Shown here: in pieces, positions 1 to 64,000 of the stretch | Position numbering within the stretch: position 1 is the stretch's first letter | Layout of the letters: each line of letters starts with the position of its first letter | Assembly (NCBI GenBank): GCA_044892525.1 | Contig: CM097885.1 | Location: 139,996,001 to 140,060,000, forward strand | Direction of reading: 5' to 3' | DNA length: 64,000 nt | Origin: Schmidtea polychroa | Lineage: Eukaryota | Program-made: the position numbers and the translations under genes | Notes under the pieces: model-generated | The model's database searches: none | What the model saw: only the letters and a program-made list of their open reading frames with translations | What the model was told of the DNA's origin: nothing

Positions 1-545
1 TGGTATGTTGTAATTTGTGTTAAAATTTCAACGGTTAATATGAAATGCTTCCAAGCATAAATAATTCGTATGTATTATCACGTTTTCCCGAAATTTGCTT
101 CAGTTCTTATAACTAATTTACTTTTGAAAGTGTACTTTTCATAAAATCAAACATATTTTGAGAATATGTCGTAAAAATTGTCATTGAATACATTTTTACT
201 GTTTTAAAACCACTTACGTAAGAAATACAATAGTTTTTGATAAGTAAGTAAGTAAGTAAGCAGAAAACCATCAGATTTCGCGCTGGCATTCCTAAGCACA
301 CCTATATTCAATTTTAACCGTTAAAACTGATATTTCTTCAAACAATTTCACATTCTTTCCGAATTTTCGACTATCACAAGAAGGTTGTTGTACTAACATT
401 TTATGATAATTAGAGAGGGGCACTTTATCAAAAACAGTACTCGATTCAATTTTTATATTTCTAATTTCTCTTTTCCAAATCCAAACAGAATAGACTTTAT
501 TTAAATTTACCAATTATAATGATAATAATAAGAAGAGAAACATTA

Positions 546-652
546 ACTGACGATATTTAAATTGATATATTGTTTAAATATTCAGATTTTACAATAAAAA
601 TATATTTGAAAATAGCGTGTTAGTTTTAATGATTTTTAATGAAAATGTTACT
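546..652 (+). repeat. 5' LTR of gypsy element 1
   Basis: Matches 3286-3392; immediately followed by a PBS. Confidence 0.9.
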
Positions 653-1228
653 GGCGACCACGTCGAAATCGCAGCTCTGACGAGATCACAGCAAAGGCAG
701 AAAATTGTTGAATCTTTGCCAAAGAATATTCAAGATTCAATTTATCCAGTGATAAAGAAGTTTTTTGGAGGAAAAGAAGAAAATGCACAGGACTGGCTTG
801 TATCTATTGAAGAATTTGTAATGATAAATTCGCTCAATTTAAGAGCAGCATTCGATTTGTTATTACATGGAGACGCAAAAGAGTTATGGATGGCCTTTAA
901 GGAAGCACAAAAGACTCCGGCCTCAGATCAATAGATAAAAAGATGGTTTATTTTAAAATATGTAAAATTCAAAAGTTTTTTGCAAATTATCGAAGACATG
1001 AGTCTGATAAAGCAGGTATCGGACGAAAGGTTTGAAAATTTTGTAATCAGAGTGAGGAAATTAGTGCGCAAAGTTCTTTCGCAAATCAAACACAAGACAT
1101 GATTGTCAAGGATATTGTAAGAAGACCTATGTATTCAGAAAAGGTTAAGGATGCAATTGCAATGAACCCAGAAGTATCTCTTACAGAAAAAGAGAAAGTG
1201 TGGCAGTCCAGTTTTAAAACCGGTAAAT

Positions 1229-3251
1229 ATGGCGCTCAGAGGGGCGTTTGGAAATAATCGCTTAGGTGACTTTACAACTTCGATTGTTTGGAATGAATTG
1301 TGTCAGAAAGTGAATGTAATTGTGGTTAGGGATATAAGTCCAAGTTTTGTGGGTGGAATGAATTTGATTTTAGCTTTTCAAATAAAACTTGTGCCAGATG
1401 CATCAATTGCATTAATAGATTGAGATACGGTTGGTGTTAGCTACAGTGATACCGAACGATGTAAAAAAGCGCTGGATGTTTTGGGACCAAATTCAGACCC
1501 AAAACTGTTGGAGTTAGTAACCATGTATAGTACGATCTTCATGCCATCAGATTTTGATCTAGGTTGTACTACTTTGGTTACACATAATATAAAAACGTCT
1601 GGAAATTCAATTATTCAAAATCATAGGCGCATGGCAATGCAGATAGAATCAAAAGTGGACGATATGATTATTAAATTATTAAAAATGGAAAGTTGGATCA
1701 ATCAGGATGTGTCAAGATATTAAGAAGGTTAATGAAGTTACTGAAAAATTCAGTTTTCCAATGGCAGATCCTCAAACAATATTCGATTCTTTGTCCGGAT
1801 CTTCAGTTTATTCGTTCCTAGACTTGGGGCAGGCATATTATCAGGTACATGTGGATGAAGCGTCTCAGTTAAAAACAGCGTTTTCTACAAAGAAAGGACA
1901 GTTTTGCTACAATCGAATGCCATTTGGATTATCCACAGCTCCAGCAACTTTTTTTTCAAAGACTTATGCACATATTATTTGATGATATTTTGTATAACGG
2001 TGTTGCAGCATATTTAGATGATGTTCTGATATATGGAAAAACTATCGAAGAACACAATAGAAATTTGGAGGAAGTTTTCAAGCAAATTAAATCAGCAGAA
2101 TTACGGATCAATCCTAAGTGTAATTTTTATAAGAGTGAATTGATATTCTTGGGCCATAAAATGTCAGCAGAAGAAATATCTACGAATAACAATATGATAA
2201 AGAGAATTATTGAGGTTGAAATACCGAAATGCAGGAAACAACCACGTTCATTTTTGAGATTAGCAAATTATTATCGGAAATTTGTTCCAATTTTTTTGCT
2301 GAAATAGCCAAACCATTGTATGAAACTACAAAGGAACATGACAAATATATTAAATGGAATGACAAGTGTGAAAAAAGTTTCTGAAAACTTAACCAGGTAT
2401 TATCGAGTGGTATATGTGATATATGCATGAGAAGGAAAGTTTTGACAAGTTAAACAGCTGAATATTTTATTCCTAGGGTAATAATGAATTCGATGGAACA
2501 AATCGTAATCAATATTGCTAATATGAAGGAAACCAGAAACCGTAACCGGTATTTGCTAGTAATAATTGATCAGTTCAGCAATATGGTTAGTTTAACGCCT
2601 ACTCCGAACCAAGATGAAAAGACTGTATATCGTGTACTTTTACACAATTGGATATACAAATTCGGTAAACCAGCTTACATTGTTTCGGATAGAGGTAAGG
2701 TTTTCGAGGGAAGTCAAATCAAAGGGTTAATTGATAATTTTAACATCGAATGGATATTTACTTCGCCATATGATCATAAGTCTAATGGTTTAGCAGAACG
2801 GGTAATACGAACAGTTCGAGATATGATCGTGACATTTTTGAGTGATGGTCAAATTGGAGGGTGTTGGGGCGACATTATGCCAAAATTTGAATATTCCCTA
2901 AACTCAACAACACAGAATTCTACGGGATTTTCGCCAATGAAAATACTATTTGGAAGATAGGTTAATATACATGGAAAGAATTCATTCATAGAACTTAATC
3001 GAGAACAAGTATTATTGACAGCACAGAATAATGTTATGGTAGCGGCAGATAAAATGAGATCGAAAGATGCAGATAAGAAAAGTCATCGGCATTTTGAGGT
3101 AGGTCAAAGAGTCCTAGTAAAAATGAATCCACATAAGAGATCAAAACATGGTAATTTGTCCGAAGGTCCTGTAAAGATTCTTGGTTTTCCAACGGAACAC
3201 CAAGTTGAACTAGAATATCCAGATGGGAAAAGATGCAGAAGAATTGAATGA
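1229..3251 (+). pseudogene. Fragmented gypsy pol (protease tail, RT, integrase)
   Basis: FLDLGQAYYQV, FCYNRMPFGL, YLDDVLIYG, IVSDRG, SNGLAER motifs across several frames. Confidence 0.9.
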
Positions 3252-3285
3252 CTGAAAGAGTATCACAGTTCTTAAAGAATGGGAG

Positions 3286-3392
3286 ACTGACGATATTTAA
3301 ATTGATATATTGTTTAAATATTCAGATTTTATAATAAATATATATTTGAAAATAGCGTGTTAGTTTTAATGATTTTTAATGAAAATGTTACT
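3286..3392 (+). repeat. 3' LTR of gypsy element 1
   Basis: Matches 546-652; preceded by a PPT. Confidence 0.9.
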
Positions 3393-3771
3393 CGTCATTT
3401 TAAATATCTTATTAATGGTTATCCGAAATAATATCGATGATATCGTTTATTAATATTGAATTTATAAATCCTATGGTACTTCTGATCAATTGTGAAAATG
3501 ATTATATTAATAAATTAATAAAACTATCAAAATCTTTTATCTGGTTCACTATCGATTAAAGATATAAAATTTCCATTTTCATATAAAATAATTGATGAAG
3601 AAATTAGATTTAAACACAAAAATAATCTATCAAATTGTCATCGCAAAACAGAAAAATTTAAATTAATAAGATTTTTTTCTCCCCTTAAAGTTTGAAAAAA
3701 CTAATAATTAATTATTTGTTTTTGTAAATTTGAAATGGTATTTTCACAAAAGATTATGACAAAACTTACTC

Positions 3772-3982
3772 CATCGTCAAAAGTTTCATTAGTAACATTA
3801 TTATTTAGTTGATCGGATTTAATAATTTTTTCCAATTTAACTTTATTAACAGTTGTAAACTGAACTGAAGTGTTACTACTTTCGTCATAGGATAACAGCT
3901 GATTGAGAGTTCCATTTTGTGAAGTTTTGTTTGTCTCTGCTGTAGAGCTAGATTGAACTGTTTCCTTATTTTTAGGAACCAT
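3772..3982 (-). CDS. Possible first exon of an unknown gene (Ser/Thr/Asn-rich)
   Basis: ATG-started ORF with an internal GTAAGT donor near 3770; no recognisable domain. Confidence 0.2.
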
Positions 3983-5912
3983 TATTGGCGGCAGAACTGT
4001 TAAGTTGAATAATTAATGTAGAGAAATTGAAAAAATTACAATAATTAATGAAAATTATTTCCGCGTAAAATGAGTAATAACTAATTGATTTAAATCATGC
4101 TTCAATAAAAAACAAAAGGATCAAAATTCAACATTCTTATTTTGACAGTGAAATGTCACATAAATTTGAATTTCAATTATACCATTTTGGTGGATCCCCT
4201 AATGCTTGTCGATACATACCGAGGTATAATTGAAAGTTATTATTGAAAACACGATTATAATTATATTAAAAACCAAAGCAAACCACGGATTTTATTTAAC
4301 CCAGTTATTTCTGAAACTTTTTTTTTATATTTGAAGATGTTTACAAACGTGCTATCGGTACAAAAGCCCAATGGTAACTAATAAAAAAAATATGCATTGT
4401 CATTGCAATACCATCAAGTGTCGCCATAATCAAAAATTGTATCAAAAATAATGTTATCATATGATAAAATATTTTAATTTGTAATAGATTACCTACTGTC
4501 CTTTTGATATATAATACGATTTTCCTTTCTCCCTTGAGTAATTGCAAAAACTAGTATATTTACCCGTCAGCACTTGAAGTTTTAACCTTGTTATACATGA
4601 TAGTGTATTCGCTGTAAAAGGACTATATAATTTTGTTGTAAAGTTGATTTAAAAATATCTCAAGTGAAAAAAAAATTGTGTATTATGACATTTATAAACA
4701 TCAATGCTCTGCATAAATATGACATATTACTAGCAAAAATGATGGAAATTTTAATATTTTTATTATTTGCTGTTGGAATACTGAGTATTATTAGTGGGAA
4801 CGAAAAATGTATTGTTTATAATATGATAGGAAAAACTATTGGTGTAAATTAACCTCGTAAACCTTTCTCAGAGCCAGTTTATATCCCAATAATGTCATGA
4901 TGAGATTGGATCAATATGTTGAGCTCCAACCGCCTAATCAAAATAATAATTCTAATAAATATTATTCAAAATTCTTGATATTCTTGAGGGAAACATCGAT
5001 TAAAAAATGCAATTTCATTGTAATGTTTGTATGGGTGTGATGATGGGTAATATTGAATGGCAATCTGATTTAAAACATTAAGGAGTCCTATGGTGAGGAA
5101 CTAAAATTTTCAATTTACGTTAAATGCAAACTATATGCTTAGAAAATGTTTGAGTAGAATCAATTTTTGTTCTGGCTTATCACCTTTGATCAATTCGATG
5201 TAAGTGGTCCGAATCACTGACATAAATTATTATATGTTTTGATATGTAATATGTATATAGAACCGAAAAATTAAAAAATTCATACGCGAAAATTAAAAAA
5301 TGTCAAACTTATATAAAAATCTAAAATTTATTTTCGAATTTTCATATTTAATGAGGGATTGGCTTGAATAAAATTTAAACAGAAATACTAGACATCGTAA
5401 AATTCACCTTTGATATCGTTTTTCTATATCAACCATTTTCAAAAAAATCAGTTTCATTTAAATACAGATTAAAATTTGAGTGGCTTTCATTATTTAATGA
5501 TATTGTTTTTCAATCGAAGCTCAGACCAATCGAAGCTCTAGTGATGTTGAATTAAATATGTCGTGTAAGCTTTCACCATTTGCTAATTCAAAAAAACGGT
5601 TCTTTTTCTTGTATTATAATATCATAAAATATGACATCAAATCAAAAAGAATTTGGAAGCTTTCCCTGTTTTTTGATTTATAAAATTTTGAGTTAGTGCC
5701 AAATATGAGGATATTATCTTAAGATGGAACGAATTTATGCTTGTAAATTATAAAAAATCAATATTTTTTTCAAAACTAAATTTATCGAAAATGGTAAACA
5801 TATAGAACTAAATTTAACGTATTAACTTTTAACCAAAATTAAAGCTTCTTCTTTTCTAATCAATGAATAAAAGAGAAAGTAAATGGTTTGTTCCAAATAG
5901 AATTATGTAGAC

Positions 5913-8403
5913 CATGGGTGGGCAAACTACGGCCCGCGGGCCGCATGCGGCCCGACAGAGTATATTATGCGGCCCGTATGCATGTACATGTGGCGATCCT
6001 ATGCGAAATTAATTTTCTTTGTTTGGAGCTTAGACTTGCAGTTTTGCCTATATTTTTGAAATGTATTTCTTATTGCTTTGATTCGAATTTATGTATATTA
6101 AATCGATTTTATGGCTCCAGAATATTATTAATTACTGGTCATTACTAGTTAACATTGAAACTGCTTTTCCGCTCAACCAGAAGAGGATTTTATTTACAAT
6201 TTACATTTTGAAAGGCTTTGTAAAAATTGTAATTTTAAAGCGAATAGACTTTGAATTACCCATGAGTGTTGCTAAAAAAAGAAAGATTGAAGACGAATGT
6301 CGTGCTTTTAATGTCGAATGGACTGCTAAATACTGCTTCACGAGCGTTGGGAGCAAATCAGTCTGCTTGCTGTGCCGTGAGTGTGTGAGCGTCTTTAAAG
6401 AGTACAACTTGAAAAGACACTACGAAACAAGACATTTGGATTTCGGGCGCAATTTAACAAACGAAGAGAGAAAAAAGAAATGCCAGGAGTTGGTTAATAA
6501 TTTAAAGAAGCAGCAAACTGTTCTCACCAAACATTCTGTAATACAAGATATTGCAACCGAGACCAGTTTGATGCTGTCCCATAAGATTGTAAAACGTAAC
6601 AAGCCCTTTTCTGACGGCGAGTTCATTAAGGAATGCTTGTCAGATGCAGCAAGCATTATGTGTCCAGACAGAAAACAAAATTTGACAGCATTTCTTTATC
6701 AAGGAGAACCGTAGTCAGGCGTGTTGAAAAGATAAGTGACAATTTGATGCACCAACTTCGAGATGCAAGCAAAGACTTTTTGTGGTATTCTCTTGCATTG
6801 GACGAAAGTACCGATGTACAGGACACAGCCCAAATGTTGGTATTTATACGGGGAATAAACACTCGTTTCGAGCTTACTGAAGAATTACTTAGTGTTGAGC
6901 CGCTCAAAGACACAACCACAGGCCAGGATTTATTCAACTCTGTTGAGAACTGTGTTGAAAGAACTGGGTTGATGTGGAACAAGATGGCAAGTGTAACAAC
7001 CGATGGAGCGCGAGCTTTGACTGGAAAAAATGTTGGTCTGGTGAAGTTGATGAATAATAAAATTAAAGAAAAACATCCTAACCATGCACTTTACCTCTCC
7101 ACTGTGTCATCCATCAGGAAAGTCTGTGTAAAGCTGCATTGCATATTAAGCATGTTATTGATCCAGTTGTCAGTGTGATAAAACTCATCAGAGCCAGGGC
7201 ACTTAATCACAGGCAGTTTCAGACACTGCTTAAAGATTTGGAAACTGAACATTCTGACGTTATCTACCACAGCAGTGTAAGGTGGCTAAGCCTAGGCAAG
7301 ATATTAAGGCGAGTGTGGGATCTCAAGGAAAAAATAGTTATGTTCTTGGAGATGAAGGGGGTTGTTTGTGACTTTGGCACTAACATTGTTAACGAAGAGT
7401 GGAAGTCAGACTTCATGTTTGCCATTGACATTATGGAAAAGTTGAATGAGCTGAATGTTAAACTTCAGGGCAATAGCTTGTTTGCACATGAAATGTATGT
7501 ACATGTTAAATCGTTTCAGGCAAAACTCTCCCTGTTCTCTAGGCAAGCTGGTGAAAACAGGTTTTGCAATTTCCCTTTGCTGAATCAGAATACCATTTCT
7601 GGTCAAATGGCTGACAAGTACAAGGCTCAGTTGGATGCCTTGGTTGTGGAGTTTGAAAGAGGTTCCAAGACTTCAAAACCCTAGAACCACTCTTCAATAT
7701 CCTCAGTTCGCCATTTAGTGCAGAAGCTGATTCAGCCCCAGAGGATATACAGTTAGAACTGCTTGACTTACAAGCAGAAAATGACCTGAAGGAGAAGTTC
7801 AAGTCAGTTCTTATGGATGTTTGTTAGCAGCAGTATTTCCGCAGCTAAAACACTTTGCTGCCACGCTTTTGTCACTATTTGGGTCCACATACATTTGTGA
7901 GCAAGCGTTTTCATGTATGAAAATAAATAAGTCTAAGAACAGATCGATGTTGACTGACTGCAATTTAAATGCAGTTATGCGAATCACAACCAGTAAACTG
8001 GTTCCACAGTTCAAGAAAATTATTCAAAATTGTGAACAGTTACATACTTCTCATTAATTATATTTGTACATTGTGGTCGGCCTGTATGTAAATTAAGTTT
8101 CTTTGTCTTCATAATTATTATGATGTGTAACAATAAACTTTTGTTGGAATAATTATGAATAGTAAAATCTTATTCCCAAATTAGCAATTCGTTTAGTTCC
8201 TATTTGAAAATGTAATGTGCATTTGTAATAGAGTGGGAATGTGAAATAAACTGACAAATACATGACTATTCTCATCAATTCATATTTTCATAAGTTGTAA
8301 AAATTGTAACTAAAGTAAAGTAGTAGACAAAATATATATGCGGCCCCCGATAACAATCAAGTTTTCTATGTGGCCCTTTATAGAAAAAGTTTGCCCATCC
8401 CTG
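5913..8403 (+). mobile_element. hAT DNA transposon, Buster/SPIN-like, full length
   Basis: TIRs CATGGGTGGGCAAACT / AGTTTGCCCATCCCTG; perfect 8-bp TSD ATGTAGAC (5905-5912, 8404-8411) with the central TA typical of Busters. Confidence 0.95.
6262..8057 (+). pseudogene. Frameshifted hAT transposase (GTF2IRD2/SPIN-like)
   Basis: BED-like CLLC..KRHYETRH, SLALDEST, TTDGA, VRWLS and FGSTYICEQAFS motifs split over at least 4 frames. Confidence 0.93.
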
Positions 8404-8419
8404 ATGTAGACCCTATATT

Positions 8420-8700
8420 TTAAGTCAAAATTTCGCCTTGAAATCTTGTTTCGAGTTAGCCTACGTACCTTGATGTGAAGAGTTTACTGTTTAGGATTTT
8501 ACTTCAGATAAAGTTTATAGCCATTACAGCATCTTGTAAAATTTGGTGAAGGTTGGGTTGCATATCTTACGCAACTAGCGCATGTCAGTGTGTCGTGCAA
8601 TAGTCAAAGGTCATGTGAGATGCAATACTTTTATTAGATTTTTCAAATCTTTGCTTTCACCAGTAAGGTGAACGATACCATACGAAAAAATAGTTACATA
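8420..8700 (-). pseudogene. Older, heavily decayed hAT (Charlie/ZBED5-like) transposase fragment
   Basis: Minus strand reads LTGESKDLKNLIK.IASHMTFDYCTTH*HALVA*DMQPNLHQILQDAVMAINFI, matching the CxxH region of hAT transposases. Confidence 0.65.
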
Positions 8701-9668
8701 ATTTGATCAAAAAACGAATTTATGATTAAATATTTATACCCTGATGGTATTTTCCTCCAAAATACTTTTGAAAATGTGATGATTTCCAAAGAAGTCACTC
8801 AGTTTGCACACCAGAATACTCTAATCATTTTTATAAAGAATTTTTGAATTATATATAAAAATTATGTTACGTTAATAAAAATTTATATGCATGCAAACAA
8901 TTCGACAAATACTCCATTACATTTACAGTATATATACCAACATGAATGTTCTTAATAAACACTGAGTAAAAAGAACTTTAAAAAGATAATGTTTAAGAGA
9001 TAACCGGGGTGTAATACCAAATACTCTAACCTCAAATTGAAAATAAGCATAGAAATCTATGTACCTATCCAAAAGTTAAGGAAAAGTATAAAAAAAAAGT
9101 ATAAATAATCTCTTTAAAGAGGAAAATTGTTATATATTTTCTAACTCTTGCGGATATAATTAAGCAAATTAATAATTGTAAAATTTATTTCTAAAACATT
9201 TAAATTTAAGTAGTATTTGAAATCAAATAATTATTGCGAAATAAATTAGAGAATCAAGGTAAAAATTAATTGTCTGTGAATGATGATTTTCTAGTAATTC
9301 ACCAGCTGAACCGATTCGTACAAATTGAAATCGTAGTAGACAGTTGTTCGTGGTATACATGATAATTATTAAATATTCATATACGCGTCTGTGCACTACG
9401 TATATATTTTGAATTGAATATTTTTGATAAATGTAGGTTTTGAAATATTCTCTAGCGTTGAAATGATTCTTGATTTTATGATATTTGAATATTTTTAATT
9501 TAAAAAATATGATCAAGACAGTTTTATTGGGTTTTAGTTGTACAAAATTATAAAACTAAAAGATTTGGCAATGACCTTTTCTTTACCAAAGAAAGTATGC
9601 ACCTATGAACATTAACTTTATTGTCAAAGTATTATCAATTAAAAATTAAAGATACAAAAATTCAATAG

Positions 9669-9669
<1 letters not shown>

Positions 9670-9700
<31 letters not shown>
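9670..9700. repeat. (TA)n microsatellite
   Basis: About 15 TA units. Confidence 0.95.
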
Positions 9701-9703
<3 letters not shown>

Positions 9704-11504
9704 TGCATATTTCAGGATTTACATAAACTGAAAATCGACCAAGAGAAAACATTGTGCGATTGAAAATGTAGAACTGGAAAAAATATATAATTTAACAAAC
9801 AAATTCATTAAAAAACAGTACTATTAAACATGTATAACGAATATCGACATTTTATTAAGGAAATAAAACAAATATATTTCGAAAATTGTAATTTTGTTGG
9901 ATTCAATTTTTAAAGGTCTTTAGAAAAATAATTAATGCAATATCGTAACATTTGTTGATAAGCCATTAGTTGGTGGTTAATAAAAGATAGTTTTAAAACC
10001 TATTATCATATGTCTTGAATGAATTTGGGTTGTTTATCTTTTGAAGCTAATAAAACTGGATTTAATATCTAAATATTGATCAGCGAAACAATTATTAATA
10101 TCGATTTAATTTAAATTTATATTGTAATTTTAATCAATTGTGCTAATTCATTATACCAAGTCAAGACTTTACGACAAATTCAAAATAACTGTCAATAATA
10201 ACAATAATAATATAGTTACACAACCACAATTAAAATAATTCATTCTTCATCCAGTGTCATGTAATAACTGTGATATATTACCCACTGAACTCCATAAACC
10301 TTAGGAGTATTTAGAACGTTTATTAATAACATTTATGTACTTTATTAAATTGAAATTCTTGAAGGGCATAAATTTATAAACTAAAATCAAGGAAATGAAA
10401 TAATTATGGCATGGCACTGAATTATACATTAGTAAAATTATAACTCGCTATATGGTATTGGCTATAGATAAATACTAGCGGTAAGGTGTGACGAAATAAT
10501 TGAGATACAATTTTTTAATGTGGGAATATTTGCGGATGGCATATTCAGTTGTTGAGGATTAATAAACAAATTTATGCAACATTCAATATGAAAATAGCAA
10601 GTGCTGTAAATAAGTAGATGAACCAAAGAAAGCCTGTTGTTTCGTATATTTGTAAGTTTCAGTCTAGATATATCACATCATTATTAACCACTTTGAAAAT
10701 ATCAAGGATATATAGTATAGGTTACCACCAGTGGGCACTGAAGAAATCTAAGGAGACATTTCTGTTGTTGAAGATTAGCTTCATTCCCTCGAGTAATACT
10801 CTCATGAACGTACTGAAAAGTTGTATTATTACTAAAAAAATTTATTAAATTTAATTCTAAGACTTTTCTTAAATTACTGCCAAGAGTAGAATAACTGTAA
10901 TTACTATTCTAAGTCATTTGATTTGTTATGCTTGATTAAAATAAAGCTTTTATGGAAATTGAAATAAATGTGTGATTTAGGTTGTTTATTGTTATTAATT
11001 TATTTATTGTATTTGTGGCTGGGTCCTACAGTGTGTCATCGCTATTACGGTTCTCACTCCAAAAAGCCTACCATGAAAAATTTGATATTACCATACATAT
11101 TTTGCTTGTAAATAAGAAACTCTCAAAAATATGGTTGACTCCACTAAATTACATTTCCTATTGATTGCAGTGTTAATAAAAGGATTCAGAAAGCTTTTGT
11201 TTTTTCTTTCTGTTTAACCTCTATCCTCATAAGAGAAGTACTTCATATATTTATCTGATTGTTTTCTTTATTTAGGACACTGCCGAAGTGTGGAAGAAAT
11301 TTTAACTTTTAGTCATCAATTCCATTTTAATTTTAAAATTTGATAGTAAAATTGTAAAAATGTTGATGCAATTTAATATAGTTTATATTTTACTAATTTA
11401 CAACAAACAGAAATTTTTAATTTATAAATTAAATTAGAATTTTAAGAGATTTATTAACAACCATTAAATTTAAAAGAATATGTAATATTATGTAATATTA
11501 ACTA

Positions 11505-11986
<482 letters not shown>

Positions 11987-14900
11987 TGTATATAGTAATA
12001 AATAAATTATTCGACTCTTGCAATAGAATTCTTTTGTTAAAATTGATAAAATGTTAATAATTACTCAATTGAATGAATAAATTTGAAATTTATATTTATA
12101 TTTAATGTATAAGATATATAATTAAACAAAATATTTAAAAGAAACGAGTTAGAATTAAATATCTTAAAATTTTTAACAATAGTACTTATTCAAATTGATT
12201 TTATCTAATAAAAATCTATTTTTGAAAAACTGTTTTGTAACATCCTGTTATAAAATGTAAATTTTTCTGTATTTATATATGGTTGTATGGTTGATATTGC
12301 TGGATTACGATAAGGGGAAAAATCTCCTGTACAAACTTAAACACGTCTATCCCTATATTTTATCAGGCTTCTGAACTATTTGTCTTCACTGCTAGTTCTT
12401 TCCGCAATGCACCAAAGCATTAGTTACCACAAAGTACCCGTCTAAGCGACGTTGCTCCTGTACGCTAGTGGGTAGCCGTAAAAAAAGTGATGCCAATCTC
12501 AAGGACTGCTAATGTCCTAACACACCTCTGAATTAATGACTTGCTGTAAAACGTATCACGCACTATTTATTGTCCTATTTATTACGCCTTTCAATTACGA
12601 ATAAATCAAATTTGATAAAATTCCACCTCCATCAACTCATAATTGATCAAAATCCTATAAAGCATAAGTAATTACTAAATCAAAACTTTAGTATAAAAGT
12701 TTCAAAATGTTAAACCGAAAGCACTATAGCAAATACTTATATTGATCGACAATCCGTTTATCATTCTGTTTCGTTATTTAATTCATTCTTCCCATGAAAT
12801 TCTTGAACTATCCCGCCATCCGCGCATTCTTCTGGCAAAGAAGTCAATTTTTCTCAAGCATATTAGAATAATGTTTTGAATGAGGTTTTTTCTGATGTCG
12901 ATGGACTTATCGACCGGTTTGAAGGTCTGGACGTGAATATTGATGTTTTTGGGAAGAGTTCCATCTCTGCATACGTTTCTCCTTGTTCTGACCCACTTCC
13001 ACATGGTGCTCAACTCTCAAAATTGTGATTTTTTGGGCCTGTTCTCAAATCGTAACTTTAAAGTTTTACATTTTCGTTTGGTTCAATATATGATAGTACT
13101 CATGAATGATGACCATAAGTGGTAGTGGTAAAAGGGGAAATGGGTATTAGAATTGAGAATTGAAACAAGTTAATGGTAATATAAGCTTTTTGCTGTAAAT
13201 TATATGTTACATAAAATGAAAAAATGCACCAAAGATCAGCACTGACATGGTTACAGAAAGTAAATGTTATAATAAACGAAAAACAAATTAAAGCCAATCA
13301 ATGAACTAAATTGTAGGAGAATTATAAACAACAATCAAACCAGCGGAATCCTACACAAAAACGGATATCGCAATAAGGACATTGAAAGAATGAATTCAAA
13401 TTCTTAAAGACCTGGAGATACAACACATAGAAAGAAGAAATAATTTTATCTGAGCATTCCATTCATCAGTGACATTAAGATCCTCAAATAACTTAAATGC
13501 ACTATCTTTCCAATTCATATAGTACATAATTCATGGGCATTGAATGAAGCTTTGGTAAACAATACAAATAACGAAAGCAATGGAAAACTCAAAGACACCT
13601 GTTGGGCTAAAATTTGAAGTGGAGAAAACTGGATCAAATAGGGAAGCGAACCTCGAAAAAATAAACGAAATATGATAAAAAATAAATTACCGCCAAATCT
13701 CAGTAGTAAATAAGGAGAAAACAATAAAATACCAATAAAAGAAATAGGAATAAGTAACCAAAATAAATAAAACCCCTAAGATTTGGAAAAAAGACCAAGG
13801 GAAATGATCCAAAGCACACAGCGGATAAAGTAGAAATAGAATAAGCAAAAAAGTGAGAGAAAATAAACGAGAAATTAAAGAAATAAATAAAAATAAAACC
13901 ATTTTTAAGTCTAATTAAAACAAAAAATTATAGTACAATAAAGTAGCAATAAATCCGCAGGAAAAATAGGAGAAAAATAACAAAAATAAGAAAATAAATA
14001 AAATAATAATAAGAAATAAGTTAATTCATTAAAATATAATATATTATAATATAAACATAAAAATAATAATAAATAACGAAATTACAAACAAGTCGTGTCC
14101 TGATTGGACGAAAAATAATATATAAGGAACGGAAAATATCTGTAGAGTACCACTTTTAAAAAATATTCTACAGGTAAAATTTGGTTTGTTATCACCACTT
14201 TTAAAAAATATTCTACAGACTTTACAGATTTCGGAACCTTTACCTAAGTTATACTACGGCGACTAGTTCAGAAACTACTAAATCAACTCTAGGAAGGAAT
14301 CTATAGTGACCCATCGACAAATCTATTCAGGAAAAACTTTAACTTCAATAGATTTAATCCAGTTTTCGAAACTTGAGGTATGTTGAGTTATTTATGGTTT
14401 AATTTAGTAAATTTTTGTAAAAATAATAAGAACAATTTCATGCAATAAATTTATTTAAACGAAAACAGCCTTTCTTCATGGTGCCGGCGACTCTACCATC
14501 TGGGAGCTTCAAGTATGATGTGGACGAGCAAGAGGTATGACACGGTGGAGAGCACGGCCACGAGGAATTTTCATAACCTGCATCCAGAAGAAGTTGAAAA
14601 GAAATTTGATTCTTAAGGAAACGATAATTTGTTCATGAGATGTTCGCCAATGTTGCGACCAAACGTGCGATGGTATGGAAAAGAGACATCATACTTGGAG
14701 CCCAAATGATATGGTCGCCGGGTAAATTTTATTTATTCACTTGCTCATCATTTATTTTTTATCATTATAAATTGTGCACAAATTATTGATTTAATGAAAT
14801 GCGAATGAGTTGATTGGTTCCTCATGACGGTGCAAGAACGGCGGCAGAAATGAATGCCTTCTTGGGTGTGTCATGAGGGGTGAAGAGACTCAGTAGGTTG

Positions 14901-16452
14901 AAATCCAGTTGGAAGTGAAATTTCCTTCACTAAGCGCGATCGTTCATAGAGTATCCCATCGTATTCTTCAGTCACACCAAAATCTCCAACAGTGTTAAAG
15001 ATGAATAAATTCCACAGGAGAATAATTTATGTTGAGTTTGTTATTCACATCCATTTTTGATCTTGCGAGAAATCTATGTGGAATAGAAGGCTTCGTTCAT
15101 ATTCAGCTTGGTTGTCACTAAGTTTAGAAGGAGGATTTTTTTTTGACCACGATATACGAGAGATTCCACATTTTTGTGACATACCGCATGTCCGAGAAAT
15201 TTGACAAAATTCAGATCGCCATGATATTAGCTTCTAAACCCAACGTCAATGCACTTTTAGGGGAAATTATCGACCTGAGTTCGCCGATGGCGGGGATAAG
15301 AGCTCTCCTACTGACAGAAAAATAAACATTTCATGATAAACTATCAGAACACTCACCATCATTCTGTGGGGACTAGTTCCAACGATAAGGAGAAAATCGT
15401 CGATCCATCTTAGCCAGATTTGAATTAACTAGAGTAGGCGGCCAGGCATATTCTGATAAGATAACGAACAGGAAATTTTGTTTTCGTGAGGGCCGTTGAG
15501 TGAGACGTTGACAGTTGGTATCATAAATCCACAAACTAGCGCAAATCTAATAGTAGAGTGAATTTTTATCTGATAAATTGATGATTAACTTACGTACTCG
15601 AAACAATCCATTTATCTTCTGTCTCAGTCTGATTCATCTTCTGAATACCCATAATTTCGGCAGCAGTGAATAACATTTGATTACATCATTCTTCACAGAA
15701 TTAGTAGCTTAGTACACTGACAACCTATACAGACACGCCCCGACCCGAAATTTCAACAGTGGTCGATATAAATGAGAGGGCAAATTTGCACACAGCCACA
15801 CACGGATAGGCGTCGTCCAGACAACATGATACAGCGCAATTTTTTGAGAAAACATGCAAATTATAAGTCCTATTAAAATTCAAATTGATTTAATGCATTC
15901 ATAAATCCAAACAAGGGCTTAGTGCAACTCCAGGGGGCACCAGAAATACAGACTATGTTTTGTAACGCAATGCACGTATGATTTATAAAATCTCAACAGC
16001 ATGAGGGGAAAAATAGAACCTAATAAGCATAGCAAAGGTGACAAACATATAGGGAGAAAGATATCATAATGAATATATAATAATGAACCGAGAATGATAA
16101 CTGCAATAAATATACAATAAATATACTAAAGACCGCGTAAGTACCCGTGATGAATTTATGAAAGCGCGTGAGGTGAAATTGGCCTAAAAATCGGAATCTG
16201 AACTTTAAGTTGAACGAACCCAAAGTTAAATAAATAATTTTTTCAAAATTTCCGTTTCCTTTTCATAGAGGTGTGGAGACAGAGTAATCAACCTGGATGT
16301 TTGAGAAATAAATGTATGCGAATGTGGGTGGAAGGTATTTTGATTTATTACTTGGTGGAATGGTTGCTTTTATTATGGAACCCTTATCTAACATTGTAAA
16401 TGTCTTAAAAAACGAATTTGCCAGATTTAAACAAACACGTTTCGAATTTTAG

Positions 16453-17187
16453 ATGACCACTCCAACTAATTCTAATAAGGATCTCCGCCCGTGTTTTTCT
16501 TGCGCTGACAAGAACGCGGACATCGCCCAACTTCACTTATATATCGGGGCACTAAAAAAGAGGATCGACCTCTACGAAGGGACGTGGTTCTCCCCGCCAC
16601 AAATGAAAGAAGAGCGGAGCAAAATCTTGAGATTAGAACATTGTCGCGACAGCCTCCTGGAGGAGAGCCGCTGTCAGAGACTGACAATAAAGGCCCAGTC
16701 GGAAGCCCTCCACAAGGTGTACACGGAGGCCGAGCTGGCAAAACGAGTATGAGAGTTTCCCATTCAGGATAAAGTGAATGTCTTTCCCATTCACCATCAG
16801 TTACCCGAGTCGTCAAAGTCCAGCTGCAAGGGGCATGGCTCGCATCTGCCACCCATCCCAGCCCCAGTGCTTTCGGGTTACCAACCAATGGTAGGTGGCT
16901 CTTCTGACCCCATCCTGGCCCCAATTCTCATTGCACCCGTCATAGAACCTTCAAGAGGAAACGACCCGCCATCCCGCAAGAGGAAGCGACCAACCAGATC
17001 CGAAAAAAATCAAAAACGTAGAAACGCGATGGCCGCCCTCGAAGCGTCGTTGTCGGTGGCGCAATCAACGATCGAGAAAATATCCTCCACGCACTCAATT
17101 CCCGCAAAGGAAATCTTCCGAGTAATTCCAGCCGAAGGGATAAAGTTCATCTCAGATCGCCGGCACCTGTCGACATCGACGAAATGA
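16453..17187 (+). other. GC-rich overlapping ORFs of unknown identity (coiled-coil-like, then Pro-rich and basic RKRKR)
   Basis: ORFs 16453-16752 and 16774-17187 in sequence much richer in GC than the flanks, preceded by a TTTTAG acceptor-like site; no family recognised. Confidence 0.3.
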
Positions 17188-18203
17188 TTGCCGAAGGGGA
17201 GGTATTCCCGTAAAGAACTTTTCCATCGGTCTCGATTCTCCTGAATCATGAACAATCTTGAAAAGTGTGACGATTTAGTGCGCATGATTCTTAGTGCTCT
17301 GTCATTATGTAAATGATCGTGAGTGTTTTTCTATGTTCTTTTAATATAATTGTTCGATTTCTTTGAATGTGTTATTGGTGTGAGTAATATCGTGATTGAT
17401 TTGAATAAAAAAGTTATCATGAGGGTATAACATGAGATTAAAGGTCGTCCCTTTGGACCAGGGTCGGACTGAGTTATGTGCGAAGAGTTGGATAAGACCT
17501 TCTAAGGCACCGTGGAACCCGAACCGAGAAGGGGTTAGGAGTAGTCCTAACGCAGGGGCTCACCTGCTAACCTCTTCCAACCCGTGTGGGCAGTACCAAC
17601 GTGGAACATCAACACGGGCTCACACGTGGGAATATTTGTATGATCATTTGGAGTATGTAAGGGAAGTGTCTCAGCGGAATGACGAGGCTTTGTAGGTCTG
17701 ACAATCATGTATATATATTTATCTTCTCCCACATACGCCAACACACCGAAGAAAATATGCAGGGGTTTATTTATTGAATAATTCAATTAGTTAATATTGA
17801 ACATTATAAATGTATTATATATGTTATGTTGTGGGTATACGACTTTTAGAAAGGCTTCTAAGTACTCTACTTTTTGTAAATCTCGAATTATGATTCTATC
17901 TAAACGGCCATCGAATCTATGGCCACCTCTGTGACTCAATCACTCAGGTGGGTGTCGTAGAGGATGGCCTCCGTGGGGTAACACAATGTAGATCATCCAT
18001 TCATCGGTTAATTTCTCGCACCGGTAAGGGACTACCCGAACAGTAATAACTAACTCTTCTTCAGGTCATCCTCTTTCCATTCCACGAGTTCATCATACGC
18101 CCGTCTTCCACTTATAGTTTAGGACTATCTCTAAAAGAATAAAGTTCATATAAAATCATATTAAAATAAAGAAAATAAATAAAATGAGAAATTTATTTAT
18201 ATA

Positions 18204-18233
18204 CAGTGGTACCTCGATTAACGAGCTAAATTC
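18204..18233 (-). mobile_element. Terminal segment (TIR) of a Tigger/pogo element, separated from its body by insertions
   Basis: TA|CAGTGGTACCTCGATTAACGAG is a Tigger-type end; subterminal sequence resumes at 26593. Confidence 0.75.
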
Positions 18234-19088
18234 AAAAAAAAAAAAAAAAAAAAAATCAAATTTTATTTTAATCAAAACGCGGGCCATAAGGCCAAGAAGG
18301 GGAGATCGATTCTCACCCTTAAGAGTTCTGCAGCTTTTTATCAAATAATCGAAGGATATCAGAGTTATAAACTCCGATATCAGAACGTGGTTTTCCCTGA
18401 AAACTCCAGTCAGGTTTTTTGAGGGGATCCTTTCTGAAGCTCCTGGCAATTGATCATTCTCTTTTATGGTAAGCATCATTGGGCAGTGTAGGGGATAATC
18501 ATGGCTAATCATGAACATGATCAGCCATGGCCCATATAGATGCACCTGGCAATCATTCATTGGGGGTTGATTAGGAGAGGCAGAGCGAGTCCATCCTCTG
18601 TCAGGTGAGTTTCAGTTTCCGCCGGATCCAATTGATTTCTGTGGAGGTGTTCCAATCAGGTCCAATCATGTCAGGACGGATTTTCAGGTAGTAGTTTTTT
18701 GAAATGTTATTTGATTCCGCCGGATCCAATTGAATTGTGAAGATCTGGTCGGATTTCGAAGTTTTTCATATCCTCTGTCAGTTTGAGTTTCTGCTGGATC
18801 TAATTGGAGAAGAAATTCCAGTCAGGTCAGGATGGATAGTTCCAGCTTCAGTGTTATAAATGGAATGGTTCTGAAGGAAATGGTTAATTTTTTCGGAGTA
18901 GAAAGACTTCTATTGGTGATACTTGTAGCGTTGGATAATATAATATAATATAGCATATAGAATGTTAAAGGTATGAGAAAGATATAATAGAGATAGCAAG
19001 ACATTAGATAAAAAAAGGATTAACTGTCAATGGGCGGGATCCATACAAGGATCCCTACAAGTACCCAATGACAGTTGGGTAAAGAGAA

Positions 19089-20435
19089 CTAATGTCTCCT
19101 TTTATTCTTCTTTTTAACATTGTTCTTTGGTTTTTCAGGCAAGTTTATAGGATTGTCAGTTGAGTTAATAAACGTAGTAGATTGGTCTATGACATCAGGA
19201 TTTAGGTTTTCGGATAGGTGAGAGAATGCCGTGTTGACAGATGAGATAATTTTGGCAGCTAATTGTGGGTCTGGTAGTGACGAATTGCTGTCCCTGTGAC
19301 TGTGGAAGGCAGACATAATCACATCAATTTGGTTCATATGTTCAGGAGTTAGGGGTCCAGATATGCTTTGGGCTGAAGTTATCAAATTCATAATTTTATT
19401 GATCTGTATAATCGGATTCGTAGGTTTTTCAGAGTCGGAATTGGAGTTGATAACCGAATCAACAATCGTATTCATTTCGGTTATCATGTCATCAGGAGTT
19501 AGGATTTTTGGAGAGGCAGTGATTATCGGATTATCATTGTTGTCGAGGTCGGTATTGGAATTGAGGATCGGCATGATCAATTGAGTCAAGTGGTTTAAGT
19601 CAGAGGTATGATTTTTAGGTCGGTCCAGATATGAGGCTTCAGATGATTTAATGTTATCAGGTTTGAAGGCGGACTCACAGGCAGTTAAATTTGGTAATTT
19701 TGTATAATTTTCGTTAATTTTGGGTGTTGAAATGATAAGTCTAGATATTTGGTTCAGATGTTCTGCGTTTAAGGGCTCTGAAAGGTCTGCATAGGTTGAT
19801 TTGATTGAGTTCATGAGGTCATTGGCTACGTCGTTGGTCCTTGGCATGGCAATTGGATTGTCCTTGTTGAGTTGATGAATTAGCATGGATATTTGATCTA
19901 GATGCTCAGTCGTAAGGGGTTTGGATAGGTCTTGATAGTTTGAGTTGATGGAGTTTATGAGTTCCGATATAGAAGTTGGATGGTCTTCATTAAGTTGATC
20001 AGTTTCTTGGGTATTTTGGTGAATAAGTCTAGATATTTGGTTCAGATGTTCTGCGCTTAAGGGCTCTGAAAGGTCTGCATAGGTTGATTTGATTGAGTTC
20101 ATGAGGTCATTGGCTACGTCGTTGGTCCTTGGCATGGCAATTGGATTGTCCTTGTTGAGTTGATGAATAAGCATGGATAATTGATCTAGATGCACGGTCG
20201 CAAGGGGTTCGGATAGGTCTTGATAGTTTGAGTTGATGGAGTTTATGAGTTCCTATATGGAAGTTGGATGGTCTTTATTAAGTTGATCAGTTTCTTGGGT
20301 ATTTTGGTGAATAAGTCTGGGTAATTGATTCAGATCTTCAGTAGCAAGGCGTTCGTAGAGGTCTGGATTTTGGTTAGTGGGTGGCTTTTTTGGGATTGGG
20401 CTAGAGTAGTGGGGTCTTGGTTGGTTTATATAGGT
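19089..20435 (-). pseudogene. 3' part of the repeat-protein ORF (48/96-aa repeats), in frame with 25603-26585
   Basis: Removing the gypsy and one TSD gives continuous KIWKPKSYTYINQPRP...; one TAG at 20253-20255 where the sister repeat has TCG. Confidence 0.8.
19740..20316 (-). repeat. 288-bp (96-aa) tandem duplication made of two diverged 48-aa monomers
   Basis: TCTAGATATTTGGTTCAGATG recurs at 19740 and 20028. Confidence 0.9.
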
Positions 20436-20680
20436 TGTGAGGAAGATTTAATTATTAGCACAATATAATATTATAATAATAAATTACATCTGAATTATTA
20501 CTATTAAGAAATTAACATATACATATATTAAAGCATTATATTCGTATTATATTATGGCGTACATAATTATTATTGTTATTTAGAAATGCTTAATCGTCAA
20601 TTTAAGGATTTGTTTAGTCAAACCGATATTGTTATAATTTTTGAATATAATTTGAATTCGACTTCTAGTTTTATTTAACA
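20436..20680 (+). repeat. 5' LTR of gypsy element 2
   Basis: Matches 25358-25602. Confidence 0.97.
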
Positions 20681-21843
20681 TGGCGACCCTGGCAATAGTG
20701 AATAAGATGATTCCGGATGTTTACGACGGAAGACACGAAATCGAAACTTTCATTTAAGAATGTAAGCGATATTTTCAGTTATGTGGGTTAGATCAAGATA
20801 ACCAAAATATGATGATAAAATGCCTTATTTCAAGAGATATTTTACCGATTTATGAAGCCGTCGATGTCAAATTTATTAATTTTGAAGATAGACTCAGAGA
20901 AGCTTTCAAGAAGCCGTCAACACTGATAGGCGATTTTCTGAACTTATACAATTATGAGAAAGATAACGATGCAGCGCCAGTGTTTTTCGAAAAGATTGAG
21001 AAAATGGTCGACAAAGTATTGAAACACAAGTGGGATAAAAACGAATTAGTCGCTTATTTTTTGATACATTGTGTCAAAGACAAAGAAATCCAAAAAGAGA
21101 TCAAGATGCGAGATGCTTTAAAAGTCGAAGAGATCAAGGACGTAATTCGTAAAGTTGATGCTATCAACATTGAAGTTTCTAGTATTGCAGTTATGCAAAG
21201 AAAAGAAACGTTCGCAAACGTAATAAAGAAACGACAAGGATTTGCCGATATACAAGATCGACAACGCAATTTTTCAAATGTTCAAGAAAGACGAAATTTT
21301 GAACCAAGATTCAATTCTATTCCGCACGCTCAAAGCTTCGATTCTGGAAGGAATACTAATCAACAGTATTACCATAGAGACAACAGAGCAAGTGGAAGTC
21401 GCGTTGTTACATGTTGGAATTGTCAAGAACTAGGACATTCGAGTCGAGAATGCTCAAAAAAGAAGTGTTATGGATGTGGAAAAGAAGGACACATGATTAG
21501 AGAATGTAAAAATAACAAGATAAATTCAGAATTGAGATGCAACGCTTGTAAGGAATCTGGCCATCACCGGGGAGAATGTCCATCGATTTCATGCTCAGGA
21601 TGTGGAAAACGTGGTCATTTGCGGTTTCAATGTTGGGGAACAGCAGACACACGATCATCAGGAAGAAACCAATCTAGAAATTACGAGGATAACAGACGAT
21701 ATCAAGACAGATATGCCGATGGAAGAGTGGCAGCTATGGAAGACCGCGGAAACGAAGCGGAGGATTCTCAGTCTACCCGAAGTGATGGACACCCAAATGG
21801 GAGGGCTCCATCATTAGGCGAGATGATAGGAGCCATGCATTAA
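20680..21843 (+). CDS. gag: Gag with four CCHC zinc knuckles; ATG at 20680, premature TAA at 20755, open from 20758
   Basis: CWNCQELGHSSREC, CYGCGKEGHMIREC, CNACKESGHHRGEC, CSGCGKRGHLRFQC; upstream in-frame MATLAIVNKMIPDVYDG. Confidence 0.92.
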
Positions 21844-22523
21844 AAGGTAATAATGATGATTGTGTGCGGCAAGATAAGTATAGTATATTTTTTAATAATA
21901 ATAGTAATAGTAATTTAGACAGTATGTATAATTTTAAAAGTAGTAATAATAATTTAGACAGTATATCTAAATCAAATTTAAAGGTAAAAAATATTAGATT
22001 TAAATCAGATGTAATTTTAGAAGATAGTATTAAAAACGTGAAAAGTAAATTAAAAAAATATGATGTAATAAAGGAAGATAATCAGAGTAACAGTAAGATT
22101 ATATATGACGTAAGAGATAAAACTGATATTAATGATTATAATTGGATGCGTGATAAAATTAATGTAATTGAAAATAAATGTGATCAGAATTGTAAGAAGA
22201 TAATAAGTATTTGTGAGGCAAAATTAATAAATAGCAGTAAAAGGTTTGTTTATGACGAAACATTGGATAAACATATAAATAATATTTCTGTTTTAAATGA
22301 CGATTTAGAAATTGTATATGATAAGATGGGTGGAAGACCAAGCGTAATAGTTGGGATTAATAGGATTTATTTCAAACATTGTCTATTGGATACGGGGGCT
22401 AGAATGAATGTAATAGATAGCTCGATCATCAAAGAAATAGGTGAGATAGATATTAAACCTCACAATGAAGGAATTTGGTGTGCAAATGGCGTCCATTGGA
22501 AACATTTGGCAATGTTAAATTGA
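21786..22523 (+). CDS. Asn/Lys-rich spacer plus aspartic protease (-1 frame relative to gag)
   Basis: LLDTGARMNVI active-site motif. Confidence 0.88.
   Translation, partial: WTPKWEGSIIRRDDRSHALKGNNDDCVRQDKYSIFFNNNSNSNLDSMYNFKSSNNNLDSISKSNLKVKNIRFKSDVILEDSIKNVKSKLKKYDVIKEDNQSNSKIIYDVRDKTDINDYNWMRDKINVIENKCDQNCKKIISICEAKLINSSKRFVYDETLDKHINNISVLNDDLEIVYDKMGGRPSVIVGINRIYFKHCLLDTGARMNVIDSSIIKEIGEIDIKPHNEGIWCANGVHWKHLAMLN
21792..21834 (+). promoter_or_regulatory. Putative -1 ribosomal frameshift signal (gag to pro-pol)
   Basis: In-frame heptamer C CCA AAT, 5-nt spacer, then hairpin GGCTCCATCAT / ATGAT-A-GGAGCC; -1 frame open from 21786 to 22523. Confidence 0.75.
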
Positions 22524-25390
22524 AGATTCAAATCGGTAACAAAGAAGAGAATGTGATTTTTGTTGTTGTTAAAAAGGTTTCACCGTCAATTATTGGTGGG
22601 ATAGATTTACTTCGTCAATTCAACATCAAGTTAATGAAAATAAACGATAGTATAACTGAAAATACGGAAATAGAAAATAATTTTAATGAAATTTGTAATA
22701 TTGAGGCAAGATTTAGCAACTCATATAATAATGAGAAAAGATTTAGTCGAGCAATAAAATTATTTGATTTAAAAAAAGGAGATAAAATGTATCAGATAAT
22801 TAATGAAAATAAAGAAGTTTTTATGGCTGATAAATGGGACATTGGAAAAACAGATTTATTATGGCACGAAATCAAAACTACTGAGGGCCCAATTTACATG
22901 AACCCTAGACGACAACCGGCTCATTTAGAAGAAAAGATTGAGGAGGCTATAAAAAATTTGGAAGAAAATGGTATTATTAGGAAATGTGATTCGAGTTGGA
23001 ATACTCCATTGGTATGTGTTTGGAAAAAAGAAAAGAATGACATCAGATTGTGTTTGGATTTTAGAAACCTAAATAAAATAACAGAAAGACAAATATTTCC
23101 AATGCCTAATATTGAACAAATGTTAGATTCACTCAATGGATCCAAGTTTTTTAGTACTATAGATCTTGGAAGTGCATATTATCAAGTGGAGTTAACAAAT
23201 AATTCACAAGAAAAAACCGCATTTTCAACAAGGAGCGGACAGTACTGTTTTAATAGAATGCCTTTTGGAATTGCTGCGGCACCGGCTACATTTCAAAAAC
23301 TAATGAATATGGTTTTAGGAAAACTTCTGTGGAATACAGCTATTGTATATTTGGATGACATATTAATATTTTCTACAAATAAAGAAGAGCATTTTAAAAG
23401 AATAAATGAAGTATTAATGAAAATTAAGGAAGCGGGATTACGAGTAAATCCAGAAAAATGTATATTTTTAACAAATGAGACAAAATTTTTAGGCCATATA
23501 ATTAATAATGAAGGTGTGAAAGTGGATGAAAATAAAATTGAAGCAATTAAAAATTTTGTAAGACCTCAATGTTTGAAACAACTAAGAAGTTTTTTGGGGT
23601 TGTGTAATTATTATAGAAAATTTATAAAAAATTATTCAATGTTTTCACGAATATTAGAGTCTATATGTGGTACGACTAATGAAAAACTTATATGGTCAGA
23701 AAAATGTGAAGAAGCATTTGAAGAATTAAAAAATGCATTATCGAAAACACCAGTATTAATATACCCTAACTTTCAGAAAGAATTTATTTTGGACACTGAT
23801 GCAAGTTTTGACACAATTGGTGCGGTGTTATCACAGTTAGACGAACAGGGACATGAGCGAGTAATTGCATATGGTTCGCATTCAATGAATAAGCATGAAA
23901 TAGGTTATTGTATAACAAGGAAGGAGTTATTGGCCATTTATTATTTTACTCAACATTTTAAACATTATTTGTATGGGAAAAAATTTAAATTAAGAACGGA
24001 CCATAAAGCAATAACATTCATGATGGCAACAAAAAAGCCAATCACGGCACAATTCCAAACTTGGATAAATTTTCTTAGCAGTTTGGATATGGATATTTCA
24101 TTTAGAAAAGGTATGGAACATACCAATGCAGATGCATTATCCCGAGATAAGTGTGGACGATGTACTCAATGTATGGAAGTTCATGAAAATCCTAAAACAG
24201 AAAAAATGAAAACAAGACTTTTAACAATGACAGCTGTTAAGCAAGGTGTGATTTGGCAAAAGGGTAATGTTGAGATAGAAAATCAAAAAGAACTAATCAT
24301 GAAAAATGTAAAAACTAAATTTAAGATTGATGATGATGTTATCATGACAAAAGAAAATAAAATTTGGATTCCTAAAAACAATCGCGAAAAATTTATCAAA
24401 GAAATGCATAAAATCCTATGCCACGCAGGTTGCAAAAAAGTGATTGACTACATAAAAGTAAATTATGACATGGATGAATTACAAATGATAACTACAGAAA
24501 TTATTCAAAATTGTGAATTATGTCAAAAAAGAAAAACACTAACAACTAAAACAAAGGAAACTATACTAAAAACGGAAGTGTCGAAACCGTTTGAAACAAT
24601 TGCTATAGATTTTTGTGGACCTTTGAAAACAAGTGTACATGGGAAAAAGTATATTTTAGGAATTATTGATATGTGCACTCGATATATTTCTCTTACAGCA
24701 GTTTCTAAGCAAGATGAGAAAACAACAGCGGACACAATAATGAAATTTTGGATTCTAAAATACGGTTCTCCTAGGATAATTCAAGTAGATTGTGGGAAGA
24801 CATTTGAATCAGGTGTGATGAAAGAATTAGCTAAAACCCATAACATAATGCTTCAATTTTCAAGTCCATACCATCATAGTGCAAATGGATTAATAGAACG
24901 GCAATTTCGAACAATAAGAGATTTCATGAGTACCTCAATTAAAGATAGATTAAAAAGCAATTGGGTAGAGGTATTACCAGAAATTGAATTTGCTTTGAAC
25001 GCAACCGTACAAAGTACATTAGGGAAAAGTCCAGCGGAAATAGTATTTGGGTTTCGAATAACAAGAGAATGGCAAAACAAAAAGGAAGTTACTAATGACC
25101 GAATTAGAATCATTGAAGAGATACAAGAAAAGCAAAGAAATGTTAAGTACAGAAACGCAGATAGAATTAATAGAGAATTTAAAATAGATGACAACGTTTT
25201 AGTAAAGATAGACACAAGAAAAAAAGAAGATGATAGATACAGAGGACCTTTTCGAGTGATAAAAAAACTACATGATAGAAGTTACGAACTTATGGATAAA
25301 GAAGGTAAAACAATGATTCGAAATGTAGAATGGCTAAAGCCTTTTAAACAGGGGGGATGTGAGGAAGATTTAATTATTAGCACAATATAA
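22475..25390 (+). CDS. pol: Pol: RT, RNase H, integrase; separated from the protease by an apparent 1-bp deletion near 22490
   Basis: CLDFRNLN, YLDD, LDTDAS, TDHKA, HxxxxH/CxxC, IQVDCG and NGLIER motifs. Confidence 0.96.
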   Translation: MVCKWRPLETFGNVKLKIQIGNKEENVIFVVVKKVSPSIIGGIDLLRQFNIKLMKINDSITENTEIENNFNEICNIEARFSNSYNNEKRFSRAIKLFDLKKGDKMYQIINENKEVFMADKWDIGKTDLLWHEIKTTEGPIYMNPRRQPAHLEEKIEEAIKNLEENGIIRKCDSSWNTPLVCVWKKEKNDIRLCLDFRNLNKITERQIFPMPNIEQMLDSLNGSKFFSTIDLGSAYYQVELTNNSQEKTAFSTRSGQYCFNRMPFGIAAAPATFQKLMNMVLGKLLWNTAIVYLDDILIFSTNKEEHFKRINEVLMKIKEAGLRVNPEKCIFLTNETKFLGHIINNEGVKVDENKIEAIKNFVRPQCLKQLRSFLGLCNYYRKFIKNYSMFSRILESICGTTNEKLIWSEKCEEAFEELKNALSKTPVLIYPNFQKEFILDTDASFDTIGAVLSQLDEQGHERVIAYGSHSMNKHEIGYCITRKELLAIYYFTQHFKHYLYGKKFKLRTDHKAITFMMATKKPITAQFQTWINFLSSLDMDISFRKGMEHTNADALSRDKCGRCTQCMEVHENPKTEKMKTRLLTMTAVKQGVIWQKGNVEIENQKELIMKNVKTKFKIDDDVIMTKENKIWIPKNNREKFIKEMHKILCHAGCKKVIDYIKVNYDMDELQMITTEIIQNCELCQKRKTLTTKTKETILKTEVSKPFETIAIDFCGPLKTSVHGKKYILGIIDMCTRYISLTAVSKQDEKTTADTIMKFWILKYGSPRIIQVDCGKTFESGVMKELAKTHNIMLQFSSPYHHSANGLIERQFRTIRDFMSTSIKDRLKSNWVEVLPEIEFALNATVQSTLGKSPAEIVFGFRITREWQNKKEVTNDRIRIIEEIQEKQRNVKYRNADRINREFKIDDNVLVKIDTRKKEDDRYRGPFRVIKKLHDRSYELMDKEGKTMIRNVEWLKPFKQGGCEEDLIISTI

Positions 25391-25602
25391 TATTATAATA
25401 ATAAATTACATCTGAATTATTACTATTAAGAAATTAACATATACATATATTAAAGTATTATATTCGTATTATATTATGGCGTACATAATTATTATTGTTA
25501 TTTAGAAATGCTTAATCGTCAATTTAAGGATTTGTTTAGTCAAACCGATATTGTTATAATTTTTGAATATAATTTGAATTCGACTTCTAGTTTTATTTAA
25601 CA
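25358..25602 (+). repeat. 3' LTR of gypsy element 2
   Basis: Matches 20436-20680. Confidence 0.97.
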
Positions 25603-26585
25603 TAGGTGTAGGATTTCGGTTTCCATATTTTGACGGTTTGTTTTTGAGCATATTGAGGTTCGTTTGTCGGAAGTGCTGTCATCAGTAGTCGTCCGGAGGC
25701 ATGTGAGGAATAATTTGGCCGTTTAACGTTTTCTGTGAGTCGGCCGAAGGCCGGCGAGCTGCGAATGAATTTTTCGGACACGGGGCTTACGTTTGCTGTG
25801 AGTTGGCCGTAGGCCGACGAGCTGCGTATAATTTTTTCGTCCTCCAGCGGAGGACGAAAAAAATTTTTAGCGTGGTCATTGGATCTGAAATTATTGTTAG
25901 AATATTCAAACAAATTACTCCGAATTTGTTTTTTCTTTAATTTTTTACGTTTTTTATATTTAGAAATTTTAGATTTAATTATAAAATCATTAAAAAACCA
26001 ATTATCATGTTTTTTTTCAAAAAATGTATTCACGTTTTTATTTTTTAAAGCTTGTTTTTTAATAAAAATTTCATTACTTTTATTAATTTTATAGAGTATA
26101 TTTTTAAGATTAAAATTAGTATTTTCATTAAAATAATGATTTTCTTTTGAATTAGGATTTTTAGAATTAACATTTTTCTTAAAAAAAGCATGTTTTCCGA
26201 AGGAATTAATATTAAAAGAATGGGAAAAATTAAGGTAGTTTTGATCATAAGTTACGTTTGAGTGCCATATTTTTATAGCTGTTTCGAAAGCATCTAGGAA
26301 TTCAATATGCTGCTCTCGGACCAAGTTTTCAATAGTAAAACATCCAGAGATAATATTGTCGGCATATTTGAACGTATTATGGCTTATTTCCCGAATATTG
26401 GAGCCAACACAGTCCCAGCATGCTTTTCGGAGATCCTTCGACATTTCAATGGTTCCTGAAAAAAAGTTAATAAGCTGAAAAGCAATAAAAAACTCATTGA
26501 TTTCTGCTCCAGTGCTAGTGAATGTTATATGGAGTAATTCTACTAAGCTCTGGGGACTTTTACCAAAAATCTTTAGCGTGGTCAT
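25603..26585 (-). pseudogene. 5' part of the repeat-protein ORF (unknown N-terminal domain plus Asn/Lys-rich region)
   Basis: Open frame from ATG 26585 to the gypsy TSD; continues in frame at 20430. Confidence 0.75.
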
Positions 26586-26592
26586 TGGATCT

Positions 26593-27555
26593 TCCAGAAA
26601 CGTACTCCTAATTCGAACCACTCGTATATCAAAGCAAATAACTCATAGCAAATAATGGAAACCCCAATGATTCGTTCCACAACAAAATATTTATTCAAAT
26701 AAAATGTTTAATATAAAATAAAACGAATACATATAGGTGCATAAACATAAATCACACAATTAATTTGCGTTTGGAACACCGAAATCTTTTTCTTTTGTGT
26801 AACTCTAACAACGAAACTATCAAGGTACTATTGCTTATGCCTTCCCTTTATAATTTCTCAAAAATGTGACATTACATTGTCATTTAAAGGTTGACTGCTT
26901 CCACTGCCACAACTTTATTTGGGTGGTGTTTTTCCATAACATTCTGGATTGTTTCCCACATTTTAAACATGTATTTAATCTCATTTGAAGTGAGTGATCC
27001 CTCCTGCTTTTTCTCGTCTTCCTCATACGAGATCTCATCCACAAACCTTGCTGTTGCTAGCGATGCAGATCCATTAGCTCGTCGGTGGTCAGCTCCTGGC
27101 CATGTTCCTCCAACGGCTTTTCAATGTCATCCTCATTCAATTCCAGTCACTTGTTCTTCCCCAAGGAGACAATTTCATCAAGAACTGGCAGTTCCTCTTC
27201 GTGACCTAACTCCTCACAATTATCACCTAGAATGCAGTCAGGCCACAGTTTTCTCCAAGCAGAATTGAGAGTTCTCTTGGTGCCCCTATTCCAAGCTTTA
27301 TCGATGATTTTGAGACACTTCACGATGTCGGAATGATTTTTCCAGAATTCTCGGAAGATAAGATTTGTTCCTTCAGTTACCTCAAGCCTCGTTGAAATAA
27401 TGCTTTTGGTGTAAAGCTTTTTAAAGATCGAAATGACTTGCTGATCCATGGGCTGGCGTATTGAAGTGATTTTTGGAGGAAGGAACTTCATCTTAATGAA
27501 CTCGAATTCCTCCAGTAAGTCATCCTTGAGACTTGGAGGATGAGCAGGGGGATTG
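26593..27555 (-). mobile_element. Tigger/pogo body: subterminal region plus decayed DDE_1 transposase C-terminus
   Basis: PAHP..L, FLPPKITSIRQPMDQQVI and AWRKLWP motifs; Tigger-type subterminal CACTCGTATATCAAAGC...GATTCGTTCCACAAC. Confidence 0.85.
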
Positions 27556-28618
27556 TATAAATTACACAAATATAAATTACAGTCCAAAGTATACAAAACA
27601 AAATTTGTGTAGTGTTGAAAACTGATAGTAAAATTGTGATAAAGCTTAAAAGGTTGAAACAATGAATTTCTACCAATTTGTGATCCCCACCCATGCATCC
27701 TCTACCACTATGTGAAATTAGGGTGTGTATAATTATGAAATATTTTAAGATGACAGCGCACACATACCCGAATGTTACTAAATTTATGTAGATTATTTTG
27801 GAACAAATGAAAAATTTTTTCTAGACTTATTTCATTTTCAGTACACAGACACTCGTGATTTATCACTCTGCGCATTAGTTGTTATCATACATTTTAATGA
27901 TTGTTTAAAACAATGATATTATTTAATAATTTTCTTTTCTTTTTTATTTTGCGATATTTTTAACGAATTTTATGGGTATTTTTTCATAATGATCATTTAA
28001 TTATTTTGTCTTATTTTCTCATTTAATTTCTGTACTCTTTCCAATAGTTTCTTCGTATGTTATTAAGATCAATAATTGTTCCCAAATTTTGATCTTATTA
28101 ATTAGTTTTTTTATTTATCATTCTTTTTTGTGAGTTGGCTGATTTTTCGGATGATTGTTTCTTCCTTAACTATGTTGGTGATTATAATTTTTTGCGATTA
28201 TCATTTTTATTATACATGTTTAATTATCTTCGTGGTGTCGTGTACTTTAGATTTTTATTCGACTTGGTGCGGTTTTCATACTATATATTTTCGACACATT
28301 TAAACAAACTCACAATTTTTTTTTGTGTTCGAATGATAGTTCCTTGACCTTTAATTGGTAAGGACCTAACAAATTTCAATTACCTTAAGTTCTTTCTACA
28401 CTAAAGATTGATATTTGTTTTATTGTCTGAAAAGAAATGAATATATATGAAAATTAAAATAGATCAATAGTGAAAAAATAAAGATTTTATTGTTATTTGA
28501 CTAACTAACATTTGAATATAATATTTATAATATAAATAATTTTGATTGATTTGTTTATTTATTTAAACTAAATTCTTTAATTAAATTTAAATTTGTTAGA
28601 AATATCTATTCTTAAATA

Positions 28619-31600
28619 ATGATCAAGTACGGTATTTATAAGCACGTGTGTAAGGTAGGAAGGAATTCTTTTATTTCATATATTTTCTATTGTATAATCA
28701 GAACTCTTGGTGTTTGTCATTTATTAACAAACTTTATACAACTGCTATTCCAACAACAGAAATTTCTACTTTGCCAAATAATTTTCGAGTGGTTTCAGAA
28801 AAGTGGAATACACAAACTTCAACTGTTGGCATATGGATTGATGCAGGTAGTCGTTATGAGAATCGTGAAAACAATGGTTCCGCTCATTTTCTTGAACATA
28901 TGGCATTCAAGGGTACAAATAAAAGAACTCAGACTTCATTAGAACTAGAAGTAGAGAACAAAGGTGCTCATTTGAATGCATACACTTCAAGAGAAATGAC
29001 AGCATATTATGCTAAATGTCTTAATAAAGATATTGAATGGGGTAATACTTTATATTAAATGTATAATTTAAACAATAAAAATTTAGCTGTTGAATTACTA
29101 GCCGATATCGTAAGGAATAGTACATTAGAAAACGATTTCATTGAAAAAGAGAGAGGAGTTATTTTAAGAGAAGCTGAGGTTTAATTTAAATTTATAAAAT
29201 TTTTATGAAATATTATAAATTAATTATATATTATTTTTGATCAGAACTCGAATTAAATAAATTAGAAATTCTGAATTAACATATCTATTCTTGTACCTGT
29301 GTTATTTAGATATTTTTTAGCTAAATTATTACATGAACAATTGCATTTTTTTTGTTTATTGGACGATTAATGCATTATGTGCGTTCATTCCATATGAGAT
29401 TTGTCATTAAATTAAGTATTTCTGTGTCTTAAATAATTTCGTTTCTAAATTTCGGTAATCCAAAATATGTTCATTCACAATCAGGATTATCAAAAATCCG
29501 ATTCGAGGTGGAAAATTTCAACCAACATAACTCAGACAAGATTGCTTGACGCTTTTATGATCGATTTGATACATAGTCATTAAACATGACACTTCTTTTT
29601 ATAAATACTTATTATTTTATAAATATTCGTGTTTCAATTTTGCCATTTTTCTCGCTATATCACGTAATGATCAATTTGTAAATCATTGTAAATCATTGTA
29701 AATCTACCCAATTGAACCAATTTAAATTAAATATTTAGAGAAATATCTAGAATTAGTATGGAATCGGGATATTTGCAAAATTCAATTGATAAGAATTTTT
29801 TTTTAAATTTAATTATCAATTGAATATCAAAAACATCGATGCTGATTCATAGTCTTCAAGTTTGTTAATAAATACAATGTCAATTGCAAAGAAATCATTG
29901 GTGAAAAATGAAAAAAGTTTTTATTTTCAATAAATATATTTAATCTTAACAATTAATAATTTAAAAGAAATTTTTAAATAAATTTTTTAACCTAATAATT
30001 CAATACAGTTGAAAGCAACAGCAATTCACATAAACTCAATTTAACATCCAAACTATTTAGACATTCTTCATATATCGTACGTTCCAAATAATTATTAAAT
30101 GTTTATTAAAATTTAAAAAATGAGTTGATTTGTTGATGAAGAATGGGTTTTCGAAATCATTTTTGTTTATAAATATTTATATGCCTGAGTGTAATATGAC
30201 TAGTGTGTAAAACGCATCGTGAGGTAAATGACAATAATAGTGCGTATGAGAGATGAGCTCAAATCTGTGTTGGTATTTTCATTCTCAGAACGTTTCACAG
30301 ATTATAAGAAAAAGATAAGCAAGTTGTTGGGGAACTTAAATTATTTCGTGCACAGTACGGAATATGTTTATTAATAAGTGTAAAGCTTATGTTGGATTGG
30401 GTTCGGATCTAGTTTATTAGTTTACATGTAATGAGTGCAATGCTACATACATTGTATAGAGTTCCTTATATCTCTACTCGAGTTCTTGAAAATTGTCTAC
30501 CGAAACGATCGACCAATATTAGTGACCTCAATAAGATCTGTATATGGAAAATAGGCATATTTGATTTAAATTTTATTAAAACTTTTTAATAATTATTGAT
30601 AATGTGTGGTAGCTGAAGACTTAATAATATCACTCGTTCCGAAAATTAATGTGCAAAATCCTGTTTTAAAAATCATAAAATAGCGTGGTACTTAAATTGA
30701 GTGTGTATGAATTGTTGTTTTTAAGCGTATCTAATTATTAAGTTAGATAATTTTTTTATAAATTTCTTGAAAATAGTCTTAATTGAAAAATAATTGTTAA
30801 AAATTCGTCTAATATTTTGAATGTGCAGCTCCGTGACTTATACGAGCGGCGCCTAATTATAGAATAATGTAACTTCTTGAGTGCCCTGAGTACCAAACAT
30901 TTGAAATCTATTTAGGTAACGCTTGATGTTGGACTGCTTTTATTACCATCCCCCAATTAATTAAAATATTGTGCATTAACCCTTTCAATACGATTTTTTT
31001 ATTTTAATAATTCATGTAATATTTATAGCACAAAATATTTATTGCTAATTTAGTTTGACGGGAAAAACAAATATTTAAATAAATAATCTGACAAGGGTTT
31101 ATTCATTCTAAAACGAAAATTTTGAATATATAGGTTATTCAATACTAATGGGACACTATCCCAATAATTAACACTATTGGGACATATAAGTTCCATAAGT
31201 CCCATATAAGTCCATTTTGTCTACTGTTTGTTAGCAACATCTAGACTGACAAAATTTTATAGAAAAGAAAAAAACAACAGGTTTGGACTTGTTTACGACC
31301 CTATGACCGTACAGTACTAAAATCCCAGATCCCAATGCATTTGCAAGCATTTAAATTATTTTAGTAATTATTAGAAATTCTCTGGGACAATATGTCCCTA
31401 CAGTATTGAAAGGGTTAAGTGGTTCAATCTCTAATTTCTTTAGTTTTTTCTATCCTATCCGACCATGGCGGGTACCTTTAGAAGAATATCGTAAACCTTA
31501 TTTTTGAGTGGCGCCTATTTTCAACAATTTAACTTTGTGAATTTTTAGGAAATTGCAAGCACTTATCAAGAAGTTGTTTTTGATTATTTACATGAAACTG

Positions 31601-34600
31601 CTTATCAAGGGACATCCCTGGGTCAGACGATACTAGGCAGTGAGGATAATATTAGATCACTGAGTCGAAACGATTTCAAACAATTTATTAATGCACATTA
31701 TATAAGTCCCAAAATGATTCTCACAACAGTAGGAGGCATTGAACATCAAACGATGGTTGATTTATCAAAAAAATATTTTGGAGATTTATCTGGAGGATCA
31801 GGAGAAAGAATTGTACCTCCTACTTTTTATACAGGATCTGAAAAGAGAGAGGAAAATAATCTAGTATCCCAAGCATATATTGCTTTAGCCTGTGAAGGGC
31901 CCGGTTGGATCCACACTGACACATTGGCATTGATGATAGCTAGCTCTGTCAATGGAGCTTGGGATCGTAGTCACCCAAGCTTGGGACAATCAAACGCTTA
32001 TTTAGCAGATAATTTCTTTGCTTCAGGAAACGTTCACAGTTTTCAGAACTTTTTCACGTGCTATCACGATACATCTCTCTGGTGAGTGAATAAAGTTCCT
32101 TAATCTATTTTAATGTTAAGCTAATTTCACATTTTTTATTTTTTGATCATTTCTCAACGCAATTTAATGAAGATCTTAGAAAATAATTTACATGGTTATT
32201 AATAATTGTAAAGAATTTATTAATAATTATAAAGAAAATATAAATAATCATATAAAAATTACAAATATGTTATGAAGACTAAATTAAATTTATATTTTAA
32301 TCAAAAGACATTCGATTAAAAGCTAAATCGAGATACTTACGCATGTTTTTATAAAAATTATCAAAACAGAGACATTATTATTCATATTCCCAATTGTAGA
32401 GCTGACATTATTGATAATACCCGTGGCATTTTGAGGACGTGGTATAATAGTGAAGTATCTATTTTTTAGACAGGAGAATATTTCTTTGATAGGATTCAAT
32501 TGCGTGCTATAGGGGGCAGATAAGCATGATCAACATTATTGTTTTCAAACCACGTAGCAACCTCTCGTGTCTTGTGAAACTTTACATTATCCATTAGAAT
32601 AACCTTATCAGGAGAAAAATAGCCTAAATTTTTACATTCTATTATAAACTCTAAAAACAGACTACCATTATACGGACCTTCGACTAATTTAAAATGCAGA
32701 ATTTTTTCGTTTGAAATTATCGACAATAAACTAATATTTCTTCCTCAGTTGGTTGGAACAGTTATTGCATAGGGTGGAGCTTAAAAAATAAAAAAAATAA
32801 AAAAATAATTTTTGAAAGTCTTACCCCCCTAATCTGTTCCTTATGGTATAGAAACACTGTATAAAAAGTTTAAGCAATAAATTTTTATGTTTAGAGGTAG
32901 CTCAAGTGCCTGAAATATGATAAAATTTTTGTAAATTCAACAAATTCTGATTCTATTTTATTTTTTTGCAAACTTCAGTGTTACACACATAGACATTAAT
33001 AGTGAAATGTTTCTTTAGCTTCTGACACAAACAATCTGTAAATGTCCAGCAAACTTGAAATTAACTGTTATTATGTAAACCCAGAGATGGCGGACAGAGT
33101 CTTTTTCCTGCTGTCGGGATACATTTTGCGATGGTCCTGGACAACTTGCAGCAAGAATTGAAGTTGTGTTTCATCACGGGTGATTAATCCACTGTATTCC
33201 TGAATGAGGGCCACTCCACGCTCAGCATGGTCATTTACAACTTTTAGAGATGTAACTGTTTCTGCAGCTTGTTTGTAATCATCTCTGTCTCCCCACAAGT
33301 CTGGGTCAACTGCAAGAAATCCATCTGGCAGTTCAAGCTGTTGAAGCAGAATCATTGATTTAGCTGTGACAAAATCTTCCAAGTTTTTCTCTTTGAATGA
33401 ACCAAGAGCAACTGTGATACGTTTGCAATGATCAGAATCCTGGTTTTCATCATTTTGCATGGCACTCACCATCAGTCGTTTGGTTGACGAACTGACCCGA
33501 CTGTCGAAAAAAGCCAAGCTTACCAGTTTCTCAGATAAGTACCACAAATGATTTGCAAACTTGCGAGATGTTGCCTTTGAAATGGCTGCATGTATTGATG
33601 AGTACTCGAGCAGCGACTTCAGCAGCAGCAAGTCACTGAATGGAGCACCTGCTGCTTGAGGTGCAGATATCCAAGCTTTCAGGTACACTCGTACTGCAAA
33701 TACACAAACATCACGCAACCCTCGCTCTTCTGCAGTAGTCAGCTTGAACTGCGCCTTGAACATCCAAATTTTTAGGCTGTATATCACCTTGGACATCCAA
33801 CGAGCATGGTGCATTGCACCAGGTGCCATGAACCGTACACCTCTGGGAGGAGCAGCACCGAGGAAGACAATTACAAGTTCCAAGAATTCTTTATAGTCAT
33901 CTCTCGGCTGACTCTGTTCAAGATACTTGTTGGCATAATCGACGGTGTCTTGCTTTATATCCTCCAGTAAACTTGCTACGTCATCAGCTGTAGTGCCTGC
34001 TTCATACTTAGCCGTATCTATAAATCTCCAGAACTCTTGAAAGCGTTTGAAGAGTGCAACTTCTGGGGAGGATGAGGCTCCCATGCAGACCTGGAAAACT
34101 GCCCCAATTATCAGTTCCATAATGTGGTGCCTACAAGCCAGTGATAACAACTCCTTCTGAAGCTTCTGCTCTAACAGTACACAGGCACCAGCAATCCGAC
34201 CAGTGTTTGAGCTAGTAGTGTCAAAACACATAGCTCGGATACTCTTGGCTATGCCCCAGTCTTTGATGGCTTCATATACAGCAGCAGCCTGAGCTTCGGC
34301 TGTTCCAGATGGAAGCTTAGCAACTGTAAGTAGCTGAGATACTCCTTTTCCAGAAACCAAAACCGGCAGTCGATCAACCTTCTCCTTTCCAATCAGATCA
34401 GGAATCAGTTTGCCGTCTCAATGAACTACAAGTGGTACATTATCCTGGAACTTTGCTTTTATGTTGGCAGCTCTCTGAACTCGATGTTCTACCCTAAGTC
34501 GTCGAATCGAGTCTCTGTTTAGAGCAAGTTCATCGATGTTCTGTCCCAGGCTTTTAGCAGTTTCTGCAATAACGAAAACAGCCTTGCGATCTGACACTTT

Positions 34601-37600
34601 AGTTCTATCTAAAGCTACTGCAAGTTATGGAGTAATAACAGTTTTTCGCCCCCTCTTTCTTTTTGGCGTCCGAAATGCGCTGCCTCCTGCAGCATCATCA
34701 CTCAGATTTTCTCCACTTTTCATGTTTCCACCATCTAAGCTGGTTTCAGAAGATGACGATATCATTTCAGCGGTAGAAGCTGCTAACTGCTTCACTTGCT
34801 CCATTCGCTGTCGCCTCGCAAGCATTTGCTCATCTCGTTCAAATGATCTTTTCTCCTTAGCAGCAAGTTTTTCATCTGCACCAGTCATCGACCCCCTTCT
34901 TCCTTTTTCTCTCTGGGCTAACAAGAAATTTTTATCTTCCTGTAGTACCGAGGGGCTGGTCAGTGCATCAGCATGAGCAAGATCAAAGAGATCTTCGAGC
35001 TTGGAACTATAAGCTGATTCTCTCGCTAGTTGAGTTGCTGATAATCGTGCCTTGTTCTTTTTCAGAAGACGCCATTCTTCAAATGCATGCTCAACCTTGG
35101 TTTGGCAGTTTTGATGATCTCTCATCGGGATCCTCGCTTTCTGCCAAAACTTCGATACTTCTGTAATGGTAACAGCCGATGATTGTCTTATTGTCTCTTT
35201 CAGTTCCAGATGGTGATGTAGGAAGAGTCCAAGAGCCATACGTAAAGATGGCAGCTTGCTGCCACGTAACTGAGTCACGGAATCGCCAAGAAGATACAAC
35301 TCAGTTTGAGATCGTGTTGCTTTTGCAACTGATGACATTTTCTTACAGAAATGAATCTGAAATGAATATTATAAAAATAGCATTGACTTTGGAATCATGA
35401 ATTGATATGTTAATTTGAATAATTGTATTACAAAATTCACATTTACTTATCTAACTAATCTATATCTTCATTTAATTACTATTCACACTTAAACATTGAA
35501 AATAACATTCAACTAACTTACCAGCAGCTATAGATTCAGGAAGGCTTGCTTCACTTCAGTGGCCTACCAGCAATTTAATGCTCACTTTAATAGTAGTGTT
35601 ATCAACTGTTTACAATTTAAATTTATAAACACATTTGTCAAACTCCTGCAATAGCCAGTCCACACAGTAAACATACTAAACAAGTCTGATCATGCCTGGA
35701 CTATGAAGAATTTGTGTTAATTGTATATTGTAAAAATAGGATTGAAATGTTGTATGATTATCAGAGTCTGAGAAAGTCTCAATTTACTTAGTTCTCAGTT
35801 ACTATAGTAAAGTACCGTAAATAAATGGGCGGCCGCTGCTTAAGAGTATCAGAAACTTCTCTGTCCTTGAGCTACCCCTAAATATTGTTCAATTGTGTTC
35901 ATATTTTGCCTAAATTTTTCTTTCATATATAGGAACAGAATGGGAGGGTAAGAAGGTAATATTTTGAAAGTTCAAAAATAAGCTCCACCCTATTATTGCA
36001 GCTGGAGTATGCAAATTAAACCCGGTCTCATCCAGATATAAAATGGCATTATTTCTTATATTTCTGAATTTCAAAGCAAATATTTTTCTTTGCAATCAAT
36101 TCAGGAGATTCTACTTTAATTGGCCTTTTCTTAAGTCTTTTCCTCGTTAAATTAAGTTTTTTTCAAATAGAGAGAAACAGTGGGTTGGCTTATATTAATA
36201 TTCTCAGTTTCTAAAAAATTAGCAATCCCTGTTTGGTTAAAGGAATTATCATGTTGAATGCATTCCCCAACCTTAAGAACTTTTTCTCTAATGCCAAGGG
36301 CTGCTCTTCCAGGTTTCTTGAACTGAATGTTTTTATAAAATCTTAATCGTCAGCCTGTTCAATTTTAGTTAGCCATTTATATACAGACTTATTCGAAATC
36401 TTCAACACTCTGGCCAATTTTGCGACGTCGTCACCTTCAGACTTCATATCCTTCAAAAGTTCAAGAGTTTTTTGCGTGATGGCTGTTCTTCTTTTCCTGG
36501 GATTATTTGATTGTTCTTCTAAGCCGAGGATATTCGTAAATGCATTTTTGTGTTCAGGACTCATGGGTACTTTATGATTTTTCTTTATAATTATTAATAA
36601 ACTCTTTATAATGATTAATAAATTCTTTATAATTATTAATAACCCTGTATTATATATTAAAATTAAAATTCTCTGAACAATTGAGGCATTTCTAATTGTA
36701 ATATTAATGTCAATATCGACCACAAATATTTTAATTGATTTATGTATGATATTCAAAATTAATATAGCTATTTTCTATTTTTGAATATAGATTGACTAGC
36801 TGTTGTACCCGGCTTCGCCCGAGTTTACATTTATTATAATAATTCATTTAAATTAATTTTTTGTTTAATGATGTTATTACGTTCCAGTATTAATTTTATA
36901 ACAGCTTCAATTCCATGTTTAATTCACAATAAGAAAAGCTTTCAAAATAAATTTCAATTTCTAAAGTCGAAAACGCACTCCAATTTAAATCGAAAAATAA
37001 CTGGCAATATTTTACCAATTGCAAACTGGTTCACTAATCAAATAAAATTCAAATTCTCCATGTTTGAATTTTGCTTTGAAAACTTTTGACTAAATTATAT
37101 TACTTTCAACTGCAAGTAGCAAGCAGTTATTATTTATATGATAAATTGCTGACTGAACAGACAAACAAACCGGCTAAGGGTACTCTAGGGTGGTCACCTG
37201 GGGGTGAGTCATAGCCTATGACAGGGGTGGAACCTTTTTAGATTGCGCGCAAATATTTTAAAATTGAAAAATAAAAACACGCTATGAAGTTGGCGTGCCA
37301 AGTACATTTTTTAGCATTTTAATTGATTTCGTTACATACCATGTGTTCTCACATTAAATGTTTCAAGTCTAGTTTAGTCAAAAAGAATAGTTATAACTGC
37401 AATTTTAACAAAACTACAATTACTATAATAGTATAACTTTACTATAAGAATATATTTAATGTGATTTAGTGACTTAGTAAAATCAATGTGACTTTTGCTG
37501 TTGTATGGTGGAGAATATTTTGTATTCTTCAAAGCTACACAAGCTGCACTTAAGTCGTCAGTCAAACTGTTTCTGGTGTCTGATTTTATAAAGTTCATCG

Positions 37601-40600
37601 ATGAAAACAATGATTTGCACGAGTAACTAGTTGAGACAATTGACAAAATCGAAATCGCTACTAAGTTTCAGTAAGACAATTCCAGACACCTCGTTTTCAG
37701 CTGGTAGCTGCGGTTCTGATCCATTGCAGCGCTCACGTTCAATTCTTTCTAGTCGCACTCGTAAGTCAACAAACTTTTGTTTCCAAATTGAGCTTGACTG
37801 TAGTTCAACTAACTGCATTTCAAAAACTTGTAATTCCATCCAGTCGAACATTGTTAAATCCAAATTTTCAAACTCGACTGTATCTGGATATTTTATAAAT
37901 TTTGTTGTGTTTTCAAACTTTCTAAACTGAACAAAACGCACTGAAAATTGTTCGAGGGTTGCGTCGATTGTCTATAAAAATAACAAAATCTGAGCTTCTT
38001 TGGATTTCTATTTCAGTATAAAATCTTTTAAGTATTTGAAAATATTGAAACTCTTGTTTTTCCAAATCACGTTTGAAAATTTTCAACTTCTTTTCAAATG
38101 CTTTTATAACGTCAAAAGCCTCGTCAACGGTTTTTTCAAAACCTTGCAATTTAGTGTTAAGTTCATTTAGATGTGAAGTAAAATCTGTAAAGAGCATTAG
38201 TCTGTTGAGCCAGTTAACATCAGTTAACTCTGAATACTTCTGTTTGTTGTCTCCCATAAACATTCGAATTTCACCAAGGCATTCCACGAAACGTTCCAGC
38301 ACACGACTTCTGCTAAGTCAGCGAACACTATTGTACATTAGTAACCCAGAGTAAACGGACTGGACTTCATTTAACAGCAGTTCAAATTTTCTCTTATTCA
38401 AAGCACAAGCAGTAATGAAATTTACAATTTTTGTTACAATTTTCATAACATCTTCAAATTCCTTCAAACCGGATTTTGCACACAAGGCTTCTTGGTGCAC
38501 AATACAGTGAAACGCGACCAGTGGGTGTTCAACATGTTTCGTAAACAAATTCACGAAACCCGCATCTTTTCCAGTCATACTTGGTGCACCGTCAGTCGTT
38601 ACAGAGACTATTTTATTTACGTCTAAATCTGCATTTTTAAGTTCATCCACGACTTTTTGGCATATTTCTGCACCCGTTGTTGTTCCAGATAATTTAGTTA
38701 GTTTTATTAGTTCTTCGCGCATTTCGTTTAATTTCGGATATCTAGCAATGATGGCTAATCGAGCAGACGATGTTACATCAGTACTCTCGTCCAGACAAAT
38801 AGAGAAGGCCTGTCATAACATGATGTCTTCTTTTAATTGATTCTCAATATTTGAATTCAAGTTAATTATTCTCTCTTTTACTGTATTTCGACTAATTGCC
38901 AGATCTTTTATTCGCTGAAAAATTTTGTCTTTATTTGGAAAATCTTCAAACAAATATGGTGCTAGCCACGTTTCTTTGATTTAATCACCATCACTGAAAG
39001 GCTTGCCATGATTAGCTATTATTTTGGAAACTTCAAAACTTGCAGACACTAAGTTAGATGTACTTTTAACAAACTTTACAAACGAACAGGATTGTAAATT
39101 TGCAATTTTTAACTGGCGCAATATATATTCTTTTTGTTCATCTTCGCTTTTGCCAAGAAGCCACTTGTGATTACTTTCATAGTGACGTTTAACTGAAGAT
39201 GTTCGACAAACAACGCTTTCAGAACACAAGACACACAAGGCCTTACTTTGTTTATTGGTTACTCCATATCGTTCAGTCCACCAATCTTGGAATTCCCTGC
39301 CACTTTCTTCTTCTGAAAGTTTTATTTTTTTTGCTTTGAACACGACATTTTATTTAGCAAAATTTCTATTTCTAAATTAAATATTTACAAAAAAATTAAA
39401 TCTTTCACCAATAATCATGTCAACAAGATATCTGCGTCATCAAATTCGTGCGCATCTTAACTTGCTTATTTTTACTTGTTAAAACAAATGCAGAATATAC
39501 AAAAAATGATAGAAAATAATTTATAGATTTAATCATAAGAAATATATATTCTCCCATCTGAAAATGACATATTGTTCGATTCCTAGTTAACGTTTTCAAA
39601 AATATTTGCACAATAAATTCATGCTGATGTGTTAAATAGCGATTTCAATGATTTTATACTATTAAAATTTACACAAATTTGTTTTATCTCAAAGGTTTGG
39701 CGTGCCGCACGAAATCGTCTCGCGTAACACTTTCGGCACGCGTGTCATAGGTTTGCCAGCGCTGGCCTATGACCTGTCCCGAGTCAAATGATGGCGACAT
39801 GCAAAATTTCAGCACCCTAGGTCCAACGGTGGGGGATTATATGGGTAACAAACATACAAACTTTATATATTAGATGTAACGAAGATAAAAGAAATTGTAA
39901 ATAAAAACAGATAAAATGTAAAGAAAATTAACGATTTATGAAGCGTTCCTTTAATGACTGTATTTTTATGATTGGGTGTGTGTAGATAGTCGTGCCTGTG
40001 TGTTTCAATTACCTATTTGACCTTAAAATTAAGGGTTAGAGGGTATGAGGGGCGACCATGTATTTAGAGGGTCGACCTTAAATTTTCGAAATTTGGACCT
40101 TGGCTTCAAAATTTGACCTTAAAATGTCCACAAAATGACATTGACCTTAATTTGACCTCAAAATTTTTGTGAGCTCACTTCTACCTACTACTCATATACC
40201 AACGTGAAATAGGAAAAAATTAATAATGACAATATATAAGACCTTTAATAACAAATTAAACAACTAACCTATTATATGTGTTATTTTCAAAATTGACATT
40301 ACATCCGGTTGGGGGCCGTCCATAAAGTACGTCACGCTCCCCAGGGAGGGGTGTAAGAAAATGTGACAGGAGGAGGAGGGTTCAGGCTATGTGTGACGTC
40401 ACACATTTTTTTAAATTTCATTTTAATTTTTTTTTAATTTATGAAATATTATATTATATTTAGAATAAATTTTAATTAAGTGTTAATTAAAAAGAATTCG
40501 AAATTGTGACGTACTTTAGGGTAGAGGGCTTGAGATTTACGACAGTTTGTGGCATGGTGGAGGAAGGGGGTTCAAAATTGTCAAAAATAGCGTGATGTAC

Positions 40601-41339
40601 TTTATGGACTTTCACGTGCAAAGCGAACGCTCTACCACTGAGCTACATATCCTACTAAACTCAATCACAAAATGGCAAACTTAACTTTTCATATTGACAA
40701 AATCAGTTCTCAAGTTTCAATCAAGTTTTTCAAAACATTTTTGAAAATTTCGAAAATATTATAGAATGAAATTTGTTATATAATAATATTTTCACGCGCG
40801 AGCTTCTCATTGTAAATAATAACGAATTCAATTTTGGAAAAGATAGAAAATTATAGTTGAGATCAAAAAATGAATATTATTGTAATAGTTATGTATATTT
40901 ATATGTATGATATATATACAGGGGCATATATTTAACTTGCGAGGAAAGGGGCCTCAAGGAAATTATTGACACTGTAATTAACGAATGGCAAAGAATTTGT
41001 ATGGAATTAACCGATAAAGAGTTGATTAGGGCTAAAAATAGCTTGAAAACTAATTTATTAGTTCAATTGGATGGTACGACTCCGGTATGTGAAGATATTG
41101 GTCGACACATGATTACTTATGGGCGGCGAATACCTCCGGATGAATTTATTCGTAGAATAGAAGTGAGATATTTCAAAAAATTGTCCTCATTGAATTCCCC
41201 ATTACAGCTGGTAACTCTGGATGAAGTGAAAAATATATTTTCTAAATATATCAGAAATCAGAATCCTTCCATTGCATCAGTTGGACCAGTTTCTGGTCTT
41301 CCAGATTATGATTACATAAAAAATAAATTCTATTGGTAA
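28619..41339 (+). CDS. PMPCB: Mitochondrial processing peptidase beta / complex III core protein (M16), 6 exons, 457 aa
   Basis: Exons 28619-28654, 28702-29041, 29087-29178, 31549-32081, 40922-41162, 41208-41339 sum to 1374 nt with GT-AG introns in consistent phase. Motifs [39 protein letters not shown]. Confidence 0.95.
30230..30560 (+). mobile_element. Decayed Penelope-like element (GIY-YIG endonuclease remnant) in PMPCB intron 3
   Basis: 30409-30490 reads [20 protein letters not shown], matching the VYxxxCxxCxxxYIG pattern. Confidence 0.55.
30980..31414. mobile_element. piggyBac-type MITE (435 bp)
   Basis: TTAA|CCCTTTCAATAC ... GTATTGAAAGGG|TTAA. Confidence 0.9.
32770..35992 (-). mobile_element. 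hATm-type DNA transposon, full length (3223 bp)
   Basis: 14-bp TIR TAGGGTGGAGCTTA; TSD TTATTGCA at 32762-32769 and 35993-36000. Confidence 0.95.
33071..35338 (-). pseudogene. hATm transposase, 756 codons in one frame with two nonsense codons
   Basis: Single frame with TAA at 34625 and TGA near 34420 (VVH*DGKL); [21 protein letters not shown] and VNDHAERGV motifs. Confidence 0.92.
37222..39764 (-). mobile_element. hAT DNA transposon, Buster type (2543 bp)
   Basis: TSD GCCTATGA at 37214-37221 and 39765-39772; imperfect TIRs CAGGGGTGG-AACCT / CAGCGCTGGCAAACCT. Confidence 0.92.
37480..39343 (-). pseudogene. Decayed hAT transposase
   Basis: [46 protein letters not shown] motifs with stops and frameshifts. 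Confidence 0.9.
40015..40165. repeat. Cluster of TGACCTT-type short repeats
   Basis: About six (TT)GACCT(T) motifs in 150 bp. Confidence 0.5.
40311..40609. mobile_element. MITE with GGGGCCGTCCATAAAGTACGTCACGC ends (PIF/Harbinger-like); right tip missing
   Basis: GTCCATAAAGTACGTCACGC is inverted at 40590-40609 with 1 mismatch. Confidence 0.65.
40609..40652 (-). tRNA. 5' half of tRNA-Ala(TGC), truncated (pseudo-tRNA)
   Basis: GGATATGTAGCTCAGTGGTAGAGCGTTCGCTTTGCACGTGAA: D arm and anticodon arm present, T arm absent. Confidence 0.7.
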
Positions 41340-42006
41340 TTCAACCAATATATGCATTTTTTACGAATAAAGAATTTTCAAGTGTTAAATTTTTTTTTAT
41401 TAGCAATACAATACAATATTCACAATTTTTATAACTGATTTTGTGTTGTTTTATTAAAATTGCTTTTTCAGAGAATATTATTTCGTTATCAATTTACAAT
41501 TGTTGGGGTAGTCGGTGAAATTAAATATTACTAAATATTGATTTGACTCCAAAAGTTTAATAACAATCACAACTTATCGATATTACTAATATTTGTTTAT
41601 TACAATTTCAATAGATTTGATTTCGTTAATTTCTAATGTTTCTCCACCTGTTTCTATATTTTTTGGTTGTTATTTTCTGACACAGAGATGCTCATTAATA
41701 ACGACCTGGTCCTATTGCATTGGACTTTTGCATTTCCTTTCCATTTTTCAATTTTAATTCCCTCATTCCTAATTTTTACAATTCATGAGCAATACACCCT
41801 GCTCAATCATGAGGAATTAATGAGTCGTATATGTGTACGCACACAGACGCGAGGCGATATTTTTTGGTAAGTTGTGTATTGTCGAATTCGACACTCTAAC
41901 TTTGATTTTTAGATTCTGGTAGTTGTTTTCAAAATTTTGTTGTAAAAAGTTTGAAAATAAAATTTTTTCAAGCCCGTTAGTTTAAAATTTTATGGGAATA
42001 TATATG

Positions 42007-42520
42007 ATGGCTTGAAGATATGGTAATCGAACAACTACTTTTTCTCTAGATGGTAGTTTATGTCAAGTTGAATATGTAATGGAAGCTGTGGGTCTTTTGC
42101 GTACTATTTTCGGATTGGTTACGAAGGATGATGAAATAATAGTCTGAAAAATTTATAAAGATAACGAAGATATCCACTTCAGACACCGTGTGCAGAATTA
42201 TGCTCATAACATTTAAAACCTTATAGATTCCTTATTTAATATAGTTTACGTCATCGCCATCTCCACGCACCGACCAAACTATTTTGATTGTTTTAAAATC
42301 ATACCACTAGTGTCATCTATGAGCAATTTTTGACAACAATACAATTAGTTTTTTTTCTCCATTAACAATAATTCAGGTCTGAAGGGGATATTTCATGTGT
42401 AGTGGCTGGAATTATGTCAGGTGTTACTATTTTGTAAGATAATGTGAGATTAAATACCCAACGTTATTTCTAACTTTGCAAGAACCAATTCCAATTGATC
42501 TATTAGCTACACAGATCTGT
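42007..42520 (+). pseudogene. PSMA4: Proteasome alpha-3 subunit pseudogene fragment
   Basis: MA*RYGNRTTTFSLDGSLCQVEYVMEAVG and later DISCVVAGIMS..IL*DNVRLNTQRY..QEPIP. Confidence 0.8.
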
Positions 42521-42561
42521 CATTTAATTCATGCTCATACTATGTACGTTGTCGTGGCGCA

Positions 42562-42615
42562 ATTTATAGTAACATGATGAAATGTGATGTGGATATTCGA
42601 AAGGATTTATATACG
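42562..42615 (+). pseudogene. ACT: Short actin fragment
   Basis: IYSNMMKCDVDIRKDLY versus canonical actin TYNSIMKCDVDIRKDLY. Confidence 0.75.
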
Positions 42616-43872
42616 ATGACAATTTACCCTTTATTTTGTATGGCCCTCCATTAATTTTGTCCACTTTGATATTAATTGTTTAATTTTATAATTTAGGTAT
42701 CCCTAGCAGAATTAACGGAAATAATTTTGAATTTTATTTAATAAAAAGGATATTTAATTTATCACAAAGATACGCAAAAATAAATCATTAAAAATTATGA
42801 ATAAAGAGCATTCATGAAAAACATCTATAAAATAGACATTTGATTCTTTTATTTTTACAGATTGTCATTTTTTAGTTTGTGTTAGTTGAATTAAAGTTGT
42901 TTTAAATCAATTTTAAAATGGTTATTCAAGGATTCGATTAAGCACATACCGAACTGTTCTTTAATGACGCTACGTTTTGTTTTTAGTTTAATATTCCTTC
43001 ATGTGCTATTATGTCACATTTACATAATAATATTTTTGAAAATAATTACAAAATAGTTTTCCAAATATTTATTTTAAATTGAAATTAGTCTAAGCTAATA
43101 AAACGTTATCCGTTCGAACTTGCGAATTTCCTCCACATTAACAACAACACTTTTGTATTTATAATATCCATAACTGAAAGTTAAAAATACTCAATTTTAT
43201 TAATTTAAATGAATCGCTTATCGATGAGATTATTGAAACAAAATCTTGAAAAAACCTTTTCAACGTAGTGATATAAAAATAACAAACTCAACATGCAATT
43301 TTAGTCATCATACATACATTGGGCTGGAACCGAGAATTGAAAGTTTGTTTTACTGGATCGAAAATACCTAACATAAAAACCGCACAAAGTTGAATAAAAA
43401 ATTATGATCATATGCCGGATGGTACCGGATGAGGTGCGCGACACATTGAGAATAAATAAAACCCGTATAATAAAAAAAGAAATAAAGAAATTTAAAAACT
43501 GAAACTAAAAAATTTTTCTATTAACGGATAAAATAATAAAAATTAAATTAAAATTAGTAAAAATTATCTAACTTAAAATTTATAGAATCAAATTCGTAAA
43601 ATTAATAAAATTTAAGATAAAATTAGCTAAAATTATTTAAATTATAAAATTTATAAAATTAAATGATTAAAATTAATAAAAACAAATAGTTTGATTAATT
43701 AAATCAATTAAATTAAAAATAAATAATTAAACACACTCATGCATGTGTACATTTTGACATTTGACCAAATTTTGCGATTAGTTCTCTCAGTTTTTGGCCT
43801 ATGCCATCGCGGTAAGCTTGAATTGGATTTGGTAATTATATGTATTATGTAATTTTATTTAATTCTATAAGT

Positions 43873-44563
43873 CAGTGTTTCCCAAACCAGGGTACGCGAT
43901 GGATTTTTTGGGTGTACGGAGGCCTTTTTATTCTTTTATTATTTAAATATTAAAAGATAAATAAAAAAACTAAAAATAAAAGATATCCATTTGATATTAA
44001 TATAACATCGATGCCAGAAGGATTATCATATGCAGAAGAAGAAAGCTTATTAGAAATATCTTCAGATGGTTTCTTGAAAAAAAGCATATGAAATGCTCTT
44101 TGCCATCACTCTGGTTACACCTACAATCAACATATCCTTCTTTATCAGAAAAGGCCCTGAAATGAATCTTTCCTTTTCCAACATCATATTTATGTGAAGT
44201 TGCTTTTTCTACATTTGTAGATATTAAATCGAAAAAAAGAAATAGGCTTTTAGATGTTGAATCTCATCTAAGATTAAAATTAACCAAAAGAGAACCAAAT
44301 TATGATGAATTATTATCTCAGCATAAGCAATTTCATCCTTCTCATTAATTACAATAAATTAAGTATATTATTTTTTATTTTACAATATTTCAGTTATAAA
44401 AGTATTTAATTTTTCATTAATGCTATTAATTTAAAGGTCGTATATTTTAAAAAAGAAATTATAAACAAATTTAATCATTATATAAAATTTTAAAGCAAAG
44501 AAGTACATTATATAATGAAAATGATCAAGGTGGTACGCAGTATCAAAAGTTTGGGAAACACTG
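43873..44563 (+). mobile_element. Internally deleted hAT (Charlie/Buster) retaining the dimerization domain
   Basis: TIRs CAGTGTTTCCCAAAC / GTTTGGGAAACACTG; FPTSYLCEVAFS...KSKKRNRL...HPSH*; TSD imperfect. Confidence 0.85.
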
Positions 44564-46143
44564 CTAAGTTAATAAAACTTTATATTCAATATAGTTTAGT
44601 TATTTTTTTTGTTTGTTTTTTGTTCTTTTAATTTTAATAATTTTTTTTACAAATTTATCTTGACAATAATTTGTTGTCAGTTATAATTTTATATGCAAAT
44701 TCTGCTAACACGCGTAATATAACTTTTATCCAATGCAAAGCAATGTAAATTAGACTATTTTATAAATAAATTATAAAAAAACAATTAATAAATGTTCTTT
44801 TGAATGATACTAGCATAAAACTGTATGCAACAAATAAAATTGACCATAAATTCTCATTATAAAAAACTTTTCTCTATCACAAATTATCATTTTCGGCATT
44901 CCTCAATAAATATCCTAATTTCTCCTCCATCTCACTGAAACAAAAATAAATTTAATATAAAAATAACAATTGATCACTCATTTTCGTTTTGACATTCTTT
45001 GATGTAAATGTCTTTTTCTTTCAATTGCAGTTTATAATTATTAATTCCTTCCTCTTGACTTTTACATTTCGCGTTCAAATCTTCGATATTTCGCAAAATT
45101 CTGACATGATAATTAACTACTTTATTAAATATAAAAACTTACAAATCCATTTGTGATTCAATGAAATGTAATTTATCAAGGAATTCCTAAATTTATGAAT
45201 TTATTATTATTATTTCATAAGTATTATTATAATTAAAGTTATTTATTTATTTATTATTATGTTGTTAGTATAACAACTTTTGAACAATCTTGTAAATATG
45301 CCAATTTCTTAGGGGTTTGGGTTGTTTCGTAAAACTTAAGCTAATGCTAGTAGCTTCGCTTTCGTATGTTGAAACAATATGTACCAATTAAAACTAGAAA
45401 TATGAATCTGATAAAAAATATTTATTATTGCAATTAAATACTGCATCAATTAACCCTCAATGCTTAATTCTTTTTATTCGTTCCGTAAAATCTCTCCTTA
45501 CATAAATGAATGCCGCTGAAAATAAATCTGTATTCAATTTTTTGTTATCGGTATATTGACACTTGGTATGCCCACCTTGAAGCGAACCTGGGCAATTATG
45601 GCCTATACAATATTTGAATTTAGCATTATATGTGTAGTGAGCCATTAGATGGCCTTAGCAAAATCTATATAAGTATTATATACAAAAAAATGGAACGTTG
45701 CTTTCCATTCATCGAAATTGGAAATTGTTCAGAATTATATGTTCGAAAGCCAACAGAGTACTATGAACCAGGAATATTTTCCGATACCCTACTGCGGGTA
45801 ATCTTGACTATGCATATTTCGTCGCTGTGATTCAATCATCTTTAATGACTTTGAAAATTGGTCCAACAAATTGGTAAACAAGCATCCGTAAAATTCCTAG
45901 GTCGATTGTCACTTGCTGGACCTCATTGAATCAAATCAACTTCATTGAATCAAATCAACCTCATTGGATCAAATTAACCCCTTTTTCATATCGTCGCCTG
46001 TCTCAAAGTGATAAACTGTCAAGCGATAAATGACATCGGACCTCTCCCAATTCAACTTCGATGATTTAAACACTTACTGATAATGTTATAATGATAATAA
46101 TGTTATTAATGAAAGAATGGAGGATGATGTGGTGGATGATGAA

Positions 46144-46144
<1 letters not shown>

Positions 46145-46193
<49 letters not shown>

Positions 46194-46197
46194 TATT
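46145..46197. repeat. (ATT)n microsatellite
   Basis: Direct reading. Confidence 0.95.
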
Positions 46198-46320
46198 TAA
46201 AACAATAAAATGATAATTTAAGCCTTTTGCTGCAAATAATGTATTTAATGAAAAATTTTTCATTAAATACATTATTTGTAGCAAAAGGCTTATATTATCA
46301 TTTTATTGTTTTAGATAATA
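46191..46320. repeat. 130-bp spacerless palindrome
   Basis: 65-bp arms centred at 46255/46256, 3 mismatches. Confidence 0.92.
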
Positions 46321-46920
46321 AATGCTGCTACCAAGAAATCATCATTTTATACTTTATTATTATTATTATTATTATGAGTTACAATGTTTGGAATATTGAT
46401 TCTGTGGTTAGACATTTTTAAATTAATTTTTTATTATTATTGTAACCGACAATATTAAAATTTTTATTTTGATTTTGGGCGAATAAATTAATTAGATTTT
46501 TGTAAAAAAATAATATCTGAAATTCGGTTGTTTGTATAAGTTAAATTAGATATGACCCGTTTGTAAATTTTAAATAGAAATTGGTGAAATAAAGGTTTCA
46601 TGAATGCTTTTTGAATTTTTGAATGAAAATTGTAAATCTGGAAATTTGTAAGTACCACAATATGGGATTTAGTATTGTCCACCTTGAGGCGGAGTTGGGA
46701 ATCGGAAGGTTAATATAAAAATCTTTAAAATTTGAAGAAATTAATATTTCTGAAAATATTAGCATATTAACCTCAAGTTTTCAAACTTCGCCAAGTATAG
46801 AAAGTAGTTAGTTATGGAAATTGAGTTCGAATCATATAGAAAACACCAATTATAAATGAGTAAAAAAATAAGTAATTAAAGAAAATCTCTCTATATAAAA
46901 AAAGTTAAGGGTTCCCTCCA

Positions 46921-47114
46921 NNNNNNNNNNNNNNNNNNNNNNNNNNNNNNNNNNNNNNNNNNNNNNNNNNNNNNNNNNNNNNNNNNNNNNNNNNNNNNNN
47001 NNNNNNNNNNNNNNNNNNNNNNNNNNNNNNNNNNNNNNNNNNNNNNNNNNNNNNNNNNNNNNNNNNNNNNNNNNNNNNNNNNNNNNNNNNNNNNNNNNNN
47101 NNNNNNNNNNNNNN
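46921..47114. other. Assembly gap (others at ~52279-52419, 53745-53882, ~54687-54863, 63727-63921)
   Basis: Runs of N. Confidence 0.99.
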
Positions 47115-47274
47115 TTTTTTTTAAAAAATTTATTTTTGTTTTTTTTTATTATTATTTTTTAAAAATTTTTTCGTTCCCGTCTTCAAACGTGATATGATTA
47201 TCATTTTCCTGCTATTATTTCCAGCGTTCTAACAGAGTTTGTGAAGCGAAGCGAACAGGGACGGAGCCCCTAGT
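47115..47274 (-). mobile_element. Possible Helitron-like non-autonomous element end next to a gap
   Basis: Reverse strand begins ACTAGGGGCTCCGTCCCTGTTCGCTTCGCTTCAC. Confidence 0.4.
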
Positions 47275-47699
47275 AAATAAAACATCTAATAAAATGGAAA
47301 AGGCAATTAATAATTAACATAACATATTGGAGTAATCATAAAGAATAAAAGAAGCGAAAAAATCAAAAATAGAGATATTGATGAGAAATCGAACATGGCA
47401 AACAAAAAAGAAAGATGGGTGAGATTTATTAAAAAACTAATTAAAAAGTAAGAATAAAATTAGAAAAATAAAAAAGAACCAATCACGAAGAGAACATTTT
47501 AAAAGAAATGACTGGTTTTCTGAAACCACAAATGCATGGGCGGTTCAACCACAATTGGCCCGAAAGCATACACACATAACCAGGACTAAATAAACCCAGA
47601 GCTCAACCGATAAAGGACACAACAAACAGCTTTTGACGGAAAAATCTTTTGACTATTGAATGAATTCAGACATTTTTGTAATTAGTAAGTTGTATTAAA

Positions 47700-50430
47700 T
47701 ATTGTAGACTAATTTTTTGCTTTCTGGAATCGGAGACATCCCAAAAATTCAAGAAGAGTTGTGATCAATTGAGAAAAATTGACATTAATGTCGATCAACA
47801 GGGGGCCAAATAACCGGTTTTTATATAGACTTTTCCTTTCCTAAACTGTAAGTAAATATCTAAACTACTTAAATAATTTATCTATATTGGAAACTGTGAC
47901 GTGAAAGGTTTCTTGGTTTTCATCATGAATATAATTGCTTTATGATCCGTTCATAAAGTAAATCGTTTGATGTACAAATAATGTTTGAAATGATTTACAA
48001 AAAAGTAAATAGGTAGCAATTCATTTCTTGTAATGCAATAACCTAATTCGTATTTACTTATTTACTCTTCCTTGTCGTTTTCCTCAAAACTTGCATCCGT
48101 ATCTAATAAAAATTCTTTTGAAAATCTGAGTATAACAAAACGGGATTTGAACTCAGTCTACTCTTTAACATTTCAAAACTCCTTCCACACTCGTCAGTCC
48201 ATATTAGTTAATTCTGATTACTTATGCAAAGACTTTCCAGCGGTTTTGCATGTTTTGTATATTCTTCAATAAATTTCCTATAATAATTTGATAAATCTAA
48301 AATCTTCTTAATTTCTTTAAACATTTTGATCTTTCAAATTCTTTGATATCTTTTATTTTATCTGGATCTGTTTGGATACCTTCTAAAAATGGCATTTTGA
48401 CGGGCTTAATTTTAATCCAGTCTTTATAAAAACTTTTTCAAATGCCTGACAGTGTTCTTCTAAAGATTTTGCAAAATTAAAATATCATCTAAATATACCA
48501 CTATATCTTTAAAATTTATTTTTTAGTATCATTCATTAGTTATTCCAGAAAGGCACCCTATTAAAACAATATCGTCTATTTTTAATCGAAAATACTGTTT
48601 AGGATTTTCTAATTCAACTTGATATTATGCATTTCCGAGACATTTTGTTGAAAGATACTTTGAGTCATTCAAAACATCTAATAATTCATTCATATACGAC
48701 ATTGGAAACACTGGTCTTTTACATATATTATTTATCAAAGTTTTATGTCATTGTTTCCTTTTTATTCTTTACATACACTAACGGTGTATTCCACGGTGAT
48801 TAACATTCTTTAATAATTCCATACCTTTCCATTTCTTAAATTTGATCTTCAATTTTATCCAATAGATGTGCCGGTTGTCACCGTAGATTTAGCGCAATCG
48901 GTTTATTTGACGTAATGATTTCAAGATTCGTCTTTCCTCCATCCCAACTATGAATCATAAATACACTACTGCATTTTACAGCCATACCTAACAAGATCAT
49001 TATTTTCATTTAACAAACTTAAATATTCAGCAACTAATGCATTATTTTCCAAAACATCATTAATTTTATAACTATTATTTAATTTTTTGTATTGCTAAAA
49101 ATGATTTACTGAGATTAAATTAATCCTTTCAATACTGTACATATTGTCCCAGAGAATTTTATAGTCTATTTTAGTACTGTACGGTCATAGGCTCGAAAAC
49201 AAATCCAAACCTGTCTGCTTTGTTGCTGTTTTCTATCTGCTTTTTTTCTTTTCTATAAAATTTTGTCAGTCTAGATGTTGCTAACAAACAGTAGATACGT
49301 GTGCTATAAATATTACATGAATTATTAGAATAAAAAAAATCGTATTGAAAGGGTTAATTAAAATTTCATAAATCAAATCATAATTATCAAACATACAATC
49401 ACATTCATACATACAATTTTTGCTGAGAATAGCATATACCTTTATTGCTGAGCACAAAATCATCGGCATTTGGATGCGATTGCTAATCAGAATAATTTTC
49501 ACAAATACATTCTTCATTGATCCTGGAAACTTATCTGTTGAAAACTTTCCTATTCAATTCATAGCATTGATATTTGAAATGTCCTTGTCAACGACAATGT
49601 GCACATTGGACGTTTGCACATTCGTGTCTACAATGATAATTTTCTTGATTTGTCCAGAATTTAGACATATTTGACTCTTTTTCTTCTTTGGTTAAAATTG
49701 AGTTCTCCTTTATTTGGTCTTTTGATCTAGTGTCGGCCATTATTTATTGGGTTTCTAAAATGCTGATTTGTCATTGGTCTACTCTCAAAAGTTTGGTTTT
49801 TTTTTCGTCCAACATAGTTTTCTGTTTGACTAATAATTTTGTTCCATACAGGATTTCGGTTATTTGAAAATTGAAGTTTCGGTATATGATCTCTTGGTTA
49901 TTACGGCGATTAATTTGTTGTTTAATTCTATAATTCTTCTATAGAATTAAACAAATTCTTCTATAAATTTCTCGTGCTTTTCCAATCTGTCTCTAATTTC
50001 TTCTAAGAATTTTAAATCTTGGATCCAAAATATAAGAGGAGCTTCATAAGTGTTTTCTTGTCTATTTTACGTTTGAAAACATTTCTGGTCAGTTTCTCCA
50101 ACTCTTTTCAATAGTTTCAAACATTTATTCACCTTTTGTAAAATACAATGCTCGCTGCAAATCTTCAATAAGGGTTGAAGGCCTTTAGAATGTTTTCATG
50201 AGTCAATTTATATATTCATCTTCCGATTTTATCTCGGCATTCAATCTTCAATATTCAATATCTGATAAAAAGTTCCATGTCCACAAAGAATTGTTGAAAT
50301 TCTTGACCAATTTCGTATATTTTTGGCTGTTCAACAACATTTTCCAAGAGCGTGGTTGACTTATTAGAGTTATTGTTTATAAGCCTAATTTGTTGTATTT
50401 AACTCATTCATAAAATCGAGAAATCCGAAT
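47700..50430 (-). mobile_element. Heavily decayed gypsy element (gag knuckle plus RT)
   Basis: CAHCR*QGHFKYQC near 49570-49610; PWNTP, YCFNRVPF and VVYLDDILI near 48480-48830. Confidence 0.75.
49124..49353. mobile_element. piggyBac-type MITE (230 bp), same family as 30980-31414, opposite orientation
   Basis: TTAA flanks; shared TIR and internal blocks (GTCTAGATGTTGCTAACAAACAGTAGA). Confidence 0.88.
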
Positions 50431-50919
50431 AATAAATATGTTCCTATCACATAGTTAGATAAAACAAAGTTCAAAGAAATTCAAATATATTCAGCAAAGA
50501 TTTCATTCATTCTTCAACAGAAAATATTAGTTTTTATTTATTATTATTTTTTATATTAAAATATCTTTTTTAAAATTTATACATTTTTCAGTTAATATTC
50601 AAATTATTTAAATCTTTATCTTTTAACAATTTTGAGATTTAATATTTTAAAATCTAACATCTCACAACACACATTTGCCTTTTCTGTTATCGCATGTTTC
50701 CACTTTTCTTATGAAATATATTGATTTTGCATTGGCAATTCAATTAATTAATTGTTAATTACTTCGCACAAACTTAACAATAAAATTAATTTCATTGGAA
50801 TATTTCATATCGATTTTGATCTTCATTTCGTAATGTTTTAACAAAAATTTATAATTTCAGCTTTCTTTTGCAAGATAATATTCTATCAAAATATTTATCA
50901 ATAATTAAGAGTAGTATGA

Positions 50920-52278
50920 TGTGTCCCCGCCAGATCAGGTCCCCGCCAGACCACATATACCCCCCCCCCCGGTCTGAAAAATTTTATTTTTTTTTTAGAA
51001 CGATGCCTAATATTTTTAGAACTATTATGTAATCAATGCCTAATATTTTTAGAACGATGCCTAATATTTTTAGAACTATTACGTAATTTTTTTAAATTAA
51101 TTGGTCCAGCGGTGACCTACTTTTTTTCTTCCCAAAAGTAATGTTCCCGCCAACAAATTTTATTGAACGATACCTCATCTTAAAGCTCAGTCCAAGACCT
51201 TTCGAATGAGCTATAGGTATCTTATATATATTTAATAGTTTTAATGTTATTAACAATTGATGACCACCATCTTTTCAACGTTAAATTATTATTATTATTC
51301 AAAATATTATTAATTGGTCCAGCGGTGACCTACTTTTTTTCATCCCAAAAATTGTTGTTCCCACCAACATATTATATTGATCGATAGCTTATTTTAAAGC
51401 TCTGTGCAAGAACTTTCTAATGAGATATAGATTTTTATCATACGATGACTCATCACATTTTTAGAACAAAGACAATGACTCATCACATTTTTAGAACGAT
51501 GCCTAATATTTTTAGAACGATGCCAAATACTTTTAGAACGATGCCTAATACTTTTAGAACGATGCCTCTTATTTTTAGAACGATGCCTAATATTTTTAGA
51601 ATGATTACGTCATACTTTTAGAACGATGCCTAATATTTTTAGAACGATGCCTAATATTTTTAGAACGATGCCTAATATTTTTAGAACGATGTCTATTATT
51701 TTTAGAATGGTGCCTAATATTTTTAGAACTATTACGTAATCGATGCCTAATATTTTTAGAACGATGCCATATTATTATTTTTCAAAAATATTATTAACTG
51801 TGCTGGCGGTGACCTACCTTTTGACTTCCCAGAACTTTTTGAGTTTTCAAAATTATTTGAATATGTATACATCATTTTGAAGACCAGACGGAGACAAATC
51901 TTTTGAGCTATCAAAATAATTTTTATCACTAGTGGTATAAAAGTTATTAATTTTTTAGTCCGACACTGATTGATGAAAAAATTATTATTTTCAAAAATAT
52001 TTTTAGAATGATGCCTAATATTTTTAGAATGATTACGTCATACTTTTAGAACGATGCCTAATATTTTTAGAACGATGCCTAATATTTTTAGAACGATTAC
52101 GTCATATTTTTAGAACGATGTCTAATATTTTTAGAACGATGTCTAATATTTTTAGAATTAATAATTTTGTTTTAATTATCGATGATTATATAATTTTGTT
52201 TAAATCATTGATTATATAATTCTTTTGTTTTAATTATCGAATACGTAATAATATAATTTTGTTTAAATCGTTGATTAC
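50920..52278. repeat. Modular minisatellite region: 21-bp TTTTTAGAACGATGCCTAATA arrays interleaved with longer repeated blocks
   Basis: Arrays near 50995-51085, 51500-51770 and 52005-52160; GCGGTGACCTAC block at ~51110, ~51320 and ~51810. Confidence 0.85.
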
Positions 52279-52519
52279 NNNNNNNNNNNNNNNNNNNNNN
52301 NNNNNNNNNNNNNNNNNNNNNNNNNNNNNNNNNNNNNNNNNNNNNNNNNNNNNNNNNNNNNNNNNNNNNNNNNNNNNNNNNNNNNNNNNNNNNNNNNNNN
52401 NNNNNNNNNNNNNNNNNNNATCCGACAAGATATTCTGTCCCCCTATGGGTACTGCTCACAAATGTACTACTCACATTCAACAAGTCACAAGGGTACTGCT
52501 CACACTCAATATGTCGTAA

Positions 52520-52552
52520 ATTATTATTATTATTATTTCAAATACAAGTTCA

Positions 52553-52592
<40 letters not shown>

Positions 52593-52970
52593 TATTATTA
52601 CGCGCACGGGGAATATTATTATCATATATACTCTAAATCCATCCGACAAAATATTCTATCCCTTTATGGGTATTGCTCATATGGGTAATGGTCAAAGGTG
52701 TACTACTCACATTCAACATGTCTCAAAGGGTATAATATAATTATTATTAAATTCTGACCAACTTAAATCAATGAAGGGGTAGAACAAAAATATATTAAGT
52801 TGCGGTATTTTAAATTTAAAAATATTTTAAAAACTTATTTTGACACTAAAGTTTACTTAATTAACAAAGACATAATTATTGCACATGCTTTGCATAAATA
52901 TTATTATTTTTTAAATTTTCAATATTTTCTTTTAAAGTATTAACACGCGCGGGAGTTATTATTATTATTA

Positions 52971-53014
<44 letters not shown>

Positions 53015-53134
53015 GTTAATGAAAAATCTAAAATATGGTTTACACACACACACACACGACCCATTAACCATTATTTGTATCAATATTAGTGAAAACCTAA
53101 AATATCTTCTACACACATATACAACCCATTAAAC

Positions 53135-53191
<57 letters not shown>

Positions 53192-53472
53192 GCAAATATT
53201 AGTCAAAAACATAAAAACACACACTCAACCAATTAACAATTATTATTAACCATTATTATTAGCAATATTAGTGAAAACCTAAAATATTTTCTACACACAT
53301 ATACAACCCATTAAACTTTTATTATTAATATTATTATCTATATTATGATTATTATCAATATCAGTCAAAAACTTAAAATATTTTCTACCCACATACACAA
53401 CCCATTAAACTTTATTATTATTATTAGTGAAAAACCTAAAATATTTTTTACACAACCCATTAACAATTATTA

Positions 53473-53540
<68 letters not shown>

Positions 53541-53995
53541 GAAAAACTTAAAATTTTTTTTTTTACACACACAACCCATTAACAATTATTATTATCAATA
53601 TTAGTGAAAACCTAAAATATTTTCTACACACACACAACCCATTAACCATTATTATTATTGCAAATATTAGTCAAAAACATAAAAACACTCATAAACCATT
53701 ATTATTATCAATATTCGTGAAAACCTCAAATATTTTTTACACACNNNNNNNNNNNNNNNNNNNNNNNNNNNNNNNNNNNNNNNNNNNNNNNNNNNNNNNN
53801 NNNNNNNNNNNNNNNNNNNNNNNNNNNNNNNNNNNNNNNNNNNNNNNNNNNNNNNNNNNNNNNNNNNNNNNNNNNNNNNNNNAATAATTTTTACACACAC
53901 AACCCCTCAACCATTATTATTATTATCAATATTAATAACCTAAAATATTTTCTACACACATATACAACCCATTAAACTTTTATTATTATTATTAA

Positions 53996-54041
<46 letters not shown>

Positions 54042-54277
54042 GCAAATATTAGTTAAAAAGATAAATTATTTCTACACACATACACAACCCATTAACCATT
54101 ATTATTATCATTATTAGTGAAAACCTAAAATATTTTTTACACACACACACAACCCATTAACCATTATTATTATTGCAAATATTAGTCAAAAACATAAAAA
54201 CACTCATAAACCATTATTATTATCAATATTCGTGAAAACCTCAAATATTTTTTACACACATATACAACCCATTAAAC

Positions 54278-54316
<39 letters not shown>

Positions 54317-54360
54317 ATTATTATTATTATTAGTGAAAAAACCTTAAATAATTTTTACAC
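52520..54360. repeat. Satellite of ~60-65-bp units with variable (ATT)n tracts
   Basis: Recurring ATATTAGTGAAAACCTAAAATATTTTCTACACACATATACAACCCATTAA. Confidence 0.85.
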
Positions 54361-54607
54361 ACTAAGTTATGGGGTAGAGTATTATTATGTTTGCAGTATT
54401 CTGTGTTTGCCTTTACAGGAAGTTGTCAATAAGGAGCGATAATTTTACACACACATTCTATATACACATACCTTGTTTAACATGGGTGTATATATTCCTA
54501 GTTTATCCGACAAAATATTCTGTCCCCCTATGGGTATTGCTCACAAAGGTACTGCTAAAACTTTAACATATTATTACACACAATGTATAAAAAATATTAT
54601 TACTGTC

Positions 54608-57600
54608 CACACATGCTACAAGTTAGTATTCCCATCGATAGCTCATCTTAAAGTCTAGTGTAAGATCTATCTAATGATATATTATTNNNNNNNNNNNNNN
54701 NNNNNNNNNNNNNNNNNNNNNNNNNNNNNNNNNNNNNNNNNNNNNNNNNNNNNNNNNNNNNNNNNNNNNNNNNNNNNNNNNNNNNNNNNNNNNNNNNNNN
54801 NNNNNNNNNNNNNNNNNNNNNNNNNNNNNNNNNNNNNNNNNNNNNNNNNNNNNNNNNNNNNNNAATAATTTTTACATACTAAGTTATGGGGTAGAGTATT
54901 ATTATGTTTGCAGTATTCTGCCTTTACAGGAAGTTGTCAATAAGGAGCGATAATTTTACACACACATTCTATATACACATACCTTGTTTAACATGGGTGT
55001 ATATACTCATAGTTTATCCGACAAAATATTCTGTCCCCCTATGGGTATTGCTCACAAAGGTACTACTCACACTCAACATATCGCAAGGGTATATTAATTA
55101 GGGTTAGTAAATAAAACCTATCACACATACTATTTAAACTATAAAAATCAAGACAAGAGAGGACAAGGCAAAGTTTATGCATTTAGTATTGCCAGGTCTA
55201 ATGAGCAGTGACCAAATATCTGTGCCTGAAAGACACGGTGGATATTTGTTCGCGTCCACAAGGGTCGTCTGTGCCTCCCCCAAGTGGGGTCAAAAGAACC
55301 TGGGCATTATAGCTTTCCGTACGGAACATTACGCCTAGCATGGGTAGTCAACTACCAGCACATTCGAAACGTATAATTTCAAAATACATGCGTCATTGGC
55401 ACTATAACCAAATTAATTAATGTTTTCACTAACACAAATATATATTTACAGAGGCCTCCCACTAGTTGGATTACAACCGCCCACCACGACGATCAGCTTG
55501 TAAATATATATTAATTAAGGGATAAAGAGGACCCACCCAACCCTATTATATTTAATTTACAAATTTTTCTCGCTCTTCTGCTGGTAATCTATCTCAAAAT
55601 TAATCTCTCCATCGGGCCATTTGGAATACATCTTGCAAATTGGACGTATTTCTTAGTCTCTGATGCGGCGTCAACTATCATTGCTAAAATTTATATTGAT
55701 TTAAAAGCAATTAACTTACATTATCTAACATTTTATCATCACAAATTAAATTCTGGCTGACTATTAGGCAACTGTTATTTGTGGTATACTTTTCAATGTC
55801 ATTTCCCACCATAAAACACAGATACCTAAATATAATATATATATTTTAAAGAATTAATTCATGTCTTACATTAATAATAATATTCTTCAGGTAGTACTTT
55901 ACAATATCTAATTGATAAAACATCGGTTTTTTCCCATTTTTCTTGACATTCGTTGAAAGTTTACATAATTTAAGTAAACATTCATGTTGAAGGACACCCC
56001 CAATCAGCTAATTCATTTAAGAAATCCCGAACATAGCAATGTTTCACCATTTTGTCTGGTTCATTTTCTTCTATAATTCATGTTTTAATAAGAAATCTCT
56101 AAATCCAGAACATAAGTCATTTAGTGTTTCACCATTTTGTTCATCTTCTTCATAATTATATAATTCATTTTCTTCATTACTAAGTAAAATAATTAAAATA
56201 TTGTAGTAAATTCTTTATTTACTTACTTTATGGATACTAAAACGAAAGAAATAACGTTATATCAGAATTATATTTAAATAATTTAAATTTAGTTATTTAA
56301 ACATATTTAAACACTTTAGTTATTTAAGCATATTTAAACATTAATATTATTATATAGTATAATTTTATATAATTTTATATAATATTATAATATTATAATA
56401 TTATGTATTGTAAATTTAATATATCCTTAATTTAATTTTTTAAATTCAAAAATTTATAATGAAGATTCTTTGAATTAAAAAATATTCTGTTAGTATTTCC
56501 AGGCAGAAAACAACGAATTCAATAATTAAAATCTTAATTTTCATGTTGTTAGGGTTGTGGCCAGAAGTTAATCGCCATCTAATCGTTTGTTCTCAATTTC
56601 GCTCATTTTTGTTCAAAACATTCAGGTGAGTTGTTATCTGGAAAGTTTCTTTGAGCTCAGTTTTGTTAAAACACTCACGGTATTTTTGAGGGACGTGACA
56701 CTGGAAATAAATTAACAATGGGTGGTCATCCATACATGTTGTTGGTTTGAACTGTTGATTTATTTTAGAAATATGTATATTAAAAACATTTAAGGTATCA
56801 TTCAGTAAAATAATATAGTATTTTTGAGTATTTTTAGTTAATTTATAAATAACAGTATTTTGATATATCAATAAAGACCATATACACCGAGTTTATCCGA
56901 CAAAATATTCTGTCCCCCTATGGATATTGCTAGCAAGGGTACTGGTCACACTCAACATGTCGCAATATTAATCATTTAGAAATTCTTAGGTAAGATAATC
57001 AGAAATTTGTGAATATTTTAAATGTAACTTTACACTTATGTCGAGCGACTAATTTATTGGTTAACTTTGTAGTCATTTAAAGCAAAAATTAATTTATTCA
57101 TCTAATGTTCGTTACAATAGATAATAATATGAGAAAAACATGGTCATTATTCATTGATAATTTTAAATTCTTTATCATTTGGAGTAAATTTGTTTGAGGC
57201 AAAAATATTTAAAGGAGTCATAATAGAAATATGGTTATCATTTAACCAAATAAGGTGCTTATTAGTTAAAAATATATATTTATATAGGGTTACAATTCTT
57301 TTCTAATTTAATTAGATGATCATTAGACGTAATATATCTTTGCGAGAAATTTAAGATGTTTGAGTAACCAAAACATTGATATTTTGGGTCATCAATTTAT
57401 GAATAGTGCTTAATTTTCTCATTTTTAGTGATTTAAAATAATATTTAGCAAAGGTAATTTAGCAAAATATCATTTATCCATCCGATAATAATATTCCTTC
57501 AATAGATTAACTGATATTCAACCGATTTAATTTCTAATTAAAATCATAAAATTCCTTCAATAAAGATCAATTTTCTTTAACCGTTGTCGATTTCCAACTT

Positions 57601-58947
57601 TTAAGTCAATATTTCTCAAGTTTTGTCACTGATGTCCCCACAATGAATAAAATAACTTCTTAAGTAAAATAATTTAAAGCAATAACCTTTGATATCAATC
57701 CCAATTAATTCTAAAGATTTCAAATATTTCATTGTGAAAACCAAGTAAATTGATCATTAACCCTAAACGACTTAATAAAACAGTGGATAATTAATATAAA
57801 ACTGGTTCTAAAACATAAATCTAAATTACTGTGCAATAACATTCATCACAACCTAATAAACCTCTAAAACGATATAATTTCACAGGAACTATTATTAATT
57901 CATAGCTAAATACTGACTATTTCCCTTTAAAATTTACCAATAAGAACATTGTCGATTTAAATAGAGATTTTAAACATTTCCACCAAATATTTCTATCATT
58001 TTAAACACCTTAAAAATCATATATTACCATCTTAACCAACCGACTTTAATATATCAGACCTTTAATATATCAATTCTCTTAAAATCCATAGAAAATTCTT
58101 CAAAATATGAATTTTATTTATTTGTTACAGACATCCTTCCATTGAAATAATTTAGTATCTAAATTCAAAGAGTCCACTAAAAGATCAAAATTTACTAAAA
58201 TCAATATTTTCTACAAATATTTCACCACATTTACCATCAAATACCTAACTAGAAATGAAATATATCGATTGATCATAATTCTTCATCGATTCAGCTAATT
58301 ATATAGCAATTATAACGTGATATATCTTTCAAAATCACAAATTTCAGTATATTTTACAATAATTTTTACAAAAATTAAATAATAATAACTTGATTATTGT
58401 AAAAACTCTAATTATTAACCTAACTGTCATTAAAAATATTATTATTTAAAAGTAAATTTAAAAACAAGTCAATAAAATATAGCAAATTATCAAGAAATTA
58501 ATTAAATTTGTCTTAGAATTAACACTAAAACGTTAAATTTCAAAATATTCTTTCAATTATTCACAAAAAGGTTAGTAATAATGTTAGTAAAATCCCGCTA
58601 ACTCTAAAAATTACCAACGAATTTAATGCTAAATAATAACCAAAAATTTGCCTAAATAAAACACACCAATACCTTTACGACCAGTACCCTTACGAGCAGT
58701 ACCAATTGTGAACAGTACCCATAGAGGGAGAAAATATCTTGTCGGATAAACTCAGAGTATATATAATAAAACGAATTAACAATAACTCCATCAAATTGAA
58801 TCAGTCAAATTAACACAAATTTTGATAAAAAATCTTATTCTAAAATGGTAAGAAGCGTAAAGTCGAAAGATAATTTTAATAGCACCGAGATAAATTAATA
58901 ATATTATTCTCAGGTGGTAAGAATCTTCATTAAAGTTAGGAAATTAT
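54608..58947 (+). repeat. Left arm of a large inverted repeat (may extend further left)
   Basis: Reverse complement of 59642-64000; identical ORFs 54904-55101/63489-63686 and 56593-56871/61719-61997. Confidence 0.95.
56885..58757. mobile_element. TA-flanked, TIR-bounded 1.87-kb module with non-transposase cargo (Tc1-like ends)
   Basis: TA|CACCGAGTTTATCCGACAAAATATTC ... AAAATATCTTGTCGGATAAACTCAGAG|TA. Confidence 0.6.
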
Positions 58948-59641
58948 AAGAACTACCAATTGCTATAAAATATTTAAACGAATTTAGTTTTGTTGTTTAA
59001 TAACTTTCGGTTATATTTGAGTGAGTTTTCGAGTGTACCTTTTAACTTTCAGTGCTCATTTTCATTAAAAAGAGTTATGTATCTTAAATTATCTTTTGGA
59101 ATATTTGTTTTTGAAATATTTAGTGTAAAATAGTAAATTTAATAATAAATTGTTAATATTAAAGGACTTAATCAAAATTTAAAATCGGAATTTATCATAA
59201 TTACTCTGTCAAATACAATTCACGGTTTCTTATGTAATAAAATAATCATTTGGGGATTAAATACTTTATTAAATAAAAGTTTATCACATTATTAAAATAT
59301 TTTAATTCGTTAGTAGCTCATATAATAGAAATAATTTTATATATCCTCATCACTTATAGCCGCCGACTCTCGATTTCCCACTAATTATTATCATTTATAT
59401 TCTCCTGGCAAATATTTCTTTTAAAATTGTATTAAATATTTTTTTATTAAAGTGAACGTTTTTTATGAATTTTTATGAAATTTATGAATTTTATGAAATA
59501 ATTTTAAATAAATACAATTAATATATATCCATGCCACTTCTCAGTATATTTTCATTAACCTTCCATAATCCAATAATGAATTATTCTAACACTTATTTTA
59601 ACCCCTTTGAAGTTTATTATTAATTTATCACAGAATAATAA

Positions 59642-62600
59642 ATAATTTCTTAACTTTAATGAAGATTCTTACCACCTGAGAATAATATTGTTAATTTATC
59701 TCGGTGCTATTAAAATTATCTTTCGACTTTACGCTTCTTACCATTTTAGAATAAGATTTTTTATCAAAATTTGTGTTAATTTGACTGATTCAATTTGATG
59801 GAGTTATTATTAATTCGTTTTATTATATATACTCTGAGTTTATCCGACAAGATATTTTCTCAATCTATGGGTACTGTTCACAATTGGTACTGCTCGTAAG
59901 GGTACTGGTCGTAAAGGTATTGGTGTGTTTTATTTAGGCAAATTTTTGGTTATTATTTAGCATTAAATTCGTTGGTAATTTTTAGAGTTAGCGGGATTTT
60001 ACTAACATTATTACTAACCTTTTTGTGAATAATTGAAAGAATATTTTGAAATTTAACGTTTTAGTGTTAATTCTAAGACAAATTTAATTAATTTCTTGAT
60101 AATTTGCTATATTTTATTGACTTGTTTTTAAATTTACTTTTAAATAATAATATTTTTAATGACAGTTAGGTTAATAATTAGAGTTTTTACAATAATCAAG
60201 TTATTATTATTTAATTTTTGTAAAAATTATTGTAAAATATACTGAAATTTGTGATTTTGAAAGATATATCACGTTATAATTGCTATATAATTAGCTGAAT
60301 CGATGAAGAATTATGATCAATCGATATATTTCATTTCTAGTTAGGTATTTGATGGTAAATGTGGTGAAATATTTGTAGAAAATATTGATTTTAGTAAATT
60401 TTGATTTTTTTAATGGGCTCTTTGAATTTAGATACTAAATTATTTCAATGGAAGGATGTCTGTAACAAATAAATAAAATTCATATTTTGAAGAATTTTCT
60501 ATGGATTTTAAGAGAATTGATATATTAAAGGTCTGATATATTAAAGTCGGTTGGTTAAGATGGTAATATATGATTTTTAAGGTGTTTAAAATGATAGAAA
60601 TATTTGGTGGAAATGTTTAAAATCTCTATTTAAATCGACAATGTTCTTATTGGTAAATTTTAAAGGGAAATAGTCAGTATTTAGCTATGAATTAATAATA
60701 GTTCCTGTGAAATTATATCGTTTTAGAGGTTTATTAGGTTGTGATGAATGTTATTGCACAGTAATTTAGATTTATGTTTTAGAACCAGTTTTATATTAAT
60801 TATCCACTGTTTTATTAAGTCGTTTAGGGTTAATGATCAATTTACTTGGTTTTCACAATGAAATATTTGAAATCTTTAGAATTAATTGGGATTGATATCA
60901 AAGGTTATTGCTTTAAATTATTTTACTTAAGAAGTTATTTTATTCATTGTGGGGACATCAGTGACAAAACTTGAGAAATATTGACTTAAAAGTTGGAAAT
61001 CGACAACGGTTAAAGAAAATTGATCTTTATTGAAGGAATTTTATGATTTTAATTAGAAATTAAATCGGTTGAATATCAGTTAATCTATTGAAGGAATATT
61101 ATTATCGGATGGATAAATGATATTTTGCTAAATTACCTTTGCTAAATATTATTTTAAATCACTAAAAATGAGAAAATTAAGCACTATTCATAAATTGATG
61201 ACCCAAAATATCAATGTTTTGGTTACTCAAACATCTTAAATTTCTCGCAAAGATATATTACGTCTAATGATCATCTAATTAAATTAGAAAAGAATTGTAA
61301 CCCTATATAAATATATATTTTTAACTAATAAGCACCTTATTTGGTTAAATGATAACCATATTTCTATTATGACTCCTTTAAATATTTTTGCCTCAAACAA
61401 ATTTACTCCAAATGATAAAGAATTTAAAATTATCAATGAATAATGACCATGTTTTTCTCATATTATTATCTATTGTAACGAACATTAGATGAATAAATTA
61501 ATTTTTGCTTTAAATGACTACAAAGTTAACCAATAAATTAGTCGCTCGACATAAGTGTAAAGTTACATTTAAAATATTCACAAATTTCTGATTATCTTAC
61601 CTAAGAATTTCTAAATGATTAATATTGCGACATGTTGAGTGTGACCAGTACCCTTGCTAGCAATATCCATAGGGGGACAGAATATTTTGTCGGATAAACT
61701 CGGTGTATATGGTCTTTATTGATATATCAAAATACTGTTATTTATAAATTAACTAAAAATACTCAAAAATACTATATTATTTTACTGAATGATACCTTAA
61801 ATGTTTTTAATATACATATTTCTAAAATAAATCAACAGTTCAAACCAACAACATGTATGGATGACCACCCATTGTTAATTTATTTCCAGTGTCACGTCCC
61901 TCAAAAATACCGTGAGTGTTTTAACAAAACTGAGCTCAAAGAAACTTTCCAGATAACAACTCACCTGAATGTTTTGAACAAAAATGAGCGAAATTGAGAA
62001 CAAACGATTAGATGGCGATTAACTTCTGGCCACAACCCTAACAACATGAAAATTAAGATATTAATTATTGAATTCGTTGTTTTCTGCCTGGAAATACTAA
62101 CAGAATATTTTTTAATTCAAAGAATCTTCATTATAAATTTTTGAATTTAAAAAATTAAATTAAGGATATATTAAATTTACAATACATAATATTATAATAT
62201 TATAATATTATATAAAATTATATAAAATTATACTATATAATAATATTAATGTTTAAATATGCTTAAATAACTAAAGTGTTTAAATATGTTTAAATAACTA
62301 AATTTAAATTATTTAAATATAATTCTGATATAACGTTATTTCTTTCGTTTTAGTATCCATAAAGTAAGTAAATAAAGAATTTACTACAATATTTTAATTA
62401 TTTTACTTAGTAATGAAGAAAATGAATTATATAATTATGAAGAAGATGAACAAAATGGTGAAACACTAAATGACTTATGTTCTGGATTTAGAGATTTCTT
62501 ATTAAAACATGAATTATAGAAGAAAATGAACCAGACAAAATGGTGAAACATTGCTATGTTCGGGATTTCTTAAATGAATTAGCTGATTGGGGGTGTCCTT

Positions 62601-64000
62601 CAACATGAATGTTTACTTAAATTATGTAAACTTTCAACGAATGTCAAGAAAAATGGGAAAAAACCGATGTTTTATCAATTAGATATTGTAAAGTACTACC
62701 TGAAGAATATTATTATTAATGTAAGACATGAATTAATTCTTTAAAATATATATATTATATTTAGGTATCTGTGTTTTATGGTGGGAAATGACATTGAAAA
62801 GTATACCACAAATAACAGTTGCCTAATAGTCAGCCAGAATTTAATTTGTGATGATAAAATGTTAGATAATGTAAGTTAATTGCTTTTAAATCAATATAAA
62901 TTTTAGCAATGATAGTTGACGCCGCATCAGAGACTAAGAAATACGTCCAATTTGCAAGATGTATTCCAAATGGCCCGATGGAGAGATTAATTTTGAGATA
63001 GATTACCAGCAGAAGAGCGAGAAAAATTTGTAAATTAAATATAATAGGGTTGGGTGGGTCCTCTTTATCCCTTAATTAATATATATTTACAAGCTGATCG
63101 TCGTGGTGGGCGGTTGTAATCCAACTAGTGGGAGGCCTCTGTAAATATATATTTGTGTTAGTGAAAACATTAATTAATTTGGTTATAGTGCCAATGACGC
63201 ATGTATTTTGAAATTATACGTTTCGAATGTGCTGGTAGTTGACTACCCATGCTAGGCGTAATGTTCCGTACGGAAAGCTATAATGCCCAGGTTCTTTTGA
63301 CCCCACTTGGGGGAGGCACAGACGACCCTTGTGGACGCGAACAAATATCCACCGTGTCTTTCAGGCACAGATATTTGGTCACTGCTCATTAGACCTGGCA
63401 ATACTAAATGCATAAACTTTGCCTTGTCCTCTCTTGTCTTGATTTTTATAGTTTAAATAGTATGTGTGATAGGTTTTATTTACTAACCCTAATTAATATA
63501 CCCTTGCGATATGTTGAGTGTGAGTAGTACCTTTGTGAGCAATACCCATAGGGGGACAGAATATTTTGTCGGATAAACTATGAGTATATACACCCATGTT
63601 AAACAAGGTATGTGTATATAGAATGTGTGTGTAAAATTATCGCTCCTTATTGACAACTTCCTGTAAAGGCAGAATACTGCAAACATAATAATACTCTACC
63701 CCATAACTTAGTATGTAAAAATTATTNNNNNNNNNNNNNNNNNNNNNNNNNNNNNNNNNNNNNNNNNNNNNNNNNNNNNNNNNNNNNNNNNNNNNNNNNN
63801 NNNNNNNNNNNNNNNNNNNNNNNNNNNNNNNNNNNNNNNNNNNNNNNNNNNNNNNNNNNNNNNNNNNNNNNNNNNNNNNNNNNNNNNNNNNNNNNNNNNN
63901 NNNNNNNNNNNNNNNNNNNNNAATAATATATCATTAGATAGATCTTACACTAGACTTTAAGATGAGCTATCGATGGGAATACTAACTTGTAGCATGTGTG
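59642..64000 (-). repeat. Right arm of the large inverted repeat (truncated by the window edge)
   Basis: Mirror of 54608-58947; ~694-bp unique spacer between the arms. Confidence 0.95.
59832..61705. mobile_element. Mirror copy of the TIR-bounded module
   Basis: Inverse of 56885-58757, one base longer. Confidence 0.6.

Follow-up and report, generated by a model that had tools for sequence, protein, structure and literature searches.

The unit at positions 18234-26592 (minus strand) of the 64,000-nt stretch of Schmidtea polychroa DNA that we analysed (the window), inserted within a Tigger end, very probably belongs to a multicopy, protein-coding element that lacks a reverse transcriptase (RT), and has the same poly(T) 3' end and 28S target as R5/LIN (NeSL) retrotransposons, whose RT/endonuclease probably copies it in trans. 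The label "unclassified" given to it in a sequence-only reading is no longer apt, since its tail, its target and the RT-encoding elements that share its tail (helpers) place it with the R5/LIN lineage. The proposal of a HeT-A-like, LINE-mobilised ORF1-only unit, made in the same reading, has held up: the element is present in many copies and has moved recently, selection acts on its ORF, and autonomous partners share the last 120-390 nt.

Anatomy of the window copy

The Tigger/pogo terminus that hosts the insertion lies at 18204-18233 (plus strand) and was recognised by sequence and by the intact ends at L135 and L139. A Tigger-end pattern found the end in two of seven loci. Tigger subterminal sequence resumes at 26593-26900 (plus strand; 32 matches in the genome G000), which agrees with the nesting read earlier; a pattern search of the window found no second Tigger end. 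The empty Tigger end of L135 reads AATTC-GT-TCCGG. Comparison with it revealed a loss of 1-2 nt and no duplication at the window insertion, in line with the earlier claim that a target site duplication (TSD) is missing. At L021, contigs of all four sequencing runs examined include a version in which the two flanks adjoin directly, without the element and without any letters in common where they meet. Pieces of related copies occur in run X1, which may be an RNA run.

A young gypsy (20436-25602, plus strand) is nested within the element, bounded by the TSD TAGGT and by LTRs at 20436-20680 and 25358-25602 (245 bp each, one differing position). Without the gypsy the host unit measures 3187 bp and holds one long frame with a single TAG before the terminal stop, matching the ~3.2 kb, ~774 codons and one TAG of the sequence-only reading. 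This 774-codon ORF1-like ORF (19089-26585, minus strand, as are all features of the element below) is broken in the window by the gypsy and by the TAG at 20253-20255. The uninterrupted copy L021, 98% identical to the window copy, reads through all 774 aa without a stop. We therefore rejected programmed readthrough at the TAG of the window copy.

The 5' terminus (26565-26592) carries an ATG at nucleotide 8. It is followed by a captured antisense copy of target-adjoining 28S rDNA (26498-26553), translated in frame as approximately residues 11-29; 53 of 57 columns match (empty 28S sites L179, L180 and L182), a figure that holds for one rDNA type, with fewer matches to the other. The helpers have a similar translated 28S leader. 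Codons 31-118 (26232-26495) form a selected, predicted all-helical domain with no homologue detected in the searches described below. The terminal 28 nt recur at 25859-25886, where they close a 5' module of ~700 nt directly before a hairpin with a 14-bp stem; the internal and terminal versions agreed in variant in 29 of the 30 elements compared. Together with two GGCC-NNN-GGCC hairpins (25803-25817 and 25740-25754), this hairpin (25832-25862) makes up a cluster at 25740-25862 that is common with helper ORF1, and helpers L121 and L151 have the same layout of a terminal repeat before the hairpin, built from their own motifs. L073 and five rDNA copies carry the module twice in tandem; in the latter, an upstream partial module meets the 28S gene through the captured segment.

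Further downstream, 288-nt tandem repeats (2 x 144 nt; 19735-20339) encode acidic helical repeats that vary between subfamilies. The 3' region, estimated earlier at ~850 bp, measured 833 nt plus the tail: its 3' UTR (18256-19088) is 79-87% identical over the last ~340 nt to the ORF2-bearing loci L142, L144, L148 and L151. It ends in a putative 3' terminal signal common with the RT-encoding helpers (18256-18318), consisting of two stem-loops (18299-18318 and 18282-18293) and the motif AAAATAAAATTTGA; some copies have AATACA. A run of 22 T follows on the coding strand at 18234-18255, where it had been claimed. We take this run as the 3' end of the element, because LIN24_SM and LIN26_SM have poly(T) ends at the same 28S position; it would also be the start of reverse transcription.

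Copies, helpers and the 28S target

The element is repeated and dispersed in G000 (781 Mb). Exact matches to a 29-nt 5' pattern numbered 97, DNA searches gave 49 and 56 matches from 40 scored candidates each, and a protein search with the N-terminal region gave at least 150 matches (150 scored of 218 candidates). The copies have differing flanks, a 5' end fixed within ~0-24 nt, lengths of 2-4.6 kb and, in the 38 with both ends, tails of 7-28 T. Of these 38, 30 showed no duplication, four showed matches of 5-6 nt at chance level, one showed 8 nt and three showed long duplications of ~34, 96 and 144 bp. Groups of near-identical RT-less copies occur at different flanks, and many copies carry internal deletions beginning at the hairpin. 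ORF2 was found in none of the 82 module-bearing locus-strands (60 with both ends; 97 loci) that were read out of at least 150 module matches, although an unread module copy could carry an RT. Conversely, the N-terminal module had no match in 20 ORF2-bearing loci. The earlier statement that no RT, endonuclease, DDE, YR or Rep motif is visible was borne out by Pfam, which detected none of these families in two family ORFs.

The elements that do encode RT came to light through the shared tail. A 21-nt tail motif has 567 exact occurrences, compared with 0 for the control. We examined 40 loci around the first-listed tail matches on C1, leaving out a few that were already sampled or clustered, and ran Pfam on 47 of the 51 ORFs upstream of these tails as well as on one ORF next to rDNA. 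A same-strand RVT_1 ORF ran to the tail at 10 ends in nine of the 40 loci; four further ends had zf-RVT only, and one had a Ulp1 match. No Rep or YR family was present in the 47 ORFs upstream of shared tails, which showed RT instead. Further loci, picked for partial 3' matches, include L142, L144, L148 and L151, which hold a full ORF2, with the 79-87% identity over the last ~340 nt measured against L021. In other subfamilies the tail is up to 98% identical to that of a helper over 120 nt, and the closest helper tail found for the window subfamily is 87-88% identical. Among PDB structures, R2 proteins are closest to the ORF2 of L151 (E 1e-45). R2-group elements are mostly single-ORF. At seven helper loci an in-frame TGA joins ORF1 and ORF2. 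The common 28S site and poly(T) end suggest that the helpers are of the R5/LIN type (NeSL clade).

The target site became apparent from L066 and L074, which lie antisense inside 28S rRNA genes. At this site, G000 has 16 filled and 804 empty matches. The filled sites include six RT-less module copies, three full ORF2 elements, four 5'-truncated pieces and two unassigned insertions (15 of the 16). The truncated pieces span ~0.1-0.65 kb and have a fixed T end. Four of the six RT-less rDNA copies are near-identical and on small contigs, and may represent one event or assembly duplicates. Most copies, that of the window included, are off-target, outside rDNA. Poly(T)-ended insertions of LIN24_SM and LIN26_SM occupy the same 28S position (PMC4640811 S6 Fig), and LIN is grouped with R5 in the NeSL clade (PMC4640811). 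The common position also points to a planarian host. Because relatives of the window copy share this site and the poly(T), its T tail and missing TSD can be read as R5/LIN (NeSL) traits.

The 3' ends do not follow the division between RT-less and RT-encoding elements. When a tree was built from the terminal 140 nt, 28 RT-less copies came out intermingled with 17 ORF2-bearing ones, and well-supported branches force at least five label changes. A tree of the 5' part, built from 22 of 25 of these copies (three had no anchor motif), conflicts with the tail type in places. An example is the pair L064 and L065, whose identity is 99% across the first 700 nt but 60% across the last 300 nt: the tail of L064 resembles that of helper L081 (85% over 310 nt), and the tail of L065 resembles those of L105 and L091 (94% over 150-160 nt). 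Judging from these alignments, the tails of the subfamilies match different helper families and have evidently been swapped.

The protein and competing readings

The N-terminal domain is under purifying selection. For codons 31-118, pairwise dN/dS was below 0.5 in 39 of 45 comparisons and at least 0.5 in six, the pairs not being independent. For three disjoint pairs the pooled pN/pS was 0.25 (Fisher p 3e-8); for the pair L036-L058 the result was not significant. The comparison of dN and dS among copies that had been proposed earlier pointed to purifying selection. Site variation was 0.39 at third codon positions versus 0.23 and 0.19 at the other two, with a weaker third-position bias at the C-terminus too. 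The frame of the ORF is the only one free of stops, in copies that had been chosen as stop-free in it. Between RT-less subfamilies, dS reaches values above 1 with low dN/dS.

The origin of this domain was sought in several collections. For residues 1-135, Pfam gave nothing above its cut-offs, the best Atlas value was 0.83 (chance level), and a 5.8-billion search yielded none among 60 candidates, all taken from those 425-1355 aa long. A profile run against 1.84 billion representatives retrieved one bacterial-looking repeat protein (E 7e-4), which we judged spurious. An AlphaFold model of the domain was all helical and uninformative (pLDDT 50); Foldseek matched it to nothing at E up to 0.001. 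Compared with helper ORF1, the domain gave a best hmmsearch E of 0.39 and an hhalign probability of 0.3%, so that a resemblance, seen by eye, to the helical segment that precedes the helper hairpin found no support. Downstream of the domain, helper ORF1 has counterparts of two short motifs and of the hairpin cluster, arranged in the order seen in the element, and the motif matches are weak (E 2e-4 to 0.9). The element lacks the Cys/His-rich end of helper ORF1 and the whole of ORF2. The description "ORF1-derived" accordingly rests on the short motifs, their order and the hairpin, because the N-terminal domain shows no similarity to helper ORF1. Basic stretches near residues 200-250 have a net charge of +10 to +14 per 50 residues.

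How should such an element be understood? The best reading is an ORF1-present non-autonomous LINE of the HAL1/HeT-A kind. The copies might instead have arisen repeatedly, as dead-end internal deletions, from an autonomous LIN that has the same 5' module and has gone unsampled in its full-length form. Helpers do share the tail, the 28S-derived leader and the recurrence of the terminal motif ahead of the hairpin, many copies are deleted internally from the hairpin onward, and 82 of at least 150 module matches were read. We nevertheless consider this improbable: the element is not a simple deletion because none of the 82 module-bearing copies has ORF2, the module is missing from the 20 ORF2-bearing loci, and the RT-less copies form near-identical groups at different flanks and subfamilies diverged to dS above 1 with low dN/dS. 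The element is not single-copy, and none of the 82 module-bearing copies read carries RT/EN, so neither of the two outcomes that would have spoken against the sequence-only reading was encountered. That reading had also entertained a Helentron- or tyrosine-recombinase-dependent DNA passenger, for which hairpins with 3-nt loops, an internally repeated terminal motif and the mostly missing TSD could be cited. It is now largely refuted and highly improbable, as the tails and the 28S site are common with RT/REL elements of the R5/LIN type, 5'-truncated pieces keep a fixed T end, and three of 38 copies have long TSDs. Readings as a Penelope pLTR, as DIRS/Ngaro or as a solo LTR were dropped once the helpers had been found.

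What the protein does is a separate matter. An R5/LIN satellite whose protein is an antagonist or adaptor, diverting helper ORF2 from helper RNA or countering host silencing, is conceivable but on balance unlikely. The selected domain is not in helpers or public libraries and was kept across tail swaps, which speaks for such a role, whereas simple RNA binding would account for the basic stretches and for a position like that of ORF1. A more speculative view, to which we give rather little credence, is that of an old self-maintaining parasite lineage whose own domain, with an N-terminus from antisense 28S rRNA, is an adaptor that hijacks several helper families via tail swaps; if true, it would reveal a satellite-helper system inside R2-group elements and not a truncated LINE.

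For the ORF1-present non-autonomous LINE we propose the following cycle. Transcription would start from the 5' module, and the ORF would be translated from the ATG at nucleotide 8. The helper ORF2 protein would then recognise the common 3' stem-loops and tail, as the shared sequence suggests, and target-primed reverse transcription would begin at the poly(T) end, at 28S or off-target sites. The polarity of this step is evident from the fixed T end and the variable 5' truncation at 28S, and its chemistry is presumably that of R2-type elements. Second-strand resolution would mostly leave no TSD and sometimes a long one, as is observed. By tail exchange the lineage would outlive helper turnover; the mosaics are present in the genome, and template switching may have produced them. 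The chances are roughly even that the protein acts like the ORF1 of HAL1 and HeT-A, binding its own RNA in cis via the basic segments and joining the helper ribonucleoprotein.

Relation to known systems

The closest descriptions concern LIN24_SM and LIN26_SM of Schmidtea mediterranea, which are likewise antisense at the same 28S position, with a variable poly(T) and many off-target copies (PMC4640811). Poly(T) ends without TSD are therefore not new, being visible in the published junctions of these two (PMC4640811). LIN26_SM has aaaataaaatttagt before its T run (PMC4640811). The differences are that LIN24_SM and LIN26_SM are classed by their own RT, whereas the window element has none, and that the two have other sequence than the window element in the ~60 nt preceding the tail (PMC4640811). 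The portion of PMC4640811 drawn on here describes no RT-less ORF-bearing LIN. Nor did we find an RT-less ORF-bearing NeSL/LIN element in the literature searched, although Repbase or the R5 paper may hold one. Tail, target and TSD pattern are thus published traits, and the selected orphan domain and the tail swapping are what the literature found, as far as the portions drawn on extend, leaves unaccounted for.

HAL1, HeT-A and Ag-Sponge come from APE-type clades. Unlike them, the window element would depend on a site-specific clade with a restriction-like endonuclease, and no homology between its conserved domain and helper ORF1 was detected. What they have in common is a single kept ORF, the lack of RT and a 3' end that derives from an autonomous LINE (PMC5786205; PMC5753468). 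In the portion of PMC5786205 drawn on, ORF1-present non-autonomous LINEs are HAL1 (L1), HeT-A (Jockey) and Ag-Sponge (CR1), from those clades only. Tail exchange is described there for SINEs (PMC5786205; PMC5753468). The R2 SIDE and R2/R1 SIDE of Drosophila are alike in being non-autonomous, 28S-targeted and mobilised by the 3' end, with a hybrid structure of a 5' part and a foreign tail (PMC3414825). SIDEs are short units built from a 5' ribozyme, HDV-like in the R2 SIDE, and a 3' end (PMC3414825), whereas the window family has 2-4.6 kb and a selected ORF; L021 had no Rfam ribozyme match at E up to 1, and a divergent ribozyme is possible. The family also offers a natural set of cargo RNAs, from which one could learn which 120-340 nt at the 3' end are required by an R5/LIN enzyme acting in trans, and how specific the individual helpers are; such cargo requirements matter for the use of R2-type enzymes in site-specific gene insertion. 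With a selected ORF but no RT, the family would carry the ORF1-retaining strategy beyond Jockey, L1 and CR1 (PMC5786205) into a clade that targets rDNA.

Insertion positions and possible sequence exchange with the helpers

Different copies or subfamilies of the RT-less family hit a near-identical position in another repeat at the paired genomic loci L028 and L041, L033 and L043, and L045 and L050. At both L033 and L043, the insertion is preceded by the 28S-like leader of a helper, that is, an RT-encoding element sharing the family's poly(T) 3' end. A remnant of the family's coding repeat was found within the 3' UTR (last ~480 nt) of the RT-encoding elements L082-L085 and L102, which suggests that sequence has also flowed from passenger to helper.

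Hairpin loops and breakpoints

The GGCC-NNN-GGCC hairpins, at 25740-25817 in the window and at the homologous places of L021-L178, carried a T-N-C loop in 69 of the 84 pattern matches, while the residue encoded there was not constant (Y, S, F or C). On the cDNA strand this loop reads G-N-A, a DNA triloop of unusual stability, and the hairpins may therefore act in the cDNA. For the main hairpin of this cluster (25832-25862, minus strand, in the window), the loop was TTC in 27 of 43 cases and the reverse complement, GAA, in four. Its apex is where internal deletions or truncations start in L028, L030, L033, L051 and L054 (~nt 750-770 of each element), and contigs of sequencing run X2 contained further joints there.

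Nested gypsy and tandem repeats in the window

The protease region (21786-22523) and the RT-integrase ORF (22469-25390) of the nested gypsy lie in different frames, and its gag contains several CCHC knuckles. Elsewhere in the window, tandem repeats form mirror-image pairs (56288-56422 with 62168-62319; 58665-58703 with 59886-59924), hinting at a multi-kb palindrome.

Two 28S types and a different RT/REL element in 28S

Two 28S types, diverged from each other, were present among L179-L184. The captured antisense 28S segment (window 26498-26553, minus strand) matched the ACATCGTG type better than the other type; the L163 insertion sits in the other type. The 28S gene targeted by the RT-less family is also occupied by a different RT/REL element (L074:2-1480; L132:4341-8915), which uses the LIN9_SM site and lies antisense to the gene. 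Between the two ORFs of this element stands TGA-CTA, a leaky stop context.

What the first reader, a model, noticed from the sequence alone, without database searches (positions are those of the whole stretch)
54608..64000. Giant slightly imperfect palindrome (arms >=4.3 kb, spacer ~0.7 kb)
The arms mirror each other, including the N-gap positions, but are not identical. I noticed about eight differences, mostly near the centre (around 58183-58195 with a 1-bp indel, 58736-58737, 58899, 58939) and one at ~56531. That argues against simple duplication of one contig and fits arm-to-arm gene conversion or a fold-back origin. Options: a Foldback-like composite transposon built from the end modules, a breakage-fusion scar, or an amplified or extrachromosomal hairpin unit. 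Transcription through it would give kb-long dsRNA.
Basis: partly seen in the sequence, partly recalled or inferred. Interest (0 to 1): 0.7.

Follow-up and report, generated by a model that had tools for sequence, protein, structure and literature searches.

The report
Gene-less palindromic transposon with Maverick ends
The giant palindrome is real, but it is one copy of a many-hundred-copy, gene-less "fold-back" transposon whose ends and 6-bp insertion scar match Maverick/Polinton virus-like elements, and whose two arms evolve in step.

Summary
Observation confirmed and enlarged. Window 54608-58947 mirrors 59642-64000 with 9 mismatches, one 1-nt indel and an 18-nt length difference inside a masked stretch. 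The mirror runs on beyond the finding. The whole unit is window 50910-67734 (16,825 nt): two ~8-kb arms around a 694-nt spacer.

It is not a local scar or an artefact.
- All ten copies examined share the palindrome.
- Nine of nine complete copies end 5'-AGTAGTA...TACTACT-3' and carry a different, perfect 6-bp target duplication.
- The genome holds 1,359 exact copies of the 17-nt terminus.
- The "N gaps" are masks over existing letters, not assembly gaps. I did not read them.

The element has no genes. (AGT)2//(ACT)2 ends plus a 6-bp duplication are the published Maverick/Polinton signature, and coding Mavericks abound in this genome.

New here:
- The two arms of one element are usually each other's closest relatives.
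- Most variants sit on both arms.
- Palindrome centres differ between copies.

This points to fold-back formation plus arm-to-arm homogenisation.

The scan has reported this family before at other loci. Verdict: new variant of a known kind, moderate interest.

The parts
50904..50909 (+). Left copy of the 6-bp target-site duplication, ATTAAG. The right copy lies outside the window at 67735-67740 (G000:C1:140063735-140063740).
50910..50926 (+). Element terminus, a 17-mer that begins (AGT)2A. Its mirror image ends the element at 67734.
   Evidence: The genome holds 669 + 690 exact copies and the control pattern gives 0.
50910..58947 (+). Left arm, 8,038 nt.
50989..52207 (.). Sub-terminal arrays of a 21-nt unit (ATTTTTAGAACGATGCCTAAT).
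52279..52419 (.). Masked stretch (N) inside the left arm. Not read.
52880..55090 (.). Repeated modules of about 0.5 kb with ATT microsatellites and 63-65-nt units.
   Evidence: families D3, D5, D7-D9.
53745..53882 (.). Masked stretch (N) inside the left arm. Not read.
54687..54863 (.). Masked stretch (N, 177 nt). It is the mirror partner of 63727-63921.
55001..55086 (+). Copy of the module that holds the 30-nt motif TATCCGACAARATATTCTGTCCCCCTATGG. Other copies lie at 54490-54575 and 56880-56965, with an inverted copy at 58706-58763.
   Evidence: The genome holds 3,361 + 3,290 exact copies of the motif.
55399..55497 (-). Segment resembling the 5' (Alu) domain of SRP RNA. About 45 nt are aligned with high confidence. 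It is mirrored in the right arm.
   Evidence: RF00017, 29.6 bits, below the gathering score of 70.
58173..58183 (.). Patch where the two arms carry alternative family haplotypes: three mismatches and the 1-nt indel. The partner is 60406-60417.
58948..59641 (+). Asymmetric 694-nt spacer at the palindrome centre.
   Evidence: at least 40 copies at 99-100% identity. A 28-mer from it occurs 80 + 75 times.
59642..64000 (-). Right arm, the part inside the window. It continues to 67734.
63727..63921 (.). Masked stretch (N, 195 nt). It is the mirror partner of 54687-54863.

Best explanation
The palindrome is one inserted copy (window 50910-67734, 16.8 kb) of a high-copy, gene-less fold-back transposon family.

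Shown:
- The element moves as a whole palindrome and makes a 6-bp target duplication.
- Its ends read 5'-(AGT)2A...T(ACT)2-3'.
- The outer arms are tandem sub-repeats.
- The two arms of an element evolve in concert.

Inferred:
- It is a non-autonomous derivative of Maverick/Polinton virus-like elements. A Maverick-type integrase, supplied in trans by the many coding Mavericks of this genome, inserts it.
- The palindromic body arose by fold-back (copy-back) template switching during DNA synthesis. This happened more than once, which gives the different centres.
- The arms stay alike because the single strand folds into a hairpin or panhandle, or the two arms pair in the chromosome, and mismatches are then corrected to one arm.
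For: Family and mobility:
- The spacer has at least 40 copies at 99-100% identity.
- All copies checked are palindromes.
- Nine of nine complete copies, 11.5-16.8 kb long, have the same termini and nine different perfect 6-bp duplications.
- The terminus 17-mer occurs 1,359 times and the control 0 times. Pairs lie mostly 13-16 kb apart, with versions of about 1 kb and of 4.5-10 kb as well.
- Independent sequencing runs from three studies hold the sequence at very high depth.

Maverick signature:
- (AGT)2//(ACT)2 end motifs with perfect 6-bp duplications are the published mark of Mavericks (PMC8097293).
- 6 bp is the Polinton duplication length (PMC10045372).
- The genome holds many coding Mavericks: PF03175 gave 91 scored hits out of 8,819 candidates, with open frames up to 1,484 aa and five inverted pPolB pairs.
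- One terminus, at C1:4828642(+), lies 3.8 kb upstream of a same-strand pPolB match. That is the geometry seen in related Mavericks.

Concerted arms:
- Divergence in the inner 3.2 kb has a median of 0.32% within elements and 2.08% between them.
- In 8 of 10 elements, variants on both arms far outnumber one-armed ones.
- Arms of the same element are sister in 6 of 10 elements, and left arms never group with left arms.
- This element has four both-armed variants that are absent from 18 other arms. At one of them (58882/59707), more than 99.9% of contig depth in run X1 carries the other letter.

Repeated fold-back:
- The two copies of segment 55100-56300 lie 1.7, 3.6, 5.7, 6.4-6.6, 7.2 or 8.3 kb apart in different elements.
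- Four loci carry the spacer's 28-mer twice, in opposite orientations. At two of them the second copy is shown to be a partial spacer.
Against: - No sequence link to a coding Maverick. The arms hold no Maverick protein remnant (tblastn).
- There is no DNA similarity to six pPolB loci of this genome or to related Maverick contigs.
- Only 1 of 8 pPolB matches in the first 49.7 Mb of contig C1 has the exact terminus nearby. By chance that is roughly P = 0.03, so it is a lead and not proof.
- Other integrase-type transposons also make 6-bp duplications.
- Centre differences could also come from deletions, which long palindromes suffer.
- Two elements (C3_51.2 and C3_66.87) have arms that differ by 1.9-2.6%. 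In C3_51.2 the two arms belong to different lineages, so homogenisation is not obligatory at each transposition.
Confidence: 0.6

Rival explanations
1. The element is a fold-back transposon mobilised by a non-Maverick enzyme that also makes 6-bp duplications, such as an IS3EU/GingerRoot-type, Ginger2-type or still unknown DDE transposase.
For: - No coding partner was identified.
- IS3EU/GingerRoot elements usually make 6-bp duplications, and Ginger2 targets 6-bp AT-rich sites (PMC10045372, PMC2836005).
Against: - IS3EU/GingerRoot ends are TA..TA or TG..CA, and Ginger ends are TGTNR (PMC10045372, PMC2836005).
- All nine copies here end AG...CT with the (AGT)2 motif reported for Mavericks (PMC8097293).
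Confidence: 0.2
2. The arms are kept alike only by ordinary gene conversion between the two arms in the chromosome, as in large sex-chromosome palindromes. Replication has no role, and centre variety comes from central deletions.
For: - This single insertion has both-armed variants that are private to it.
- Elements with arms of mixed origin exist.
- Long palindromes are known to suffer central deletions (general knowledge).
Against: - Partial inverted duplications of the spacer cannot arise by deletion.
- This account does not explain how the palindrome first formed.

This rival concerns one step of the best explanation. It does not contradict the identity of the element as a transposon.
Confidence: 0.35
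3. The palindrome is a local rearrangement at this locus: a breakage-fusion scar, or a hairpin-capped break that was amplified.
For: There is a central asymmetric spacer, and the arm differences cluster near the centre.
Against: - The unit is bounded by a perfect 6-bp duplication.
- The same structure, with other duplications, lies at many unrelated loci.
Confidence: 0.01
4. The palindrome is an assembly or scaffolding artefact: one contig placed twice, or a chimeric read.
For: The mirrored N runs looked like mirrored gaps.
Against: - The N runs are masks over real letters.
- The arms differ at inherited polymorphic sites.
- Hundreds of copies have individual flanks.
- Short contigs from other runs cross the spacer-arm junctions (records 11 and 30).

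No long read spanning this very copy was available.
Confidence: 0.01

Closest known systems
Maverick/Polinton virus-like transposons
   Same: - 6-bp target duplication.
- Terminal inverted repeats.
- The 5'-(AGT)2//(ACT)2-3' end motif.
- Total length (11.5-16.8 kb) close to that of Mavericks (12.7-24.6 kb, PMC8097293).
   Different: - No pPolB, integrase, capsid or any other gene.
- The inverted repeats take up about 96% of the element, at 4.3-8 kb per arm. Published values are 46-1,500 bp (PMC8097293, PMC10748475) and about 2 kb in butterflies (bioRxiv 10.1101/2025.02.07.637071).
Drosophila Foldback (FB) elements
   Same: Long inverted repeats built of tandem sub-repeats, variable length, a central spacer and mostly no coding capacity.
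   Different: FB makes 9-bp duplications and belongs with Mutator-like elements (my own knowledge). The ends are unrelated.
Galileo, a P-superfamily element with Foldback-like repeats (PMC3573991)
   Same: [quoted passage not shown]
   Different: Galileo makes 7-bp duplications and has P-type transposase copies (my own knowledge for the duplication length). Its repeats reach about 1.2 kb, not 8 kb.
Tetrahymena Tlr1 elements, relatives of Mavericks
   Same: A Maverick-related element with long, complex inverted repeats that contain short tandem repeats (my own knowledge; the kinship is in PMC4028283 and PMC5499653).
   Different: Tlr elements carry genes between the repeats, which are under 1 kb.
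Snap-back (copy-back) defective genomes and panhandle repair of inverted terminal repeats in protein-primed replicators such as adenovirus
   Same: - The genome is reduced to one end plus its inverted copy.
- A reiterated trinucleotide sits at the very end.
- The two ends correct each other.
   Different: Those are episomal viral genomes studied in culture (my own knowledge). Replication of the present element by a protein-primed polymerase is not shown.
Large chromosomal palindromes kept alike by arm-to-arm gene conversion (primate sex chromosomes)
   Same: Arms are more than 99.7% identical around a unique spacer, and the arms evolve in concert.
   Different: Those are single-locus, gene-bearing structures. 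They are not mobile and have no target duplications.

Membership tests
Maverick/Polinton (as a non-autonomous derivative) | 6-bp target-site duplication | tested here: met
   Nine of nine complete copies have perfect and different 6-bp duplications. The literature value is in PMC8097293 and PMC10045372.
Maverick/Polinton (as a non-autonomous derivative) | Terminal inverted repeats with a conserved end motif, 5'-(AGT)2//(ACT)2-3' or (AG)3//(CT)3 | tested here: met
   The ends read AGTAGTA...TACTACT in all nine copies and in 1,359 genomic termini. The motif is described in PMC8097293.
Maverick/Polinton (autonomous member) | Encodes a protein-primed PolB, a retroviral-type integrase and capsid-module genes | tested here: not met
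   - No ORF of 100 aa or more in the arms or spacer.
- tblastn with 20 proteins of a related Maverick finds nothing in ten copies.
Maverick/Polinton (as a non-autonomous derivative) | Shares terminal and sub-terminal sequence with a coding Maverick of the same genome | tested here: inconclusive
   - Only positions could be compared. One of 8 pPolB matches has the exact terminus 3.8 kb upstream.
- Six pPolB loci do not reach their element ends.
Drosophila Foldback (FB) | 9-bp target duplication; FB-type ends | tested here: not met
   The duplication is 6 bp. The FB value is from my own knowledge.
Galileo / P superfamily | 7-8-bp target duplication | tested here: not met
   The duplication is 6 bp. 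The Galileo value is from my own knowledge.
IS3EU/GingerRoot | 6-bp duplication with TA..TA (rarely TG..CA) termini | tested here: not met
   The duplication length fits, but the termini are AG..CT in 9 of 9 copies. The criterion is in PMC10045372.
Chromosomal palindrome with arm-to-arm gene conversion | Concerted evolution of the two arms | tested here: met
   This describes how the arms behave and is not a family the element belongs to.

The most novel reading that the evidence does not exclude
These elements are snap-back, defective-interfering-like satellites of endogenous Maverick viruses. On this reading the helper's protein-primed polymerase copies them from the (AGT)2 ends. They re-form a perfect hairpin in each replication round. 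They are near genome size because they travel in Maverick capsids. They restrain the helper by competing for its proteins or through hairpin RNA.
Probability: 0.2. Interest if true: 0.8.

Novelty: new variant of a known kind. Interest (0 to 1): 0.5.

Why it matters
How Mavericks/Polintons replicate and whether they have parasites of their own is unknown, since their life cycle has been inferred mostly in silico. This family is abundant and young, and it keeps only Maverick-type ends. It offers a natural experiment on which sequences suffice for mobilisation.

The arm-by-arm variant pattern gives a readable record of how giant inverted repeats are homogenised.

On the practical side, 11-17-kb near-perfect palindromes present in hundreds of copies are a hazard for assembly, for read mapping and for genome stability in this animal. 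The genome is AT-rich and 781 Mb long with four chromosome-scale contigs. That would fit a planarian such as Schmidtea, but this is my guess and is unverified.

Tried and rejected
The link to a coding Maverick stayed positional.
2. Protein route to the genome's own Mavericks: the best database relatives of its pPolB are only 61% identical. Their contigs stop in C-run and tandem-repeat regions before the true termini, so their end motifs could not be read. They share no DNA with the fold-back family.
3. Scan of metagenome contigs for the terminus: one chance match in an unrelated repeat.
4. Search for an empty-site allele in the assembly: none. This is uninformative for a collapsed assembly.
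5. Reads: only short contigs of older runs were on offer and no long reads. The centre of this particular copy could not be spanned by one molecule. One run is only guessed to be RNA, so expression is not shown.
6. Rfam at gathering threshold and tRNA scan: nothing.
7. ORFs and six-frame pieces of the arm: no convincing coding remnant.
8. Masked N stretches: the genome tool returned letters there. I counted them, re-masked them and neither read nor printed them. Homologous stretches in other copies were not examined. Alignment columns next to the mask were left out of the analyses.
9. The much lower divergence of the spacer (median 0.14%) than of the arms (2.08%) among the ten copies is not interpreted. 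The copies were chosen by spacer similarity, which biases this comparison.
Full report
**1. The observation**

An inverted-repeat scan finds arms 54687-58193/60397-63903 and 58179-58947/59642-60410, plus an outer piece 54608-54863/63745-64000. A gapped alignment joins them into one mirror, 54608-58947 against 59642-64000. It has 9 mismatches, one unpaired base (60411) and an 18-nt register shift across the N runs. The central 694 nt (58948-59641) are not mirrored.

**2. The N runs**

The window is G000:C1:139996001-140060000 in a 781-Mb genome whose four largest contigs are 272, 190, 145 and 93 Mb. When I fetched the surrounding DNA, the genome tool returned letters at all 651 positions that read N in window 49000-64000, with identical lengths. 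So these are masks and not assembly gaps. The sequence on both sides is continuous in the assembly. The masks mirror each other because the masked sequence is part of both arms. I counted these letters only, masked them again before any analysis and did not read them.

**3. The true extent**

In the fetched 30 kb the mirror continues outward on both sides. Colinear blocks pair as follows:
- 50910-52226 with 67734-66442
- 52420-53018 with 66340-65727
- 52956-53744 with 65753-64951
- 53916-54686 with 64724-63922
- 54864-58947 with 63726-59642

Substitution divergence is 0.2-0.4% everywhere except the outermost 1.3 kb (1.9%), where 21-nt arrays slip. The unit is 16,825 nt, with arms of 8,038 and 8,093 nt.

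**4. It is a mobile element family**

- The spacer alone has at least 40 copies at 99-100% identity on all four large contigs.
- Four other copies checked at short range and ten at 20-kb range all have the same palindrome.
- Between-copy similarity stops abruptly on both sides, at the sequence AGTAGTA(T/G)GATGTG... and its mirror.
- Nine of nine copies with both ends carry a perfect 6-bp direct repeat of flanking DNA. It differs each time: ATTAAG here, and ATGATT, TAAGAA, TGCGCA, TCTGTA, ATTTTA, GTCCCT, ATTAAT and CCCATG elsewhere. Lengths are 11.5-16.8 kb.
- The 17-nt terminus occurs 669 + 690 times exactly, against 0 for the reversed control. Facing pairs lie mostly 13-16 kb apart, with a second class near 1 kb (MITE-like) and some of 4.5-10 kb.
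- A 28-mer of the spacer occurs 155 times.
- Contigs of independent public runs from three studies cover the region at very high word depth and cross both spacer-arm junctions.

A local scar, an amplified hairpin and an assembly artefact are thereby excluded.

**5. Anatomy**

- There are no genes. No ORF reaches 100 aa in the arms or spacer, and 20 proteins of a related Maverick find nothing by tblastn.
- The outer arms are tandem arrays of a 21-nt unit, followed by modules of about 0.5 kb with ATT microsatellites and 63-65-nt units.
- A module holding a 30-nt motif recurs three to four times per arm and once inverted near the centre. The motif has 6,651 exact genomic copies.
- A 99-nt stretch at 55399-55497 (minus strand) matches the 5' Alu domain of SRP RNA below Rfam's threshold. 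About 45 nt are aligned with high confidence.

**6. Which machinery**

A 6-bp duplication is characteristic of Polintons (PMC10045372). Vertebrate Mavericks carry conserved end motifs, the commonest being 5'-(AGT)2//(ACT)2-3', together with perfect 6-bp duplications (PMC8097293). That is exactly what these ends show.

IS3EU/GingerRoot elements also make 6-bp duplications but end TA..TA or TG..CA (PMC10045372). Ginger elements end TGTNR (PMC2836005). FB and Galileo make 9- and 7-bp duplications (my own knowledge).

The genome is rich in coding Mavericks. PF03175 gave 91 scored matches out of 8,819 candidates, many in open frames over 1,300 aa, and five inverted pairs with equal scores.

Published Maverick repeats measure 46-1,500 bp (PMC8097293, PMC10748475), or about 2 kb in butterflies (bioRxiv 10.1101/2025.02.07.637071). 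Arms of 4-8 kb that make up about 96% of a gene-less element lie outside the described range.

**7. The missing link**

I could not show a coding Maverick with these ends.
- The six pPolB loci I held do not reach their element ends and share no DNA with the family.
- Database relatives of the polymerase are at most 61% identical. Their contigs carry pPolB, integrase, an A32-like ATPase, and Bcl-2-like and TBP-like genes. They end in tandem repeats or C-runs before the true termini.

By position, one of eight pPolB matches in the first 49.7 Mb of C1 has an exact terminus 3.8 kb upstream on the same strand: C1:4828642 against C1:4832405. This matches the 'end, repeats, then pPolB' layout of the relatives. 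I estimate chance at about 0.03, so it is a lead only. The other seven have no exact terminus in the expected place, so the bulk of coding Mavericks use other terminal sequences.

**8. How the arms behave**

I aligned the 4.1 kb next to the spacer from both arms of ten elements, oriented by the asymmetric spacer.
- In the inner 3.2 kb, arm-to-arm divergence within an element has a median of 0.32%. Divergence between elements has a median of 2.08%.
- Most variants occur on both arms of the element that carries them. This copy has 18 both-armed and 9 one-armed variants, and eight of ten elements show the same excess.
- In a maximum-likelihood tree the two arms of one element are sister in six elements, with support of 80-100. 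Left arms never group with left arms. Element C3_51.2 has arms from two different, well supported lineages.
- This copy has four both-armed variants that none of the 18 other arms carries. For one of them (58882/59707), more than 99.9% of the contig depth in run X1 has the other letter.
- Of its nine arm differences, four are private to the right arm (62060, 59863, 59862, 59809). Five are alleles that segregate in the family, among them the patch 58173-58183 with the indel.

The arms are therefore homogenised again and again.

**9. How the palindrome forms**

The two copies of arm segment 55100-56300 lie 7.2 kb apart in standard elements. In others they lie 1.7, 3.6, 5.7, 6.4-6.6 or 8.3 kb apart. 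Four loci carry the spacer's 28-mer twice in opposite orientations, and at two of them the second copy is shown to be a partial spacer. Deletion can shorten a centre but cannot make an inverted partial copy of the spacer, so new turn-around points have arisen repeatedly.

The simplest account is copy-back template switching during DNA synthesis, which yields 'one end plus its mirror'. This is inferred and not shown. Whether homogenisation happens in a single-stranded hairpin or panhandle during element replication, or by conversion between the arms in the chromosome, cannot be decided here. The private both-armed variants fit either account, and the mixed-arm elements show that it is not obligatory at each move.

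**10. Verdict**

It is not a scar or an amplicon, and the 'gaps' are masks.

The element is best filed as a new, extreme, non-autonomous variant with Maverick/Polinton-type ends. Membership in the strict sense fails on gene content and is inconclusive on a shared terminus with a coding partner.

The scan has already reported members of this family at other loci of the same genome, with the same open question. This report adds the published end-motif match, the copy counts, the concerted-evolution test, the centre variety and one positional lead.

Noticed in passing
window 55399-55497 (minus strand); mirrored at about 63093-63191: A segment matches the 5' Alu domain of metazoan SRP (7SL) RNA: RF00017, 29.6 bits, below the gathering score of 70. 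About 45 nt reproduce the conserved helices and loops. It could be a captured 7SL fragment or a 7SL-derived SINE piece inside each arm.
   Followed up: partly
window 54490-54575, 55001-55086, 56880-56965, 58706-58763 and elsewhere: A 30-nt motif (TATCCGACAARATATTCTGTCCCCCTATGG) has 6,651 exact copies in the genome. They are often arranged as + + + / - - - clusters, which suggests many more fold-back elements than the exact-terminus count shows. Its role is unknown; it could be a protein-binding site or an older nested element.
   Followed up: partly
G000:C1:235384712/235393695, C3:32534493/32544220, C1:126058387/126068737, C1:139680126/139687007, C1:264967225/264968853: Protein-primed polymerase genes occur as inverted pairs with identical scores, 0.5-9 kb apart. 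So coding Maverick sequence also exists in palindromic form. One pair lies about 310 kb upstream of this window, next to another copy of the 694-nt spacer (C1:139693600).
   Followed up: no
G000:C1:98165323/98165791, C2:92156973/92157441, C2:66565625/66566401, C2:159291849/159293040: The spacer's 28-mer occurs twice in opposite orientations, 0.5-1.2 kb apart. At two of these loci the second copy is seen to be only a partial spacer. These are secondary palindrome centres inside the spacer.
   Followed up: no
window 20809-25390: An apparently intact Ty3/Gypsy retrotransposon. The gag-like ORF has zinc knuckles, and a 971-aa pol ORF has RT, RNase H and integrase domains. A pogo-like DDE_1 fragment lies at 27147-27698, and hAT-like remnants (Spin-doc zinc finger, DUF4371) lie at 6091-7178.
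   Followed up: partly
ten copies of the family (loci L009-L029): Among the ten copies the 694-nt spacer differs by a median of 0.14%, while the adjacent arms differ by 2.08%. The copies were picked by spacer similarity, so this is biased. If it is real, the spacer (the present centre) is much younger than the arm sequence pool.
   Followed up: partly
ENA contigs L041-L045 (several assemblies, about 16 kb each): Related Mavericks, with pPolB 59% identical to this genome's, assemble as discrete contigs of about 16 kb in many small assemblies. They carry Bcl-2-like and TBP-like genes beside the core module. The contigs stop at C-runs short of the termini.
   Followed up: partly
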